Source of the DNA: Tubulanus polymorphus
Taxonomy: Eukaryota; Animalia; Nemertea
Length of the DNA stretch: 64,000 nt
Assembly: GCF_964204645.1 (NCBI RefSeq)
Contig: NC_134025.1
Location: 16,839,101-16,903,100 of the forward strand
Direction: 5' to 3'
The translations under genes and the position numbers were made by a program. Positions 1 through 64,000 of the stretch are shown here, piece after piece (positions within the stretch are counted from its first letter, which is position 1; every line of letters begins with the position of its first letter). The notes beneath the pieces were generated by a model that saw only the letters and a list, made by a program, of their open reading frames with translations, did no database searches and was not told where the DNA came from.

Positions 1-555
1 ACAAGTTGAAACAAGATCACCGATAATTGGAAATTTGAATACATCATTCGGTACACAAAAACAATTTAAAGTTTTATTTGAAGATTCCATACATAATGAT
101 AAAAATAGATCGATTCCAGAAAACATTGTAAGATATCAAAATTATTTAGATAAATCACATATTAGATTAAATTATTGTATAGGCCCTAATCTATTAATTA
201 TTTCTAATGATTTAGTATTAAAGATGGGAAACATAATTGGTTATAATAATCTAATTAAAACTGCAACAATAAATAATTCATTTGGATTGAATTATATAAA
301 TAAAAAGATTATTACTGCTCCAAAATTAATGGAAGGTGTAAAAAATAAAAAACACATTCAATCAACAGAAACTAAAACTAAGAATATTAAATTAAATAAT
401 GATTCTAAAATAAAAGATTATAATACATCAGAAAATATAAAAACTGATATTATTCAACATGATATAATTAAAACTGATAATGATAATAAATCCCATGAAA
501 ATACTAAACTTGTATAGGAATTGTAATCGGAGCAATATTATATTTTAAATTTTAA
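1..555 (+). pseudogene. 3' part of conserved hypothetical protein (homologue of 42073-43458); frameshift removes the C-terminal TM helix
   Basis: Near-identical to the 461-aa ORF; ~10-nt deletion near 508 relative to copy B. Confidence 0.85.
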
Positions 556-571
556 TTTTTTTATTATATAA

Positions 572-2007
572 ATGGATGTAGGTGGAGAAGATATTGGAAT
601 GGATAATTTTGCTGAACCTGGCATAACTGATGAACAACCACCTGATTTTGATGAAACAAGTTTTAATGATGGTAATGAGCCAGAATATAATAATAATTTG
701 AATATGCCTGATTATATTAATAATGCAGAATCACAATTAAATCCTGAAAATTTAGACCCAGATTTAGTAAAACAAGATTTAGATAATTTAAACAAAATAC
801 CTAAATTAGAAGATTTAATTGAAAAATCTAAACTTAACATAAATGATGAAGACGTTGGACTTTTAGCAGATCAATTAAAATTTTTAGATAATGGTAAATG
901 TTATTATCGTTTGAAAGGTGATTATTATATTGATATCACTTATAAAAATAATAAAATAAAATATTATCAGATTCAACTTTAGAAAAATTAAAACCAGATA
1001 GAATTAAAATAATAAGTAATAGTAATGAAATAACTGATGTTACACAAAAAGAAATAGATGATAATATAGACGTATTTAAACAAAGAATTAATGAATTATT
1101 TGAAATAATCAAAAAGAAATCAGAAACAGAAACAACTTCTGAACAGAATATAACTTCCAAAAATAGTAAACTTAAATCAAATAAAGTTCCAATTGAAAAA
1201 CTTTTACCGAATGGATTACTTGATGCAACAGATCAAGAATTAGAAGATTTAGATATATTTTCTGATAAAGCAATTAGAGAAATTATTAGTATAAGACTTG
1301 CATCTGATAAAATTGCACATAATAAAAGTATAAGAGATCAAAAAATTATGTATTTGGAAAAAGAATTAACTGATAAAAATAAAGAAATAGAACAATTAAA
1401 ATTAGACAGAGATAATAAAGTTATTGAAGAAATCGAATTTAAAAAAAGAAATGCATATTTAGAAAAAGGAATTAATAATTTAAAGGATAATTTAGAAGTA
1501 CAAAAAGAAGAAATTAAATTATTATTAAAATCATATGATTATAATATAAAAAGATTAAAAGTTATTTTTAAAGATTTATTGATAAAACCAAATTCTGAAA
1601 TATCAATGAAAGATAGAATAAAGTTATTATTTAAATTAGAAGGAATAACAATTCTTTCAATTCTAACAGCTGTAACTATGTTATTTACAACAATTGGTTT
1701 AGCTATATCAAATGCTTTAAAATCTACACCTACTCCCAATAAACCGGATAAACCCCCGAATGATAATAATTCTATACAAGATAAAGTTAAGGATGGTTTA
1801 AAGAAATTAGCAAAATATTTATGGGAACTATCTAAAAAATCTGCTGCAGCATTGCCAGGAGTTATTGCATCAATTGTTGGTTTTATATTGAAATCTGCTG
1901 GGAATATTCTTAACTTTGCTGCTGAACATATTATTTTATTTTTAATTACAGTTGTAAGTGCTATTATTTTTGGGTTAGTAAATATGATATCAAAAAGATA
2001 TCAATAA
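572..2007 (+). pseudogene. Acidic/coiled-coil membrane protein (homologue of 43475-44875), frameshifted near 960
   Basis: ORFs 572-982 and 1348-2007 align to the N- and C-terminal parts of the 466-aa ORF; the DNA between them matches copy B. Confidence 0.85.
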
Positions 2008-2049
2008 AAAAATAATAAAAAATAAATAATTAATTTTTTTGTTTAATAA

Positions 2050-3305
2050 ATGAGTGGGAGTTATATAAGTCCTTCCCTAAGTATAAGATTTCTAGAATAT
2101 CTAATGCTATTAAAGCAGAAAGATCACATCATATAATTACTAATAACCCTTCAAATATTAATCCCGATGAAACTTTATATGTTAGAATTCGTAGATTAAC
2201 ACAAAATACTTTTTATGTTCCAAATAGTATTTATTTATCAGCCGATATAAAAGTAACTGGCCATGATAACAATTATGTTGTTGATAATGTTGGAAGATAA
2301 TTGATTAAAAAATTAACTATAAAGATTGGTCCGGAAACAGTTTTCTCATTAGATGATTATAATTTATTTATGCATTATAAAGATTTATGGTTAACTAAAG
2401 AAAATAGAAATAATATGATATTTCAGGGTATTCAATCGGAAAACCATAATAAATTAAGATCAGGAGCTAATGACGCAATAGTAACTCGTGCCACAGATAA
2501 TTTGATTAAAAAGATTTATGGAAGCAAATATAAAATTCCATTAGACTTTGAATTGATAAATAATAATGCACCTTTATATAAATACGCAATTCAAGAAGAT
2601 ATTATATTTGAGATAACATTTGCTCCTGTAAATGAAATTGTATTATCTAGCGTTGTTAAAGATATGGGTTATAAATTATCGAATATATGTTTAGAATATG
2701 ACACAGTAACTAATGAAAATATTGCTAGCACAATTCAAACTCAATACAATCAAGGATTTGCATTATTATATGATTACATTGATAAATTTAAAACTGTAAC
2801 TATTAATGCAAATGATGAAATAATTAATGAGAATATTAACTTCCCAAGAAGATCTATTAAAGGTATATTAATATTTTTTACCATTGCAACATATTCTAAT
2901 GGTGAAATAAATGTTGATAATTATTATAATCCTGAAATAACAAAAGTACAAATAACTATCGAAGGAATAGCAAATAAAATATTTTGTCAAGGAATGAGAA
3001 TGATTGATCAGTGGCCAGAAATTAGAAAACATTTTATGAATGAAAAAGTAAAATCATTTGAAAATTGTAATATTAATCAAATTGATTATTATACCGGCAA
3101 TAAATATGCATTATGGTTAGATTTTAGAACAACAGAGGATAATTCATTACATGGTTCTGGAAAAAAACTACAGAACACTAAAGATGGAATACAATTATTC
3201 ATGACAAAGAATAAAGGAATCAAAAATTTTAAAATGCACATTTATATTATATCTGACGCGCAATTAAATATTGTAAATTCACAATTAGATAGTATTCAAT
3301 ATTAG
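2050..3305 (+). pseudogene. Major capsid protein (double jelly-roll), disrupted
   Basis: Near-identical to 44980-46227; indel at ~2070-2095 and TAA at 2298-2300; the 334-aa ORF is the C-terminal remainder. Confidence 0.8.
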
Positions 3306-3335
3306 AAATATTAAGTTAAAATTAAGGATATATAA

Positions 3336-4463
3336 ATGGGTGGTAAAAAAACTCCTAATACTAAAAGACAATATTTAAGAAATTTATATTACAACCCTGA
3401 GAGTTCGGTTGCTTGTTCTTCTACTAAAAATATATGGCGTCAAGTAAAACAAGATAAATTAGATAAGATCATACCACAAAATTTAGTTAAATATAAAGAT
3501 ATAAATGAATTTATGTTAGAACAACCAACATATACAACACATAAAAAAATTGTTAGAAAATATAAAACTCGTAAAACTATGGTAAGTTATGTAGATCAAC
3601 AGTGGCAAGGAGATTTAATTGATATGAAAAATGTTAAGAAAGATAATGATGATTATTGGTGGTTATTGAATATAATTGATATTTTTAGTCGTTATGTATG
3701 GAGCTTCCCACTTTATAGAAAAGATGCTGTACAAACATCAAATGTTTTAAGAAAATTTCTTTCGGATGATAAACTAAAACCAGAAAAAATACAATTTGAT
3801 GATGGAAAAGAGTTTGATAATTCACTTGTTCATGAACTCTTAGATAATCATAATATTAAATATTTTTCAACAAAATCAGATAAAAAAGCAGCAGTTGTTG
3901 AACGATTTAATAGAACATTAAGAACGAGAATGTGGAAATGTTTTACAGCAAATAATACTTTTAAATGGATTGATGTTTTACCAAAATTGATAGAAGGATA
4001 TAATAATTCTTATCATTCTTCTATTGGAATGAAACCTATTGATGCTAGAAAACCTGAAAATGCTGAAATTGTTTGGAATAATTTATATGGAGCATTTCTT
4101 GTAGATGATTTTGGTGAACCTAAATTTAAAGTTGGTCAAAATGTTAGAATTTCTAAGTATAAAAAGATATTTGATAAAGGATACGATCGAAATTTTACTA
4201 GAGAAATATATAAAATAAAAAAGGTAATAACAACAAAACCATATGTCTATAAATTAGAAGATTTAGATGGTGAAGAAGTTGATGGCTACTTTTACGAAGA
4301 AGAATTAAGTTTAACTACTGAAAATCTAAAACAAGAATATAAAATTGAAAAAGTATTAAAAACAAAAACTATTAAAAGAAAAAAATATTCTTTAGTAAAA
4401 TGGGTTGGATGGCCGGATAAATTCAATGAATGGATATTATCAAGTAAAATTAAAAATATATAA
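3336..4463 (+). CDS. int: Retroviral-like (rve) DDE integrase with C-terminal chromodomain
   Basis: QWQGDLIDM, IQFDDGKEF, AAVVERFNRTLR catalytic motifs; YKIEKVLK...YSLVKWVGWPDKFNEWI chromodomain; open frame. Confidence 0.95.
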   Translation: MGGKKTPNTKRQYLRNLYYNPESSVACSSTKNIWRQVKQDKLDKIIPQNLVKYKDINEFMLEQPTYTTHKKIVRKYKTRKTMVSYVDQQWQGDLIDMKNVKKDNDDYWWLLNIIDIFSRYVWSFPLYRKDAVQTSNVLRKFLSDDKLKPEKIQFDDGKEFDNSLVHELLDNHNIKYFSTKSDKKAAVVERFNRTLRTRMWKCFTANNTFKWIDVLPKLIEGYNNSYHSSIGMKPIDARKPENAEIVWNNLYGAFLVDDFGEPKFKVGQNVRISKYKKIFDKGYDRNFTREIYKIKKVITTKPYVYKLEDLDGEEVDGYFYEEELSLTTENLKQEYKIEKVLKTKTIKRKKYSLVKWVGWPDKFNEWILSSKIKNI

Positions 4464-5072
4464 ATGAATAAGGAATTATTCATATTTGAGCCTCATATTA
4501 TGTTAATTTCTGGTGTAACAAATTGTGGAAAAACTTATTTTATATTAAATTTATTAGAAACTGTTTATGAAAACTATTTTGATAATATAGTATTATTTTG
4601 TCCAACATATGAATTTAATCAAACTTATGATAGAAATATTACTAGGAATAATAAATTTATTATATTAGATCCTAAAACAGTAAAAGAAAATTTAGATAAT
4701 TGTATTAAAATAGCAATTGATATTTATAAAGGATCAAATACATTATTCATTATAGATGATTGTGCTAATCTACATGATTCAAAAGTTAGAGAAAGTGAGT
4801 TATGCTATTTAGCTTTCTCTGGGAGACATTTTGGGATAACAACTTGGGTTTTAAATCAAAAATATAATTCAATTGTTAAAGACTTTAGAGAAGACTTTAG
4901 ATTTCTAGTTTTATTCTACAATAAAGATAGAAAATCGATGAAAAATGCACTTGAGGAAAATGATATTATTCCACATGATTTACATAATGAATATATGGAT
5001 AAGTTGAAAAACATTAAAAGATCAAAATCACTATTTAGATTACAACACCCATTTAAATATGAATTTATTTAA
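4464..5072 (+). CDS. FtsK/A32-like genome-packaging ATPase
   Basis: Walker A GVTNCGKT, Walker B FIIDD, GRH arginine finger, LNQKY motif. Confidence 0.93.
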   Translation: MNKELFIFEPHIMLISGVTNCGKTYFILNLLETVYENYFDNIVLFCPTYEFNQTYDRNITRNNKFIILDPKTVKENLDNCIKIAIDIYKGSNTLFIIDDCANLHDSKVRESELCYLAFSGRHFGITTWVLNQKYNSIVKDFREDFRFLVLFYNKDRKSMKNALEENDIIPHDLHNEYMDKLKNIKRSKSLFRLQHPFKYEFI

Positions 5073-5077
5073 ATTCA

Positions 5078-5325
5078 ATTAGTTTGTTAATCTAGTTGAA
5101 TTCTAGTTATTGGTATTTGTAACAAAAATCAAATAGATTTAACAATATTTTAACTAGCTTGTTAATCTAGTTTAATTCTAGTTACATTCTAGTTGAATTC
5201 TAGTTGTTAGTAGTTGAAACAAAAATCAACTAGATTTAACTAGAAATAAACAAAAACAACAATATTTCAACTAGCTTGTTAATCTAGTTGAATTCTAGTT
5301 ACATTCTAGTTAAATTCTAGTTGCA
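5078..5325. repeat. CTAG-rich degenerate tandem repeats upstream of the 201-aa gene
   Basis: Many copies of TCTAGTT/AACTAG; repeated block aatattt.aactagcttgttaatctagtt. Confidence 0.8.
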
Positions 5326-5356
5326 ACATCACACAATTAATTTTTTAGTTATATAA

Positions 5357-5962
5357 ATGGGAGGTGAAAAGAAAATAAAATCTAAAAATGGTGATGTTCC
5401 AATTGAAAAAACTTTAGATGATTTAGGAATAACTGAAACAAAATTAACTCCAGATGATGGTGCTTTAAATAATGTTACAACAAATAATAATTATGAATAT
5501 TATCTTTATTGTAAACATCAATTAGAAATATTAATAGCATCTGGAAAATGTAAAAATTTTGTCGGTAAAAATTTAACTTATAATGAATTAGATAGAGTGA
5601 AATCAGATGAAATTATTAGATTATTTAAGATTTATGAAGCCGCGAGAACAGCTAGAATTAATGATGCGATATCAGAAAATGTAGTAAAAGGTTATAGTAA
5701 ATTATGTAATTATATACTACCAATTGAAGATGAAAATAGATTATATTCCGATTTAAAAAATGATTATTTAGTTATGACTGAATTAAATAAATGGATTGGA
5801 TATTTATCATTTCAATTAGGTGGATTTATGACATTATTATCAACTGGAGTTATAACATTTTCAAATATTGAAAGTAAAAATATTTCTATAATAAATGAGC
5901 GAGGTGGAAGAAGTGAAGGAATTAACTGTGAAGAAAAAACCGAGATCACAGAAACAAATTGA
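5357..5962 (+). CDS. Conserved Polinton hypothetical protein with hydrophobic C-terminal segment (homologue of 49372-49941)
   Basis: Shared YEYYLYCKH, LYSDLKNDYLVMTEL, STGVITFSNI. Confidence 0.85.
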   Translation: MGGEKKIKSKNGDVPIEKTLDDLGITETKLTPDDGALNNVTTNNNYEYYLYCKHQLEILIASGKCKNFVGKNLTYNELDRVKSDEIIRLFKIYEAARTARINDAISENVVKGYSKLCNYILPIEDENRLYSDLKNDYLVMTELNKWIGYLSFQLGGFMTLLSTGVITFSNIESKNISIINERGGRSEGINCEEKTEITETN

Positions 5963-6251
5963 ATGGTCTCGGCAATTAGGAATTAAATCACAAGAATATA
6001 AAAAAGCAGTAAAAGAAAAAATAAGTAATAAAAATGGTGAAAATATTGTTATTTCTACTCCTTCTAATAATAGAATATTTGATAAATGTCTATATTTTAC
6101 AGTTGGATTTGTAATTGTATTCATTTTGATTGGGTGTAATTGGTATGAGAAATCAAATAAAATTCATGATATTAATAATTCTGAAACAACTGCTATCAAA
6201 AATGAAAATACTTCTGAAATGCCAAAATTGATAATTAAAAAAATGGATTAA
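5895..6251 (+). CDS. Small basic protein with one TM helix (homologue of 48978-49346)
   Basis: KKKPRSQKQIEWSRQLG vs KKKARSEKQIKWARELG; LYFTVGFVIVFILIG. Confidence 0.8.
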   Translation: MSEVEEVKELTVKKKPRSQKQIEWSRQLGIKSQEYKKAVKEKISNKNGENIVISTPSNNRIFDKCLYFTVGFVIVFILIGCNWYEKSNKIHDINNSETTAIKNENTSEMPKLIIKKMD

Positions 6252-7376
6252 TATTTTAGAAAAGCAAAAAAAAAAATTTTTTTTAATTAATTGAATATTA
6301 ATTGAATATCTCACTACTTTTGTCTATCTATGCGGAGCAATTAAATTGTCCAGATAAGTCATTTCGGATTCTAGATATTCATTATTTTTATTAATTTATT
6401 TTGTTTTTACTTGAATATTGTATTACAGTCGTTTCTTATTATTAGTTTTTTCTTAAATTGAAAGATGGCAGCACTGGGTGTGATGCTAAAATGAATATTT
6501 GAATTTGAATTTGTTTATCAATTAACATAGTAATTGATTACTAATTTGATTAAAAATTATATCATAATTAAGTTAAAAATCCATAATTCATTTATCAGTT
6601 TTCATTCTTACATTCTTTTCATTCGGAATAATTTATAATTTCAAATTTCACATATTTTTTTAACACCAGCAACATTTACTTAGGTGTTTTAGCTAAGTAT
6701 ATAAGGCAATTCATTCAACCACTGGAGTGCCGCTGGGCTTGGCTTGCAGGGGCATTTCGAAAATGCACCTTTGTCCACCCTCCGTGGTTCTCCTTCAGTT
6801 TCGACTTTCGATCGTCCTTTCGGGGGTAAGGGGTTGATAGGAAATGCATTAGGCGCCTTTAATATAATGTGTTTCCTGTCAACCATTGAAGGAGAATTGG
6901 TGAGGTGTGGGTCACAGGGGTGTAATTAGAAATGCTTGGGGATAGGTATCTCGAGGCGCCTCTCAATAACGGGATGCTTATCCCCTAAAAACTCTGCGAG
7001 TCAAGTCGGGTGGTTTTGCTAAAACTTACCGTAAAAACATTGAAATATTCCTTTTAATCACGAGAGAATGATGACTATCCTTCGTCACGGCCGAGCTAAT
7101 TTAAATAAACCTCGCTTTCAGCAACCAATGAAAACGTGGTGATTCAATGCCGGCTAACTGGCCTGTGTGTGTTGTATGTACTGCGTGCTTATTATATAAC
7201 TGCTAGCTATCCAATATAACAACAACGTTGTGCAACACCTGTTTGATTGATCAATATTCAAATGAAGCACTCTCTTATAATAACATGTAACAGATGTTTG
7301 ACTGTATGATTGTAGTTGTTTATAAAACGACTAAGGTCATTTTGGATTCTAGATATTCATTATTTTTATTTTTTAT

Positions 7377-7704
7377 TTAATCAACAATTTCTAAATCATG
7401 ATGACCGTCTTCATTTTTCCCATGATATATTATTTTAAATCCTACTAAATCTTTCAATTCCTCTGTACTCAATGAAACCCATTTATCGGGTAAAAACACT
7501 TTAAATTCTCGTGATGTACTAACATTACAGTAGCTTAAATTAGCTGATACTTTCTCTCCATATTTAGTTTTTATCTTTTCTAATTTCAATATCTTCATGT
7601 TCAATTTCTTTTGTAACATCAACTAACTTTTTTATTTCAAATTGTTTTTTTGTTGGTTCAATTCTGTTATTTATTGTTGCTAAGAATGCTTTTCTATCTC
7701 CCAT
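7377..7704 (-). pseudogene. Frameshifted homologue of the small protein at 39423-39776
   Basis: KYGEK..FKVFLPD..LSTEELKDL..YHGKNEDGHHDLEI matches NYGDK..FRTYLPD..LSSEDLEEL..YKGKNEKGHHEIDF; upstream TAAATG start (MGDRKAFL) at 7704 in another frame. Confidence 0.75.
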
Positions 7705-8719
7705 TTATTAGGAAAAAAAATTACTTGTGGTGATGAGTGGTGTCTAGTACTCTAGTACTCTGATCTGAAACCCACATCTTCCTATTACTCAATTTCATAA
7801 ATTATCAGTAATTTTTGAAGTTTTTCAGTAACAAGCATACAATACTAAAACACCGTTATACTATATAAATCATTTTATTAATCAACGAAAAAACAAATTG
7901 TGATTGTCAGAACAATTAATACTGTAATAATTGATTTGTCTTTTCGTCTCCAAATGACGCTGTATGTCAGTTATACCGCCTTGCGCTATGTTAATATCAA
8001 CTCCACAGTCCCTACAAAACGAGTGTTTCGAGCTCTCCTAGGCCTTCATGCAGGGGAATTTAACAGTGTAACTACTCCGAAACGTTTGCGTACCGGTCAG
8101 CCTCTTTCTTTTATTTGCTGGTTCATTGTTATTAGGGTCTTCATCGCTTAAATCCATCAAACCATCGCCGAATTCGTCACAACTTCTGTCGGCAGCCGCC
8201 ATTATAAGTCAACCTAATTACAGCCGAGAGCCGATGCGAATGGTTGGCGAAAGGATATCTTGTTTGCAAATCTTTTATAATTTAATTTGTTTATAATCGA
8301 CCAAATAAATAAAGCAGAATTGTGAATTGATAGACGAATAAAATAACTTCAGTCGGGTTATTGCAAAAAATTCCGCGCTTGCAAGCAACGTGGATATATG
8401 TTACGGCAGATGCGCTGTTGTGTTGTACTGTATAGTAAGGCACTTGCACAGTGTATAGGTTGCCACGGTGACAGCCGGCGCCAGGCGCGTGTATGTCAGC
8501 TCACACCAGCGGTCTGTGTACACTAACTGCTCGCGTGGCGTGCCGATAATCAAATCATCTTTCGTCATTTTTAAAGAATATCATAACGACGCTAGAATTT
8601 TCCGTAGAACGTAATAAAAATAAACTAAAATCGTAATTTTGAACACCCAATCGTAACATCGTAATTTGTAATGTCAATCCGTAACGATTACGGGAAAATC
8701 GTAACAGTTGGCAGGTCTG

Positions 8720-9995
8720 CACCAAGATGGCCACCAATTGTGTCATAATCGGCTGATCAAGAATACCTGTCTCAGGTATAAAACATCCCTTTCCAAAGAA
8801 TACCCATCACAAATTGCTATGAGAAATGGCAAACCAGTATGAAGCTACAGGACCCAGAATTTCGGCCAAAATTGACATTTTTGCACACTAAAAAGGTCAT
8901 AGGACGGCCAACTTGAGCCCGATCGACCCAATTTTTCTTAAGCTGATGGGTCCTTTAGGGGTTCAAATATATACAAACCATCAAGGTAATTGATCAAAAC
9001 GTCTCCAAAATTTCCCTCAAAAAATTCAACAAGAGCCCCAAGGGGCACAATGGCCAGCCTGTCAGATTTGCTTTTTATAAATGATGTAATCTGTTGGTTA
9101 TATTTATCAATATACACTCCCTGCTCAATATCATTTACATAGTAAAATCGTGTGTTAACACAGACAGCAGGAACGAATGTAATATAGAAATACGAAGTTA
9201 TTGTATTGTTCAACGCGCCCTGGTGGCCATATACAAAAACCAATGAGCTTGAAACTCACCAAGATCATAGACCATGTCATGAGCTACAACTTTCCAATTG
9301 ATTGTGGTAGCAAAATATGCATAGGTACGAATGTAATATAGAAGTACTAAGTTATTGTATTGTTCAACGCCCCCTGGTGGCCATAAACAAAAACCAATGA
9401 GCTTGAAACTCACCTCGATCATAGAACGTCATGAGCTACAACTTTCCAATTGATTATAGTAGCAAAATATGCTTAAGTATCAATTATGATGTGGAAAAAC
9501 TTTTTTCCACCTACGAATGAGTACTGATGACTCCAAGATGGCCGCCAAGTGCGTCGTAATTGCCTGGTCAAAAATACCCTCTCGGATATAAAAGATCCCT
9601 TTCCAAAGAATACCCATTACAAATTGCAATGAAACATGGCACACCATTAGAAAGCTACAGTACTCAGAATTCAGGCCAAAATTGACATTTTTGGGAATAA
9701 AAAAGGTCACAGTACAGCCATCTTGAGTCCAATCGACCCAATTTTTCTCATGCCGATGGGCCCACGGGGGAAACAAATATATACGAATTATCAAGGTTAT
9801 TGATAAAAGTGTCTTCAAAATTTCCCTCGAAAACTTCAAAAATGTGTAAAAAGTGCTGATTTTGGCGAACAACAATGGCTGCCAGTCGGCCATCTTGAAT
9901 CTGACAGGGCCAGTTTTTGGCCTGAAGATGTGTCTAGGGTAGATACACGTATAAACCAAATATCAAGACATTACCTTGAAGCCTCTTCAAAACTT
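8720..9995 (+). mobile_element. Helentron-associated (HINE/DINE-like) element fragments with internal tandem repeats
   Basis: High similarity to 17950-19057, including the ~155-bp ttcaacgccccctggtggccat units. Confidence 0.6.
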
Positions 9996-11418
9996 TGGAA
10001 CTCTCACGAACTATCTAGATGGTTATCTCTCGACCTCAATAGCTTCAAGACCCATCTCAAAACAACTTTGTTCCATGCAGCATACCATTAACTCTCGGAA
10101 AGCGAATTGTATTTAACATTTCTTTGGCAGAATAAAATTTGATTGAATTTGCAATATGGGCACATGGGTAATTAGCATATCAAGGTCATACACCCGATTT
10201 GGTAAAACCATTTTTTTCGCGAACCTTGCGCAATTGTCAAGGATGAATTTTCTGTAGAGCAAATAAAAATTCCTCCCAAACACCAAATCAACTAAAGATT
10301 TCATAGAAATCGATCTTGAAATACAATTTTAAATCTTAAAATAAAACCCGGAAGTAAAACAGTAGACGATACCGCGGGTTCACGTGAACACCTGATTTCT
10401 GTAAACGAAATGTTGGTTGTGACAAAATTGTTCAGACGGTTTTAGGTGGTAATAAGTACGGAAACGTAACGACCATGGTCGACTTATTCGATGAAATCAG
10501 GCCTATGTGATATCCAAATTTTGACTTTTTTATTCTCCAGACCTCCCTGATATAGAAATAAAAAATTTTGGTGGTACGAAAGTGCAATCACAGCGCTGAC
10601 GGGGACAGAGCCGTGTCAGAGATCGGCGGAATGAAAATTGAGGTGGACGAACACGAAGAAGTAGGCTATTGCGCTACTTGAATCACGAAAACTCCTGGCG
10701 CGGCCCAGACGCTTTTCGTGGATTAAGTAATACAAATATCATGCAATGGGTTTTCACAATCTACCGCTGGTATTTACCGGATTTCAATATCACTCCAAAA
10801 TTCAAAGAAACCTCGAAATATCGAACCGGAACACTTCCGGTAGATATCCGCGGCTGCCCAACCGGGAAACTTATTTGTTTCAATAGATATTGATAGGATC
10901 CATCATCTTCACGCGTCAAGGGATTCGAACCCACTAAGCTAAAGCCATGCCAGAATCGGGTCGGGCCAATCACAGCGCTTGTAACAAACCACATTAGGCT
11001 TCTGTGGAATTTCCCAGTAAATGGGCCAATCAGCGAACACGTAGCGAACGCGCAAGTATTGTCGCGTGTTGATACATGACGTCATGCGCAAAAGCGCCAG
11101 TAATGAAATCGCGATAATTCACGTGAACAGCTGCTGATATTTTCAGATAAACCAATCACAGGGAAGACACAACTTCCTGATTGGCTGATAAAAATTGAAA
11201 TTTTCCCGATTTAACTTTCGTGAAAAATGCAGAAAACATTTTTATGAGACCCTATTTCAAAATTCTGCTCGCTACGATTCCGAGAATGGATTACGCTTAA
11301 ATACGTGATTTGTTCGAATATGCCCTCACTTGACAAGCAAAAGAGCCTTTTGTGTGGAAACCATGTCATTTAAATTCGCTCCATTTGTATAGTAATAGGC
11401 TCAGCCTACGGCTGGCCT

Positions 11419-11673
11419 AAAAATGTGTAAAAAGTGCTGATTTTGGTGATCAACAATGGCTGCCAGTTGGCCATCATGATTCTGTCAGGGCCAGTCTTTG
11501 GGCTGAAGATGTCTCTAGGGTAGATACATGTGTAACCCAAATATCGAGACATTACATTGAAGCGTCTTCAAAACTTTCCAAAATAACTGGATTCCGTCTA
11601 CGGACGGACGGAAGAATGGAGGAAAAGTGAACGCAATAGCCTGCTGGGACTTAAGTCCCATATGGGCTAAAAA
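11419..11673 (+). mobile_element. 3' end of the same Helentron-type element
   Basis: Matches 18813-19057; (ACGG)n microsatellite, GGGACTTAAGTCCC hairpin, gggctaaaaa end. Confidence 0.65.
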
Positions 11674-12334
11674 CAAACCAGGAAGTGTTTTAATTGATCA
11701 GCTGGCAGCCGGTGTGGAGCCGGAAGTGACCCGGATGTTAAGAATTTTGAGCACCTCGCCAACTTTAGGTCAAAATCCGCAAAAGACTACTAAATCAATC
11801 ATAAAAGTAATTACAGAAAATGATTATAAAGTATTCAATTTTAAAACGTATGGGTGTAATTTTTGTCAAATATTGTAATTTTCGCATATTGAAGCTTTGA
11901 AATACGTTCATCGCTTGAAAATAGCAAAAACACGGCCGGGCAAAAAAGTACGCACCACTACGTCATAGCCGAGAAATGTTTTCAAAATGTTCCGAGGTCA
12001 AATAATCAGCCAATCAACACAACCTCGCGGATTTGACCTAAAAAATTGCATGTAGTTTTCACGTGATTGAAAAATGCAGGTTCAAACATGGCCGCCATTT
12101 TGTTTCCTAGAAATCCAGCGATGCGCGCTGAACTACGATTTATTTCTCTGTAACTATGAAAGATACACTCATGAAATTTACACAACAAACAACCGGTAAA
12201 TTGAGCATACTGAGCAAGTTTGGTTTCAATCGGATATAAAATGCGTTTTTTGTGAGTGAATACAAATTTGAAGCGAAGGAAAACGCTAATTATGACACAT
12301 ATTGATCATGTGACCTGATATCCCTACCTCTGTG

Positions 12335-15300
12335 CACAGGGGCTTGTAAACTGGCTTGGATTTTACTTCCGGGTTGTTGATAATCTCGCGAGAATGGCGC
12401 TAAATTTAAACTGCAAATAAATTCAAAATATCACAGAAATACCTTGTGTTGATGTTGTTTATCTATCCACTATAGAGTTCCGATAAACAATTGGCTGTTA
12501 AGGATCAGTATTAGCGGGCACGACGCCTTACTATATTAAAATAACAAGGGATGAAACGGCTTCGCTTTTGCCTGTGACCGTATTGATGCGGCGGGAACCA
12601 CTTGCCTTGTTATTTCAATATAGTCAGGTATGTTCATGTCCGCGCGGGGCACCACTATCGATTGTGACGACCATTATTTATTAGGAAGTGTGATGCGCCT
12701 GTTTACTACGCGTTTTGACATCGCGTAGTAAAATCATTCGTAAAACCTGTCTATCAATGCAAATGAGCTAAAATCTTTTGGAATCAACCAATAAGCTCGA
12801 TCTTTATCACTTGGGGGTTGGTTTAGTGTATAAATCCGCATTTCAGTCGAAGAAAATAGAAATCGAAAAATACTCTTTTTCAAAAACAAAATTGGTCAGC
12901 TTGACCCGGAATAAGCGACGAATCATCAGGAATCGGAAGGTTTAGGATCTTAAAATTCAAATACTGAAGACCGTATGATTTTATTTCGTGTCGGGGCTGA
13001 GCCATCGCTGCCGAAAAAGTCGATGCCAAAGTTTTGAGTTGAAGCGAGCGATACAAAATGGCGGCTGGCACTTGTTATAGAATGACGACGCGCCGCGCTG
13101 CTCGTGATGAGATCAATATTTAACAATTATTCATCGGTCTAGCGGTGAATTATTGTATTTATTTTCCGATTCATAATCATTCATCACTATATTTCTGAAT
13201 ATTAGGACAGATTTAGCGAAATGATCCGTAAAATTTTTTTTGCTTGTGAGGCTTGTGATGGGCAAAAATAGAGGCGCGTGATGGGACAGTGAGGCTCCCG
13301 AGGGGATTTTCCAAACGCAGCAAAATTTTAATATACATAAAATATTGTTGAAATTCAGCTCAAAACAAAACAAATGGATTATTATTTAGTTATTATTAGT
13401 AGTATTATTACTATTGCTTGGTTTATGTTTCTAAACTGATTGATTTTATTATGATATCATGAATATATTTCAAATTTCAGCGTTTTGAGCTAAAAGAGCC
13501 ATATTTAAATCAATTTGCAATAGGAGCCTATAGACCTGACTGACAGGCCTTGATAATCATGTCTGATTCATTTCAAAAATTATCTAGTGAAAAAATTATT
13601 TCACCTGAAATCATATCAATATTTCTCAATATTTCACAATTTTTCTTGCCGTTACCATGGAAACCAAATAATAATAATCTATATAATAATAGATATTCCT
13701 AGATAAACTTAGGGCAAACAAACTATTGATAACTAGTTATTCTATCCCTTTATACATCATAACTTTTGATAAAACATCAATATTTTCATTATTTTACCAT
13801 TTATCGGCTGGTTTCCATGGAAACCAAAGGCATTTGGGATCAGATAAAGATTTTGGGTCTTTCAACTGTCACCTGAAAGTGCTATGAGTGTATTGCTCTT
13901 TAAATTTCTAGTCTTTTAGTTTAAGAGATATTGAAGTTTGTGTACATGAAATATTTCCTTCTTAGATCAGTTTTTGCATATTGATGAAGACACTTTTTTT
14001 CGCTCAAATTTTCAAACTTCAATTTGCGATATCTCGAAAACTACTGAAGATAATTCAAAAATTTAAAAAGCATATTGTTATTTGAGCCCTCTCCATTCCA
14101 GCAAGCTTTCTTTCATATTATTTGATATTTCATAGCTATTTGAATTTTTTATGGATATAGCTAATATAGTAAGGCGTCGCGCCCGCTGATAGACTGGTCG
14201 CCTGTCCAATTCTGCGCCACCTGCATTCGCAGTCAGAATAGGACAGGTTTAACCCATCCGCCATCTTCCGTGGAATATACGGATCCAATCAGATTTCAGT
14301 ATTTCCTCACATGAACAATGTAACATGGCCACCTCCAGAGTGTCTTGATTTACGTTCCATGGACCTCTTAAAAGTCGGTTTTTACATCAATGGAAGAAAA
14401 AAACTCGACCTAAACTATCAGGTAACGCTTCTGCGAGAACCTGTACTGCGTGTGGCCTCGAAGATATTGACATACAAGGCAGTATGTCTCCGTTACAGCA
14501 CCATCAAAATCTACCCTGCTCAAAGGAACGGTCATCAATCGACAACAATACCGACGAACTTGAGATGGAATAACCAATTTCTACTGACTGACTTACTGAA
14601 CTGAACCAACCATGCAGCAGAGGCCACGACACCGGCAATTTGTTTGTTCACTTAAGATGGCTGATTGATTATGCTGAATGTGACACTAGATATTAGCAGT
14701 CAATTCAGTGGGTGAAAATATTAGCCTATACGACAGGTAACTTCACTTACTTCACTTCAATGTCTTTTAAAACTTGTGAACAGAATATGAATACTTATTT
14801 ACAAATATTCTGCTGATTGTCTATTGTAGGTCGTTGTGTGTTCTGATGTTGATTTTCTGAGATACAACTCAGGTTTTCTTAAGAATGAGAAGTTATACGT
14901 ATTAAATTGAATGAGCTCAACATGCACAGAATGAATTGTTGTTGTATCATGGCAAGTTTGAAAAAATGATGAAACATGATTTGAAAACTCAATCCAGGTT
15001 TAATTGTTAGTATATGTATATTGGTTTAATTTCAGAAAGTAACCTCAATCACGAATCAAAGAGATTACTACATGAGCGAGCATGCAATTGGAATTGAGAT
15101 TGGATTTAGGGCTTCTTTCTGGTCAAGACTTGGTCTTTGTAGAGATATCAGTGTCATTCTGTTGTCACACAATTTGCTATGTTACAAAATACGTATGTCA
15201 CCATCTTGTCAGGCAGTCTGTATATTGAATAAGATTTTGTACTAGAAGTGGACAATAAATATAGAATTTCCAGTAAAAAAGATTTTGTCGTGATGGATTT

Positions 15301-16163
15301 TATACTCAATTTCTAGCAAAAATCATGTATGGTCCATGAGGAGAGGAAAATATTGCAAATATCCAGTTGATCTGAATAACTGGTCTATCCCAACTTGCTG
15401 TCTGTATCATAAGGAATATATGTAGAGATGCCGCGTTGGATCCAAATATCTGATATAAAAAAACTGACAAGGAGTTCAACTATTGTAAACTTTATTCGGA
15501 CTTTAGTCATTTTCACATCATCAGAAACACAACAATTGAGTGAATATATTTTACATATGGTTGACAAAGAAACCATGTCGCCCTTCAGCCAAGTTCCCTC
15601 AGAATGTCTATCACAGCTGATCCCTTTTTCTTACCAACAAAATTAATAAGTATCAATTCAGTAGTGGCTATTTGAATTCCGAGTAATATCAGCGGATTCA
15701 TTCGATACTCACAGCAATTAATGCCTTTTGTTCGGTCCTTAAATTTCCGTTTGTTTGCTGATTTCATTTATGATTCATAGATTATCAGCTGATTTACTGT
15801 AATCAATCATTCCAGTGCGATTTTGATATTACTCTTAGTTTCGCTTATGCGATGAAATGCCATATTAACCCGGAACTAACTCGATACTGACAGGTTTGAC
15901 ATGCATCGAAAATGTAAAATGGAGGATGGGATCAACCGGTCTCTAACTGAAGACAGAGACCCGCAACCAGTCTAGCCCGCTGATTGATACTGATCCTTAA
16001 CAGCCAATTGTTTATCGGAACTCTATAGTGGATAAATAAACAACATCGACAAAAGAAATTTCTGTGATATTTTGAATTTATTTGCAGTTTAAATTTAGCG
16101 CCATTCTCGCGAGATTATCAACAACCCGGAAGTAAAATCCAAGCCAGTTTACAATCCCCTGTG
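12335..16163. mobile_element. Non-autonomous DNA transposon (possibly composite) with ~180-bp CACAGGGG TIRs
   Basis: 12335-12515 is the reverse complement of ~15985-16163; same family as 24715-25504; only a 3-bp GTG flanking match. Confidence 0.75.
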
Positions 16164-17949
16164 GTGCTCTGGCAAAAACCGTAAAGTTTCCCAAGTCTCT
16201 GTTTATAACGCATGCGCATTAGGAAGTTTTGGGGAAATCCTCTAAGTCCAGAAATTGGTCGCGTGCGCATGCGTCGCTACATGTGTTATATTTTCCTAAA
16301 CTGGGTCATGTCAGAACGCTGAAACATAGAACTATAACGGAATGAACCTGCGTGAACTTTTGCGCAGCGGGAAGGCGCAGTTTGTTTGGTCACTTAAGAG
16401 GATCATTTGTATTTTTGGGAATGACAGGTGTTCAAGTGGTCTTGCCATAAGCTAAAAATCTAAGATATATATCGCATCGGTATATTAAAAAAAGGATGAA
16501 TGTATTTTTCTGCTACACATTCGGGATTTGAACCTAATAGCACTTAAAAGTAATTCCTGGGGCTATCAAAGTTCATTATTTCATATTCGGGATGCTGTAA
16601 CTTTTTTACTCGGCAAACAATAACCCAGCGACACTTTAATCATCAAAGTTCATGTCGTAACGCTTGAAATACGATCAGTAATTTTCGGGTTTCATATCTG
16701 ATAGCGCCGCTTATAAGATGAACAGCGTAAATAAGATCAATATTTTTACGGGATTCGAACCTAATGGAAAATACAGCGACTATTAGTCATTAAAGTTCAC
16801 ATGTAGCTCACATGTAGTGCCGCATGCACAATGTGCCGATTTCTCGACTTAGAGCAATTCCAGCACTGACTAATGCGCATGCGTTAGGTAGAAACGTAGG
16901 GTCGTCATTAGTTCCAAGACGAGTTTGTCGATGACGTCATTGGTAAATAATAACATAACCACGTGCGTGAGGAACAGATTTAAATACAAAGACTTTATTC
17001 AACCAATTCTGTGCGCCGAATTGTATGATCATAAACGAATTGCCGCAATCTTTTCCTTCGTTATCATCCTTTGATGATTCTTTGTTCAACATTATTCAAA
17101 AACGAATAACCACTAGTATGTAAATAAACAAAATGCATTATTTACTTGCGTAGAAGTAGTAATGTTTATTTTCTTGCAAGACTTATAATGATAAAATCAA
17201 ATAACTCTTGCTAGTAGACTATTGATGTGTTTTTAGATACCCATTCAACAATAGCCGGAATCATAGAATAGAAAGTTCTTCAATTCGTCTTAAATTTAGT
17301 ATGATATGTGAAACTGGGTCTACTGAAAATATCAATTCGAAACCCTGTCCTATTTCAGTAGTATGAACTAACTGATAGCTTATCATTAGAGATTTCAGAA
17401 AAAACAACATAAAACACGAAACAAAACTTATTATTTCTTTTATTCCACGATTAAGCCTTCTCAGCAGAGTTCGATTCAGACCAACATGTCTTGCAATCCT
17501 TCATTACCAGGTCGACTTGCATATGTATTTCTACGGGTATCCCGTAAATTTACGTGACTTCCTGTAGATTAATGCTGCTTTCTGTCACAAAGTTTACTTG
17601 CGCATAATATCTATATTTTTGATTTTATAATTTGTCATTTCAGGTAGAATATACTCCTATAAATCTGTATTAACTGCCTTATTTCATTAATTGCAGTTTC
17701 ATTAAATAAAACACTGTCTAAGAATTGATTTTGAATGAATCAGTGTTGACTAGCCATGTGGTGGCAGCACAAGACGGATCCAAATATATGCGGGCTGTTT
17801 CTAGCTGAAATAACTAGTAATGCAAATGTATTATTTCGGGTGTATTTTAAGAATATTTAGGCTGAAACATAAATAGCGGTATATAGATGTAGGTATTCAT
17901 CACAATTCAAAGTTTATTTAGTAGATTAGAAGACAAAAATTAATTTTAA

Positions 17950-19057
17950 AACTAGGGGTCCAGGGACACCATGCCCACTTGGGAAGTGGTTTCAAATGCT
18001 CAACAATCTAACAATTTCAATATTCAACGCCCCCTGGTGACCATTTACAAAAACCAACAACCTTGAAACTCAACAAAATCATAGAACATGTCAGCAGCTA
18101 CGATTTTGTAATTAATTGTGATAAAAAAATATGCCTCGTTACCAATTCAATATGGAAATACTAAGTCATTCTACTATTCAATGCCCCCTGGTGACCATAT
18201 AGAAAAACTAATGTCCCCAAAACTCGCAACAATCATAGATGATGTCATGAGCTACAACTTTCCAATTGATTGTGGTTACAAAATATGCATAGGTACGAAT
18301 ATAATAAAGAAAAGCGAAGATATTGTATTATTCAACGCCCCCTGGTGGCCATATACGATATCCAATTACCTTGAAACTCACCACAATCATAGAACACATT
18401 ATGAGCTACAACTTTCTAATTGATTGTGGTAGCAAAATACGCTTAGGTATCAATATAATGTGGAAAAAACTTTTTCCCACTTATGAATGAGTACTGGTGA
18501 CACAAAGATGGCCGCCAACTGCGTCATAATTAGCTGATGAAAAATACCTCCTGTCTCAGGTATAAAACATCCCTTTCCAAATAATACCCATCACAAATTG
18601 CAATGAGAAATGGCAAACCAGTAGCAAGCTACAGGACTCAGAATTCGGGCCAAAATTAACATTTTTGGGCACTAAAAAGGTCATAGGACGGCCATCTTGA
18701 GTCCGACCGACCCAATTTTTGTTATGTTGATGTGCCCTGGGGGGATTCACATGTATCCGAAAGATCAAGGTAATTGATCAAAGCGTCTTCAAAATTTCCC
18801 TCAAAAAGTTCAAAAATGTGTAAAAAGTGCTGATTTTGGCGAACAACAATGGCTGCTAGTCGGCCATTTTGATTCTGACAGGGCCAGTTTTTGGGCTGAA
18901 GATGTGTCTAGGGTAGATACATGTGTAACCCAAATATCAAGACGTTACCTTGAAGCGTCTTCAAAACTTCCAAAAATAACTGGATTCCGTCTACGGACTG
19001 ACGAACGAAAAGTGAACGCAATAGCCCGCTGGGACTAAAGTCCCAAGTGGGCTAAAA
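17950..19057 (+). mobile_element. Near-complete Helentron-associated non-autonomous element with internal ~155-bp tandem array
   Basis: aaaactag start; 12-bp inverted repeat GCCCACTTGGGA (17973-17984)/TCCCAAGTGGGC (19041-19052); 3' hairpin GGGACTAAAGTCCC; A-run flank; other copies in the window. Confidence 0.65.
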
Positions 19058-19161
19058 AGGTAATCAAAACAAAACATTCCAGTCGATCAAAAGATCGTTT
19101 ATTCTCTTTTTTTAAATTTCAGTGTTATTTTTGCATTTCATTCAACATACTAACAGCATGT

Positions 19162-19192
19162 ATATTATTATTATTATTATTATTATTATTAT
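19162..19192. repeat. (TTA)n microsatellite
   Basis: Direct read. Confidence 0.9.
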
Positions 19193-19880
19193 GGTATTTT
19201 AATTGCCGGAATTCACTTAAGTGATCAATGACACTTTATTACTGAATAAATCTAATGTGGTGAAAACAAATGTATATTAGTTATACATACTGTTAAAAAG
19301 TTTGTTTCAGCTTCCACAATCTATGTTTATGGGAAATGGTTCTTAAGAAAAAGGTACCGTACCAATTTATTAATTTCAATTATATTTAAAATGTGCAAAT
19401 TATTGATATAAGGCTGATAAAATTATAGTAATAAAAGCATATGATTAATTTAAATTGCTTTCTTTGAAAACTTTCGATATTAATGTGAGATTTGCTCCTT
19501 CTTCTATGCCCACTCCTGGTGTCTGTCATTTGCTGAACACTTGAGCCTTGAAGCTCATATTACTGGAAGACAAAGAAATAATAAATCATTTCGTTGGCGT
19601 TCAACGAAAACAAGAAAATTGGAAACTGAGATAGGCTTGCTGTAAGAATTTATTTAAAGTCAATAATCTTTTTCTACATCGTCGCGATGATGATTTAATT
19701 CGCTCTTAGATATTCAACAGTGATATCTTCACCCAAAAGAATGTTTTTATAGGTTTCCATACCTCTGAATGAGACTAGCGTACACGGGGCATCGGAGTCA
19801 TCTTTGAAAAATAATTACTCCCAAACGCCACGCAGGAATCTCGTAGTACATGGTGAAATCGTTTGTATACCAGTTTACTT

Positions 19881-22041
19881 TAATAATAATAAGTTTATTT
19901 CTTCACTAAAGAGATACAATACAGAAATACAGTCATCACTATTACATAAAAGAAAAATTGGTTACAGAAAGTACTTCTACACTGTAAAGCGTAGTAAAGA
20001 AAAAGGACAAAAAGGGACCCCAAAGGGGGGTATACTTTTAATGAAAAAAAGCCTAATGCCCTGGCGGAATGGATGGACATGATGTTAAACACAAGTATGA
20101 TAAGTATTAATACAATCCTATTATATGTCTTTTCAAATTCCGCTTGAATATATCGATGTTGGATGCTTGCTGAAGTTCAGTTGGAAGAGAATTCCAGACT
20201 CTAATACAATTAATGTTAGGAGAAAACATCCTGATATTGGTTCTGTAATAAGGTAAACGAAATTGATTAGAGTTACGGGTGTTGTGGGAATGAAGATCAG
20301 AAATACGAATTAAACTATTGGACAATTTGACAGGCAGCAACACATGGACAGATTTATACATCAGTACAGAATTTTGGAACACATTGATGTCTTGAAGTTT
20401 GAGTTGATACGACTTTTTGAACAGTGGAGTAGTGTGTTCTAGAAAATTTACCCCACTAGCAATGCGAATAGCGCGTTTTTGAAGCAAAATAAGGGGTCGT
20501 AACCTAGTTACATAATTAGATGCCCAGACGATATTACAGTACTGTAGATACGGAAGGATGAAACCGTTGAATAACTTGATGAGCGCGGATCTAGGAAAAA
20601 TACGTCGTGCTTTTCTTAATACACCAATATTTCTGCTAACAATAGAGCACAGCTTGTTTATGTGGGAGTTCCATGTTAGGCTGTCATCAATTATTACACC
20701 AAGGAATTTTGTTTCTCTGTTTCTAGTTATTGAAACATTACCCATTACAAGGTCGATATCATCAAGAATATTGATCTTTTTATGGAAAAGCATATAATTC
20801 GTTTTCAACAGATTAGCAGATAGCCTATTGGAGTTTAGCCAGTTAAACAGTTTAGTGAGCTCAACATTAGTATTTGATTGCAGTATATTCAGATCGGAAT
20901 GAGAGTTAATGGCAGTCGTATCGTCAGCAAATAGTAAAAAGTTTAAATTACAAGAATAAACGATGTCATTAACAAACAAAATGAATAGCAAGGGCCCTAA
21001 GATGGAACCCTGAGGTACCCCTATAGGAATGGGACTGACATCAGATAAATAGTTCTTGAACGACACTTGCTGTAAGCGGTTAGTGAGGTAGGATTTGAAC
21101 CATGAATGAGCAACCCCTCGAATTCTGTAACTATACAACTTGTCTAATAATATAGAATGATCAATAGTGTCAAATGCTTTTTTTAAATCAAGCATGATAC
21201 TAACAGTAAATTTTCCATTATCTAGATTCTCAGTGATGTAATTAGTAAATGCGATTAAAGCATGTGACGTGGAGAGACCTTTTCGAAAACCGAATTGGTT
21301 ACAAGAGAGAATATTGTGTTTATCAATAAAAGAAGATAACCTGTTGCTAACAGCTTTTTCAAAAAGTTTTGAAAATGCTGGTAAAAGTGAAATGGGGCGG
21401 TAATTGGACACATTATTTATAACACCGGATTTATAAACAGGGACTACCCTAGCCATTTTGATACCCGATGGGACAATACCAGTAACAAATGAATTGTTAA
21501 TTACATGCTTTAACGGTTTGCAAATATGCTCGATAGACTGTTTAAAAATAAACATAGGGATTTCATCCCATCCAGATGAAGTTTTGCCTATAAACTGTGA
21601 AACAATGTCATGAATTTCTATTTCAGTAACCGGAAACATAAAGAAATTATCAGATATGTTAGTTACATGTGTTTCCCTATTGGGTTCTGGTTGCGGTATA
21701 TCGCTAGCAATAGAGGAGCCTATAGTACTAAAATAATCATTAAATAGATTAGCAATAGCTTTACAATTATTTATAACAGTACCAGAGGAGTCTAATAAGG
21801 CAGATGGTAATTTTGGAGGGCCCTTCAAGGCTAAGGTCTTTTTAATGACGTTCCATGTATCCTTTACCTTGGATTTAGAAAAATCAATGCAAGAAGCGTA
21901 ATACGAACGCTCTGCGAATCTGAGTAAGTGTTTAAGCTTATTATTATATATAGTATACTCAGATTTATCGTCAGAGTTACGAGATTTCAAATACTTTTTA
22001 TAGAGGGAATTCTTACGTTTAATCGATATAAGAAGCCCTTT
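19881..22041 (-). mobile_element. 5'-truncated non-LTR retrotransposon (CR1/L2/Crack-like LINE)
   Basis: Uninterrupted RT frame from ~22041 (KGLLISIKRKN) to 20107; short 3' UTR, AATAAA and (TTA)n tail at 19881-19899; no endonuclease domain. Confidence 0.9.
20107..21990 (-). CDS. LINE ORF2 reverse transcriptase (N-terminally truncated)
   Basis: NYRPISLL, QFGFR, DLKKAFDT, GVPQGSILGPLLF, FADD, KFLGV motifs. Confidence 0.95.
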   Translation of the reverse strand: MKSRNSDDKSEYTIYNNKLKHLLRFAERSYYASCIDFSKSKVKDTWNVIKKTLALKGPPKLPSALLDSSGTVINNCKAIANLFNDYFSTIGSSIASDIPQPEPNRETHVTNISDNFFMFPVTEIEIHDIVSQFIGKTSSGWDEIPMFIFKQSIEHICKPLKHVINNSFVTGIVPSGIKMARVVPVYKSGVINNVSNYRPISLLPAFSKLFEKAVSNRLSSFIDKHNILSCNQFGFRKGLSTSHALIAFTNYITENLDNGKFTVSIMLDLKKAFDTIDHSILLDKLYSYRIRGVAHSWFKSYLTNRLQQVSFKNYLSDVSPIPIGVPQGSILGPLLFILFVNDIVYSCNLNFLLFADDTTAINSHSDLNILQSNTNVELTKLFNWLNSNRLSANLLKTNYMLFHKKINILDDIDLVMGNVSITRNRETKFLGVIIDDSLTWNSHINKLCSIVSRNIGVLRKARRIFPRSALIKLFNGFILPYLQYCNIVWASNYVTRLRPLILLQKRAIRIASGVNFLEHTTPLFKKSYQLKLQDINVFQNSVLMYKSVHVLLPVKLSNSLIRISDLHSHNTRNSNQFRLPYYRTNIRMFSPNINCIRVWNSLPTELQQASNIDIFKRNLKRHIIGLY

Positions 22042-23154
22042 AACCTAGAAAAGATTCAACTTCCCACGTGCAATGATAAAATACCACGGCTCTATTTACT
22101 GAAGGAAGGCAAGGCAAAATAATTGTGCGAGTCACTTCAAACAGTTGCAGCGATCGCCATCTATGTAGTAACTAACACATCAATATAAAAAAACAAAGAA
22201 TAAGTTGTTTCTAGCCTTTTTAAACCTTATCCAATCACAAACAACGTAACATAAATGTTTGAGAGGCTAAATATAATTGGTCAGACTGAGTCAGAAGGTA
22301 GTCACGTATATTTACGGGATACCCGTAGAAATACATATGCAAGTCGACCTGATTACAGTAAGAATGGATTAAAAAACGATGTTTTAGGTCAACTGCCAGT
22401 CCTTTCTAGTCCTGATAAGACTTTTTATCAGGTATTTACTGTCAAGCCCGACTGAGCTAGGCCACCGTCTGATGCTCTCTCTCAAGTCAAGTTGAAATAG
22501 ACATTTCCGACTGCTCTAACAGATAAGAGCGCGTACCAGGACGCAAGTGGTGGTAAGATTCAAGAATAGGGGACTAGGTTGTTAACATAGTTTATATCAA
22601 CCCGCCATCTAAATAATTACCTCCACTGTAATTTGCATTAATTACTACAACAGCCGACGATTTTTGTTCAAAGTATTAGACTACTTAGAAACCACAACAA
22701 CCCAAACTAATCCGTCAATATAATCACATATAAAAGAACACGGCCCGCCATGACGTCACACTAATTACCACCAAAAACCGTCCGACTTCTATCATCTGAA
22801 GCGGGGTGTCCAGCGGGCGCAACGGAAAGGCCGCAAATGATACAATTTCAACCAGTAATTCAACACCCGTTCTTTGGATAAATGGAAAACAACATTACGG
22901 TGACAAAAACAGACACCACACAAAAATGAAGAGACAACAAATAAGGGGGCACCTCCATATTCACAATTCACATCCCAAGAACAAGGACTTGGTGTAGATA
23001 TTCCACCCCCCAATTTTCATGAAACAACCACAAACAACTCATCAATTACTAATTCATAACAACTAAATTTATTTACGTACGGTACATAAAACAAAATTAA
23101 TACAATCCTCAAATTTAATGCATCAGATTAAATAAGCAATCAAACCTACGATCT

Positions 23155-23385
23155 TAACACACACTCCAGTACCGTACACACTCACTCTCACTCACAGTAC
23201 ATGCTTACACTCGCACTAAATTATTAGACACTATCATTCTTACTCGTACTCAAACTACACACTCACTCTCACCTATACGAGCAATTATCTAGTTTAGATA
23301 ATTGCTCGTAGCTCTCACAGTACCGTACACGCTTACAGTCACTGACACTCACATTACACTCTCACTCAAACACTTTCACTCATAG
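23155..23385. repeat. (CACT/CA)-rich low-complexity repeat
   Basis: Degenerate cactca/cacagtac units; similar tract at 24230-24405. Confidence 0.75.
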
Positions 23386-24229
23386 TCAGTAACCTGTTTG
23401 TGGTTTAGTTTCACGATCGGATATTTTCACAAACCAGTCAGGAATGGGAAGGTCATTTTTGTATGAAATCTTCGTCAGCCAATTTGACTGACGAGTAATT
23501 TGCCTGGCATTTCATTGTCTCTTAAGATATCCGTCTAATTTTTGTTGTAATCGACGCACAACAGAATCGTAGTTTGTCTTATACCTATAACACCTCACCT
23601 GACGATCTTAATCCATGTGCAAATCGGCCGTAAAGTGAGAGTAAATTTCCGTCCAGTCAACAGCTGCCATTTTGAAAATTACTAGAGGTGCTGGCACCTG
23701 TGGACTGAGGCCAGGACAACAGCACAAACTAACAAAGCGAAACGACGAAATTTAAAAAAATTAAGAAATCAACACTTATTCACATTTTTCTTTTACCAGA
23801 AATGTATTATTTCATTATTTGTTATGGAAAACACGAAGATTTGAAATAAAAGTTGGAAAACCATCAAAAATAAAAATTGTCGTTTCGTCTTGGAAGTTTT
23901 ATATAAATCCTTGTAGGTCCCCTTGTCTTATCATGCCACATGTGCAATACAGAGAAATGGCAGCCAATGGCGAAATTTGTGGAGAAATTAATAAATTTCT
24001 CAAAATAATGTTGATTAATCACTCGAAACATACATAAAATTGGATTATTTCGAAAGGTACCTGTGTTAGTTTGGGAATTAAGCCATTAATTGTGGACTGA
24101 AGTGAATAGAAAGTATATTTTTGAAGTGTTACTTTTTTCAACCGTGTTTTGGTCCTTGTCATCCCTAACGTTGGTATAAGCCCATCCGATTATAAAAAGC
24201 TTACCACCAACAATTAGGTAAGTAACTAT

Positions 24230-24405
24230 TTCACTCACTGACACTCACAGTACACACTCACTCACCGTACACGCTCACAGTCACTCACTCACAGTCTCAC
24301 TCTCACTCAAACACTGTCACTCACTGGCACTCACAGTACACACCCACTCTCACTCTCACTCACTCTCTCGCACTCACAGTACAAAGTACACAGTACACTC
24401 ACTCA
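24230..24405. repeat. (CACT/CA)-rich low-complexity repeat
   Basis: Degenerate cactcac/cacagtac units. Confidence 0.75.
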
Positions 24406-24434
24406 TCTTTTATCTGAATCTGTTCAACATTTTT

Positions 24435-25612
24435 GAGGTGTAGTCGTAGAGCTGCAGAGTTGTCTGTACATGTACCACGTTCTATATATTTTTTCTTCAG
24501 TTGTTGAGGTGTCGAGGTGTAGAGCTGTAGAGTTGTCTGTACCAAAATCACATTCTCTCTATATCTTTGTCAGTTGTTGAGGTGTCGAGGTGTCGAGGTG
24601 TAGAGTTGTCTGTACCAAAACCACATTCTCTCTATATCTCTGTCAGTTGTTGAGGTGTCGAGGTGTAGAGTTGTCTGTACCAAAACCACATTCTCTCTAC
24701 ATCTCTGTCAGTTGCACAGGGGTTTGGCGATGGGCTTGGATTTTATTTCCGGGTTGTTGATAATCTCGCGAGAATGGCGCTAAATATGAACTACGAATAA
24801 ATTCAAAATATCACGGAAATACCTTGTGTTTATATTGTTTATTTATCCGCTATAAAGTTTCGATAAACAATTGGTTGTTAAGAATCATTATCAGACGGTC
24901 GTCACGCTTTACTATATAAAATCACAAGGGATGAAACGCCAGGCCTCCGCTGTACTTAAATTTTCAGCCAGAAAGTTGGGACAGTCACGTGACATTCTGA
25001 TGACATCATCGCATTTAAAACTTCAACACGAAAAGTTAACATATTCACTGACCGATATCAATTGTCAGATTATGATTCATATGAAATAAATAACTTATAA
25101 AGAATAAATTATGATGAAATATATAATTCATAGTCAAAAAATGCATTTGAATGCAAGTTATTCTCAAACATTTTTCGTATCATAGTTTCCATCTTATATG
25201 CTTCAGGTTCGCGTTCAGTCAAATAAGAAGCGTTAAGTCACGTGACTGTCCCAACTTTCTGGTTGGCACGACTTGAACTGCGTTTCATCCCTTGTGATTT
25301 TATATAGTAAAGCGTGACGATCGTCTGATAATGATCCTTAACGACCAATTGTTTATCAGAACTTTATAGCGGATAAATAAACAATATAAACACAAGGTAT
25401 TTCCGTGATATTTTGAATTTATTCGCAGTTCATATTTAGCACCATTCTCGCGAGATTATCAACAACCCGGAAATAAAATCCAAGCCCATTGCCAAACCCC
25501 TGTGGTCAGTTGTTGAGGTGTCGAGGTGTAGAGCTGTAGAGTTGTCTGTACCAAAGCCACATTCTCTCTATATCTTTGTCAGTTGTTGAGGTGTAGAACT
25601 GTAGAGTTGTCA
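24435..25612. repeat. ~60-70-bp minisatellite interrupted by a MITE
   Basis: Units gtcagttgttgaggtgtcgaggtgtagag..ttgtctgtaccaaa..cacattctctct on both sides of 24715-25504. Confidence 0.85.
24715..25504. mobile_element. 790-bp MITE with ~240-270-bp TIRs and 8-bp TSD GTCAGTTG (P- or hAT-like)
   Basis: CACAGGGG...CCCCTGTG ends; GTCAGTTG at 24707-24714 and 25505-25512. Confidence 0.9.
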
Positions 25613-26048
25613 GTCATAAGGCATCAGACCACAATTAGGTTAGTAGCTCGAAGATGCGCAGGGCCGGACCCCAAAAATAGTACCTAGAGTGAAGAAGAGG
25701 TCCCCCATAAATGTTGCCATAATTTCTGCAAATGGGATAGGTAACGAATTTCGGTTATATGTATGAAATCCATTGATCCTGAGAGACAGATTGATGATGA
25801 AATAAGGGATTCCCTGGACTTTTTTTGCTTGGAGTAAGGGTACCAAACACGGTGGGGGATTCCCTTAGATATTTGGCTCGGATGTACTGGCATACCTGTA
25901 CTGGGATACCCCTCCTTTCTAAAGGTTTGATTATTTCAAAAGTTAGGTTGGGTATGTGGGGCGAAAACCACTTCAATGCGTAGCTAAGATGCTGGCCTAT
26001 GAGCCATAAGCAGGATTTCCCCTGAATTTACGCGCTTATATATGAACT

Positions 26049-26754
26049 AAACTCTCTAATTTCTTGTTTTTACTATAGGATATAGAAGATTTTGGAATAG
26101 TGGTCTGAGCTCTGACAAAAGCCACGTTCTCTCTTTATGATCATGTCGCACCGCCATCTATCCACCAGTCCTTTTTGGATTGCTAAGTATCGCCAGGTAC
26201 CATCTATAGACAATTTACGGGAGCTACCACCCGCTATAGTCCCCTATTCTTAAATCGCACCCACGTGGTTATGTTATTATTTATATATGACGTCATCGAC
26301 AAACTCGTCTTGGAACTAATGACGACCGAAACGGAGACTTGGAAAACTTTACGGTTTTTGCGGTGCTCTGTGCACGCGGCAACAACCAGGGACACATTTC
26401 CATGATTATATTGTATTCTTTCCGGCGATAGCATAGCATTCACGAGACGTGTAGCCGTAGGCTATTTCTGACATAGTTTTAGATCCTGGACCTGGTTTAG
26501 TACATACCTTGCCATACTGATTTTCAACGGATCGGCAGACTTCCAACTCCAAACATTCGACTTCCACGCTGCCGCCGTGAACTGAACGTTGGACTGTTTG
26601 AGATCAGTCAGGATTAGGGTCGTTTCGCCTATCGCTTAGCATTTTCGATTTCGGCATAGTCTATCTTAGTAGACTGGTTCCGGTCTCTGGGAGCTCAGAC
26701 CGCTATTCTAAAATCTTCTATATCCTATGGTAAAAACAAGAATTTTGAGAGTTT
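26049..26754. repeat. ~65-bp inverted repeat pair (probable MITE remnant)
   Basis: 26049-26112 is the reverse complement of 26691-26754. Confidence 0.65.
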
Positions 26755-27299
26755 AGCATTATGAGTTTTCCGGTTTGCTCGGCTACCCGTACTGGCGGGG
26801 TAGTCTAGATAGGCAAATGAAAGCTCCGGTTTGCTGAACTACCCCTCTTTGCGGGGATGCGGTATGATGTTTGAGCTGACAGTTTCAAGTGGTTAATGGG
26901 TGTTTCAAGTGCTTACAACGATGCTTATTACTTAATGTGGTACATGGTGGTTTAAAAAAAGATTTCATAATAATACGCTCACCGCGTGGGCTTCGTACAA
27001 AGACCACTGCCTGTGGCCTTCCCAAATTTTAATTGTTCTGTCCGATTTGGTTTCGTCCAATTGAAAGACTGCCTTTTCCAGTTAGGGCATTTTTGGATCA
27101 CATCACTCAGGAAATGACTTACGCTTTTGGGCCCTTTCGTCGGTCCCACGTGTTTCATTTGAGCTATAGACCACATGGTGACACCATGATGGTCAGAAAC
27201 TGACCAATTGGGATATTCCCGAGTCTGAACACCTGACTGCGAATTTCGGAAATTTATCAAGTCATGTTTGTTTTCAAACTACCGAGGTATCATCATTGC

Positions 27300-27690
27300 A
27301 AATTCATAAAGTGACCATCACTGACCACCACTGACCAATTCAAACTTCTCGAATATGAGTTCGATATACCGCGTTATGGTGTCAAACTAGAAAGGATTCG
27401 CCATAAATATTGAGAATTCATAAATTGACCATCACTGACCACCACTGACCAATTCAAACTTCTCGAATATGAGAACGATATACCGCGTTATGGTGTCAAA
27501 CTAGAAAAGATTCGCCATTGAAAATTCATGAATTGACCATCACTGACCACCACTGACCAATTGAAACTTCTCGAATGTAAGAAAGATATACCGGTACCGC
27601 ATTTGGTGTGAAACTAGAAAGCATTCCCCATTAGAATTCATAAATTGACCATCACTGACCACCACTGCCCAAGTGAAACTTCTCGAATAT
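27300..27690. repeat. ~115-bp tandem repeat, about 3.5 copies
   Basis: attcataaattgaccatcactgaccaccactgaccaatt..aaacttctcgaat units; diverged relatives on the opposite strand at ~32050-32620. Confidence 0.85.
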
Positions 27691-29439
27691 GGTCGAATTC
27701 GAAAGTGTTTGTCGTCGTATTGTTATTTCTAGAGACCAGCAGTATGTTTTGCTACTGTTTCTGAATGGCGTTGACATGATGGAAATATATTACTCCTAAA
27801 TAGGTTACACATCTGGACCTCACTTGCCGCAGTGCGTTATTTTGACTGCATAGTAATGCTAATACATAAACTTTTTTACTACTTGACTCAAAGCTTGACG
27901 CGAATCATCGGAACAGTACTGCGTTTGAAAACGAATAGAAAATGTTTACGAGAAGCACCTGCAAATAAGTTATGATAAGATTAAATCTATGGTTAATCGA
28001 TACTTAAAAAAAACAATTAAATCACAGGCAAGATGACTAAGAACCGTCTTTCAACCAATCAGCGCGATGCCAATTAATTAAATCATTAAACGCATTAGGC
28101 TCCTAATATTTGTAATCATTTGTCGTTCTTTAAATTTGGCCACTTTTGTTTCAGAAAACCGCGTACTAGACCAGTGGTCACCAAGGCATTAAAAAAGTTT
28201 TGAAAATTCGATGGTAACGATTTGTCCGTCAAAAAACTGTTTCGTTAATATTTCAAGTTTTTTTTTAACTCTTGTACAGAATTCACTATATGAAAAGTGT
28301 TCATAGGAATTGAAATTCGGTGTGATATCAGTCACCTGTTACCCCTTTTTCATTGTCAGTTCTTTATTGCACTATCATGCGCTCTTCTAAAATAGAAAAG
28401 AACATGTGTGTTTCGTTATAAACAAGGTTAAATTCCAAACGCACATGAAATATCACACAATATACACATCTAGCATTTTCTCTAACTAGGCCCTTTCCAA
28501 ATGGCAATTGTTTAGTTTTTTTAACGGCCGACATTCAGAAGCACCTAAAAACCAGTGGTAGCGCTTGAGATTTTCAGTGTAGGTAGGGCACATCTCACAT
28601 CGACTCGGCTCGCAGTCGGTTCGTTTAATGGGAACACATCTGGTTGACACTAGTTTCACAGTAGACGAAATCAGAAAACTTTTTTCAAATGCCTTTGATA
28701 ACATCTTAAACATAGTATTCTTCTTAATTAGATTTCGTTGATTCCATAGATATGTTTTTATGAAAATTGCTCCAGTTATAACGGATTCATGTGAAATCAT
28801 TATTTTCAAAATATTCAATTTTCTCCGCTTTTGAAGAAATTCTGACACAATATCATCTCCACTCGACACATGATTTTACTTCGGCGCCTTTAAGGGAGTG
28901 TCCCTTAAAGTTGAGTTCTTACTTAGTCAAACAAGGAGATATGCCTGATTCCTTTTTAAAATTTAGATTTCGACAGATATCATCAAATTACTAGAAAGGG
29001 ACAGCAGCGTTCGGTCATCCACGAAAAATACCTAAAATGCAGTCCTGGGGTTATGGAAAAACAGGACACGAAACATACAGAAAAATCCTTTGTTTGGTTG
29101 ACTGAAATTATTATTGAACTCTTAAATAGCGACATTCAGAGAAACAAAAACATAAGAATATAATCTCGCCCACCCGTTAAAAAACATAACGTAATGATAT
29201 GAGGCCATGCGTCATCTTTAATTGAAATCACATTATATTCATTCTCATGCGAGGATGGGTCTCCAAATTCATAGGATAAGGAGAATAATGGTTTGAATGA
29301 TGAATACAACTGATAAAGCGCCAATTTCACTGATTCTTGCATATAAATGCTCAAAGGCGCTTTACAGTAATCGAGTAAACAGGTGCGTTTTTAGGAGTCT
29401 TTTGAATTTGAATTCAAATCGGGTGTTCATGACGACTAT

Positions 29440-29846
29440 AGGCGCTTTTACGAAACTGAATCTTTGTAAATCGATTTAAGTTTCACGTTTACCGCACGCG
29501 GTTTAGTGAATCCGATTTGGTAAATCAACTCGTTTATGGACGCGGTTTAGTAAATTGATTTATTAAATCGACTAACTTGCTCGGCGAGCAAGTTAGTGGC
29601 GATTTAGTCAGTGAAATCCAACATGGCGTCCTCTTCGACCGCGGGCTAAAGACATCTATTGCAGACCATCATCTATCAATAATTCGGTCACCATTGACGC
29701 CCATTTTCTTTCGAATCGCGACCTTTAAATTGATAAATTGATTCGACTCATTTACGAAAAACGATTCGATTTACTAATCCTTTCGTTTTCCAACATCGAA
29801 TCGGATTTAGCTAAACCGAATCGGATTCAATTTCGTAAAAGCGCCT
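29440..29846. mobile_element. PIF/Harbinger-like MITE
   Basis: TIR AGGCGCTTTTACGAAA/TTTCGTAAAAGCGCCT; 3-bp TAT duplication; left ~190 bp recurs inverted at 58157-58339. Confidence 0.8.
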
Positions 29847-32800
29847 TATAATTGAGCATTCTAGGGCTGGAGCAAGAAACGTGTGGGATCGTCCGCCAAG
29901 GTATCGCTAAGGAGTCAGTCCGTGGTGGCTTTTGAAAGCGACGACCGCATGTGAATGCATTGATTGAATGACATCACAAAAGTCAGATTATATAAAATTA
30001 AACATGATATACGGATAGGTTCTTCCAATTAGGCCTATACTGGTAAAAATGAAATGACCCAATATGTGATATAAATGTTCAATCAAAAAGTAGAAAGTGA
30101 ATCCGTAATTCCAGTATGGTAGGCCTATTGTTACAACATCGAACACTCAAATTCAATCCTTTGTTAAATTGGTAGCCAGTGTAGATGAGCAAGTATCGTG
30201 GTCCCTGATTTTAGTTATCGTAATAATTCAAGCCACGCGATTTTGAAGTTCAACAAGTTGGAGTTTGTGTAAAGATGAATGAGTTTGAAATGGAGTGGAC
30301 TTCAGATATTACTGTTTGCATGCCTATGCATGCCAAAAAAATTCCTTGTGTAAAGCTCAACTTTGTAAATTCCTGGAAAAGCTCGCCTCGGATATTTCAA
30401 TAATGATTAAACATTAATTTTCCCAACGAAAAACCTAAACAACCAATGTACGCTTGCTTTAAGTTTACCAACGCACTATCGTTGCTTTTTCTAGCTATTT
30501 GTACTGTTTTCCACAAAAAGATTGCATTCTTTATTACAGGATTTAAGGATACAACTCTAAAACCAGTTAGTTTAAATTAACCATTATACAATATGATACA
30601 TGACCAAATACACTGTTAATATGAAAAAGATCCACTATGTACACATTTCAAATCTCAAACCAAGTTTTATCATTAGAACATTACGACACAACGTTCGATC
30701 GTTCACTAGAGATCATCTTTTTGAATTTGTACACAGTGAATTTTCGTATCGTATTATGGTATTATCAATTCTCCGCATTTGAGTGTGACTATTCTACAAA
30801 TACAAAGTTATTTTTAGCAATGAAGTTTTAATTGTCATTTTAAATGTTAACTATCCACTGGTATGTAAACTTACTAACTTTTGGCAACTGACCTCAAATC
30901 GTGGAATGGGCTCAGGTAGCCTGCTGATCCACTCTTCATTAATACTACTAAAGAAATATTCAGTATAAGAAGTAAAAAGTATATTAGAGTACTATTTATC
31001 TTTATATCGCAATAATTTGTGTACGTATGATTGAAAAACGATATTCTATGGAGTCTCATGTTACGTACTTATGATTATTGTGTATAAGATCAATAATTAG
31101 CAACCCTCCACGGATACGAAGCGGCCTAAGTTTACATCCTACCATAATTTTCCCTAAACTCTCAGCATTATATCAAGATCGGTCTTAGAAAATATATGAA
31201 GGACGTGTTCACAGGTTAACGAGGCCAAAAATCTTCCTCAAAATTTCAAATTTTTACGAGCAAAGATAATATACTTCATGCTTTTGGTGCAGAAATAATG
31301 AATATCCACAAATTGCAAATTGTGATCAAAGTAAACGATCCGAGTGTGGAATTGTTTCGAATTCAGGGTTCTCCCATTTACTCTCCGGTATTTTACAATG
31401 TTTCAATAAGATACGTAAGTCGCACTTTTGTAGTGATACAGCTTTCTCTATCGGTCAGCGTTGTGATCACTTAAAATTACCCATTAGTTTGAATTCTCAC
31501 TGAACTACTACATCCCTTATAACGAATATATATTTCATATGAGGCGATTAACTTTGATGATCTGCGGTCAGTGGACAGCAGTTACGAAACATTCAAAACT
31601 ACTACATTATCTTCCATCTATTCATTATTCATTTAATGATATGATATGATATGATATGATATAATATCTCCTTTAGTGTTCAGTTTAAACGTCTTGAACG
31701 CAAATGTTTGACAAGTTTCGCATAATGGTACCGATACGCACGTTCACACTAGTGAAATGTGCACGTTACAGGCTCAAATGCGCACGTTACAATTACAAAT
31801 CGAAACGTTGTTCGTTCAAAACCCGATGTGAAAATCTTTTGCATTTAGTGGGAAATTTCAAAGTTAGCTTCCTACAATAAAAATTGGACAAGACTTTTAA
31901 AACGACACATTTAATAAGAGTAGTACTGACGAAGGATTCAGGCAATACCCCGTGTTATTTCTAAAAACATTTAACCGGTAATTAGACAGTACTGGTGTAG
32001 CTTGTACAGGTAAAAGAGTTGTTATATTTACGTTCAGACCGAATGAAATTATTTGATACGAGACACGACTAAGTTGTGTCCGAAACAGATAAATATAGCT
32101 ATGTGGTCAGTATTGGTCAAGATTTGGTCACTTGAATAGTTGTTAGATGAAAGCCCACACCATTTCTAATTATTTGACACCAAACACGACTGTGTTGCTT
32201 CTAGAATAAACAAATTACTTTAAGGTCAGTATTGGTAAAATATTGGTCAGTTAAATAGTTGTTAGATCATAGCCCGCATCGTATCTAGTAGCTCGACGCC
32301 CAAACACGATTTTATTGCTTTACTAAACATAAGAATTACATATGGTGGGTTCTAGTTAGTGGTAACTGGTCAGTACTGGTCAAGCATTGGTCAGTTAAAC
32401 AATTTTTAGTTTAATGTCCACATTATATCTAGTTATTTGACACCAAACAACTTAATTGTTTGCAAAACAGATAATTTACTATATAGCCAGTACTGGTCAT
32501 GCATTGGTCAGTTGATAGACCAAGGTCCACGCCACGAGTTATTTGATACTAAACATGATTGTGTCGTTTCCGAAAATTTATCTGTTGGGCAATTTGTGGT
32601 CAGCCCTGGTTCGTTGGTTCTTATTTTGCGGGCATTTTATCTCGAACCACCGAAAGACTGAATTACTAATCAATTCAACAGATCATTAATTAATGGAAAT
32701 GAAGATCAGTGTTAACTAAGTCCTTAGTCTGAATAAAATGTATGTGGTATTATACGGGTGCTATGGTGCTGCACACCGAACTGTAACTTTTTATTTTCAC

Positions 32801-34194
32801 TACTACTGTAATTGACTATGATGTTTTCAAGTGGTCTTAAGTACCGCTAATAGCCGAAAGTCGTTGATTTATGTGAAATTTACACACGGCGCCACCCGTT
32901 GGTAGTAAAAGTCACCCGAGCAATACGGGTGTTAATAGATACGCTAGCAAACCGGCATTCTCATAATGGTTCATATATAAGCGCGTAAACTCCGGGGAAA
33001 TCCTGGGTAAAAGTGCAGATCTGCACCTCTCGTGATTGATGCAACCTACTGATGGACAGAATCCAGGCTAAAATCTTTCTAGTGAAGATATCTTAAAATT
33101 TAACCAATGGCAATCGCAATGTACCCCATCCTCGCTTGCCAGGGGTCCGGTATCACTCCCGAACTCGCTTCCACCAGCCCCCTGGCCTCACGAAGCGTGA
33201 TTTCATTACTGGCGCTGTTGCGCGTGACGTCATATATCGATTTGCGAAATACTTCCTTGTTCGGTAAAACGTTCGCTGATTGGTCAATTTAACGGGAAAA
33301 CCAACAGAAGTCTACTGACGGTTTGTTACAAGCGCTGTGATTGGTACGACCGGATTCTGGTCGGCTAGTAACGACTCCAACGACTCGTGAGGTCAAGGGG
33401 TTCGGGGAACAGCTATAGCGTAGTGGGTTCGAATCCCTTGACGGGTGAAGATGAATGTACCCCAGGAACAGGCACAATGACCGATGTACGACGTCGGATT
33501 TTGGTTGATATTTAGTCAAAGCGCATAATGACGTAAAACTTACGTCCTATTCATGTCGCGCTATTGCCAGATAATATAATTTCGGTTGTTATCTGGTCAC
33601 ATCACGGTTCGACGTAAATCTGATGTCGTGGTTACGTCACAAAATTATCAAAAAGTGCCGAACTTGTCCCGTCGTAAGTGACGCAAGACCGACGCCGCGA
33701 TATGGCAAATTATTTTTGTCCGGATTTTGGTTGATTCATTGATTACGACACGACGCAAGACTCAACGTTAACTGAAATTACAGTGCAGAGGTTACCGGGT
33801 GCAGAAAGCTGCTGGCCAATACGCGGTCGTGCAGTTTGATTTTTCAAACCCATTCCCAAACATCGCAAAAATCCGCATTTTTATATTTAATCACACAAAT
33901 ATTGCTATATTTATTTATTTGTCGTATACTTTGGCGATGTCTCAATATTAAATCTTAATTAAATTGTTTAAGCTGGTGGGATTCGAACCTAAAACATACT
34001 ATGACGTCATTGGGATACCATCTGTCTCAGGGATTCCCTCATCGATAGGCGCGAGTGGTTTAATTTTGAAAATGTTTGCTCAGTTTTAAATTGGCACTCG
34101 TTGAAGATCTCATTACAAGGTAATGATGACTGACTATCCGTAGATACTTGTTCAGGACGAATTTTAACTGACGTTGTTTTGATGTAAGGTTAAA

Positions 34195-34870
34195 AGGCTT
34201 GTCGACAAGCAACGCGACGCCTACCGACTCCTACCGACGCAACTGAGCAACTGCAATCGCAGCCCAGCTTATAATGTCGACTGCGCTCCGATTCGCAGCA
34301 ACTGAGGCCGACTAGCGGGATATGAGATCCTCCCAGTTGCTTCCCTGCTTATGTCGGTTGCGATTACTAGCAACTGCAACAGCTCAAATGGTCACGTGAT
34401 AAGCATTTTGAGAATAAATTCGAATTATTAGGAAATATATTTCTATTAGAAAAGCTATTTCTTTGAGACTTTGATTTTTCTGATTCTGTTTTGAATACAA
34501 CGTGCTAGCGACATCATATAACGATGGCCGCTCACACCATAATTCTCCCAATTTCGTTTCTAGATCTTCGGTCCAGTCCTCTGCCGTGCTGAAGGTTTGG
34601 TTTACGTTTTGAACTACTTGAATTTGAAAGTTTATGACTAATTACGAATGACGCTAACTAGCGGTGATAATTTGTACTATGTATACGCGGTCTCTCATTG
34701 GCTGGAACCCCTGCGCTCAGTTCCGTCGCGTCGCAGATGAGCTTATGTCGGCTGCGATCGAAAGCAACTGCCCGCCTTCCGTAGGCCGGAGTAGAACATG
34801 GGCAACTAGCCGGATACGGCTGGCGACGAGTCGGTAGGCGTCGCGTTGCCGTCGCAAGCCGGCTTATGTC
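34195..34870. mobile_element. Left part of a MITE split by Polinton copy B (right part 52802-52920)
   Basis: gtcgacaagcaacgcgacgcctaccgac at ~34201 is inverted at ~52880-52908; repeated GCTTATGTCG motifs. Confidence 0.75.
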
Positions 34871-35468
34871 AGTAATAGGGGTAATGGGCTTTCATACCAA
34901 AGGTCGAACGGTCGAGCTCATTAAAAAACAAAACATTAAAAGTAATTTAAAACTATAATATATTTTCATAACCGTGTGCATTTTATATTAAAACTAAATA
35001 TTTATTCTAAGATATCAATAATTTAAAAAGCATATTATATTAAATCAATTGGTCGCTCCACTTCGCTACCGCTCCGCTCCGCGACCAATTGATTTATTTA
35101 CAATACACAAATTCATATAATCAAATATATTCAAATAATAATAATTATTCTATTATTCAACTGAAATACACACGGTTATGCAAATATATTATAGTTTTAA
35201 ATTACTTTTAATATTTGTTATTAATGAACTCGACCATTCAACCTTTGATATGAAAGCCCATTACCCCTATTACTCTTAAAATATTCATATAAATGAATAA
35301 CATTTAAATCATTGAACTTCTAAAATCAATTTTAATAAAAAATTTAGTATTAAAATGGAAGCAAATAAGTACTACTGTCCAACATGTAATATCAATATAG
35401 ATAAATCCCAAAAAGCAAGACACAATAAAACTAAAACACATTTAGAGAATAAATTGAAACTAGAATAT
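34871..35468 (+). repeat. Left terminal inverted repeat (first 404 bp form an imperfect hairpin)
   Basis: Reverse complement of 52204-52801 with about six mismatches counted by eye; includes the first 38 codons of the Zn-finger ORF. Confidence 0.95.
35330..35357 (+). promoter_or_regulatory. Palindromic start motif TTTTAATA-N10-TATTAAAA(TG)
   Basis: Recurs at 39399-39425, 46237-46262, the right TIR and 55648-55675 (-). Confidence 0.55.
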
Positions 35469-35894
35469 GAAGATGATATATTAGAAACTAAATTAGATGA
35501 ATTAAAGAATGAAAAAGAAGCATACAAATGTGATACATGTAATCAATCATTTAGTGATAAAAGATATTATAATGAACATTTAAAATCTAAAAGTCATATT
35601 AGAAATATGAATAATGATATTTTAGGAGAAGATTATTTTGATAATGATAACGATAAGAAACATAAGACAATTAAAAGAATAAGAAATAAATTAAACAATA
35701 AAAGACCATACATGGAAGATGTAAGAAAATATATTAATTTATTGGATAATAAAAAAGATATTGAGATAACCGAAGCATTTAAAAGTGATATTGGTCCAGC
35801 AGCTATCGAGTTTAAATTTCATAAAGGAAAAACATTAGAAGAAAATAAAAAAACATTTAGAAAATATGAAAGAAATAATAAAAATAATAACTGA
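35355..35894 (+). CDS. C2H2-type zinc-finger protein; probably the frameshift-separated N-terminus of pPolB
   Basis: YCPTC..HNKTKTH and YKCDTC..HLKSKSH; overlaps polB, with an A7 run at 35847-35853 joining the frames. Confidence 0.75.
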   Translation: MEANKYYCPTCNINIDKSQKARHNKTKTHLENKLKLEYEDDILETKLDELKNEKEAYKCDTCNQSFSDKRYYNEHLKSKSHIRNMNNDILGEDYFDNDNDKKHKTIKRIRNKLNNKRPYMEDVRKYINLLDNKKDIEITEAFKSDIGPAAIEFKFHKGKTLEENKKTFRKYERNNKNNN

Positions 35895-38800
35895 TGTTGA
35901 ATATCCTAAAATTAGTATATCAGTTAAAGTAAAGTTTATAAAATCTGAAGATAAACCAATATACAATATAAATTCTCATTCACAACATATTATATCAAAA
36001 CAACATATAGATGACAAATTAGATAAATGTTATAATGAAGTAAAAACTAAAATAGAAGAGAAATATTTTGAAGGATCTGGTTTAATATTTGATGAAATAA
36101 TATTTATGACTTTACATGTTTATAACACAAAATATAATAAGTTAACTAAATCAAAACCAATTGATGAAAATAATGTATCATATTATAAAGAACCAGATAT
36201 TGAAGCATCGAGTTATATTAAACTACCATTTAAAACTAATGCTGTTATAAATGTACAAAATGAAGATGATAAATGTTTTCTATGGGCTATAATAAGTTGT
36301 TTACACCCAACAGAAGATATTACACATAGTTTTAGATTAACTCATTATAAACCATTTGAAAATAATTATAAGATAGATAAGTATCCTGTTAGAATTAAAA
36401 ACATCCCAAAGATAGAAAGAGATAATAATATAAAGATAAATGTATCTGATTTAATCAAATTACCAAATACAAAAGGTAACAATATAAAACATTATACATT
36501 AGAACCTTTATACCTATCAAAAGATTATGATTCAAACGGTGTTATAGATATATTATATTATGAGAATCATTATATGTGGATTAAACAAATAGATTTATTT
36601 TTTAAATCAGAAAATGATCACCATAAAATATATCTTTGTAGAAAATGTTTACATAGATTCAGTAATGAAAGTACATTATTAAATCATAAACATTTATGTG
36701 AAAATCATGATTATTGTAAATTAGTTTTACCAAATGAAAAGGATAAAATATTAGAATTCAAAAAATATGATTACAAAAATAAAGTTCCATTTGTAATATA
36801 TGGAGGTTTTGAATCATTAAATAAAGAATTAACTGATCAAGATAGAAAAGAAATATATTATAAAAGAAAGAAATTAAATTCTAATGAAAATGATTTTTCA
36901 GATGAACCACCAAAAACAAATACTATTAAAAAGATTCATCAATCAGCTGCAGCTTTCGGGTTATATATTAAATCTGATTATCCAGAACTAATTGAAAGTG
37001 AATATTATCATTACAGAAATGAAAATGTTATCAATCATTTTTGTGACTTATTAATTGAATATGAAATAAGATTTAGTAAATTATATAATACAAATATAGA
37101 AATTATAATGACAGAAGAAGATAAAGAAGAATTTGCGTTTGCAGGTAAATGTTATTATTGTGAAAAGATATTTAATTATAAAGATAAAAAAGTAAGAGAC
37201 CATGATCATTTGAATGGAAAGTTTAGAGGCGGCGCACATGAGAATTGTAACTTACAAGCTAAGAAAATTAACTTTGTACCAGTTATATTTCATAATCTAT
37301 CAGGATACGATGCACATTTATTCATCAAACAGTTATGCCATAAAATAGAAGAAATCAATAATGAAATAGAAATATTAAATTCAAATAGATCAAAAGATAA
37401 AATACCAACTTATAAATTTAGAATGTTAGCTAAAACATCTGAGAATTATATATCATTCCAATTTGGTTGCCTAAGATTTATAGATTCATATAGATTTTTA
37501 AATAGTTCATTAGATAACTTATCAAAATCATTAGTTGATGATGAATTAAAAATATTAAAGCAACATTACCCAAATAATGATGATTTTCAATTAATGAGAT
37601 ATAAAGGAGCAATTCCATATTCATTTTATAAATCACATAATGATTTCAATATGACTGAATTATTGAAAGAACAATTCTATGATGAATTAAAAAATGAATA
37701 TGTTAAAGATGAAGTCTATAATAGAACATTGAATATTTGGAATCATTTCAAAATAGAAAATCATGGGCAATTAGTAGATTTATATTTAAAATCAGATGTA
37801 TTATTATTAACCGATATATTCGAAAGGTTTAGAGATGTTAACCTAAAATATTTCAACATTGATCCTTGTCATTGTTATTCATCACCAGGATTAACATGGG
37901 ATTGTGGATTAAAATTTACAAATATAAAAATGGATTCGTTAACAAATATAGATCAATTACTATTATTTGAAAAATCTATAAGAGGAGGAGTTTCAGGTGT
38001 ATTAGGTGATAGATATTTCAATGTAAATGATAACCCTGGATATAAGTTATTATATATAGATGCAAATAATTTGTATGGTTGGGCAATGATGGAACCACAA
38101 CCTTATGGAGTATTTGAATTAACTGAAGTTTTACAGAATGAAAATAATGATAAATTTGATTGGAAGAAAAGAATCCTAGATATTGCAGATGATTCAGATA
38201 CTGGTTACTTCTTTGTTGTAGATTTAGAATATCCTGAACATATTAAATTTAAATCTAGAAATCTAGCATACTGCCCCGAACATAAAACTGTAACTCATGA
38301 AGAATTATCAAATTATCAAAAAAGAATTAAACCCGAAAATCATATTCATACAGAAAAGTTAATGGTAACTCAAGAAGATAAATATAATTATATAGTACAT
38401 TATAGAATGTTAAAGTTTTATCTAAAACAAGGAATGGTTCTAAAAAAAGTACATAGATATATTTCATTTAGTCAATCTAAGTGGTTAGAAAAATATATAG
38501 ATTTTAACATCAAACAGAGAACTAAAGCTAAAACTGATTTCGAAAAAGATTTCTATAAGTTAATGAATAATGCATTCTATGGTAAGACTTGTGAAAACAT
38601 TAGAAATAGAAATGATATTGAGTTAGTCAGTAATGGTAAAAGAATTAGACACTTACAATCATATCCTAAGTTCATTGGTAACAGAATATTTGATGAAAAT
38701 TTAGCCGCAGTTAAGATGAGAAGAACATCAATGAAATTTAATAAACCAATCTATGTTGGCGCTTCAGTTTTAGAATTATCAAAATTACTAATGTATGAAT

Positions 38801-39393
38801 TCTATTATAATATATTACAACCACTTTTTGGAGAAAAACATATAGAAATATTATATTTTGATACCGATTCTTACATATTAAAGATAAAAACTGATAACAT
38901 AACTGATGATTTAAAAACATTAAAACATCATTTTGATTTCAGTAATTATCCTAAAGATCATGACTTGTTTAGCAATGATAATAAAAAAGTTCCCGGTAAA
39001 TTCAAAGATGAATTAGGTGGTGAAGAAATGATTGAATTCATAGGTATTCGATCTAAAATGTATTCATATAAAACTAAAGAACATGAAGCTAAAAAGTTAA
39101 AAGGAATAACCAAAAGTGAAGTAGAAAAGAATATTCATTTCAAAGATTACATCAATTGTATATTCAATGAAGAAGTTAGAAAACATAAGATGAGATGTTT
39201 AAGATCTGAAGATCATGAAATGTTTATTGAAGAAATTGAAAAGATAAGTCTAAACCCATTTGATGATAAAAGATATATTCTGGATGATGGAATTCATACA
39301 GTTGCTTATGGTTGCAATTTAGATGAATACTTAAAATTTAAAAGAGAAGAAACAAAAGAGAACGAGATAACGAAAAGAATTCTAACGTGTTAA
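35866..39393 (+). CDS. polB: Protein-primed family B DNA polymerase with embedded endonuclease VII-like domain
   Basis: FHNLSGYD (ExoII), YLKSDV (ExoIII), YIDANNLYG, KLMNNAFYGK, YFDTDS; CYYC..RDHDHLNGKFRGGAHENCNL. Confidence 0.97.
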   Translation: MKEIIKIITDVEYPKISISVKVKFIKSEDKPIYNINSHSQHIISKQHIDDKLDKCYNEVKTKIEEKYFEGSGLIFDEIIFMTLHVYNTKYNKLTKSKPIDENNVSYYKEPDIEASSYIKLPFKTNAVINVQNEDDKCFLWAIISCLHPTEDITHSFRLTHYKPFENNYKIDKYPVRIKNIPKIERDNNIKINVSDLIKLPNTKGNNIKHYTLEPLYLSKDYDSNGVIDILYYENHYMWIKQIDLFFKSENDHHKIYLCRKCLHRFSNESTLLNHKHLCENHDYCKLVLPNEKDKILEFKKYDYKNKVPFVIYGGFESLNKELTDQDRKEIYYKRKKLNSNENDFSDEPPKTNTIKKIHQSAAAFGLYIKSDYPELIESEYYHYRNENVINHFCDLLIEYEIRFSKLYNTNIEIIMTEEDKEEFAFAGKCYYCEKIFNYKDKKVRDHDHLNGKFRGGAHENCNLQAKKINFVPVIFHNLSGYDAHLFIKQLCHKIEEINNEIEILNSNRSKDKIPTYKFRMLAKTSENYISFQFGCLRFIDSYRFLNSSLDNLSKSLVDDELKILKQHYPNNDDFQLMRYKGAIPYSFYKSHNDFNMTELLKEQFYDELKNEYVKDEVYNRTLNIWNHFKIENHGQLVDLYLKSDVLLLTDIFERFRDVNLKYFNIDPCHCYSSPGLTWDCGLKFTNIKMDSLTNIDQLLLFEKSIRGGVSGVLGDRYFNVNDNPGYKLLYIDANNLYGWAMMEPQPYGVFELTEVLQNENNDKFDWKKRILDIADDSDTGYFFVVDLEYPEHIKFKSRNLAYCPEHKTVTHEELSNYQKRIKPENHIHTEKLMVTQEDKYNYIVHYRMLKFYLKQGMVLKKVHRYISFSQSKWLEKYIDFNIKQRTKAKTDFEKDFYKLMNNAFYGKTCENIRNRNDIELVSNGKRIRHLQSYPKFIGNRIFDENLAAVKMRRTSMKFNKPIYVGASVLELSKLLMYEFYYNILQPLFGEKHIEILYFDTDSYILKIKTDNITDDLKTLKHHFDFSNYPKDHDLFSNDNKKVPGKFKDELGGEEMIEFIGIRSKMYSYKTKEHEAKKLKGITKSEVEKNIHFKDYINCIFNEEVRKHKMRCLRSEDHEMFIEEIEKISLNPFDDKRYILDDGIHTVAYGCNLDEYLKFKREETKENEITKRILTC

Positions 39394-39422
39394 TCAAATT
39401 TTAATAAAAATATGTTATTAAA

Positions 39423-39776
39423 ATGGAGAGTAAACAAGCAAACAGTGAGAACAACAAATTATTTCTAGATAGAATTAAAGATATCACAAATGTAAAATCT
39501 GCAGATTATAAATTCAAAAAGTTAACAGAATTAACAATCCATATGAAATATCTAATTACAAATATTGATACAGTTACTAATAACTATGGAGATAAATTAG
39601 TTATTCACTTAGAATATGAAGGATTAAAAGGAAATACATATAAATTCAGAACATATTTACCGGATAGATTTCATAGATTATCAAGTGAAGATCTAGAAGA
39701 ATTATGTTCTGGTGATTTCTATTTCGTATACAAAGGTAAGAATGAAAAAGGGCACCATGAAATAGATTTCGAATAA
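39423..39776 (+). CDS. Small conserved protein next to polB (possible OB-fold ssDNA-binding protein)
   Basis: Homologue at 7377-7704; beta-rich pattern with YG and LP motifs; function inferred only. Confidence 0.6.
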   Translation: MESKQANSENNKLFLDRIKDITNVKSADYKFKKLTELTIHMKYLITNIDTVTNNYGDKLVIHLEYEGLKGNTYKFRTYLPDRFHRLSSEDLEELCSGDFYFVYKGKNEKGHHEIDFE

Positions 39777-39793
39777 GAAAATATGTAAAATAA

Positions 39794-40552
39794 ATGGCGG
39801 AATTAAAAGAATACAGAATATTTGTTGATTCTAGAAGGCTTACAAATTATAAATCTCATAATTTACTAGTTCAATTAGATAGAGAATTCAAGAATTGTGT
39901 AGATTTGAAATTAGTCAATATAAGTTTATGTAATTCTTTTTACAATATATCGAATAAAACTATTGAACATAATACTTTTTTAATTCATATTAGAAATGTA
40001 AATAAATGGTTTCATCTAATTTTAAAACCAGGATTATATAATTTAGAAACATTAGCTCAAGAAATCAATCGTAGAGCACGGTTGAAAATTAGAAAAGATG
40101 ATAAATTTTTAATAAGATTTTTAAAAAGTGATAGCTCAAATAAAATTAAAATAAAGGTATTTGATGAAAGTCAACATGCATTTATAGTAAAAAAACCACT
40201 AGCTAAATTGCTAGGAATTGCACCAGATGTTGTTACAGTAAACGTAGAAGGCATTTCAAATATAATACCTTTTACACACTTTTATATTTATTGCAATTTA
40301 ATCGATCCTACAAAAACATTCGAAGCAACTAAAGATATAACTTGTAATTCTGGTTTACAAAACATTTTACCATTGAAGAATGTTAAAGAATTTGGAACGC
40401 AAATAAATTATAATTTAACAGAATGTGATTTCAAACCTTGTATTCCACATTTCAATAATTTCAAATTAGAAATAAGAAATCATAATGGTTATTTAATTGA
40501 TTTGAATAACTTTCCTGTAATATATGAATTAGTTATAGGATGTAGAGAGTAA
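39794..40552 (+). CDS. Minor capsid protein (penton, single jelly-roll)
   Basis: IFVDS, NSFYNIS, PGLYN, FYIYCNLI, EIRNHNGYLIDL pattern and size typical of Polinton pentons. Confidence 0.8.
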   Translation: MAELKEYRIFVDSRRLTNYKSHNLLVQLDREFKNCVDLKLVNISLCNSFYNISNKTIEHNTFLIHIRNVNKWFHLILKPGLYNLETLAQEINRRARLKIRKDDKFLIRFLKSDSSNKIKIKVFDESQHAFIVKKPLAKLLGIAPDVVTVNVEGISNIIPFTHFYIYCNLIDPTKTFEATKDITCNSGLQNILPLKNVKEFGTQINYNLTECDFKPCIPHFNNFKLEIRNHNGYLIDLNNFPVIYELVIGCRE

Positions 40553-40568
40553 TTTTTTCATTATATAA

Positions 40569-40925
40569 ATGAATATAACTGTTGGGCCGAGCATATGTTT
40601 TGGATTTGATTTTAAACGTGAGAAAGAAATGAAATTTAACGTTACTGATGTAATTACACATATTAAAAATATTGCATTTTCTAATGAAACAACATTTGAG
40701 TATGAAACAACAATAGATAAAGAAACTTTTAATGTAGAAAAGATTACTAATTTAATTAGAGAATCTTTAAGATTTTATGAATTAGATGAAGATTTTATCA
40801 TCGATGATATTAAAAAAATAATAATTGAAATATATACAAATGAAACTAGTAATGAAATAAATGTTGAATTAATCATCACTAAGATAACTAAATATTTTGA
40901 TGATAGTAATTTCTTTGATAAATAA
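40569..40925 (+). CDS. Hypothetical acidic protein
   Basis: Open frame in a tightly packed gene array with T6-N7-TAAATG start. Confidence 0.7.
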   Translation: MNITVGPSICFGFDFKREKEMKFNVTDVITHIKNIAFSNETTFEYETTIDKETFNVEKITNLIRESLRFYELDEDFIIDDIKKIIIEIYTNETSNEINVELIITKITKYFDDSNFFDK

Positions 40926-41147
40926 ATGAGTGATAATAAGTGGATAATAACTGGATTATATAATGGCGCATTACTATCAGTTGGAACTGTTGGTTATTCA
41001 ATGGTATTAAAAAAAGTATTTAAAATGGGAAGTGTTAATGTTGATAGATTTGATATAAATGATATCTTAAAATTAACATTAGCAGTTACTTTATCTAATT
41101 TAACTATTGATTATTTGGAAAAACAAAAATATATTCCTCCCATATAA
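40926..41147 (+). CDS. Small hydrophobic/amphipathic protein
   Basis: TAAATG start abutting the upstream stop; GLYNGALLSVGTVGYSMVL and ILKLTLAVTLSNL segments. Confidence 0.75.
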   Translation: MSDNKWIITGLYNGALLSVGTVGYSMVLKKVFKMGSVNVDRFDINDILKLTLAVTLSNLTIDYLEKQKYIPPI

Positions 41148-41173
41148 ATGCATAATTTTTTTTTGCTAAATAA

Positions 41174-41596
41174 ATGGCTTCTGCAATTATAACTATTATA
41201 GGATCGGCAATTGTTAACGCTTTAGCATTTACTGGTGGCGGTTATTTATTTAAGCATATTGATAAAAATAGTTCATTAGGAGAACAAAGAAGACATAACT
41301 TAGCATTAGAGAAATACAATAAAGCAGCAGAAGAATATAGAGAAAAAAGACAAAACTATATGGATTATATTAACAAGGAATTATATGATCAGAAGATTTC
41401 ACATAGAGATTTTCAATCAGTTGATGATGCAATGAGTTTATATAACGCGGTAACCAATAAAGAAAAATTACATCTATACAAACCTAAATTATCAGATTAT
41501 TATACCCCAAGTAATGAACAGAAGAAATATGAAATAATATGGATTTTAGGTGGAACTGTTATTGTTATATTTGTTGCTTATAAGTTTACTAATTAA
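41174..41596 (+). CDS. Putative membrane-active virion protein
   Basis: Hydrophobic N-terminus, EQRRHNLALE coiled segment, C-terminal TM IIWILGGTVIVIFVAY. Confidence 0.75.
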   Translation: MASAIITIIGSAIVNALAFTGGGYLFKHIDKNSSLGEQRRHNLALEKYNKAAEEYREKRQNYMDYINKELYDQKISHRDFQSVDDAMSLYNAVTNKEKLHLYKPKLSDYYTPSNEQKKYEIIWILGGTVIVIFVAYKFTN

Positions 41597-41621
41597 TTAT
41601 TTATTATTTTTTGTTAAATAA

Positions 41622-42083
41622 ATGGATGATAAAGTTGATAATATTGATATTATTCCTCATGATATAAATAAAACTAAATTAAAAATATATTTAGAAAAAC
41701 AAATATTAGAATTTGAAAGTGACTTAAAAGTAAAAAAGAAAAAATATCTAAAAAGTAAAATTATATATTATTTGATTATAAATGGTTCGGTTACAATTAG
41801 TTCTGTAATAACATTTCTAGCAATATTCAGTCCATTAACACCTTTAGCTATATCAATTGGTGTGTTAGGATTAAGTTCAAGTGTTTTAACTGGTATAAGT
41901 TCGAAATTGAATATTAAAAGTAATAAAGAAAAAATTAAAACTAATATAAAAGAAATTAATAAATTAAAGAATACACTAGATTATATAATAAGTTTAAATG
42001 GTCATATAACAGTTGAAGAACAAGATAAATTATTAAAAGAATTAATAAATTATCAATTTTTTAATTATATAAATGGCAGATAG
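41622..42083 (+). CDS. Two-TM membrane protein flanked by coiled coils
   Basis: IIYYLIINGSVTISSVITFLAIF and LAISIGVLGLSSSVLTGI. Confidence 0.75.
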   Translation: MDDKVDNIDIIPHDINKTKLKIYLEKQILEFESDLKVKKKKYLKSKIIYYLIINGSVTISSVITFLAIFSPLTPLAISIGVLGLSSSVLTGISSKLNIKSNKEKIKTNIKEINKLKNTLDYIISLNGHITVEEQDKLLKELINYQFFNYINGR

Positions 42084-43458
42084 TTTTCCAAAAGATTTCC
42101 AATATAATAAATCAATTAAATATAATATTCCAGCAATAGATTTTAATAAAGATATTACATATAGAAATGAAGTTTTAGATTCATTAACTAATTTAGAAAT
42201 TTATGTTACTGAAACTAATAATTTTAATGCAAAGATGGAAAATATATTTCATGTATATTTAATTAATTTTAAAAAATTGAAAGATGAAAAACAATGGTTA
42301 TTAAAATCTAACATGAAGTATTGGCAGAACCAATTAAATTTTGCTGTTTATTGTGCAACAACAGGATGTGGAATAAGTTGGAATGATCATTTGAATAATT
42401 CTAAATATAAACTAATTCAAAGTTTATTTAGATTTCATACATACTTTCAAATCAGAATAATATTAAATGAATTAGAGTGCGCTTTACCAGGATCTAGGTA
42501 TTTTAAAGAATTAGATAATAATATTAATTTATCAAAGTTTTATAAAATTTGTAATGAATTTAATATAGATATAAATAATTCTGATTTTAGAACAAAAATT
42601 GTAACAATAAGATCACTTTCTTGCCCCAAAAAGATTGCAGAATATTGTGCACTTCCCATACCATCTAATAGTTTGTATAATATCTATAGTCATAAATTAG
42701 GTTATGGTAAAATAGAAACTAAGGATTTAGAAACATTAAATTTTAATAAATTACCGACATTTTATGATAATTTAAAACAAGAAAACAATAATGGTTGGGT
42801 TTATTTCATTTTAGGAAATAATGAAGGTTTTACAAAATCAGGTATACAAAGAATAAATCAATCTATTAGAACTTATTTGATATGTATTCTAGGTGCACAA
42901 GTTGAAACAAGATCACCGATAATTGGAAATTTAAATACATCATTCGATACACAAAAACAATTTAAAGTTTTATTTGAAGATTCCATTCATAATGATAAAA
43001 ATAGATCGATTCCAGAAAACATTATAAGATATCAAAATTATTTAGATAAATCTCATGTAAGACTAAATTATTGTATAGGCCCTAATCTATTAATTATTTC
43101 TAATGATTTAGTATTGAAGATGGGAAATATAATTGGTTATAATAATCTAATTAAAACTGCAACAATAAATAATTCATTTGGATTAAATGATATAAATAAA
43201 AAGATTATTACCGCCCCAAAATTAATGGAAGGTGAAAAAAATAAAAAACATATTCAATCAACAGAAACTAAAACTAAGAATATTAAATTAAATAATGATT
43301 CTAAACCGGATTATAATACATCAGAAAATATTAAAACTGATAATATTCAACATGATATAATTAAAACTGATAATGATAATAAATTACATGAAAATACTAA
43401 ATTAGCTATAACTTGTATAGGAATTGTAATCGGAGGAATATTATATTTTAAATTTTAA
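42073..43458 (+). CDS. Conserved 461-aa hypothetical protein with C-terminal TM anchor
   Basis: Long open frame; WQNQLNFAVYCATTGCGIS motif; LAITCIGIVIGGILYF tail; homologue in copy A. Confidence 0.85.
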   Translation: MADSFPKDFQYNKSIKYNIPAIDFNKDITYRNEVLDSLTNLEIYVTETNNFNAKMENIFHVYLINFKKLKDEKQWLLKSNMKYWQNQLNFAVYCATTGCGISWNDHLNNSKYKLIQSLFRFHTYFQIRIILNELECALPGSRYFKELDNNINLSKFYKICNEFNIDINNSDFRTKIVTIRSLSCPKKIAEYCALPIPSNSLYNIYSHKLGYGKIETKDLETLNFNKLPTFYDNLKQENNNGWVYFILGNNEGFTKSGIQRINQSIRTYLICILGAQVETRSPIIGNLNTSFDTQKQFKVLFEDSIHNDKNRSIPENIIRYQNYLDKSHVRLNYCIGPNLLIISNDLVLKMGNIIGYNNLIKTATINNSFGLNDINKKIITAPKLMEGEKNKKHIQSTETKTKNIKLNNDSKPDYNTSENIKTDNIQHDIIKTDNDNKLHENTKLAITCIGIVIGGILYFKF

Positions 43459-43474
43459 GTTTTTTATTATGTAA

Positions 43475-44875
43475 ATGGCAGAAGGTGGGGAAGATATTCC
43501 ATTGAATCCTTTTGGTGATGAACCCGGTATAAGTGATGAACCACAACCTGATTTTAATGAAACTAATATTGATAATGATGATGAATCAGCATATAATTCT
43601 AATTTAGCAGATAGTGGTTCTAAAGTCCCATCAACAGAAGAAAATGATAGAAGAATTAGATCGAGAATACCTACTGAAAATTTAGACCCAGGTTTAGAAA
43701 GAGAAAATTTAGAAAATTATGAATTTATGTATGAATTTCAACATGTATTTAAAGAATCTGGATATAATATAAATGATAGAGGCGCTAGAGTTTTAGTACA
43801 AGAATTAAAATCTTTAGATGGTGAATATTATTATCATTTGAAAGATGATTATTATATTGATATCTCTTATAAAAAACAAAACAAAATATTAGCAGAATCA
43901 ACTTTGCTTAAGTCTGACTCATTACTATCTAGAATTAAAATAATAAGAAATGGTAATGAAATAGAAGATGTAACACAAGAAGAAATTATTAAAAATGAAA
44001 GAGTATTTAAACAAAGAATTAATGAATTATTTGAAACAATCAAAGATAATCCAGAAACAGAAACAACTTCTGAACAGAATAAAACTTCCAAAACTAGTAA
44101 ACTTAAATCAAATAAAGTTCCAATTGAAAAACTTTTACCGAATGGATTACTTGATGCAACAGATCAAGAATTAGAAGATTTAGATATATTTTCTGATAAA
44201 GCAATTAGAGAGATTATTAGTATAAGAAATGCATCTGATAAAATTGCGCATGATAAAAGTATAAGAGATTTTAAAATTAGAACTTTAGAAAAAGAATTAA
44301 CTGATAAAAATAAAGAAATAGAACAATTAAAGTCTGATTTAGATCATCAAGTAATTGATGAAATAGAATATAGGCAAAAAGAATTACGTTTAGAAAAAGA
44401 AAAAGATGATTTAGAATATAACATAGAATTACAAAAAGAAGAAATTAAATTATTATTAAAATCATATGATTATAATATTAATAGATTAAAAGATGTTTTT
44501 AAAAGATATCTAATAAAACCAGATTCTAAAATATCATTGAAAGATAGAATAAAATTATTATTTAAGTTTGAAGGAATAACAATTCTTTCAATTCTAACAG
44601 CTGTAACTATGTTATTTACAACAATAGGTTTAGCAATATCAAATGCTTTGAAATCTACTCCTACTCCCAATAAACCGGATAAACCCCCGAATGACAATAA
44701 TTCTATACAAGATAAAGTTAAGGATGGTTTAAAGAAATTAGCAAAATATTTATGGGAACTATCTAAAAAATCTGCTGCAGCATTGCCAGGAGTTATTGCA
44801 TCAATTGTTGGTTTTATATTGAAATCTGCTGGGAATATTCTTAACTTTGCTGCTGAACATATTATTTTATTTTAA
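43475..44875 (+). CDS. Acidic/coiled-coil protein with C-terminal TM helices (last helix cut by a frameshift)
   Basis: Homologue at 572-2007 continues LITVVSAIIFGLV; 1-nt indel near 44873. Confidence 0.8.
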   Translation: MAEGGEDIPLNPFGDEPGISDEPQPDFNETNIDNDDESAYNSNLADSGSKVPSTEENDRRIRSRIPTENLDPGLERENLENYEFMYEFQHVFKESGYNINDRGARVLVQELKSLDGEYYYHLKDDYYIDISYKKQNKILAESTLLKSDSLLSRIKIIRNGNEIEDVTQEEIIKNERVFKQRINELFETIKDNPETETTSEQNKTSKTSKLKSNKVPIEKLLPNGLLDATDQELEDLDIFSDKAIREIISIRNASDKIAHDKSIRDFKIRTLEKELTDKNKEIEQLKSDLDHQVIDEIEYRQKELRLEKEKDDLEYNIELQKEEIKLLLKSYDYNINRLKDVFKRYLIKPDSKISLKDRIKLLFKFEGITILSILTAVTMLFTTIGLAISNALKSTPTPNKPDKPPNDNNSIQDKVKDGLKKLAKYLWELSKKSAAALPGVIASIVGFILKSAGNILNFAAEHIILF

Positions 44876-44979
44876 AATTACAGTTGTAAGTGCTATTATT
44901 TTTGGGTTAGTAAATATGATATCAAAAAATATCAAGTAACCATGATTAAAAATAAATAATTAATTTCTTTGTTAAATAA

Positions 44980-46227
44980 ATGAGTGGGAGTTATATCAAT
45001 CCTTCTAAGAATCATAGAATATCTAATGCTATTAAAGCAGAAAGATCACATCAGATAATTACTAATAACCCTTCTAATATTAATCCTGGTGAAACTTTAT
45101 ATGTTAGAATTCATAGATTAACACAAAATACTTTTTATGTTCCAAATAGTATTTATTTATCAGCCGATATAAAAGTAACTGGCCATGATAACAATTATGT
45201 TGTTGATAATGTTGAAAGATATTTGATTAAAAAATTAACTATAAAGATTGGTCCGGAAACAGTTTTCTCATTAGATGATTATAATTTATTTATGCATTAT
45301 AAAGATTAATGGTTAACTAAAGAAAATAGAAATAATATGATATTTCAGGGTATTCAATCGGAAAACCATAATAAATTAAGATCAGGAGCTAATGACGCAA
45401 TAGTAACTCGTGCCACAGATAATTTGATAAAAAAGATTTATGGAAGCAAATATAAAATTCCATTAGACTTTGAATTGATAAATAATAATGCACCTTTATA
45501 TAAATACGCAATTCAAGAAGACGTTATATTCGAAATAACATTTGCTCCTGTAAATGAAATTGTATTATCTAGCGTTGTTAAAGATATGAGTTATGAATTA
45601 TCGAATATATGTTTAGAATATGATACAGTAACTGATGAAAATATTGCTAACACAATTCAAACTCAATACAATCAAGGATTTTCATTATTATATGATTATA
45701 TTGATAAATTTAAAACCGTAACTATTAATGCAAATGATGAAATTATTAATGAGAATATTAACTTCCCAAGAAGATCTATTAAAGGTATATTAATATTTTT
45801 TACCATTGCAACATATACTAATGGTGCAATAAATGTTGATAATTATTATAATCCTGAAATAACAAAAGTAAAAATAACTATCGAAGGAATAGCAAATAAA
45901 ATATTTTGTCAAGGAATGAGAATGATTGATCAATGGCCAGAAATTAGAAAACATTTTATGAATGAAAATGTGAAATCATCTGAAAATTGTAATATTAATC
46001 AAATTGATTATTATACCGGTAATAAATATGCATTATGGTTAGATTTTAAAACAACAGAGGATAATTCATTACATGGTTCTGGAAAAAAACTACAAAACAC
46101 TAAAGATGGAATACAATTATTCATGACAAAGAAAAAGGGAAGCCTAAATTTCAAAATGCATATTTATATTATATCTGACGCGCAATTAAATATTGTAAAT
46201 TCACAATTAGATAGTGTTATGTATTAA
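44980..46227 (+). pseudogene. Major capsid protein (double jelly-roll), single nonsense mutation
   Basis: 416-codon frame with TAA at 45307-45309 where copy A has TTA (Leu); beta-rich; size and context fit the MCP. Confidence 0.85.
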
Positions 46228-46259
46228 AATTTTAACTTTAATAAAAAATCTTATATTAA

Positions 46260-47099
46260 ATGGAAGGAGGTAAAGTATATAAACATATTCCATACATCGA
46301 TACACATGAAAATAATGATGGTTTATATTATGTAATACCTTGTAATATAGCTTTGATATTTGATCCTATTTTCAAAATTTATAAAACTAAACTAATAGAA
46401 ATCGATAATAATAAAAGTGGTGTTGTTGATAATTTAAGTAATGTAATTGATAATAATGTAATACCTACTACAGTAATACCTACTACAGTAATACCTACTA
46501 CATCTAATAATGTAATACCTACTACATATAATAATGCAATAATGTTAAATGTTAGTGAAAATAGAAATTATTGTGATTATTGTAAAGGTGAATTTTCAAA
46601 CGCTCCATCAAATTGGAATAAACATATGAATACAAAGGTACATATTACTAATGTTATAGAACGTGTTGGTTTAAGAGAATTTATAGAACACCCATTTAGA
46701 TATGTTACAAAGTTTGTTTCAAATAAAAAAGTAAATGGTAAAGAATTATATGAAGATTTTTTATTAGCAACACCTAATAAAGATGAATTAGATTTAACTG
46801 ATGCTAATGAAATATTAGGATCAAACACTGTAAATGAAATATTAGGAGCAAAGACTAATAAAGATTCTATGAAACATAAAGTAGAAAATAATGATAACTT
46901 TGATTGGATGAATAAGCATAACAATGAAACAACTATTGATGATTCGGTAAAAAAGGTGAAAAATAAGTATAAAAATAATAAAGAATTTGAAGAAGAAAAT
47001 TCGGTAGAGAATTTGAAAAAATTGATGGGGTATGATAGTGAATTGGAGAGTGATGATGAAAGTGATTCAGAAAGTAATTATCTAACACTCAAAAAGTAA
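46260..47099 (+). CDS. Zinc-finger protein with VIPTT repeats and acidic tail
   Basis: YCDYC..NWNKHMNTKVH; repeated gtaatacctacta units; absent at this position in copy A. Confidence 0.75.
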   Translation: MEGGKVYKHIPYIDTHENNDGLYYVIPCNIALIFDPIFKIYKTKLIEIDNNKSGVVDNLSNVIDNNVIPTTVIPTTVIPTTSNNVIPTTYNNAIMLNVSENRNYCDYCKGEFSNAPSNWNKHMNTKVHITNVIERVGLREFIEHPFRYVTKFVSNKKVNGKELYEDFLLATPNKDELDLTDANEILGSNTVNEILGAKTNKDSMKHKVENNDNFDWMNKHNNETTIDDSVKKVKNKYKNNKEFEEENSVENLKKLMGYDSELESDDESDSESNYLTLKK

Positions 47100-47158
47100 T
47101 AAAGGTTGAAAATTGTATAAAATAATAGTAAATAAAAAAGGGGTTTTTAAGTATTTAA

Positions 47159-47238
47159 GGTATCTAATAGGGTATCAGGTATTAGGGTATCAGGTATTAG
47201 GGTATCTAATGGGGTATCAGGTATTAGGGTATCTAATA
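47159..47238. repeat. 16-bp-type tandem repeat (gggtatcaggtatta) between convergent gene blocks
   Basis: Direct read. Confidence 0.85.
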
Positions 47239-47254
47239 CATAGTCATATAAATT

Positions 47255-47866
47255 TTATTTTATAAATTTATATTCATAGGGAAATTGTAGTCTCAGTAAT
47301 AATTTTGAACCTTTATTATTCTTTAATTTATTCATATATTCATCGTGTAATTCAGTAGGTATAATTTGATTTTCTTCCAATGATTGTTGCATAGATTTTT
47401 TATCTTTGTTATAAAATAAAACTAGAAATCTTATATCCTCCCTAAAGTCTTAAACAATTGAATTATATTTTTGATTTAAAACCCATGTTGTTATCCCAAA
47501 ATGTCTCCCAGAGAAAGCTAAATAACATAACTCACTTTCTCTCACTTTTGAATCATGTAAATTAGCGCAATCATCTATAATGAATAATGTATTTGATCCT
47601 TTATAAGTATCAATTGCTATTTTTATACAATTATCTAAATTTTCTTTTACTGTTTTAGGGTCTAATATAATAAACTTTTTCTTCTTAACTATATCTCTAT
47701 TATATGTTTTATTCATTTCATAAGTAGGACAGAATAATATTATATTATCAAAATGATTCTTATAAATAGTTTCTAACAAATCTAATATGAAATGTGTTTT
47801 ACCACAGTTTGTTACTCCAGTAACTAACATATTATGCGGTTCAAATATAAATAAATCTTTATTCAT
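47255..47866 (-). pseudogene. Packaging ATPase with one nonsense mutation
   Basis: GVTNCGKT, FIIDD, GRH; TAA at 47450-47452 replaces Lys; frame continues DFREDIRFL..QFPYEYKFIK. Confidence 0.9.
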
Positions 47867-48971
47867 TTATTCTTTTAATTTTACTAGATAAAATCCATTC
47901 ATTAAATTTATCATCGTATCCTTTATATTTCACCAAAGAATACTTTTTTCCTTTAAGAGTTTTTGTTTTCAATACTTTTTCTATTTTGTATTCTATTTCA
48001 TCTGGATTTGGTACAAGTGATAATTCTTGTTCATAGAAATAACCTAATATTTCTTCATCTTTTAGATCTTCTAATTTATAAACAAAAGGTTTAGTTAATA
48101 TTATCTTTTTAATCTTGAATATTTCTTCTGTAAAATTTGGGGTATAACCTTTATAAAATGTTTTTCGATATTTAGATATTCTTACGTGTTGTCCTATTTT
48201 AAATTTAGGTTCACCGAAATCGTGTGTAACAAACGCTCCATATAAATTATTCCAAACTATTTCCGAATTATCTTCTTTTCTAGCTTGTATAGGTTTCATA
48301 TTTATAGAACTATGTTTAGAATTATCATAACCTTTCACTAAATCATCTAACACATCGATATATTTATATGTTTCATTAGCAGTAAAGTATTTCCACATTC
48401 TAGTTTTCAATGTTTTATTAAATCTTTCTATAATAGATGCTTTTTTATCTGAGTGTGTTGAAAAATAATCTACATCGTTATCAGATAATAGTTTTTTGAA
48501 ATGTTTGTTATAAAATTCCTTACCTTCATCAAATTGTATCTAATCTGGAATAGCTTCTTTAAATATAGATTTAAAAGCATTTGTAACTTCTATTCCAGTT
48601 TTATTTTTGATTGGAATTGACCATGCGTATCTACTGAATATGTCTATAACATTCAGTATCCAGAAATATCCTTTGTTGTATTCCTCTAAGTTCTTCATAT
48701 CAATTAAATCTGCTTGCCATTGTTGATCGATATATGAAACCATAACTTTTCTTGTTAAATAAGTTTTATCCATTTTCTTGTGGATTTGATATGTTGGTTG
48801 ATTTTGTAACCATGATTTTAATTCGCTATATTTTATACCACCATGTGGGCGCCATACGGCACCATCACCATTATCAGATTTAATTTTATTCCATAATTCT
48901 GAAACGTTAGAATATGATACTTCACTCTCTGGGTTATAATAAAAATCTCTTAAATATTGTTCTTTTTTCAT
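47859..48971 (-). pseudogene. int: rve integrase with chromodomain, one nonsense mutation
   Basis: QWQADLIDM, IQFDEGKEF, ERFNKTLK, chromodomain; in-frame TAG at 48540-48542. Confidence 0.92.
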
Positions 48972-48977
48972 CTTATT

Positions 48978-49346
48978 TTAATCCATTAATAATAATTTAG
49001 ATTTAGTTTCAATGGCTTTATGATTTGACTTATTTTCTGGTATGATAGGTTTATTGTCATTGGAATCATCTTTATCATCAGATTTGAATTTTGATTTATA
49101 TATTACACCGGATAATATAATAACTGTTACTAATCCAATTGTAATATATAATTTATAATTACTTCCAGCATTAGAAGAATCAGATGGATTATTATTTGAA
49201 TCAATATCAGATAAAGTCTGTGATTCATTTATATCAGTTAATTTCTTTTTCTTAGCTTTTTTTAATTCTGAAGATCTTTTACCTAATTCTCTTGCCCATT
49301 TAATTTGTTTCTCGGATCTAGCCTTTTTCTTAACGCCATCACTCAT
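48978..49346 (-). CDS. Small basic protein with one TM helix
   Basis: Homologue of 5895-6251; LYITIGLVTVIILSGVIY. Confidence 0.8.
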   Translation of the reverse strand: MSDGVKKKARSEKQIKWARELGKRSSELKKAKKKKLTDINESQTLSDIDSNNNPSDSSNAGSNYKLYITIGLVTVIILSGVIYKSKFKSDDKDDSNDNKPIIPENKSNHKAIETKSKLLLMD

Positions 49347-49371
49347 TTATTTTAGTTAATTTTTGTTCTGA

Positions 49372-49941
49372 TTAATTTTTTGTTTCGACGTTTGGTTGTA
49401 GTACATCTGTTTCATTCTTACCTGATTTATATTCCATAGACTTGATATTCGAAAATGTAATGACACCAGTAGAAATTAATGTCATAACCGATCCTAATTG
49501 AAATGAAGCATAACCAACCCATTTTTGTAATTCAGTCATAACTAAATAGTCATTTTTCAAATCACTATATAATTTATTTTCATCATCAATTGGCATTAAC
49601 TGGTTACATAATTTTGAATAACATTTGACAATACCATCTGAAATAGAATCATTTATTCTAGCTAATCTTGCTTCTTCATAAATCTTAAAATATTTTATTA
49701 CTTTATCTGGTTTCATAGCATCTAATTCTTGAAAAGTAATGATTCTATTTAAAAACTCCTTAGTTTTTCCACCGGCAATCAATAGTTCTAGATGATGCTT
49801 ACAATATAAATAGTATTCATAATCAATATTACAATTAACTTGAGCACAATTAGTTACAACTGTATCGTTATTATCACTTATACCCAAATCATCTAATGTC
49901 TTTTCAATATCAATACTATTCTTATTAGATTTCTTTGACAT
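49372..49941 (-). CDS. Conserved Polinton hypothetical protein
   Basis: Homologue of 5357-5962. Confidence 0.85.
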   Translation of the reverse strand: MSKKSNKNSIDIEKTLDDLGISDNNDTVVTNCAQVNCNIDYEYYLYCKHHLELLIAGGKTKEFLNRIITFQELDAMKPDKVIKYFKIYEEARLARINDSISDGIVKCYSKLCNQLMPIDDENKLYSDLKNDYLVMTELQKWVGYASFQLGSVMTLISTGVITFSNIKSMEYKSGKNETDVLQPNVETKN

Positions 49942-50353
49942 TTATATTAGAGAAAAAAAGCAAAAAAATATTATAAGTATTCTTCAAATGATACTAGCTA
50001 GTTAAAGCTAAAGAATTCTAGTATTGACTACTGATACTAGCTATTTGAATTTAAAGAATTTCTATTTGAATCTATTCAAAATATAAAGTATTCTCTTTTG
50101 AAAAGAAAATATTAGAAATATAATAGAATTCACTAGCTAGTTGAAGTTATTGTTTTTTTATTATATTTTATTTGAATTCTATTTGATATCTCACTACTTT
50201 TGTTTATCTATTAGGAGCAGTAATTATAACCGTCCAGATAAGTCATTTCGGATCCTTGATATCAAATTCCTCAACGTATTGTTCATTATTTGGATCATTG
50301 TTCCATTGATCAATAAATTTCTTTGCCTTTGTTAACTGTTCTAAAGATAACTG

Positions 50354-50917
50354 TTAATCTAGTTTATTAGATTTAATTATGTTTTCCTTCTTTTCTAAAG
50401 GTCTTAAATTCTTCCAATTCCAAATAAGTTTTTTATTGTATTCATCATTCATGTTAAATTTAGATATTGGTAACACGTGATCAATATGGTAATAATCCCC
50501 ATAATTATCTATATTCATTTTATCATCGAATTGAAATATAATCCATGATTTGAGAAATTCATCTGAACAACCCAATAAATTAGATAGTGTTTCTGAATGT
50601 GTTTCTTTGTTGAATAATTGTGTTAATCTAGATCTTAAGCATTGTTTCAATCTAAAATTAAGATCTGTTTGATATCTTTCTCTCATATATTCTGCCATAT
50701 AATAATTATAATGTTCTATATTATCTTCTCGATATTGTTTAGTATATAGTTTAGTGCAAGTTTTACAGCAATATTGAAAACCATCTTTGCTAATCTTACG
50801 CTTACTAAATTCTGTTAATGATTTATCTAATTCACACTTAGAACACTTCTTGTAATATATATTTATAACACCAGTATTATTTGTAATATTGATAATTTGT
50901 GGTTGTTCTGGTTCCAT
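50354..50917 (-). CDS. HNH endonuclease with N-terminal zinc ribbon
   Basis: KKCSKC..CKTC; YHIDHVLPIS..NLRPL..ENIIKSNK. Confidence 0.85.
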   Translation of the reverse strand: MEPEQPQIINITNNTGVINIYYKKCSKCELDKSLTEFSKRKISKDGFQYCCKTCTKLYTKQYREDNIEHYNYYMAEYMRERYQTDLNFRLKQCLRSRLTQLFNKETHSETLSNLLGCSDEFLKSWIIFQFDDKMNIDNYGDYYHIDHVLPISKFNMNDEYNKKLIWNWKNLRPLEKKENIIKSNKLD

Positions 50918-51054
50918 TTATTATATGTATTTTTTACTAAATTGGTTAATATTTTAGAATCCTCTTCCATTTCTTCGACCAACGTCATCCTTTTTCATTC
51001 CTCGCTGCTTTTGATAAGTTGTTTCGATTCCTTGATATCTAAATCATACCACTG

Positions 51055-51410
51055 GGCAAAACCGCGCATTCGTGCGCGCTTTTGATCAATGCGCATGCGC
51101 TAATCATAATTATATTTACATAACGAATATATAATTATGTAAATAGAAACGACCGAACACAGAAAATATCAAAACGTGTTCGCATTAGGCAAACCGCGCA
51201 TTCATGCGCGCTTTTGCTAAATGCGCATGCGCTAATCCTAATTATATATTCATTCTGTAAATTCTGTAAAATAGAAACGACCGAACACAGAAAATATCAA
51301 AACGTGTTCGCATTAGGCAAACCGCGCATTCATGCGCGCTTTTGATCAATGCGCATGCGCTAATCCTAATTATATATTCATTCTGAATAGAAACGACCGA
51401 ACATAAAAAT
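51055..51410. repeat. Three ~130-bp GC-containing tandem repeats with TGCGCATGCGC
   Basis: Units start at ~51056, 51188 and 51316. Confidence 0.9.
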
Positions 51411-52065
51411 TCACCAAACAGATTTACACAATACATTATACAAGTTGTTCGGCCGTTTCTTCCAATACATCATTTGATTTCTATAAATACAATTTATAAT
51501 TACAAGCATTTTTTCAATTGCCGGTAAATATTTAACAACAACAACAAATGTTAAACTTAATCATTGGAGTCTTAATGTTTTTGCAATTCTTATATAGTTT
51601 CTTCATCGATCTTTTGTGATTCTATTGGTTTGATATCCATTGCTGTTGATTCCTCAGTCAGAAAGAGTATCTTGAGTTTCTCTATCACTTCTTGATGCGT
51701 ATGGCGTTTTATTAATCTAAAAGATATTAGCGGTAACTCTAGCTATCTAAAACATATACTAAATACACTTAAATATATCTAAAGGTTTCATATTTAATAG
51801 CCATAATAACTACAACAAACAGTACTTACATTTAGATTTAGAATTGTAAACTATAAACTCCTAATTTCGTTTCGAGAGATAGAATATCCTGAGCACAATG
51901 TTACAGCGTATGTTCATTTCTTGCCACGTCATCTGGTTCCGGTTCTAGAGTGTTCTCTGCACGTTTGTAATAATGAGTCATAAGTCTCGGCGTCATAGTA
52001 ACAGCTGTAACAGCTGTGAATTTATAGATTTATTCCATAGCTCTTTACATTGAATGTATATAGGT

Positions 52066-52317
52066 TCAAATAGAATCATGTTCTAGTATAAACATCGGAT
52101 CCTTGATGTCAAATTCCTCAACGTATTGTTCATTATTTGGATCATTATTCCATAATTCAATAAATTTCTTTGCCTTTGTTAACTGTTCTGAATATAACTG
52201 TAAATATTCAAGTTTCAATTTATTCTCTAAATGTGTTTTAGTTTTATTGTGTCTTGCTTTTTGGGATTTATCTATATTGATATTACATGTTGGACAGTAG
52301 TACTTATTTGCTTCCAT
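52066..52317 (-). CDS. Short zinc-finger ORF starting in the right TIR
   Basis: First 38 aa identical to 35355-35894, then a different C-terminus. Confidence 0.6.
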   Translation of the reverse strand: MEANKYYCPTCNINIDKSQKARHNKTKTHLENKLKLEYLQLYSEQLTKAKKFIELWNNDPNNEQYVEEFDIKDPMFILEHDSI

Positions 52318-52801
52318 TTTAATACTAAATTTTTTATTAAAATTGATTTTAGAAGTTCAATGATTTAAATGTTATTCATTCATATGAATATTTTAAGAGT
52401 AATAGGGGTAATGGGCTTTCATATCAAAGGTTGAATGGTCGAGTTCATTAATAACAAATATTAAAAGTAATTTAAAACTATAATATATTTGCATAACCGT
52501 GTGTATTTCAGTTGAATAATAGAATAATTATTATTATTTGAATATATTTGATTATATGAATTTGTGTATTGTAAATAAATAAATTGGTCGCGGAGCGGAG
52601 CGGTTGCGAAGTGGAGCGACCAATTGATTTAATACAATATGCTTTTTAAATTATTGATATCTTAGAATAAATATTTAGTTTTAATATAAAATGCACACGG
52701 TTATGAAAATATATTATAGTTTTAAATTACTTTTAATGTTTTGTTTTTGAATGAGCTCGACCGTTCGACCTTTGGTATGAAAGCCCATTACCCCTATTAC
52801 T
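52204..52801 (-). repeat. Right terminal inverted repeat (hairpin 52398-52801)
   Basis: Reverse complement of 34871-35468. Confidence 0.95.
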
Positions 52802-53247
52802 TATGTCGAACCGATTGACGAGCAACTGGCGGCCTCTCGTAGGCCGCTAGTTGCCGCTAATCGGCGATAAACCCAGTTGCGTCGGTAGGCGTCGCGTTGC
52901 TTGTCGACATACGCCAGCCTTAAGAGGACGTCAATGGGACGTCAAGATGGAATTAAGTCTGGATTACGTCACTTTGATGCCGTATGGAGGACGTCAAGAA
53001 ATTAACGTAATTTTGACGAAATAAAAATACGTCTTAAATGATGTCGAGAAAACTTTCATTTTTTACTCAAAATCCAACGTCTGGTTTTGCTGTTTTAAGG
53101 ACGTAATGAAAACGTAAAAATGCCTAGTGGGACTGAATTGCTGATGAAATTTTGAATCTAAAACAATGATATTTAATGTTATTGATTGAACCATTTACGC
53201 CGAGAGGTGCGGATCTGCACTTTTACTGAAATCCTGCGTATGGCCCA

Positions 53248-53316
53248 GGGAGGGAGGGAGGGAGGGAGGGAGGGAGGGAGGGAGGGAGGGAGGGAGGGAG
53301 GGAGGGAGGGAGGGAG
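53248..53316. repeat. (GGGA)n microsatellite
   Basis: Direct read. Confidence 0.95.
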
Positions 53317-53879
53317 TAAAGCATAATATGTATTTAATACCATTAATACGTATTTAATACCATTAATACGTATTTGATATGTATTTAATACATTGATACC
53401 TCAACCCCCTTTTTGGTTAACTAATATTTCAGACAATATTTCATACATTTCAACTAATTTAACAGTCTTATTCGTGATTTATTTCATTTAGTTTATGAAT
53501 ATACAATGTACACAATTTAATACTTAAACAGTTAAACAATCTAGCGGGTTCATTGTAATCCTCTTTTATTAATGATAAGTGTAAATACATAATTGAATAT
53601 GATTTATACTTTTCCAAATATTTATAATAAATCTGTTAGATAAATAGATATTGAAACAGAAATATATATGATAAAACTATTTATGTACTAGACGTACGAG
53701 TAAGAATCCAAGATTCTTACTTTCTTGGCAAGAATCTTACTTTCTTACTCGTACGTCTAGTACATAGATATATAAATTAGTTTTTATAAAAATCATAAAT
53801 ATAAATTATTAATCTAAATATTGAAATAGTTATAATATTATCTATTTTTATATTTTCAACCAATTTAACAGTCTTATTC

Positions 53880-54182
53880 TCAATTTGAATTATACAGTTT
53901 ATCATCTAATTCATGAATATATTTATGATTTCTCAAACTCTTTTTATTTTTATATCTTTTATTACAAATTTCACAACACTTAATATTATTCAATCTATCT
54001 GAAATATAATTCATATTTTCTATTAATTCAGTGTATCTAATTTTACAGCAATCATAGAATTCTAACAACTGTTTTATAGTATAAACTGAGAATGAAAATA
54101 AACCTGTAAGCATAATAATTGATTTAATATTCTGTTGATTTTTATATATTAGATGTAATAAGTTTAATATATTTTCACTCAT
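53880..54182 (-). CDS. Small protein with hydrophobic segment and C-terminal C2H2 finger
   Basis: CEICNKRYKNKKSLRNHKYIH; likely start MSENIL. Confidence 0.6.
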   Translation of the reverse strand: MSENILNLLHLIYKNQQNIKSIIMLTGLFSFSVYTIKQLLEFYDCCKIRYTELIENMNYISDRLNNIKCCEICNKRYKNKKSLRNHKYIHELDDKLYNSN

Positions 54183-54220
54183 TTTTATAGTCAAAATATA
54201 TGAAATTAAAAGATGCTGTT

Positions 54221-54439
54221 TTAATCCTCTAAATCATTTTCTAAATTAACTTTTTTATTCTTTTTATTTCTGTGATTGTTTCCATTTAACTTCTTTAATC
54301 TTTTACTCAATTTATTATTTTCATTCATCAAATCTTTTGAAATATTCTCATAGTAAAAATATAATGCTGCTAATATTAAACCTCCAGCAACTAAATAATG
54401 TTTCAAATCACTTTTCCCAGTTGGGATGAAACCATCCAT
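54221..54439 (-). CDS. Small single-TM protein
   Basis: YLVAGGLILAALYFYY; T5-N8-TAAATG start. Confidence 0.6.
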   Translation of the reverse strand: MDGFIPTGKSDLKHYLVAGGLILAALYFYYENISKDLMNENNKLSKRLKKLNGNNHRNKKNKKVNLENDLED

Positions 54440-54563
54440 TTATTTAAGAGAAAAATTAAACAGTTTATAAAATATTTGCTAGTTTTTAATTAAATATTTT
54501 ATAATCATTTTTAAAATATTAAACTTTTAAATGATTAAATCAAATAACAATTAAATTTACAGC

Positions 54564-54975
54564 CAAACAATTTAACATTTCAACTGTCAAACAATTTATC
54601 ATTTCAACTGTCAAACAATTTATCATTTCAACTGTCAAACAATTTATCATTTCAACTGTCAAACAATTTATCATTTCAACTGTCAAACAATTTATCACTT
54701 CAACTGTCAAACAATTTATCATTTCAACTGTCAAACAATTTATCATTTCAACTATCATTTCAACTGTCAAACAATTTAACATTTCAACTGTCAAACAATT
54801 TATCATTTCAACTGTCAAACAATTTATCATTTCAACTGTCAAACAATTTATCATTTCAACTGTCAAACAATTTATCATTTCAACTGTCTTGTCATTTCAA
54901 CTGTCAAACAATTTATCATTTCAACTGTCAAACAATTTATCATTTCAACTGTCAAACAATTTATTATTTTAACAG
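54564..54975. repeat. 24-bp tandem repeat (atttcaactgtcaaacaatttatc), about 16-17 copies
   Basis: Direct read, highly homogeneous. Confidence 0.95.
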
Positions 54976-55029
54976 TCTATTAGATATTTAAATCATTTAA
55001 CTCAATTCAATAATTATAATGTTGAATTG

Positions 55030-55650
55030 TTACTCTTTACACCAGTTTTTATGTTTAATTGTTTCATAATGCTTTGATTTATGTGATTTTAAATATTTAC
55101 CTCCGCAATAACAATGCACTTTTTCATTAGGATTGAATTTTCTAAATTCATCTCCTAAACTACATTGAACTGCAATATCTTTAAATGATTTTTCATTATC
55201 TAATTCACATTGAATTCCAATATTTGATGAATTTTCATTAAAGATAATTTGTTTATTATCAAAATTGAAATAATATAATTGTCTTTTTTCAATTCTTAAG
55301 TTAATCAAATCATTGTAATCTTTTGAAAGTATTATATCACTTTTTCTTTCATTGAAAGGGGTTTGAAGTATATTTATTATGTTTTCATCTAAAGTTCCTT
55401 TAAAATTTAAAACTGTATTGAATACTTTAGGATTTTTAACACCATTATCAGAAGTATCAATTAGTTTAGTAATTAAATATGTTTCATTTGATAATATTTG
55501 ATTAATCATAGTTATGTTATCGATTTTATAATGTCTTGCAGACACTAAATTTGTTGCTGAAATATAATTTCTAATGTTAAACTGTGAAAATGATTTATTG
55601 GTTTCATTGATTTCGATTTTAAAGTTGGGTTCTTCTTCTTCTTTCTTCAT
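55030..55650 (-). CDS. Hypothetical protein with C-terminal zinc finger
   Basis: CYCGGKYLKSHKSKHYETIKH; start MKKEEEE follows the palindromic motif. Confidence 0.7.
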   Translation of the reverse strand: MKKEEEEPNFKIEINETNKSFSQFNIRNYISATNLVSARHYKIDNITMINQILSNETYLITKLIDTSDNGVKNPKVFNTVLNFKGTLDENIINILQTPFNERKSDIILSKDYNDLINLRIEKRQLYYFNFDNKQIIFNENSSNIGIQCELDNEKSFKDIAVQCSLGDEFRKFNPNEKVHCYCGGKYLKSHKSKHYETIKHKNWCKE

Positions 55651-56089
55651 TTTAATAACAAAACTTTTATTAAAATGAATCCAACGCATATAAATATAAA
55701 TATTCACGGTTTTAAATATGAATTATTTCACTCACACTTTTGTATTGAATAATCTATCAATTTATATGTTATTCATATATATTTTATTCATTTATATGAA
55801 TATTTTAAGAGTAATAGGGGTAATGGGCTTTCAGGTTAAAGGTTGAATGGTCGAGCTCATAAAAAATGAAAAATATGCCTTAAAATAACTACAGATTTTT
55901 TCCACACCGTACACATGAATTTATACGTTTATCAAAGACGACAAAGAATAAGGACATAAATTCAACCAACAGGATATTGAAGGGCAGTGGATCAAAATAT
56001 TTAAGTTCCATATATTGGTAGCACAAAAGAAGTCTACTTAAGCAGCTGAACCACTGACCTTTAAAAAGTGAGCACTTGATTTTATAATT

Positions 56090-58339
56090 TATCAACTAGT
56101 GTTCTCAATATATCGAGTTTTGCATTTTCACTCTGTTGCAACTCCTCTCCTTGTTTTTTAATTAGATAGATCAAACAGCTTTTCAGTATCTTACTTGCGT
56201 GACTTTTCGTGCTCCTCCATTATTTTCATAATTTTAGATTGTCTTTCAGATAACCTACTGGTGGACCTTTTTTCCCAGTACTCTGAACCTGTGGAACTGG
56301 AACGTTAGCCTCTAATTGATCTGCTGAGTCCTCCTCAGTTGACAAATTGTTATCATTATCCGAAAGATCTGATAAAGTTTAAACTGTTTAAGTTGAAACT
56401 GTGTATTTAGGCTGAGTATTGGGTTTGGCCCCCAAATATTCATTTAACTCCTCAAAAAAGGGTGATTTCTTAGGCTCTCTGCCGGTCTTGTTATTGTGAT
56501 CGACTGCCTTACGATACTGTAGCAGCAGATGTCTTAAGCTGCAACCACGTATAAAAGTAGTTGTGTTTTTTCATGGTTTCAGCTATTCTTTGCCAGACAT
56601 CTTTTTTGCCTGTTTTCTTATTTGCAAAACGTACTGCATTTTCTTGGTGCAGCTGTATCAACAGGGTTACTGCCCCTTTGGACATGGTAACATTTTCTAA
56701 AGAAATTTGAAAAAAAATAGTATGAATTGATAATACATTTTAAAAGCTGTTAAGTGTTGAAATGCTAATAGATAAAATACCGGTAAATACATGTATACTA
56801 CATATCTTGATTAGAGAGGGTAAAAGCTAATCCAGAATGCCACTTTCAAAATAAATATAGGTCCTAAGTTTTTTTTGAGTTGCACGATTAGTTTGCATGT
56901 CATAGGATGCCATTATCAACAATTGACTGGTGATTGTTACCCACAATATTGATGTGATGTATTTTCAATTCAGGAATTTTCTTGATCCATAATTTGTAAT
57001 GTAAAATCTGAAAACTCGGCTCTACAACTATATACATGGCAAATGCTATACAGCTAATATTTTGTCAATTTAATCTCACCTGAACTGTTGTTTTCATTAG
57101 TGAGAGAATTGTCTACTGGGGTAATGCTCCTCGACCGCGACATCTCACAACTGCTGCTTGTACCTGGTTGTGGGTAATTAAATGAATGGAAATCAATACT
57201 GCTGTTTGTAGTAAGAGGTGTTTCAGGCTGAGGGTCTTTTTTTTGTAAGTGAATCAGACTGCGCCAAATAATTAGACCGAATTGCTCTAAGCGCTTCGAG
57301 ATCTGAAAAAATAAAATCCAAAAATAATTCTAAATATGCCCGCCATACATTATGTACAGGCTATGTTATAAATTGGGCCCAGGTTCCACTAATGAAATTT
57401 TCCTTAGTAACAGAAATTTAAAGGAACAAATAGGCTATTCCTTCAAGGCAGTGACTGATTTACGAATTATCAGCCTTTTTTTTACTGAAATGTATATGTT
57501 TTTAGCAGCATTTTATTAGAACCAGCTGTAGGAACTATAATTTAAAACGACAGTCCATTTGCAAGCACAGCAAGCCAGTTGGAATATGAGTATCAATAAT
57601 GCATACCACCAGATATCGCCTTTGTGTATGTTTCTGGATCACACAGAACTTCAACAAATTCCCCATCCATTTCTAGTACCATCTGCAATCTACAAAAATG
57701 ATGGAGACACAAATCAAATCATGGCTATTGGCCTACTCCATCTACTCTACTAGTAGAAGGCTCTAGAACTTAAAATAGTAATAACAGTAGCAACAACATC
57801 CCCCAACCTGGTCCAGCACCAGGGCCAGATATGCTCTCATCAATTCTAAGCCTAAGGCCCCTAAAACGTCTCCTTACAACAACATTACACGTCATTGAAC
57901 ACTTGTGTTTATAAGTCATTCTTCAATTCAATTCCAATCATCAATGTTTTGTTTTGTTATGTTATATCTTAACCAACCAAATGTATAAATGCTTATAGTA
58001 CGGCGCAATAAATATAAGTTCAAGTTTACTGTCAATGAAAACCTCCAGGTAACAATGACACTTGTACAGACAATCAACACGCCTTAAAATGTGCCAGCAA
58101 TAAAACTTACGAGTCACACATTTCTTCACCATGTTCACCGGCGGCGGGGTGCTTGGAGGACGCCATGTTGGTTAAATCTCCACTAACTTGCTCGCCGAGC
58201 AAGTTAGTCGATTTAATAAATCGATTTACTAAACCGCGTCCGTGAACGAGTTGATTTACCAAATCCGATTCACTAAACCGCGTGCCGTAAACGTGAAACT
58301 AAGATCGATTTACAAAGATTCAGTTTCGTAAAAGCGCCT
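56090..58339 (-). mobile_element. Harbinger-like element remnant carrying a decayed spliced Myb/SANT-like gene
   Basis: TIR at 58324-58339 shared with the 29440 MITE; ATG at 58166 followed by a gtaag donor; exon ~56450-56690 reads LLIQL..KKDVWQRIA and YRKAVDHNNKTGREPKKSPFFEELNEIFG. Confidence 0.6.
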
Positions 58340-59668
58340 TTTATGTCCGTATATTAATACGGTACTAGAGGGGTCGATCGTCGATCGATAGTACTTTTCG
58401 TGAAATAGGACGGGTATTGCCCAATGATTACAGTGCCGTCGGAACAGAGGCGGCAGGGGCGGCTAAAGCCGCCCCACTTTTTTGCTTAACAAATATTTTT
58501 TCAAAAGCACGCTGTACCGCGTAGCAGCTCGTCGTTCTCTGTACTAGGTGGTTGGCTCACGACTTCTCATGCTTCTGCGATTGAGACCGTAAAATGGCCC
58601 CAAAACGCATCTCCGGCGATTGAATTTCAAAATTTTTCTAGGGGAGGGCCCCCAGACCACCCTTTAGAAATAAGCCTCGCCACTGAAAAATTCCTTCCGA
58701 TGGCTCTTCATTAAGGCGATTAATGATTAAGGAGGGGAGGGAAGAAATCGGCGACAGTGCTAGTACCCGAGTGGAACTCAGTCTCTGCAGATTATCGTCT
58801 AACGGCTGACCGGCAAATCCCATACTTCGTTCTCTTCGTAGTTCCGTGGACCAATATACCATTCCCGTAGGTAGTCGAACCATTGACATCAGACGTCATC
58901 TCCATTCACCGGCAAATCTCGTAGGCGGCTGTACCATCCACACCAGTAACCCTCGTCGTCTTCAATAGCCTAGCTATCCGGACCATCAAGCGGACTGAGA
59001 CCAAAAGAACCTACCGAATACCAGTCACCATCGCCAAAATCCACCCACCCGGGGACGGGAATTAACTTAGGTAGGCCTAATAAAAAGCAACGTAATTCAA
59101 TCAATATCCCCCCAAGGAAAGGAAACCCGGTCCCCGTCGGGACGCGGGCGGTATAACTTGCTTACATTGTAACTTAGAACGTAGTATTCGTTGGTCAGTA
59201 TCTAGAGCTGAATTGAAACCATGCGTATGTCGACGCTCAGGTCAGAATGCCAAACTAGCGCGCTGCCCGCCTTATAGCCTATAGGGCTCAAAGTCCCCGC
59301 GTTGTCCTGATTGGCTATCCGCCTTTGTCCCCGCTACGCTCCCAATAGGTTAAAAATCTCGTGGTACAGCGTGACGTCACGATTACGCGTGATTGACCGT
59401 CGTCAACAACGACGCTCGATCGATCGGAACCTTCAAGCATAGATTTATTTATAAGAACTCCGGTCCGAGTAGAGCATTAAAAGCTCAGAAAAAGAGATTT
59501 ATTATCATGAGAATATTTAACTTTCAATTAGTTTAAAAAAATGCAGTTCACCGAAAGGGGGAGCACTCGAGCGGTCGGCACCGCGGAGTCCCGAATTGAA
59601 CCGGCCCGAATCCGGGAGCTACTCGATCGACTCTACTAAAGCGGAATTCATACATCACAATATAATCT

Positions 59669-60148
59669 AATGTCTATTTCAACTTGGCTTGAGAGCATTC
59701 CAGGTGGCCTAGCTCAGTCAGTTTTGGTGGTACATACCTGATACAGGTCTTAACAGGACCAGAATGCATTTGGCAGTCGACCTAAATCATCATTTTTTAA
59801 TCCATTTGAAACTGTATTGAGGGATATCCAAAAAATCTGCATTGAGAGGGGTTCCTGAGAGAAAAGAGACTCCATGATTTGAAAGTTTAACAATATGTTT
59901 CCATGCCTACCAACTGAAATTTGATACGTAGGCATGGAAACATATTGTTAAACTTTCAAATCATGGAGTCACTTCTCTGGACTTTTTGGATATCCTTCAA
60001 TACAGTTTCAAATGGATTAAAAAATGATGATTTAGGTCGACTGCCTGTCCTTTCTGGTCCTATTAAGACCTTTATCAGGTATGTACTACCAAAAATTAGC
60101 GAGCTAGGCCACCTGGAATGCTCTCAAGTCATGTTGAAATAGACATTA
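59669..60148. mobile_element. ~480-bp foldback (nearly fully palindromic) MITE
   Basis: taatgtctatttcaac...gttgaaatagacatta arms pair almost to the centre near 59918; related fragment at ~22355-22505. Confidence 0.8.
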
Positions 60149-61208
60149 GTTAGGATATCAACATTAACGTATCTATAAGAAGATTTAAGAAGTACTGATG
60201 TGCTTTAAGAGCAGTTTGATTTTTTTGGACAACTGGTTCCGAATAGTTATTAAGACGGTAAGACAACATAGTCCGTGTAAAATCCCCCAACGAACACAGC
60301 TCGACCGGTCGAGCAACGTTTCCATACCTCAGAATTAGGTAGCCGGGTAATGTAGTATGGCGGATTTCCCAGTTCATAACGTGACGTTATCAACTAGGTG
60401 CTTTGTGATGGGTTCGAATCCCACAAGACCTACTTTTTGTTGCCAATATCGTAAGATTTTATAGCAATGTATCCACGTCTCATCGTTGGACTATTTTTTA
60501 TTTTTATAGAAAGAGTTTAATGTCTAATTTCTAGAAATCCCTTCCTTCAAAATAGATTTAATGATGTTCCACAGGATTCCTTAAGAAAATTGATTGATGT
60601 CCTTCAAAGATTAAATTAAGGGTTAAAGTTGTCATATCAACATATATGATTCAAAATCTTTATTTTCATACATTCATTTTACAGAAATATCATATGTGAA
60701 AATAAGTAATCGTACATGATTAATTAGTTTCACGCGCATATAAACATCATGAAGCAAACATCATAAACATCATCTTCAGCACAAAATTCCAGCCAGGGTA
60801 AGGTTGAAATAGACAAACTTTATATACATTAAATAACACAGTAAAAAACCATTATCTCACACGTCGTAACTCAGAGATTTTACTAAATCAGAAAATAAAT
60901 TTCAAAACCCAAGTAATTCAAATCAGGCAAAAGGTTTACTGCATCAATATCCTAAAGATGGAATCATACTTTACCTTATGCAGAAACCAAATCCACTGAG
61001 CTAATAATATATGTTGATCTTTCAGAAATCAGAGAATTTTTGCCGACATTGAACTAGGCACAGGGCCCTAAGGACCCCGAGCTGCTCACATATGTATTTC
61101 ATTGGACATTATGAACATTTCTTACAAACCACAAAATTACCCTTAATAAATACGTCATATAGAATATCTTCACACTGCCTATGAAACCAAAGCTGACATC
61201 GCTCACAT

Positions 61209-61839
61209 TCAGCCATATATAAAAAAAACCTGGGGACGCGTTTTTGCTTGAATCCTTCCTAATACAATAAGAAATGGGGTAAAGAGTGATGAGTCCAGAC
61301 ACTTAAGTAAATGTTCCCTACAAAGACTGTGATCGTAGGTCACAGTTGTCACATCTTCCGCAAAAACTAAACCAGTGGCTATAGCCAAGGCCAAAACACT
61401 ACAGTCATTACCATTGGATTGCTTTTGAACAGACAATACATTTCCCTTAATAACATGGACATCATCAGCAAACATAATTATTTGATATTTGTTTCTGGAC
61501 ATTGTTCTTAATTTGTCCAAAAAATAAAGTATCATAATAATTAACATGACCATACTGACAACAGATATTACTAACGACTACCCAGTGGTTACCACCTGAA
61601 TGGAGAATTTGAACAAACTCTCCATTAGCTACAGAAAATTGTAAGTTGGGGCCTAATAGAGTATCCTCCAGCCCTTCGATGTGAGGGAACTGGTTGGCCA
61701 AGCAATTTTGTGCTATATTTATTGATTCATCAGTCAACCATTCACCACGTTTTATTACTTGTTTCTCATTCGCACTAATAACCCTTTTTATACGTTTTGC
61801 CACCGATACTTCTGTAGTTGAAGTTCGAGTTATTTTCAC
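61209..61839 (-). pseudogene. Ulp1/SENP-like cysteine protease remnant (transposon-associated), frameshifted
   Basis: WLTDESIN, NHWVVV, YYDTL, QSNGNDC motifs spread over two or more frames. Confidence 0.75.
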
Positions 61840-62359
61840 GTCATCGTCGTCTGATCTATGTTCATTGCCACTTTCTCTATCACTGGTTTCACTACCACTT
61901 GAAATCTAATAAACAGAAGTGACTTTCTATATAAGGAATATATATGATTCATTTGGTTTACACAACATAAGAAATTTGCCTAAAAATGAGGAAAAGAGTA
62001 TCAATAAAAAAAGTGGAGGTATATCTATGAATTTAATAAATTCCAAAGAAAGAGGTCACAAATATAGTTTCTAACTGCCAAGTAATCTTTAATGGATCTT
62101 TGATTACAGACCACATACCATTTAGACCTGTTGTTTTGATTTAGAATTATAAGGAGACATTTTCTCACTAATCTTCACTGACTGTGCTGGAATCGAAGTA
62201 TCATTGACAGCATCACCAGACAACTGAAGAAATAAATTACACAATTACTAAAACACTATTAAACTACTAAAAATTCATTGAAATCTGTCAGGCTATCAGA
62301 GAAATATAAGAGTAGGATATTGTGGCATGAAATGATCACTTAATAAATCCAAATATATC

Positions 62360-64000
62360 AGTAATAGGGAATAAGTTGTTTCATACCAAAGGTCGAAGGG
62401 TCGAGCTCATAAAAAATAAATTCTCGCAAATATTTTATCTATGTAATCTTTGAAATGAATATTCTTTTCTACTACACTTTTGGTTATTCCTTTTAACTTT
62501 TTAGCTTCATGTTCTTTAGTTTTATATGAATACATTTTAGATCTAATACCGATGAATTCAATCATTTCTTCACCACCTAATTCATCTTTGAATTTACCAG
62601 GAACTTTTTTATTATCATTGCTAAACAATTCATGATCTTTTTTTAAATCATTTGTTAGATTATTAGTTTTTATCTTTAATATGTACGCATCCGTATCTAG
62701 ATATAAGATTTCTATATGTTTTTCTCCAAAAAGTGGTTGTATATACATTATAATAGAATTCATACATTAATAACTTTGATATTTCTAAAACTGAAGCACC
62801 AACATAGATTGGTTTATTAAATTTCATAGAAGTTCTTCTCATCTTAACTGCAGCTAAATTTTCATCAAATATTCTGTTACCTAAAAACTTAGGATATGTT
62901 TGTAAATGCCTTATCCTTTTTACCATTACTTACTAACTCAATATCATTTCTATTTCTAATATTTTCACAAGTCTTGCCATAGAATGCATTATTCATTAAC
63001 TTGAAGAAATCTTTTTCGAAATCAGTTTTAGCTTCAGTTCTCTGTTTGGTGTTAAAATCTATATATTTTTCTAACCACTTAGATTGACTAAATGAAATAT
63101 ATCTATGTACTTTTTTTAGGATCATTCCTTGTTTTAGATAAAACTTTAACATTCTATAATGTACTACATAATTATATTTATCTTCCTGAGTTACCATTAA
63201 CTTTTCTGTATGAATATGATTTTCGGGTTTAATTCTTTTTTGATAATTTGATAATTCTTCATGAGTTACAGTTTTATGTTCTGGACAGTATGCTAGATTT
63301 CTAGATTTAAATTTAATATGTTCAGGATATTCTAAATCTACAACAAAGAAGTAACCAGTATCTGAATCATCTGCAATATCTAGAATTCTTTTCTTCCAAT
63401 CAAATTTATCATTATTTTCATGTTGTGAAACTTCACTTATTTCAAATACTCCGTAAGGTTGTGGTTCCATCATTGCCCAACCATACAAATTATTTGCTAT
63501 ATATCTATATAATCTATATATAATAACTTATATCGAGGGTTATCATTTACATTGAAATATCTATCACCTAATACACCTGAAACTCCTCCTCTTATAGATT
63601 TTTCAAATAATAATAATTGATCTATATTTGTTAACAAATCCATTTTTATATCTGTAAATTTTAATCCACAATCCCATGTTAAACCTGGACTAGAATAACA
63701 ATGACATGGATCAATATTAAAATATTTTAGGTTTACATCTCTAAACCTTTCAAACATATCAGTTAATAATAATACATCTGATTTTAAATATAAATCTACT
63801 AATTGTCCATGATTTTCTATTTTGGAATGATTCCAAATATTCAATGTTCTATTATAGACTTCATCTTTAACATATTCATTTTTTAATTCATCATATAATT
63901 GTTCTTTAAATAATTCAGTTATATTAAAATCATTATGTGATTTATAAAATGAATATGGAATTGCGCCTTTATATCTCATTAATTGAAAATCATCATTATT
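62360..64000. mobile_element. Polinton copy D: terminus joined to truncated polB; continues beyond the window
   Basis: AGTAATAGGG..TTTCATACCAAAGGTCGAA.GGTCGAGCTCAT at 62360-62410; polB homology from 62441. Confidence 0.85.
62441..64000 (-). pseudogene. polB: pPolB pseudogene (frameshifts, internal deletion, C-terminal truncation)
   Basis: Four ORF pieces nearly identical to the C-terminal half of 35866-39393. Confidence 0.93.

Follow-up and report, generated by a model that had tools for sequence, protein, structure and literature searches.

Animal Polintons/Mavericks (adintovirus-like) are among the closest described counterparts of the element reported here. As far as the covered text of three surveys goes, they have in common with it a pPolB, an RVE integrase, an A32 ATPase, a capsid-like gene, TIRs of several hundred bp, a 6-bp target-site duplication (TSD) and a 5'-AG (PMC8097293, PMC8502044, 10.1101/2023.08.22.554363). 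The terminus reads (AGT)2 in animal Polintons/Mavericks, by the same portions of text, and AGTAAT in the focal family. How Polintons start replication and exit the chromosome has so far been modelled, not shown. The hairpin termini of AAV and poxviruses flip-flop, with both isomers present, and go with a Rep/HUH nickase or a resolvase.

No TIR hairpin or palindrome is described in the covered text of the three animal surveys. In the Halocafeteria preprint, again in the sections covered, endogenous virophages (subtypes 1, 2, 5 and 6) and PLV subtype 4 have terminal palindromes of ~52 nt, for which a role in hairpin priming is proposed (10.64898/2026.07.28.741278). An earlier note on the present DNA held that self-complementary Polinton TIRs are undescribed; this stands for the covered text of the animal surveys but not for the protist virophages/PLVs. 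The preprint was the only source on terminal palindromes found by Polinton-directed searches of full-text literature; bioRxiv supplements may describe such ends.

The window analysed here is a 64,000-nt stretch of the genome of the nemertean Tubulanus polymorphus (NC_134025.1, positions 16,839,101 to 16,903,100). It holds an element whose TIRs each begin with a 404-nt hairpin. The hairpin is real and conserved; the function discussed below is a proposal made from sequence.

The focal element and its surroundings

The element and its parts, in window coordinates, are:

34865..34870, no strand: left target-site duplication TATGTC
34871..52801, no strand: Polinton/Maverick element, 17.9 kb
34871..35468, + strand: left TIR, 598 bp, with the hairpin and the first 38 codons of ORF1
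34871..34980, + strand: outer arm, the true element end (5'-AGTAAT...)
34895..34918, + strand: asymmetry zone (TIR positions 25-48), with a GGTCGA repeat of 8-bp period
35041..35096, + strand: central 16-bp stem, with a 24-nt C-rich loop at 35057-35080
35165..35274, - strand: inner arm, the inverted second copy of the terminus, always adjoined by the element body
35355..35894, + strand: zinc-finger ORF1, its frame broken near 35.85-35.89 kb in the focal copy
35866..39393, + strand: pPolB region, enclosing an HNH insert
37111..37257, + strand: HNH/Endonuclease VII-like insert in pPolB (PF02945, E 2.3e-4, below the curated cut-off)
45337..46227, + strand: probable major capsid protein, C-terminal piece, a lead only
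47450..47866, - strand: A32-like packaging ATPase piece (PF04665, E 9.6e-11)
47859..48971, - strand: RVE integrase with chromodomain, in two pieces
52204..52801, - strand: right TIR, with a hairpin of the same isomer at 52398-52801
52802..52807, no strand: right target-site duplication TATGTC

The pPolB expected of a Polinton was matched above the cut-off (PF03175, E 1.6e-15). The RVE integrase match fell on a broken piece (PF00665, E 5.8e-5, below the cut-off); the intact homolog in family B, a sister Polinton in the same genome, scored E 2.4e-10, and the integrase modules of the two share 77% DNA identity. Taken together, pPolB, RVE integrase, A32 ATPase, TIR and TSD identify the element, on its predicted gene content and ends, as a Polinton/Maverick, several reading frames of which are broken in this copy. 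ORF1 is likely the N-terminal part of the replication gene, since it is contiguous with the pPolB N-terminal sequence in family B. Feature look-alikes of the pPolB N-terminus are mostly arthropod, and the HNH insert has no PDB match. For the capsid candidate, look-alikes at 0.96-0.98 include clusters with Capsid_NCLDV on 13-18% of their members, and have low recognition value; a double jelly-roll capsid protein had no Pfam match. Among the 19 ORFs, Pfam returned neither an adenain-like protease nor an HUH/Rep nickase or telomere resolvase; only the sub-threshold HNH insert came up, and it is also present in family B.

Several other features of the window were recorded. The element sits in a high-copy host repeat (34600-34870 and 52802-52900), and ~1000 reads span the empty site. 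Within the element, an ORF at 50354-50917 (- strand) has an HNH-like motif by eye and no Pfam match at 0.01, and a direct repeat array of ~128 bp occupies 51059-51419. At 54501-54977 and 55761-55872 lie a 24-bp tandem array and the inner-type arm of a TIR from a related copy that is truncated; this is probably the same kind of derivative as three pPolB-less loci described below (L162-L164). At 62360-64000, a variant terminus of ~62 bp is joined to a pPolB 3' fragment (92% identical) in reverse orientation.

Anatomy and spread of the hairpin

The earlier note had read 34871-~34980 as inverted at ~35165-35274, around a 16-bp stem (35041-35056/35081-35096) with a 24-nt loop, and had placed the same isomer at 52398-52801. 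Self-alignment bears all of this out. The arms of ~110 nt pair over 57 nt at 91% and 66 nt at 86% (self-comparison and gapped self-alignment); the outermost 26 nt are perfectly complementary, the symmetry ends exactly at the terminal base, and a poorly paired middle separates the arms from the central stem and loop. The left and right 598-nt TIRs have 6 differences, 4 of them within the hairpin, and one right-TIR difference disrupts the 16-bp stem at that end. When the TIR was folded and self-aligned, as the note had suggested, a single long imperfect hairpin was obtained at -107.8 kcal/mol, against -25.8 +/- 4.3 for 100 shuffles (z -19.3), none of which folded as well. No Rfam family came near threshold; a structured RNA gene was considered and rejected, the sole Rfam match being far below threshold.

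The hairpin is not peculiar to this copy. All 40 scored genomic matches span essentially the whole TIR at 96-100% identity. Every hairpin bin is also covered by Illumina reads from another sample labelled as the same species, and among these reads the loop of a shorter variant occurs. An assembly artefact, or a hairpin confined to one copy, which the earlier note had named as refuting its reading, is excluded by these matches and by the raw-read coverage. In the 268-Mb genome the loop is matched 333 times and the terminal 22-mer 1202 times, the latter mostly as close inverted pairs among the 100 places listed. At least 149 hairpin-bearing ends, at least 148 of them distinct and 152-449 nt long, occur among the matches listed; the sample comprises 30 loci chosen by TIR likeness (biased to the focal isomer), the first 100 exact loop matches listed, and picks from motif lists. 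The short hairpin classes have unrelated interiors and often near-perfect stems, and hairpins of 189 and 268 nt occur on ends that bear ORF1/pPolB (L036, L055, L061). The hairpin is thus a family-wide module, conserved despite turnover of its length and sequence. One locus (L150) has an insertion of ~440 bp in the loop.

Outside this genome, a metagenome contig whose pPolB is 79% identical (L169) carries an element that begins with a 257-nt hairpin of different interior (z -12.9), its end being placed by the common AGTAAT terminus and at one end only. Both strands of this hairpin fold alike (-69.4 vs -69.5 kcal/mol). Its loop and the 35057-35080 loop have CACTTCG in common within otherwise unrelated interiors, which may be chance. 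Among the 80 metagenome and 3 viral loci of distant relatives, a terminal hairpin was seen only in L169; the others have 28-44% pPolB identity, are mostly short and may stop before the element end. The terminal motif was found in none of the viral contigs.

A single isomer and integration by the outer end

A flip-flop telomere would leave flop junctions, with an outer-type arm at the body. A genome-wide pattern search found none, against 318 inner-type junctions, and counted 243 outer-type termini. The loop was inverted relative to the body in 0 of 124 placements. Among 254 distinct arm contexts, all 96 arms with T at position 35 abut the body (L118 confirmed), and two body-joined arms carry C35 with the loop not inverted. 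These counts are of integrated copies, and flop molecules that do not integrate would be invisible to them; such molecules, or an MVM-like resolution in one orientation, may occur. The outer ends share a 6-bp TSD in 28 of the 29 end pairs picked by coordinates. Neither a solo hairpin nor an inner-type arm at a host junction was present among the fetched family-A loci (family A being the focal family). With no flop junction, no solo hairpin and no inner-end insertion, two suggestions of the earlier note, a flip-flop hairpin telomere and a mini-element with two integrase ends, are unsupported for integrated copies. In one short-read genomic run, no read-end pile-up indicative of an extrachromosomal form was detected, and no strand change was seen at the 15 of 72 joints listed. 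Reads cross-map between the two arms at 88% likeness, which blurs any signal of flop molecules.

Asymmetry and joint evolution of the arms

The two arms differ in a fixed way. The GGTCGA repeat is intact in the outer arm and carries C-to-T changes in the inner arm: positions 27/28, 35, 39 and 47 are C outside and T inside, and at position 35 this holds for 136 of 138 ends. Where transition mismatches recur, the strand that carries the 3' end has the G-T pair at 12 positions, against 2 for the opposite strand (p 0.013, counted per position). The 3'-end-strand preference is seen in 148/148 ends, which owe it to a few shared sites and are not independent. A count of mismatches by sequence context (p down to 1e-11) was dropped because it counted one site many times. 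In family A the fold of the 3'-end strand is the favoured one and a single orientation is kept; in L169 the preference is weak, its few transitions running in the same direction as in family A. The 8-bp repeat is intact at the true ends of both family B and L169 and altered in the inner copies of family A and L169. We infer that this repeat (TIR positions 29-46) is likely the mark of a usable end, disabled inside.

Apart from these fixed differences, the arms evolve together. Variant haplotypes with 2-7 substitutions at positions 11-21 occur in both arms in 16 of 20 ends, 3 further ends having been set aside as indel artefacts. Over arm positions 48-90, identity is 0.81-0.98 between an outer arm and the inner arm of the same end, and ~0.4-0.8 with arms of other length classes (10 representatives). 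For example, L147 has a fresh inner-side copy of the outer alleles with the old inner stub still behind it, and in L061, L140 and L141 the outer allele is present at individual sites of the inner arm. Arms are homogenised in this way when template switching by fold-back takes place in a quasi-palindrome, and such switching probably acted here, mostly with the inner arm copied from the outer, as would be expected if synthesis begins at the terminus. Copying in the other direction could be hidden if the resulting ends cannot integrate.

Ends without the inner arm and breakage at the central stem

Family B offers a comparison within the same genome. Its right part fills window positions 1-7789, its left end lies at G000:C1:16829191 (L278), and its TSD is CAATTT. 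Compared with family A, the structural module is ~90% identical, pPolB is 62-72% identical with the same HNH insert, and the integrase module is arranged differently. The family-B TIR is about 120-130 bp (95 termini counted), and the inner copy is absent in 29 of the 30 termini examined. The exception, L303, is a solo 86-bp palindrome of two family-B ends with a perfect TSD CATCTA (L303:~1440-1525, G000:C4 near 15439600). It could have arisen by fold-back or internal deletion. L303 demonstrates integration of a unit whose ends are both intact, and a unit of this type offers an origin for the family-A hairpin. The family-B pPolB also has an intein-like insert (L270:3246-4698), with a LAGLIDADG-like domain at the polymerase C motif (Pfam E 2.8e-4 and 1.7e-3, below cut-off); inteins in animal Polintons would merit a look.

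The inner arm is also absent from 4 family-A ends (L059, L087, L088, L108); two of them belong to a 4.9-kb pPolB-less derivative with a perfect TSD (L162), which has lost it from both TIRs. L162, L163 and L164 are all pPolB-less derivatives, having family-A ends without the inner arm and long ORFs of 8-residue repeats, and L162 itself is largely mirror-symmetric. Since family B does without the hairpin and ends without the inner arm have been mobilised, the hairpin is an accessory, not required for propagation and not tied to the HNH insert. A link between the hairpin and that insert was ruled out, as family B has the insert without the hairpin. Some deletions are common to both TIRs of one element (L087/L088, L109/L110), which suggests that end-to-end panhandle copying still occurs; a local origin need not replace it.

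Some ends have lost the outer arm. Among loop-containing loci, 6 of 7 such losses have their breakpoint within the central stem, at TIR positions 171-179 (post-hoc binomial p ~2e-6), and their flanks all differ; in two more ends the break is at ~182 and ~189. The lost outer halves were not found within 10 kb. The loci with the outer arm lost and breakpoints at the central stem are L043, L045, L046, L047, L051, L072, L113 and L125. This pattern suggests that the hairpin forms in vivo; comparison of the flanks fits chromosomal breakage and aberrant integration alike. Spread through the host genome, the hairpins also look prone to breakage.

What the hairpin might do

Our preferred reading, which takes up the remaining suggestion of the earlier note and is held tentatively, with slightly less than even confidence, is of a polarised fold-back end that would cap the displaced 3' strand and regenerate a duplex origin for protein priming. 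It starts from the observed anatomy, conservation, covariation, asymmetry, single isomer and outer-end integration, and each of its functional steps is conditional. During strand-displacement replication, the 3'-terminal strand would fold onto the inner copy; this would protect the end and rebuild a duplex there locally, from which pPolB could re-initiate protein-primed synthesis. Priming by a TP within pPolB is the published polinton model, in the text covered (PMC11161782). Copying would pass through the outer arm, loop and inner arm in order and so leave a single isomer, no flop arising because the ordered copying would begin at a protein-primed folded end. The nascent strand might occasionally fold back and homogenise the arms, although any quasi-palindrome can become homogenised passively, as a by-product. 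The C-to-T changes would allow the 3' strand to stay paired, through G-T, yet make the inner copy unusable to the integrase as an end, and selection would maintain the disabled inner end. The module would aid propagation as an accessory. A bolder version, which we consider unlikely, is a polarised telomere-like end: the 3' strand would fold onto the disabled internal terminus and present a duplex end to integrase and pPolB on single-stranded or cruciform DNA, so that an integrated copy could start replication and exit the chromosome without flip-flop. If true, this would be a concrete answer on Polinton release.

Other explanations account for part of the evidence. The hairpin might be a self-perpetuating relic, a fold-back copy or captured two-ended mini-element that was fixed once, is repaired by template switching and is under selection only to keep the inner end disabled. 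Propagation of family B without a hairpin, the mobilised ends that lack the inner arm (L162) and the solo palindrome L303, whose TSD indicates that such units arise and integrate, would all fit. However, a neutral and fragile palindrome should be deleted, and only 4 inner-arm-less ends were seen against 148 intact ones; the fold-back has also persisted in several subfamilies and in L169 although its interior was replaced, and the direction of the mismatches is biased (12 vs 2). We therefore regard a relic as less probable than not by some way, if a serious contender. It is quite unlikely that the hairpin is a release device, in which a chromosomal cruciform, its base at the element-host junction, is cut by integrase, the pPolB HNH insert or a host resolvase. 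Symmetry that stops exactly at the terminus agrees with this, as do the 6 of 7 outer-arm losses at the central stem with no outer half within 10 kb, which resemble the tip breakage of extruded palindromes. Tip breaks, however, speak for fragility, not function. The same HNH insert also occurs in the hairpin-less family B, and HNH/VSR inserts in pPolBs are described, in the text covered, as variable and possibly derived from homing endonucleases (10.1101/2023.08.22.554363; PMC11161782).

In a parvovirus-like scheme, the folded 3'-OH would prime synthesis into the body, with the flop hidden either by selective integration or by asymmetric resolution of the kind seen at the left end of MVM. Like a parvovirus primer, the folded 3' end is indeed paired flush with the body template; the MVM left origin works on one arm only, through a small asymmetry, in the portion of that paper covered (PMC1185569); and the same model has been proposed, by the text covered, for the protist virophage/PLV palindromes (10.64898/2026.07.28.741278). 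Yet those palindromes go with non-pPolB replicases, so far as that text describes them, while the focal element has a pPolB. The 19 ORFs include no HUH/Rep or telomere resolvase, there are 0 flop against 318 inner-type junctions, and the loop is not inverted even behind an outer-type end. Hairpin priming of this kind strikes us as improbable. That the 404-bp unit moves on its own, as a mini-element with an integrase end on either side, is scarcely credible, even though both ends face outward with the terminal motif and a solo unit exists in the sister family (L303): the fetched family-A loci, drawn from at most the first 100 places listed per pattern, include no solo unit or host-joined inner end, and the genome-wide numbers of inner-type arms and of body-joined inner arms are close (341 vs 318, by slightly different patterns).

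These sister families, with near-identical structural genes and the same pPolB type, with and without an end hairpin, amount to a natural experiment, in which conversions, losses and breaks at the tip can be read from hundreds of copies. The evidence weighs against a simple flip-flop, directs attention to the 3'-end strand and makes the 8-bp repeat the feature that likely determines whether an end is usable; all three points could be taken straight to the bench.

Comparison with known systems

The focal ends and the Halocafeteria palindromes, in the preprint text covered, have in common a palindrome within the TIR beside the TSD of an RVE-integrated element. The Halocafeteria palindromes are ~52 nt long, belong to a protist host and go preferentially with non-pPolB replicases, and the text covered gives no isomer or covariation data. 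The focal family differs from them, on that text, in having hairpins of 152-449 nt on pPolB-bearing elements, a polarised asymmetry, a single isomer and hundreds of copies. With the MVM left end, as presented in the covered part of its source, the focal hairpin has in common an imperfect palindrome flush with unique sequence and a small fixed asymmetry (PMC1185569). Unlike parvoviruses and poxviruses, the focal element has no flop isomer and no detected Rep/NS1 or resolvase, and it integrates by RVE with a TSD.

The nearest analogy in working is with Streptomyces telomeres, where, by the text covered, a 3' single strand folds on an internal copy, priming is by a terminal protein and there is one orientation (PMC5449611). 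Those telomeres differ in being bacterial, in having several short palindromes, in needing Tap/Tpg, and in repair through a local 13-nt palindrome, not long-range pairing, again in the portion covered (PMC5449611). By analogy, and with no homology claimed, the focal ends might work most like the folded 3' ends of Streptomyces with TP priming.

Follow-up and report, generated by a model that had tools for sequence, protein, structure and literature searches.

The window, that is, the whole stretch of 64,000 nucleotides analyzed here, contains an integrated Polinton/Maverick with terminal inverted repeats (TIRs) of 598 bp (34871-35468 and 52204-52801) and a flanking 6-bp target-site duplication, whose genes have Pfam matches to pPolB, the rve integrase, and the A32 packaging ATPase (Table 1). 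The open reading frame (ORF) at 35355 was originally labeled ZnF/polB; it encodes zinc fingers and is the N terminus of the polymerase gene, which is split over two reading frames in the window copy and forms a continuous frame in sister copies. The 117-amino-acid (aa) protein is, to judge from its structure model (pLDDT 83), likely a single-stranded-DNA-binding protein (SSB) with an OB fold near those of phage SSBs. Foldseek matched the model to a phage SSB (E 6.1e-05), and it aligned with OB-fold entries over 70 residues (Z up to 5.7, rmsd 2.8), which backs the SSB label given earlier to the ORF at the 39399 site; its sequence profile gave zero matches in PDB and Pfam.

Table 1. Features of the window and of related loci (L, separate loci; classes A and T are defined in the text)
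Feature	Position	Strand	Basis
Right part of second-subfamily Polinton copy	1..6251	+	
Integrated Polinton/Maverick, 17.9 kb	34871..52801	.	TIRs, 6-bp target-site duplication, pPolB/rve/A32 matches
Class-A start of zinc-finger/pPolB gene	35330..35357	+	inside left TIR; block, spacer, TAAA over ATG
Protein-primed DNA polymerase B gene, N-terminal zinc fingers	35355..39393	+	PF03175, E 1.6e-15
Class-A start of 117-aa gene	39399..39425	+	motif match
117-aa gene, predicted OB-fold protein	39423..39776	+	structure model, Foldseek
Virion cassette, 8 genes	39794..46227	+	penton-like, six unnamed, major-capsid-like
Class-A start of 279-aa zinc-finger gene	46237..46262	+	7-bp arms
279-aa zinc-finger gene (ZnF279)	46260-47099	+	behind class-A start
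ATPase, integrase, 122-aa, and 189-aa genes	47450..49941	-	reading frames, Pfam
187-aa HNH-like gene (presumed)	50354-50917	-	behind non-palindromic class-A start
Class-A start of HNH-like gene, non-palindromic	50915..50941	-	block and initiator
Right-TIR copy of polymerase start	52315..52342	-	TIR pairing
Class-A start of 206-aa gene (C206; 55030-55650)	55648..55675	-	fragment of small non-autonomous element
VLTF3-like fusion behind several zinc fingers	L287:1399-2703, L286:514-1839	-, +	profile matches
Head-to-head start regions	L188:370-399, L189:2017-2046, L190:788-819, L192:238-267, L201:1994-2014		

The six unnamed genes of the virion cassette encode proteins of 118, 73, 140, 153, 461, and 466 aa. 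The penton-like gene is named from its size and position alone, and the major-capsid-like gene, broken in the window copy, from a Capsid_N match with an E value of 0.012. In this copy the ATPase gene is also short and the integrase gene broken. We take the 187-aa protein to be HNH-like from a motif spotted by eye; the Pfam scan matched it to no HNH family, and among the 25 element proteins scanned it found no cysteine protease family. The Polinton family is large and young, with 1669 candidates in the genome, and the 132 that were scored are 92 to 100% identical in the capsid-like protein.

Several repeats accompany the element. Within 34871-35274 and 52398-52801, each TIR holds an internal 57-bp inverted copy of the element end about 290 bases inward, and the same stretches also hold a 66-bp inverted pair. 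Inside the Polinton, positions 51000-52060 have a higher GC content and three 71-bp repeats and are likely a secondary insertion. Farther right, at 62354-64000, lies a minus-strand fragment of a polymerase gene that is 89 to 97% identical to 37573-39164.

Start signals of the replication and zinc-finger genes

The original prediction described a palindromic motif at the starts of replication and zinc-finger genes. Exact matches to TTTTAATA-N7..12-TATTAAAA occur four times in the window, at 35330-35355, 39399-39423, 52317-52342, and 55650-55675, compared to a mean of 0.00 in 100 shuffles, none of which reached four; the site at 46237-46260 has 7-bp arms. At all five sites, the right arm overlaps the ATG and the spacer opens with an A-run, as had been stated. 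The five sites are present but not independent: those at 35330 and 52317 are the two TIR copies, and the one at 55650 follows related terminal sequence in a small derived element. The 83-aa ORF behind the right-TIR start has only its first 38 residues in common with the polymerase gene. A further start, that of the HNH-like gene, was overlooked in the earlier reading because it is non-palindromic.

The motif was not equally frequent away from gene starts. Between 35300 and 50960, 4 of 16 gene starts and none of 633 other ATGs have the left block together with the TAAA initiator; TAA(A)ATG was found at 15 of these gene starts compared to 45 of the 633 (p 8e-16). Throughout the genome, TTTAATA-N8..11-TATTAAAATG has 989 matches and its reversed control 5, and all 30 of the genome matches that were fetched as loci stand at starts of element genes. 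The block lies 14 to 17 nucleotides (nt) from the initiator and 18 to 21 nt before the ATG, while its distance to the upstream stop codon varies (29, 32, 84, 95, or 105 nt, or no upstream gene).

The start region adjacent to the TIR is joined to the polymerase, SSB, or HNH-like gene, depending on the copy (L056, L160, L164, L175, L179, and L246), so that the class-A sites are partly copies of each other; modules may be shuffled by crossing over at these common starts. An unassigned ORF of 242 aa that begins at a TAAA-type signal was seen near element copies, at L257:6233-6961 (minus strand).

Two classes of gene starts

Gene starts in the source genome fall into two classes. In class T, comprising eight genes, a T-tract occupies positions -13 to -7 from the T of TAAA; T stands at -10 in all 170 starts that have the initiator, and 170 of 175 starts read TAAATG. 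In class A, comprising the polymerase, SSB, HNH-like, ZnF279, VLTF3-like, and C206 genes, an A-tract occupies -14 to -10, with A at -10 in 66 of 78 starts. TAAAATG or longer forms were found in 36 of 79 class-A starts and in none of the 175 class-T starts. All class-A genes open with ATGGA or ATGAA. The starts of the VLTF3-like gene have the block and yet carry T at -10 (11/11), which makes them hybrid starts.

Seven of the eight starts in the virion cassette are class T, as is that of the 189-aa gene. The earlier statement that the motif was not seen at structural genes holds for the eight T-tract genes in the window copy, but the penton-like and ATPase genes have A-rich starts. The ATPase, integrase, 122-aa, and penton-like genes have mixed starts, some of them overlapping coding DNA; the two subfamilies differ at the penton-like gene, where one has an A allele and the other a T allele. 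TAAATG as an overlap of stop and start codons was considered as well and, among class-T starts, applies to the 73-aa gene only.

The palindrome across homologous starts

Homologous starts were collected from 40 upstream and 20 downstream 10-kb halves of elements, taken from the 132 capsid matches and picked regardless of promoters. Starts were located by the first residues of each protein, patterns that miss diverged starts; before the count, nonspecific rows for ZnF279 and a single host row for the 461-aa gene were removed. Among the resulting 79 class-A starts, 78 have TAAA at the start codon and 70 the left A-rich block, and 28 have 8-bp arms. The latter were confined to the polymerase (18/23) and SSB (10/24) genes and were found at no start of the HNH-like (0/11), ZnF279 (0/9), VLTF3-like (0/11), or C206 (0/1) genes. 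In this set, 51 starts were without symmetry and no compensatory arm changes were observed: where the right arm is altered to TATAAATG or TAATAAATG, the left arm is unchanged. The genome holds a further 109 sites in which the block is followed by an asymmetric TAAATG end, compared to 0 controls. In relatives, none of the four starts that keep the left block is symmetric, with arms of 4 bp or less in all four.

Since the arms vary while the block and TAAA persist, the conserved parts are block and initiator and not the symmetry. The palindrome itself is likely to be incidental: TTTA within the block is the reverse complement of TAAA in the initiator, and the symmetry results from this.

Signals in related elements

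A metagenome scan returned 22 loci with 29 to 77% capsid identity. From 18 of these, 69 starts of non-polymerase genes were scored; L181, L191, and L193 were omitted because they are near-copies, and usable starts were lacking in L200 and in L202, the latter a hit among genome contigs. Of 58 starts in 14 loci, two of which have a GC content of 44%, 54 have the initiator; in a sister group (L194, L195, L197, and L199), none of 11 starts does. The 25-row capsid tree places 12 rows with TAAATG in one clade (support 100/99) and the three rows without it in another (90/95), L201 being a long branch. Virion-cassette starts with the initiator have T at -10 in 28 of 31 cases in these relatives.

Among the scored loci, the class-A block is restricted to the closest relatives (L180, L182, and L184; 71 to 77% capsid identity), where it stands at four starts, ZnF279 in L180 and L184 and the penton-like and VLTF3-N-like genes in L182, the penton-like gene of L182 carrying the complete left block; A is at -10 in three of the four. 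Genes also swap classes: T is at -10 in the SSB gene of L182 and in five HNH-like genes (L180, L186, L187, L189, and L196). By eye, no comparable signal was seen in three distant polymerase relatives (33 to 36% identity). A motif scan of viral contigs gave 96 stretches, the first 80 of which were compared with 13 element proteins and matched none of them, and scans of viral contigs with the capsid and the VLTF3 domain found nothing.

The starts of the sister group, which are without TAAATG, mostly have TATA 4 to 14 bases before the ATG, similar to the late initiator of African swine fever virus (ASFV); the sister clade may depend on another helper. Some relatives contain head-to-head genes 19 to 30 bases apart that have one CATTTA..TAAATG start region in common (Table 1). 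A deoxynucleoside kinase gene (PF01712, E 1.7e-31) stands behind a T-tract start at L182:10340-10981 (minus strand).

A VLTF3-like gene in sister copies

A search for helper genes in the genome returned 63 matches to PF04947 (Pox_VLTF3) over the Pfam cut-off. The domain sits in a zinc-finger gene of 430 to 447 aa, which is present in 13 of the 40 upstream halves, always beside an intein-bearing polymerase, and stands behind a class-A block; the other 27 sampled copies and the window element are without it. It is arranged head-to-head with the penton-like gene, 68 bp apart in 8 of 10 cases measured. One match, at G000:C1:16834145-16834375, lies about 4.7 kb to the left of the window and likely belongs to the second-subfamily copy at its left end. 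Vaccinia virus A2L is itself an intermediate gene.

The C-terminal 206 residues match PF04947 with an E value of 2.7e-06 and 27.7 bits (cut-off 25) at profile positions 84 to 164 of 168, that is, over half of the profile, and 6 of 12 copies match. Zn-ribbon matches cover residues 11 to 43 of the domain, and the VLTF3 domain follows. Compared to the Atlas VLTF3 cluster, the domain scored 0.96. Its structure model is poor (pLDDT 61), with VLTF3 entries at ranks 1, 3, 26, and 30 at E values of 0.17 or worse, and a search of solved structures with this low-confidence model yielded only generic helical bundles. A homolog search with the domain found none, a whole-protein hmmscan missed PF04947, and the match of the profile to one giant-virus VLTF3 was weak (29% over 69 columns, E 0.044, probability 1.2). 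The pN/pS ratio of the domain is 0.85 among six copies, two of which are one locus, a value that says little for insertions this young.

According to the accessible text of PMC11253617, VLTF3 homologs are not known outside the Nucleocytoviricota, and a VLTF3-like gene in a Polinton would matter when VLTF3 serves to mark this group. The polymerase gene of the second subfamily contains an inserted segment that matches LAGLIDADG weakly (E 0.01) and has intein-like ends (L286:1836-2648, minus strand), and an insertion of this kind was seen in 14 of the 40 upstream halves.

Comparison with poxvirus promoters

Poxvirus late promoters are described as TAAAT(G) with T ten bases upstream, and intermediate promoters as TAAA with an A-preferring upstream region (PMC11980589, PMC5294985). 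In vaccinia virus, the intermediate core lies at -26 to -13 and is clamped by VITF-3 at -22/-21 and -19/-18, the spacer is uncontacted, and TAAA is read by Rpo132; the available part of this account gives the core no defined consensus (PMC12917281). The AT-rich block at 35330 occupies -22 to -10 and overlaps the region of the intermediate core, about one helical turn from TAAA. When this site was compared by eye with the vaccinia virus G8R promoter (PMC12917281), 8 of 9 bases agreed at -22 to -14, 8 of 8 at -2 to +6, and 2 of 11 in the spacer; as the vaccinia core lacks a consensus, the agreement amounts to a single comparison, made post hoc, between AT-rich sequences. The G8R promoter, which has T at -10, is itself a 7-bp pseudo-palindrome from core to initiator, again because TTTA is the reverse complement of TAAA.

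The element signals resemble vaccinia virus intermediate and late promoters in their two-part layout, their spacing, and the TAAA at the start codon (PMC12917281, PMC11980589, PMC5294985), as well as in the restriction of TAAAATG to the A class, the pseudo-symmetry of G8R, and, apart from VLTF3-like and some relatives' starts, the preference for A or T about 10 nt upstream. The proposal of a separate class akin to poxvirus intermediate promoters is in part borne out by the geometry, the contrast with the T-tract class, and the conservation in relatives. Unlike those of vaccinia virus, however, the Polinton signals sit in an integrated element without an RNA polymerase gene, and the block is more uniform than the vaccinia core. 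In vaccinia virus, A1L, A2L, A22R, A32L, and D13L are intermediate genes and E9L and I3L early ones; class A serves polymerase and SSB genes, which are early genes in vaccinia virus.

Two other viral signals were rejected as matches: the poxvirus early promoter, since the block is without the central TG in nearly all copies, and the mimivirus early motif AAAATTGA, since its overlap with the block (35326-35333) is on the incorrect strand and relatives do not conserve it.

A possible helper and its rivals

With two start signals that resemble poxvirus intermediate and late promoters, the element probably relies on a poxvirus-like helper for its transcription machinery. The reading we favor, and consider rather probable from sequence comparison, is that class A corresponds to a poxvirus-intermediate-type step of a cascade and class T to a late one, both read by the polymerase of such a helper, as in virophages. 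The Polinton would be silent until a poxvirus-like virus infects the cell; the helper polymerase would then read class A first, namely the polymerase, SSB, zinc-finger, and VLTF3-like genes, and later class T with the virion genes. The block would act as promoter core, transcription would begin in the A-run of TAAA and give a slipped poly(A) leader, and the VLTF3-like protein may help to switch on the virion cassette. Poxvirus early factors act inside the virion core, so the intermediate class would be the first one open to a satellite; with the early factors closed to it, the polymerase and SSB genes would use the intermediate class here. Searches of the host genome for helper genes with the Pox_int_trans, Pox_TAA1, and Pox_RNA_pol profiles, run without a positive control, were blank. 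The host is an animal, as its Wnt genes show, and may be other than an arthropod, given that the arthropod cuticle domain matched nothing in a search likewise run without a positive control. The genome contains over a thousand candidate insertions, which implies frequent access to the nucleus that a rare helper must explain, and the assignment of genes to classes shifts between the source genome and relatives.

Alternatively, host RNA polymerase II could read both classes in the nucleus; the element would then need no helper and would have the VLTF3-like protein as its own late switch. This we regard as unlikely, though it would sit well with the very high copy number, the blank helper searches, and the head-to-head position of the VLTF3-like gene and the virion cassette. 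TAAATG places a T three bases before the ATG, which is a poor eukaryotic start context, and 27 of the 40 sampled copies would have to do without the switch. Mriyaviruses offer a parallel in that they have VLTF3 but lack an RNA polymerase gene and are presumed to be nuclear (PMC11253617). Since the distance from a TATA box to the start is about 24 bp (PMC7163114), a block 18 to 21 nt before the ATG would place the start of transcription at or behind the ATG, and TAAA is a sequence that poxvirus Rpo132 reads directly (PMC12917281). An asfarvirus-like helper, for which class A would be an early-type and class T a late-type promoter, seems quite improbable to us. ASFV has an early initiator TANA with an AT-rich motif ending 9 to 10 bp upstream and a late initiator TATA (PMC7163114); in class A, the A-run stops some 9 nt short of TAAA, and roughly half of the class-T starts read ATATAAATG. 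However, what stays invariant in the element signals is a TAAAT joined to the ATG, as in poxviruses, the median lengths of ASFV leaders are 9 to 14 nt, and ASFV early factors are packaged in virions (PMC7163114); TATA before the ATG is a trait of the sister clade and not of the TAAATG clade.

Two further readings see no poxvirus-type promoter in the block, and we give either very little credence. The original prediction had offered the palindrome as an operator for a dimeric zinc-finger protein encoded by the element, which would autoregulate the class-A genes. Several class-A genes do encode zinc fingers and the 8-bp arms are frequent at polymerase and SSB starts, but this proposal is not supported by the other class-A genes, the asymmetric sites in the genome and in relatives, a left arm that does not follow changes in the right one, and a spacer that varies in length and opens with a conserved A-run. 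The block could also belong to the gene upstream as its AATAAA poly(A) signal, or have been spread when gene modules recombined. It does contain AATAAA, and the common ATGGA/ATGAA openings and the joining of the TIR start to different genes would fit such a spread. Against this, no gene lies upstream of the TIR site, the spacing is fixed to the downstream TAAA and not to the upstream stop, AGTAAA variants exist, the block is kept in relatives despite their divergence, and of the 99 occurrences of AATAAA in the element the complete signal is found at starts only.

Returning to a poxvirus-like helper, a fuller version appears conceivable to us but falls short of probable: the element may be an endogenous poxvirus virophage of a non-arthropod animal, with its own cascade on a poxvirus-type polymerase, a captured VLTF3 steering late transcription to the virion genes, a small satellite, and TATA-start sister clades on other helpers. 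Such a virophage would point to an undescribed poxvirus-like virus. We know of no poxvirus from this host animal group, for which one would then be predicted; virophage-type parasitism would extend to germline elements of animals, and the start motif would mark which helper a Polinton needs. The two poxvirus-like classes make the question of promoter use and helper need in animal Polintons testable.

Relation to other elements

Virophages have promoter motifs in common with their helper viruses (PMC10945749). Mavirus and EMALEs with CroV (PMC10945749) and the pacmanvirus transpoviron (PMC11788076) are similar to the element described here in being integrating pPolB/rve elements with starts that match promoters of large DNA viruses, different lineages bearing different motifs. 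In contrast to virophages, the Polinton has an animal host, poxvirus-type motifs, two presumably post-replicative classes, and a VLTF3-like gene of its own. [quoted passage not shown] Mavericks/Polintons and adintoviruses have the TIRs, 6-bp target duplication, pPolB, rve, A32 ATPase, and capsid-like genes seen here, but the present family differs in that no protease was found and in its VLTF3-like cargo; promoters are not described in the available text of PMC8502044. Mriyaviruses likewise combine a small genome and VLTF3 with the lack of an RNA polymerase; unlike the Polinton, they are described as having VLTF2 and an HUH endonuclease and no pPolB (PMC11253617). In a mainly open-access literature search, we found no account of poxvirus-type promoters or of VLTF3 in animal Polintons; the present analysis adds the two classes and how often each occurs, the negative outcome of the palindrome test, a pattern that extends over a clade, and the VLTF3-like gene.

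A small non-autonomous element

Positions 53880-55875 of the window represent part of a small element that is non-autonomous and has ends of the Polinton type; its 206-aa gene has a class-A start. It is possible that this element is a satellite of the Polinton. A copy of 5.4 kb with a 6-bp target duplication was found at L174:3720-9084; either end of it carries the 206-aa gene, and it also has a tandem array of 24-bp units and two small genes with T-tract starts. The genome contains 673 candidates for this small element.

What the first reader, a model, noticed from the sequence alone, without database searches (positions are those of the whole stretch)
39780..50930. Poxvirus-late-type promoters (T-run-N5-8-TAAATG) at most viral gene starts: candidate helper-dependent virophage integrated in an animal genome
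Seen: 13 of 17 gene starts in copy B are TAAATG (39794, 40569, 40926, 41174, 41622, 42073, 43475, 44980, 46260, 47866, 49346, 49941, 50917), as are 572, 2050, 3336, 4464, 5357, 5895, 7704 and 54439. Many have a T-run just upstream, e.g. TTTTTTcattataTAAATG (40569), TTTTTTaattataTAAATG (42073), TTTTTTagttataTAAATG (5357), TTTTTTTctctaataTAAATG (49941). Known: TAAATG with an upstream T-tract is the poxvirus late promoter, and T6-N7-9-TAAAT is the poxvirus telomere resolution consensus; the virophage mavirus uses its helper's late promoter. Inference: this intronless element with no RNA polymerase could be switched on by a co-infecting pox-like cytoplasmic virus, acting as a provirophage and possibly an inherited antiviral defence. 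Polinton-like viruses linked to entomopoxviruses have been reported, so novelty needs checking.
Basis: partly seen in the sequence, partly recalled or inferred. Interest (0 to 1): 0.92.

Follow-up and report, generated by a model that had tools for sequence, protein, structure and literature searches.

The report
Jumping virus with poxvirus-type promoters
A virus-like jumping element (a Polinton), present in many copies in this animal's chromosomes, starts almost all its genes with the signal that poxviruses use for their late genes, so it likely multiplies by borrowing the enzymes of a co-infecting pox-like virus that has not yet been found.

Summary
Observation confirmed. The 17.9-kb element (34871-52801) is a Polinton/Maverick with broken core genes; G000 gave 132 scored capsid matches. 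TAAATG sits at 13 of 17 listed starts against 24 of 299 out-of-frame ATGs. It is a lineage trait: 49 of 57 starts in the core group of metagenome relatives (GC 0.20-0.44), 1 of 66 in the sister clade, which uses ordinary A(-3) starts. The upstream profile matches real poxvirus promoters in register (T peak -12/-13); a poxvirus-trained matrix scores the relatives' starts far above shuffles. The TAA is rarely an upstream stop. Sister copies encode a VLTF3/A2-like factor whose fold matches poxvirus A2 best. The element has no RNA polymerase gene. Best reading (0.65): transcription by a co-infecting poxvirus-type polymerase, as in a provirophage. Not shown: transcription start, helper, any antiviral benefit. 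No poxvirus genes were found in G000. A 114-kb endogenous asfarvirus-like virus is there, but its starts do not match (1 of 92). The host is a lophotrochozoan. My searches found no paper with this promoter link.

The parts
34865..34870 (+). left target-site duplication TATGTC (copy B)
34871..35486 (+). left terminal inverted repeat, begins AG
   Evidence: 98.1% over 617 columns to the right repeat
35330..35357 (+). A-run promoter-like signal ending TAAAATG (intermediate-like, inferred) of the zinc finger/polymerase gene
   Evidence: poxvirus locus start with TAAAATG
35355..35894 (+). C2H2 zinc-finger ORF, 179 aa; likely N-terminus of the polymerase, out of frame with it in this copy
35866..39393 (+). 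protein-primed DNA polymerase B, 1175 aa, no intein in this copy
   Evidence: PF03175 E 1.6e-15
39423..39776 (+). 117-aa ORF, TAAAATG start with A-run; possible ssDNA-binding protein (lead only)
   Evidence: nearest Pfam-bearing Atlas cluster Phi29 SSB, score 0.85
39794..40552 (+). 252-aa ORF, probable penton (by recalled pattern, no tool hit); TAAATG with A-run
40569..40925 (+). 118-aa ORF; T-run TAAATG
   Evidence: 7 of 7 copies
40926..41147 (+). 73-aa hydrophobic ORF; the one start whose TAA is also the upstream stop
41174..41596 (+). 140-aa ORF found across both clades; T-run TAAATG
   Evidence: 9 of 9 copies
41622..42083 (+). SLATT-like 2-TM protein, 153 aa; T-run TAAATG
   Evidence: NF033632 E 1.9e-5, below cut-off
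42073..43458 (+). 461-aa conserved ORF, no family hit; T-run TAAATG
   Evidence: 9 of 9 copies
43475..44875 (+). 466-aa coiled-coil/hydrophobic ORF; T-run TAAATG
   Evidence: 8 of 8 copies
44962..44982 (+). late-like promoter signal of the major capsid gene (TTTCTTT-N-TAAATG)
44980..46227 (+). major capsid protein, double jelly roll; broken into two ORFs in this copy (44980-45309, 45337-46227)
   Evidence: fold of the copy in L002 pLDDT 83.8, PBCV-1 capsid E 6e-16
46260..47099 (+). 279-aa ORF; A-run TAAATG
47450..47866 (-). A32-type packaging ATPase, cut short in this copy (138 aa against 202 aa in copy A); A-run TAAATG inside the integrase 3' end
   Evidence: PF04665 E 9.6e-11
47859..48971 (-). 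rve integrase with C-terminal chromodomain, in two pieces; no TAAATG in this copy (copy A's start at 3336 has it)
48978..49346 (-). 122-aa ORF with one hydrophobic stretch; A-run TAAATG
49372..49941 (-). 189-aa ORF; T-run TAAATG
50354..50917 (-). HNH/endonuclease VII-like protein, 187 aa; A-run TAAATG
   Evidence: phrog_1035 E 2.7e-17
52186..52801 (-). right terminal inverted repeat, ends CT, holds a copy of the zinc-finger start
52802..52807 (+). right target-site duplication TATGTC
1..7789 (+). right part of copy A, a sister subfamily (left end at L073:91, duplication CAATTT, ~101-nt repeats); TAAATG at 572, 2050, 3336, 4464, 5357, 5895, 7704; its left part, outside the window, holds a broken VLTF3-like gene and an intein-bearing polymerase

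Best explanation
This Polinton starts 13 of its 17 listed ORFs at TAAATG with a T- or A-run about ten bases upstream, the layout of poxvirus post-replicative promoters, and it is likely transcribed by the RNA polymerase of a co-infecting poxvirus or close relative, making it a likely provirophage. Shown: the motif, its spacing, its restriction to one branch of the family, the lack of an own RNA polymerase, a VLTF3-like gene in sister copies. Inferred: the polymerase starts in the AAA and slips, adding a poly(A) leader that turns the poor T(-3) context into AAA-AUG; T-run starts (capsid and neighbours) would act as late, A-run/TAAAA starts (in copy B polymerase, 117-aa ORF, ATPase) as intermediate promoters; without helper the integrated copies would stay silent; particles made in co-infected cells would enter other cells, germ line included, and integrate through the rve-chromodomain integrase; the VLTF3-like protein would pull the helper's polymerase to the element's promoters or compete with the helper's factor.
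For: 13 of 17 starts vs 24 of 299 out-of-frame ATGs. Core group 49 of 57 starts vs 37 of 767 controls at GC 0.20-0.44; sister clade 1 of 66 with A at -3 in 44 of 66, AT-rich members included (tree, core clade 100/98). T at -12 in 83% of 64 starts vs 39% of 49 internal TAAATG, p 1.7e-6. Poxvirus loci: T peak at -13 (0.73 of 196 starts); profile correlation best at shift 0 (r 0.54); pox matrix scores relatives 1.17 vs shuffles -1.45 (0 of 1000 reach it), window B 0.29 vs -1.30 (2 of 1000), internal TAAATG -1.18 vs -1.66 (43 of 1000). Published consensus agrees (PMC11980589). TAA is an upstream stop in 1 of 13 (B) and 2 of 68 (relatives); 4 of the 12 other starts in relatives have TAAAT or TAAAAT 1-3 nt out of frame. 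In subfamily A the polymerase (6 of 6) and VLTF3-like (8 of 9) starts carry T-run TAAATG too, so no gene is left with a host-type start. VLTF3-like domain: family hit at 63 places, Atlas 0.94, best fold matches cowpox A2 (E 4e-6, TM 0.63) and entomopoxvirus VLTF3. Shared helper promoters are the accepted sign of activation in mavirus-like elements (PMC8547959).
Against: No RNA data, so no start site or leader. No poxvirus gene found in G000: PF03340, PF03288, PF03003, PF03293 gave none (three of these rang in no control either). The one endogenous large virus found is asfarvirus-like and has TAAATG at 1 of 92 starts. I know of no poxvirus from lophotrochozoans (recalled; searches gave no clear case). 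VLTF3-like genes also occur in a non-TAAATG relative (L027) and are absent from copy B. The A2 fold lead is small and may reflect the short length of poxvirus A2; mimivirus, marseillevirus and others follow closely. The 196 pox starts are orthologues from 21 loci, not independent. The Polinton T peak lies one base nearer the start than the pox peak. The late/intermediate split was drawn after seeing copy B (p 0.008) and several genes change class between lineages. So many chromosomal copies are easier to explain by autonomous transposition.
Confidence: 0.65

Rival explanations
1. Self-run late transcription in the nucleus: the element's own VLTF3/TFIIB-like factor steers host RNA polymerase II to short TAAAT initiators, with copies that lack the gene served in trans.
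For: VLTF3-like gene at 63 places in G000, zinc ribbon plus TFIIB/cyclin-type fold (best Z 7.8, middling); small RNA-polymerase-less relatives of giant viruses keep VLTF2/3 (10.64898/2026.06.19.733378; their lack of polymerase is recalled); fits the high copy number without any helper.
Against: The VLTF3-like gene itself starts at T-run TAAATG (8 of 9), so nothing starts the loop; absent in copy B; present in L027 without TAAATG; a start inside AAA leaves no leader unless the polymerase slips, a poxvirus trait (PMC6211774); register match to pox promoters would be coincidence.
Confidence: 0.15
2. The helper is an asfarvirus-like or other non-pox cytoplasmic virus, such as the 114-kb virus integrated on G000:C8.
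For: It is in the same genome, beside Polinton copies, with Rpb1, Rpb2, poly(A) polymerase, A32, PolB; T-runs lie upstream of many of its genes; TAAAT in 13 of 92 upstream regions (expected 7.7; 16 of 500 shuffles reach it).
Against: 1 of 92 of its starts is TAAATG; its enriched word ATAG (36 vs 14.4) is depleted before Polinton starts (4 vs 11.4 of 68); no protein shared with the Polinton at E 0.05.
Confidence: 0.1
3. TAAATG is a translation or packing device (stop-start coupling, in-frame stop guard) or a relic of an ancestor, and the element is transcribed by host Pol II from upstream.
For: Two stop-start junctions in the window (40925/40926, 4463/4464); the AATAAA test did not separate the clades.
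Against: TAA is the upstream stop in only 3 of 81 starts; TAG/TGA are not used instead; out-of-frame TAAAT variants; fixed T peak at -12/-13; kept across capsids 33-77% identical, which argues for current selection.
Confidence: 0.08
4. Chance in AT-rich DNA.
For: Element GC about 0.24.
Against: p 1.6e-10 in the window; motif kept at GC 0.40-0.44 (L016 2 of 3, L017 3 of 4) and missing at GC 0.26-0.30 (L030 0 of 4, L032 1 of 7, L025 0 of 3).
Confidence: 0.01

Closest known systems
Polintons/Mavericks (Polintoviricetes, adintoviruses), probably group 2
   Same: pPolB, rve integrase, A32 ATPase, double jelly-roll capsid, terminal inverted repeats, 6-bp duplication; VLTF3 in some coral polintoviruses is already reported (PMC11131425, passages).
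   Different: No protease found; poxvirus-type promoters at nearly all genes, absent in the sister clade; no promoter analysis or helper link in the passages read (0 hits for 'promoter' in PMC11131425 and 10.64898/2026.06.19.733378).
Mavirus and EMALE provirophages of Cafeteria (Lavidaviridae)
   Same: Integrated, rve plus pPolB, one helper-type promoter motif before its genes; types differ in motif (PMC8547959, passages).
   Different: Protist host, mimivirus-family helper, TCTA motif, virophage capsid; dependence and defence shown there (recalled), only inferred here.
Entomopoxvirus-associated Polinton-like viruses (Barth et al., PMC11296320)
   Same: Polinton-like elements proposed as hyperparasites of poxviruses in animals.
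   Different: Highly divergent capsids, no rve integrase in the PolB-type elements, insect hosts, link from occlusion bodies; 'promoter', 'motif', 'TAAAT', 'transcription' occur 0 times in its main text (supplements not read).
Yeast virus-like elements pGKL1/2 (PMC6211774)
   Same: Linear elements with a poxvirus-like TAAAN initiator that makes 5' poly(A) leaders (passages).
   Different: They encode their own RNA polymerase, stay cytoplasmic and have no capsid or integrase (last two recalled).
Vaccinia late and intermediate promoters
   Same: TAAATG over the start codon with T about ten bases upstream; TAAA with A-rich upstream (PMC11980589, PMC12917281; measured).
   Different: T peak one base nearer; stronger A at -6 to -4; sits in a chromosomal Polinton.

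Membership tests
Polinton/Maverick | protein-primed PolB | tested here: met
   PF03175 E 1.6e-15
Polinton/Maverick | rve integrase | tested here: met
   PF00665 E 2.4e-10 in copy A; in pieces in copy B
Polinton/Maverick | terminal inverted repeats, AG..CT ends, 6-bp target duplication (ends and duplication length recalled) | tested here: met
Polinton/Maverick | double jelly-roll capsid and A32 ATPase | tested here: met
Polinton/Maverick | penton | tested here: inconclusive
   39794-40552 has no family hit; not folded
Polinton/Maverick group 1 | adenovirus-like cysteine protease | tested here: inconclusive
   no Pfam, NCBIfam or PHROG hit among copy B ORFs; 461- and 466-aa ORFs not folded; protease is found in 74% of Polintons
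Polinton/Maverick group 2 | placement with group 2 reference capsids | not tested
   no named references in the tree; assignment rests on gene content
Virophages (Lavidaviridae) | virophage-type major capsid and protease | tested here: inconclusive
   fold ranks PBCV-1 and iridovirus capsids first, mavirus rank 41, Sputnik rank 49; no virophage profile run; not filed as a member
Functional provirophage | promoters shared with a large cytoplasmic virus family | tested here: met
Functional provirophage | no own RNA polymerase | tested here: met
   none among copy B ORFs; all Rpb1/Rpb2 hits in G000 lie elsewhere
Functional provirophage | replication only with the helper; helper identified | not testable with these tools
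   no matching helper found
Functional provirophage | lowers helper yield or protects the host | not testable with these tools
   no data
Poxvirus late promoter | TAAAT(G/A) over the start codon | tested here: met
Poxvirus late promoter | conserved T about 10 nt upstream of TAAAT | tested here: met
   peak -12/-13 vs -13 in poxvirus loci (consensus)
Poxvirus late promoter | initiation in AAA with non-templated 5' poly(A) | not testable with these tools
   no raw RNA reads offered
VLTF3/A2 family (gene of sister copies) | zinc ribbon plus TFIIB-like helical domain matching Pox_VLTF3 | tested here: met
   over the Pfam cut-off in six-frame search though not in whole-protein hmmscan

The most novel reading that the evidence does not exclude
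A whole branch of animal Polintons are provirophages of undiscovered poxviruses of worms and other marine invertebrates: they lie silent in the germ line, wake when a poxvirus infects the cell, use a captured A2-like factor to hijack its polymerase, and protect the host. Sister branches may be tuned to other helpers (L027 has TATA close to its starts), which would explain why Polinton virions have not been seen.
Probability: 0.3. Interest if true: 0.95.

Novelty: new variant of a known kind. Interest (0 to 1): 0.8.

Why it matters
How animal Polintons are expressed and why their particles are not seen is open (PMC8097293 abstract). A poxvirus-type promoter set gives a direct test, points to a poxvirus-like agent in lophotrochozoans, and would carry the provirophage idea from protists into animal germ lines. 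The six-letter signature also sorts Polinton branches by likely helper from sequence alone.

Tried and rejected
Viral-contig scans for the capsid found no relative. No RNA holder listed; no evidence either way. AATAAA avoidance in coding strands: none in copy B (52/52) or core relatives (138/145), but none in the AT-rich sister clade either (45/43), so it does not discriminate. Poxvirus early terminator TTTTTNT: T5-V-T is low in core relatives (10 vs 28, z -4.9) and copy B (3 vs 8), not in the sister clade (13 vs 14), but T5 and T6 are low too and the distant TAAATG loci show no loss (6 vs 4): weak hint only. Single origin of the motif: 3 changes on the tree, one clade not rejected (AU p 0.163), not shown. 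No extra cargo gene of known family among TAAATG ORFs of fetched copies (143 of 154 match the known set). Host markers Chitin_bind_4, COX1 and telomere repeats gave nothing. Word-index search with the VLTF3-like domain found nothing; the profile search found 11 mostly unnamed proteins. No VLTF3 or capsid identified in the C8 virus. No relatives of its Rpb1 in viral contigs. PMC5499653 holds no 'VLTF', so the earlier report cited by the coral paper was not traced. Telomere-resolution reading not tested; not needed. Complex prediction not used: no partner in hand.
Full report
What the element is. Copy B spans 34871-52801, with inverted repeats 98.1% alike over 617 columns, AG..CT ends and the duplication TATGTC. 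It encodes a protein-primed PolB, an rve integrase with chromodomain, an A32 ATPase and a double jelly-roll capsid (fold of the copy in L002, pLDDT 83.8, best match PBCV-1 capsid E 6e-16). It is a Polinton/Maverick. Four core genes are broken in this copy: capsid, integrase, ATPase, and the zinc finger/polymerase junction. No RNA polymerase or protease was found among its ORFs. The capsid search of G000 scored 132 of 1669 candidates, all 132 at 92-100% identity. Copy A (L073:91 to window 7789, duplication CAATTT) is a sister subfamily with other ends and gene order. The host has a Hox cluster with Lox5-, Lox4- and Post2-type homeodomains (signatures recalled), so it is a lophotrochozoan.

The observation. 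TAAATG stands at 13 of 17 listed starts against 24 of 299 out-of-frame sense ATGs (p 1.6e-10), and T is at -12 in 12 of 13 (A of ATG = +1). One listed start (35866) is probably an artefact of the break. Two others read TAAAATG after an A-run, the form seen at one poxvirus start (the G8R intermediate promoter). Across fetched copies of G000 orthologous starts keep the motif while the spacer varies: capsid 6 of 6, 140-aa 9 of 9, 461-aa 9 of 9, 466-aa 8 of 8, SLATT 8 of 8, 118-aa 7 of 7, ATPase 6 of 6, VLTF3-like 8 of 9, subfamily-A polymerase 6 of 6, HNH 5 of 6, 189-aa 7 of 8; lower for 73-aa 5 of 8, 122-aa 4 of 6, penton 4 of 10 (five more read TAAATA-ATG), integrase 2 of 8, 117-aa 1 of 4, subfamily-B zinc finger 0 of 10; some misses are rows where the script misplaced the start.

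A lineage trait, not composition. 57 metagenome loci encode related capsids. I counted 32 of them; 6 near-duplicates and 19 short fragments (3 of 30 starts with the motif) were left out. The core group (13 loci; 12 of them in a clade at 100/98 in the tree, L036 added by identity) has 49 of 57 starts with TAAATG against 37 of 767 control ATGs, at GC 0.20-0.44. The sister clade (10 loci, GC 0.26-0.60) has 1 of 66 and mostly A at -3. Three loci close to the core (L025, L027, L045) have 0 of 17. Six distant loci have 15 of 18, but I grouped them by the motif, so that is no test. The tree needs 3 changes; one origin is not rejected (p 0.163).

Promoter, not translation device. TAA is the stop of an upstream ORF in 1 of 13 starts in B and 2 of 68 in relatives; 4 of the 12 other starts in relatives carry TAAAT or TAAAAT out of frame just upstream. 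T at -12 is in 83% of 64 starts against 39% of 49 internal TAAATG. In 21 of the 38 poxvirus loci, chosen for spread, 196 of 437 starts are TAAATG with a T peak at -13 (0.73), matching the published 'T at the 10th nucleotide upstream of TAAAT' (PMC11980589). The pox and Polinton profiles correlate best unshifted (r 0.54; 0.42-0.44 at one base; 0.21 for internal TAAATG). A pox-trained matrix, corrected for composition, gives 1.59 for pox starts, 1.17 for relatives (shuffles -1.45, 0 of 1000), 0.29 for copy B (2 of 1000) and -1.18 for internal sites. The pox starts are orthologues and not independent. Capsid-block genes have more T upstream than ATPase, polymerase and others (4.2 vs 3.2 of 6; 37 vs 22 starts; p 0.008; classes drawn after seeing B), which recalls late versus intermediate promoters.

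An extra part. Pox_VLTF3 matches at 63 places in G000 (150 of 228 candidates scored), in subfamily A, tail to tail with the polymerase; copy B lacks it. The domain is VLTF3-like by Atlas (0.94) and by fold (pLDDT 80.1; best matches cowpox A2 E 4e-6, an entomopoxvirus VLTF3 E 2e-5; other giant-virus VLTF3 follow; TFIIB/cyclin fold Z 7.8). L015, with 14 of 15 TAAATG starts, begins a homologue at its contig end and has a deoxynucleoside kinase; L027, without the motif, also has a VLTF3 hit. VLTF3 in polintoviruses is known.

The helper. No poxvirus family was found in G000 (weak tests). RNA polymerase searches found three intron-split host sets and one intronless set on C8, inside a 114-kb, 50%-GC region with Rpb1, Rpb2, PolB, A32, poly(A) polymerase, YqaJ and a UL9-like helicase. 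Its polymerase subunits match best PDB chains that I recall as African swine fever virus polymerase. Only 1 of its 92 starts is TAAATG; its enriched word ATAG is depleted before Polinton starts. So a cytoplasmic virus of the poxvirus/asfarvirus class has reached this genome, but this one does not fit as helper.

Mechanism and odds. Poxvirus-type helper polymerase 0.65; own VLTF3-like factor with host Pol II 0.15; asfarvirus-like helper 0.10; translation device or relic 0.08; chance 0.01. Antiviral defence has no support here.

Literature. Searches; none listed a paper that ties Polinton gene starts to poxvirus promoters ('TAAAT' plus 'polinton': 11 papers, listing only, none on this by title and abstract start, except PMC6211774 on yeast elements). 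Subscription papers are mostly outside the library. Passages read: PMC11296320 (plus abstract and outline), PMC6211774, PMC11980589, PMC5294985, PMC12917281, PMC4028283, PMC8502044, PMC11131425, 10.64898/2026.06.19.733378, 10.1101/2024.03.23.586382, PMC8547959, PMC11788076, PMC11097642, 10.1101/2025.04.19.649669; PMC5499653 searched with no hit. No supplement and no whole text was read; supplements of PMC11296320 and PMC11131425 could bear on novelty. An earlier AI note of this scan (e1-8580207, another genome) reaches the same reading; it is not independent support.

Verdict. Real, lineage-wide and apparently unreported signal; a new variant of the provirophage kind if the helper is confirmed. 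Interest 0.8.

Noticed in passing
G000:C8 about 4,523,700-4,638,000 (L147:3718 to L158:7975): Endogenous large DNA virus, about 114 kb, GC 0.50, intronless, with about 12.7-kb inverted ends at 99% identity that hold Rpb2 and A32; Rpb1, PolB, poly(A) polymerase, YqaJ, UL9-like helicase; best PDB matches recalled as ASFV polymerase; capsid and VLTF3 not identified. Contigs of two samples cover its left end.
   Followed up: partly
L073:3346-4798; L071:1836-2908; L072:324-1402: Subfamily-A polymerase carries an intein with a LAGLIDADG-like domain at the YFD/TDS motif (Intein_splicing E 2.8e-4, LAGLIDADG_3 E 1.7e-3, both below cut-off); absent in copy B. An intein in an animal chromosome is unusual (recalled).
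   Followed up: partly
L027, L025, L045: Close relatives without TAAATG have TATA starting 4-22 nt before the ATG in 12 of 17 starts (shuffle mean 3.6, max 10), too near for a host TATA box and like the asfarvirus late motif: possible switch to another helper. The sister clade shows 20 of 66 (mean 13.3, max 24).
   Followed up: partly
window 53880-55875, minus strand; similar repeats in L075:6378-9416: Small element with a piece of the Polinton repeat, a 24-nt tandem array (54501-55049), a 72-aa ORF with T-run TAAATG (54439), a 100-aa zinc-finger ORF and a 219-aa ORF, none matching the standard gene set: possible non-autonomous satellite.
   Followed up: partly
window 62360-64000 and L075:1-2400: Third, truncated copy on the minus strand: polymerase piece next to a repeat end.
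   Followed up: partly
G000 chromosomes C1-C12: Capsid matches lie mostly in the middle parts of the chromosomes; the integrase has a chromodomain, which may target heterochromatin.
   Followed up: no
L015:10340-10981: Deoxynucleoside kinase (E 1.7e-31) with T-run TAAATG start in a relative.
   Followed up: no
P0045 cluster: Capsid homologues (55% identity) are filed as Bartonella proteins on contigs under 2 kb: probably host-animal DNA in those assemblies.
   Followed up: no
window 51059-51389: Three 71-nt GC-rich direct repeats, about 130 nt apart, inside the element before the right inverted repeat.
   Followed up: no
window 20107-21639, minus strand: Reverse transcriptase ORF of a host retroelement (RVT_1 E 1.7e-33).
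   Followed up: no

Follow-up and report, generated by a model that had tools for sequence, protein, structure and literature searches.

The Polinton described here, from the nemertean Tubulanus polymorphus, belongs to a lineage in which no adenain-type maturation protease is detectable and in which a set of seven genes for hydrophobic proteins is kept beside the capsid genes. Protease-less Polintons are already known; for the membrane module, we found no published proposal in the literature. A lipid-containing particle is likely because the lack of a detectable protease coincides with a conserved hydrophobic set and with a start motif common to this set and the capsid genes. Judging from the genes alone, we lean towards a DJR capsid that would enclose an internal lipid membrane, with assembly taking place in the cytoplasm and perhaps aided by a giant virus. 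The lipid-containing virion proposed in the initial annotation is thus the best-supported of the readings, because the set is conserved, moves together with the capsid block and has a start motif in common with the capsid genes; homology to tectivirus membrane proteins and a replacement of protease maturation were not supported. Positions below refer to the window, the whole stretch of 64,000 nt that was analyzed, which contains the following features.

34865..34870, unstranded: left target-site duplication (TSD), TATGTC
34871..35468, +: left terminal inverted repeat (TIR), 598 nt
35355..35894, +: C2H2 zinc-finger ORF, 179 aa, starting inside the TIR, without TAA-ATG start
35866..39393, +: pPolB (PF03175, E 1.6e-15)
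39423..39776, +: 117-aa ORF with no assigned function in the replication block, without TAA-ATG start
39794..40552, +: penton/minor capsid protein, 252 aa, labelled by position, size and conservation
40569..40925, +: o118, not hydrophobic, restricted to close relatives
40926..41147, +: o73, of a conserved family, with two helices that are amphipathic or weakly hydrophobic
41174..41596, +: o140, charged helix flanked by a hydrophobic segment at either terminus
41622..42083, +: o153, two-TM hairpin, SLATT-like (PF18142, E 0.007, below cut-off)
42073..43458, +: o461, tail-anchored; helical core of no known fold, flexible linker, C-terminal TM
43475..44875, +: o466, predicted coiled coil, then TM, Pro-rich loop, amphipathic helix and more hydrophobic helices
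44980..46227, +: MCP gene, one internal stop at codon 110 (PF16903, E 0.012)
46260..47099, +: o279, variable zinc-finger/low-complexity ORF, a slot whose content varies from copy to copy
47255..47866, -: A32-like packaging ATPase, stop at codon 139 (PF04665, E 9.6e-11)
47859..48971, -: RVE integrase with chromodomain, stop at codon 144
48978..49346, -: o122, basic N-terminus and single TM, conserved family
49372..49941, -: o189, all-helical, moderately hydrophobic C-terminal hairpin
50354..50917, -: HNH/endonuclease VII-like ORF, 187 aa (phrog_1035, E 2.7e-17)
52204..52801, -: right TIR
52802..52807, unstranded: right TSD, TATGTC

Long TIRs and a TSD of 5–8 bp are expected of Polintons/Mavericks, and the element (34871–52801) ends in two 598-nt TIRs that are 99% complementary, with a 6-bp TSD on each side. 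It shares with these elements a protein-primed PolB with a vOTU domain, an A32-like packaging ATPase, a probable MCP, a putative penton and a chromodomain integrase, whose rve (E 5.8e-5) and chromodomain (E 4e-5) matches were both slightly under the cut-off because the gene is split. It differs from them in that no adenain was detected and in its fixed seven-gene hydrophobic set. The MCP was recognized by a weak PF16903 match and by one homologue that bears the name 'Major capsid protein', and its frame is open over 415 aa in most sister copies; the putative penton gene was found at 59 of 80 related loci. The family comprises at least 132 copies. The initial annotation had described a complete TSD-bounded element, which is true of the ends but not of the genes, since in this decayed member of a high-copy Polinton family MCP, integrase, ATPase and o466 carry premature stops. 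Here, o466 is ∼18 residues shorter than its homologues, in which the missing end forms one further hydrophobic helix.

Seven ORFs of 73, 140, 153, 461, 466, 122 and 189 aa had been reported to carry hydrophobic or TM segments, five of them between penton and MCP. All seven are present at these sizes, and the first five indeed sit between penton and MCP. With a hydropathy scale as the sole TM method (19-residue window, Kyte–Doolittle (KD) ≥1.6), segments were detected in o140, o153, o461, o466 and o122, while o73 and o189 were weak, with maxima of 1.16 and 1.34. Their relatives gave a similar picture: the threshold was reached by only 3 of 18 members of the o73 family and by 12 of 19 of the o189 family, often via an additional N-terminal helix, as compared to 15/15 relatives of o140 (two segments in 11), 21/21 of o153 together with its orthologous cluster C5 (link E 1.8e-5) and 11/14 of o122 (family link E 1.9e-5). 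Two or more segments were found in 21/21 relatives of o466, and the tail helix of o461 in 107 of 120 homologues. Such segments were rare in control proteins (MCP 0/17, penton 2/36, ATPase 1/21, integrase 0/8). None of the seven proteins significantly matched known virion membrane proteins, and the PHROGs, PDB and BFVD matches listed included no homologue of a tectivirus membrane protein, so that a tectivirus-like membrane found no backing in homology.

All seven hydrophobic families recurred across 80 related metagenome contigs, in shuffled gene orders and at a median pairwise identity of 21–39%. Among the 19 contigs of ≥7 kb, which all contain o461 by construction, o466 and MCP were each present in 19, penton and ATPase in 18, o189 in 17, o153-like genes in 16, o122-like genes in 15, and o73 and o140 in 13 each. 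The replicase differs among these relatives (pPolB or SF1 helicase), whereas the hydrophobic set is constant. Within the T. polymorphus genome, the penton-to-MCP block of subfamilies A and B is mostly 85–95% identical at the nucleotide level, compared with ∼71–78% for pPolB, integrase and ATPase. A third family (C), with an MCP that is ∼42% identical, has o461, o466, o140, o153-like, o122-like and o189 genes and no Ulp1 match. The hydrophobic set travels with the capsid block.

The module also has a common start signal. TAA-ATG marks 13 of the 17 ORF starts, as against 41 of the remaining 729 ATGs (p 7e-13), and it stands at the starts of all 12 capsid-module genes versus none of four other genes. 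The motif recurred at 11 of the 13 starts checked in subfamily B, including that of the integrase, which does not have it in subfamily A, and at 10 of 11 starts in a related contig (L022). In family C, TATAG was located near 7 of 10 starts, and most of the distant relatives do not retain TAA-ATG (e.g. o461 10/59, MCP 2/17). Nucleocytoviricota promoters abut the ATG, and the 12 module genes may likewise be turned on jointly as late genes. VLTF3 is absent from this element; it was detected in subfamily B (E 3.7e-6, over the cut-off) and in family C (E 0.0015, under the cut-off). Furthermore, one copy contains a decayed poxvirus A11-like gene (Pox_A11, E 8.7e-10). VLTF3 and this captured gene hint at an encounter with a large DNA virus, and the indications as a whole favour a cytoplasmic programme in the style of Nucleocytoviricota over one like that of tectiviruses. 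A relationship of o189 itself to A11-like membrane-assembly proteins is a weak lead: A11 ranked second in Foldseek with weak scores (E 0.53, TM 0.28), a comparison of the o189 profile with the A11 stretch (13/2000 shuffles) was equalled by a penton decoy, and the Pox_A11 HMM did not match the o189 genes.

The initial annotation had found no adenain-type ORF, and all searches agreed with this. Pfam revealed no adenain/Ulp1 gene among 19 ORFs of the element, nor did a six-frame, stop-read-through Ulp1-clan HMM search and a catalytic-motif scan of the element, run without a Polinton-protease positive control. A genome scan with PF02902 yielded 10 matches, and of the seven inspected none was inside an element of this Polinton family; PF00770 had no match anywhere. 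No adenain/Ulp1 was found in three Polinton families of this genome, in the sister copies examined or in the sequenced spans of the 80 related contigs, which are partial (none shown complete end to end), and no adenain-like fold was seen among the uncharacterized ORFs. The label 'protease-less' is therefore best narrowed to no maturation protease detected, as pPolB keeps an N-terminal vOTU, identified by motif and not by fold, whose Cys137 and His235 are conserved in sisters and two distant relatives. That a membrane 'replaces' protease maturation, as had been proposed, was not supported: the accessible portions of two reports describe PLVs and Tlr1 as missing the protease and report no membrane (PMC4642659, PMC5499653), so protease loss and a membrane need not be linked, and large DNA viruses have both.

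Could the hydrophobic proteins serve a naked capsid, as non-structural or internal membrane-active factors? They might then be exit pores, endosome-lytic peptides similar to adenovirus protein VI, or factory-remodelling or defence effectors, in line with the similarity of o153 to SLATT two-TM effectors and the amphipathic character of o73, o140 and the o466 tail. Members of this virus group also frequently carry holin-like and SLATT genes, which others interpret as serving lysis or defence (10.64898/2026.10.13.758929), and Adintoviruses have membrane-active PLA2X, GasderminX and cupiennin-like genes, with no envelope proposed for them. However, joint retention of seven genes over deep divergence despite replicase swaps would be unusual for lysis or defence cargo, clear anchor helices are seen in o461, o466 and o122, and the hydrophobic genes have the same start motif as MCP, penton and ATPase; we therefore regard this explanation as unlikely. 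Alternatively, maturation cleavage might persist via a hidden or borrowed protease, with the membrane set as an addition. Candidates would be the pPolB vOTU with its retained Cys and His, a host or helper protease, given that large DNA viruses, with which contact is suggested, encode a related one, or o461, were it a Cys/His enzyme with a novel fold. In 115 o461 sequences, His122 (115), Cys94 (111), Cys99 (112) and Cys160 (107) are nearly invariant, making an enzyme or metal site possible. Adenain/Ulp1 proteases have a papain-like alpha/beta fold with His-Asp/Glu-Gln-Cys; the model of all 461 residues is mostly helical, with no protease among the fold matches listed. Overall, we consider persisting cleavage quite improbable.

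A capsid that budded to gain an outer envelope, o461 and o466 serving in attachment and fusion, would resemble nematode Mavericks, which have a gene for a gB-like fusogen and for which an envelope has been proposed, and the predicted coiled coil followed by hydrophobic helices in o466 would suit such a role. That class III fusogen, however, has both a signal peptide and an extensive ectodomain, whereas o461 has a signal-peptide-like start in only 1 of 120 homologues and no sequon excess, and the N-terminus of o466 is acidic and non-hydrophobic, which would place the large domains of both on the cytosolic side. No match to a fusogen fold was obtained (for o461, none gB-like), and a fibre-like gene in 13 of the 80 contigs fits an exposed capsid vertex. 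We consider an outer envelope very improbable. The initial annotation had seen in o461 a candidate entry factor with a C-terminal anchor; the tail anchor was confirmed, and a classical entry glycoprotein was not supported.

For the internal-membrane virion, the following course can be envisaged. Module transcription would probably be cytoplasmic and may depend on a polymerase supplied by a large DNA virus in the same cell, for which the start motif, VLTF3 in two sister families and the A11-like gene captured by one copy are indirect clues. The hydrophobic proteins would insert into an ER-derived membrane from the cytosolic side, where o189 may open or shape the membrane, o153, o140, o73 and o122 may link it to capsid, vertex and DNA, and the packaging ATPase would fill the particle. 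During entry, o466 and o461 could act in membrane penetration or attachment. If assembly and entry were membrane-based as in tectiviruses, capsid cleavage would be unnecessary. These separate roles are guesses from anatomy.

By gene content, the element is probably a member of the variable Polintoviricetes group 2 in Bellas and Sommaruga 2026 (10.64898/2026.06.19.733378). In that group, as in some relatives here, an SF1 helicase can stand in place of the replicase; the genome maps of the paper key SLATT and VLTF3, and it also records animal elements that group with Aquintoviruses. An OTU at the PolB N-terminus is shared with Adintovirus/group 1 Polintons, but their adenain (vUlp1) was not detected, and Pfam detected no phospholipase or gasdermin-like gene in the element. 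Among the Polintons in the available part of Krupovic et al. 2014 (Table S1), Polinton-N1/N1A/N1B_NV, Polinton1_SM and Polinton-1_DGr likewise have MCP, penton and ATPase without a protease; these are presence/absence entries that describe no membrane module. PLVs and Tlr1, in the source portions available, resemble it in a morphogenetic module without maturation protease and in the occurrence of fibre-like, SLATT and VLTF3 genes, and some PLVs need a giant virus for transcription (Gezel-14T), but their hosts are mostly protists, a pPolB and RVE pair is usually missing and no internal membrane is reported.

In tectiviruses (PRD1, Bam35), the internal membrane holds numerous small membrane proteins. 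They resemble this element in the packaging ATPase, in a linear genome with protein-primed replication, in the DJR capsid predicted here and in that no maturation protease is found, but have bacterial hosts and no integrase, and their membrane proteins showed no detected sequence or fold homology to those described here. With Nucleocytoviricota, including poxviruses with VMAPs such as A11, the sister families share VLTF3; however, those viruses keep the protease and mostly have their own RNA polymerase, and o189 alone resembles one of their proteins, weakly. The poxvirus-type membrane is ER-derived and made in the cytoplasm (PMC6013026), and Mriyaviruses, small relatives, possess a two-TM gene as well as a homologue of an envelope protein (PMC11253617). 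Nematode Mavericks with the MFUS-1 fusogen are likewise Polintons of animals for which particles containing lipid have been proposed, but with one signal-peptide glycoprotein and a retained protease instead of seven signal-less hydrophobic proteins and no protease found.

To our knowledge, Polinton virions have never been seen, and they are usually imagined as capsids that are naked and matured by a protease. The kind of internal membrane that bacterial tectiviruses have recurs in giant viruses, and a eukaryotic Polinton-sized virus with such a membrane, absent from the literature compared, would fill a gap. A broader and more doubtful proposal is that a widespread marine-invertebrate Polinton lineage has an internal-membrane virion and its own seven-gene module, including a remote A11 homologue, and is a virophage of poxvirus-like animal giant viruses. 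If so, the lineage would form a living bridge from membrane virions of the tectivirus type to the way in which Nucleocytoviricota make their membranes, and o461 would be a virion protein with a fold not seen before. Under the main reading, the search for particles would change to lipid-containing, solvent-sensitive ones, possibly produced only under giant-virus infection, and o461, o466 and o189 are named targets for structural and functional work. The lineage is large, with 2032 MCP clusters at 90% and 1431 o189 clusters at 50%.

The Polinton has intact ends around damaged genes.

Window 34871–52801: Polinton element of 17,931 bp, with 598-nt inverted repeats and a TATGTC duplication at both ends

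Pfam and PHROGs searches of its ORFs identified a protein-primed PolB (pPolB), a chromodomain integrase, an A32 ATPase, MCP and an HNH nuclease, and a penton is probably also encoded. The initial annotation had called the element complete, which holds for the terminal inverted repeats (TIRs) and the duplication but not for the coding sequence: MCP, integrase and ATPase each contain one internal stop, and o466 (hydrophobic ORFs are named by length in amino acids) ends prematurely. At least 132 MCP copies with 92–100% identity, out of 1669 candidates, are present in the genome (268 Mb), whose host is probably an animal, judging from the flanking genes. The element probably belongs to the variable group 2 of Polintons (10.64898/2026.06.19.733378, sections 5–7). 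Family copies nest and cluster, and several sisters are rearranged. Window 1–7800 is the right part of a copy of sister subfamily B, with the same capsid block, integrase and ATPase reversed in orientation, and proteins outside the block ∼70–85% identical. More family-related fragments lie at 53600–55900 and 62350–64000; these comprise zinc-finger ORFs, a 24-bp tandem array, a TIR-like end (55775–55875) and an inverted pPolB end (62429–64000).

Seven ORFs had been described as hydrophobic or membrane-spanning. By hydropathy, five (o140, o153, o461, o466 and o122) indeed carry TM-like segments, whereas those of o73 and o189 are weak. Alignment of o461 yielded 392 metagenome relatives, and ORF clustering of the best 80 of these 392 recovered all seven hydrophobic families, in varied gene orders and with a replicase that is either pPolB or an SF1 helicase. 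At L041:9967–13404, L053:9276–12458 and L061:8794–11034, an SF1 helicase fusion stands in place of pPolB in relatives that share this capsid and membrane set. Among the 19 contigs of ≥7 kb, o466 and MCP were present in 19, penton and ATPase in 18, o189 in 17, o153-like ORFs in 16, o122-like ORFs in 15, and o73 and o140 in 13 each, with o461 present by construction and the profiles derived from the same contigs; most absences appear to be contig ends. Median pairwise identity was 21–39% for the hydrophobic families versus 44% for MCP. Hydrophobic segments were retained in relatives of o466 (21/21), o140 (15/15), o153 with cluster C5 (21/21) and o122 (11/14), and in those of o189 (12/19), o461 (41/65, shortened ORFs included) and o73 (3/18), compared with 0/17 for MCP, 2/36 for penton, 1/21 for ATPase and 0/8 for integrase.

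Between subfamily B and the element's own subfamily A, the penton-to-MCP block is mostly 85–95% identical in nucleotides, against ∼71–78% for pPolB, integrase and ATPase. The GC-richer family C, with an MCP ∼42% identical, retains at least six of the seven hydrophobic families (o73 was not seen at a 90-aa cut) and also carries a fibre-like gene, VLTF3 and Bcl-2. Elysia marginata is the named source of one MCP homologue, and the lineage may range more widely among marine invertebrates. The Bcl-2 family protein (L120:8215–8583; PF00452, E 5e-14) adjoins the family C MCP. The fibre-like gene, with repeated AATKxYVD motifs, lies beside penton (L047:1978–2937 and cluster C14); found in 13/80 contigs and family C, it is absent from subfamilies A and B. 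Subfamily B pPolB has a ∼1.07 kb in-frame insertion near the polymerase C-terminus (L013:2672–3740, L019:2532–3597) that to us looks intein-like, and a close relative encodes a deoxynucleoside kinase (L022:10340–10981; PF01712, E 1.7e-31).

TAA-ATG, usually as ATAAATG, is found at the starts of 13 of the element's 17 ORFs, compared with 41 of the 729 other ATGs (p 7e-13). Each of the 12 capsid, packaging and hydrophobic genes carries it, and ZnF179, pPolB, o117 and integrase do not; at o73, the TAA is the stop codon of the upstream ORF. It recurs in subfamily B (11 of the 13 starts checked, that of integrase among them) and in contig L022 (10 of 11). In family C, TATAG lies near 7/10 starts, and TAA-ATG is not evident in most distant relatives at the start positions called here. 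Poxviruses use TAAAT(G) as late initiator and asfarviruses TATA, whereas Kozak contexts do not favour T at −3. VLTF3-like late transcription factor genes occur in subfamily B (L016:5407–5880) and family C (L114:7127–7678) and are absent from the window's element; VLTF3 in coral Polintons was already reported (PMC11131425, phylogeny section). One copy holds a poxvirus-like gene between ATPase and o279, its sole occurrence in the genome.

L125:9170–9500 plus L126:1–470: decayed Pox_A11 homologue (PF05061, E 8.7e-10; match at genome contig G000:C7:9752677–9752961)

The finding points to capture from a poxvirus-like virus that infected this host. The start motif, VLTF3 in B and C and this homologue together suggest that the module may be expressed late, in the cytoplasm and possibly driven by a helper.

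For o189, whose relatives number 1431 at the 50% level and whose model is helical (pLDDT 84), Foldseek matches were not significant; five named large-DNA-virus proteins stood among the top ten rows (E 0.43–1.4; Feldmannia virus, Medusavirus, Solivirus, Pithovirus and, at rank 2, an entomopoxvirus 'viral membrane formation protein', which we take to be A11). A11 is one of five poxvirus membrane-assembly proteins (PMC6013026). The signal in a direct profile test of o189 against A11 was not specific, and the modelled likeness is a lead only.

The initial annotation had proposed o461 as a C-terminally anchored entry factor. The anchor is supported, with a tail helix in 107 of 120 homologues at a 17-residue window (86/120 at 19; 187 homologues overall) followed by a median of 1 residue; with a signal-peptide-like start in 1/120, a classical entry glycoprotein is not supported. 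Given the near-terminal helix, the rarity of signal peptides and no visible enrichment of glycosylation sequons, o461 is predicted to be a tail-anchored protein whose domain faces the cytosol. The fusogen of nematode Mavericks differs in having a signal peptide (10.1101/2022.07.12.499685; 10.1101/2023.08.22.554363, section 8). The confident, mostly helical model of o461 (pLDDT 80.8) found no match in BFVD, PDB or 48,161 chains. His122 is invariant and Cys94, Cys99 and Cys160 nearly so; these residues could form a metal site or disulfides, or belong to a new enzyme. Judged by anatomy, o466 is the stronger candidate for penetrating a membrane: its C-terminal hydrophobic end, the most conserved region of its family, comprises a TM segment, a Pro-rich loop, an amphipathic helix and more hydrophobic helices.

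The hydrophobic genes behave like core morphogenesis genes, with fixed content, capsid-block linkage and a common start motif. These features are best explained by an internal-membrane virion, a reading we consider somewhat more likely than not. A naked capsid, accompanied by proteins for pore formation, lysis or defence, is a rather unlikely reading that has parallels in earlier work: SLATT and holin-like genes were read as lysis/defence (10.64898/2026.10.13.758929, section 10), and adintovirus membrane-active genes were described without a membrane virion (PMC8502044, section 3.4; PMC11071296). An envelope gained by budding seems the least likely. In the accessible text of the literature, including PMC11253617, PMC11296320 and 10.1101/2022.07.28.501842, we found no suggestion that Polinton particles contain an internal membrane; figures and bioRxiv supplements could map this lineage.

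Hidden or borrowed proteolysis is in our estimate distinctly improbable. Our searches agree with the earlier observation that the element has no recognisable adenain-type gene. Pfam found no protease among its 19 ORFs. These are tightly packed, and the one stretch able to house a protease-sized gene is the last 1.3 kb ahead of the right TIR; there, the window and two sisters contain short repeats and no frame >∼120 codons. Of the 10 PF02902 matches in the genome, 7 were retrieved; each is a gene of the host or of another element, and none belongs to this Polinton family. Nor did a divergent or sister-copy protease emerge: an Ulp1 HMM built from five of these was applied to all six frames, stops being read as X, and no match fell below E 1.5 in the element, window 1–8000, ten sister regions and 80 related contigs, or below E 0.5 in 15 further loci, negatives that are uncalibrated against any Polinton adenain (PF00770 had no match anywhere). 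'Protease-less' applies to adenain/Ulp1 but not to pPolB, which has a vOTU motif with Cys137 and His235; such a domain was proposed to free the terminal protein (PMC11161782). The idea of a membrane replacing the maturation protease is not supported here. Polintons with MCP, penton and ATPase but no protease were already on record in a survey that found a protease in 74% of 72 (PMC4028283, section 4, Table S1); PLVs (Polinton-like viruses) and Tlr1 are also without a maturation protease (PMC4642659, PMC5499653). Elsewhere in the genome, intron-less Ulp1-family proteases lie amid long ORFs of no assigned function (L108:2066–9567, L109:5749–6387) and may represent a further endogenous DNA virus or a transposon.
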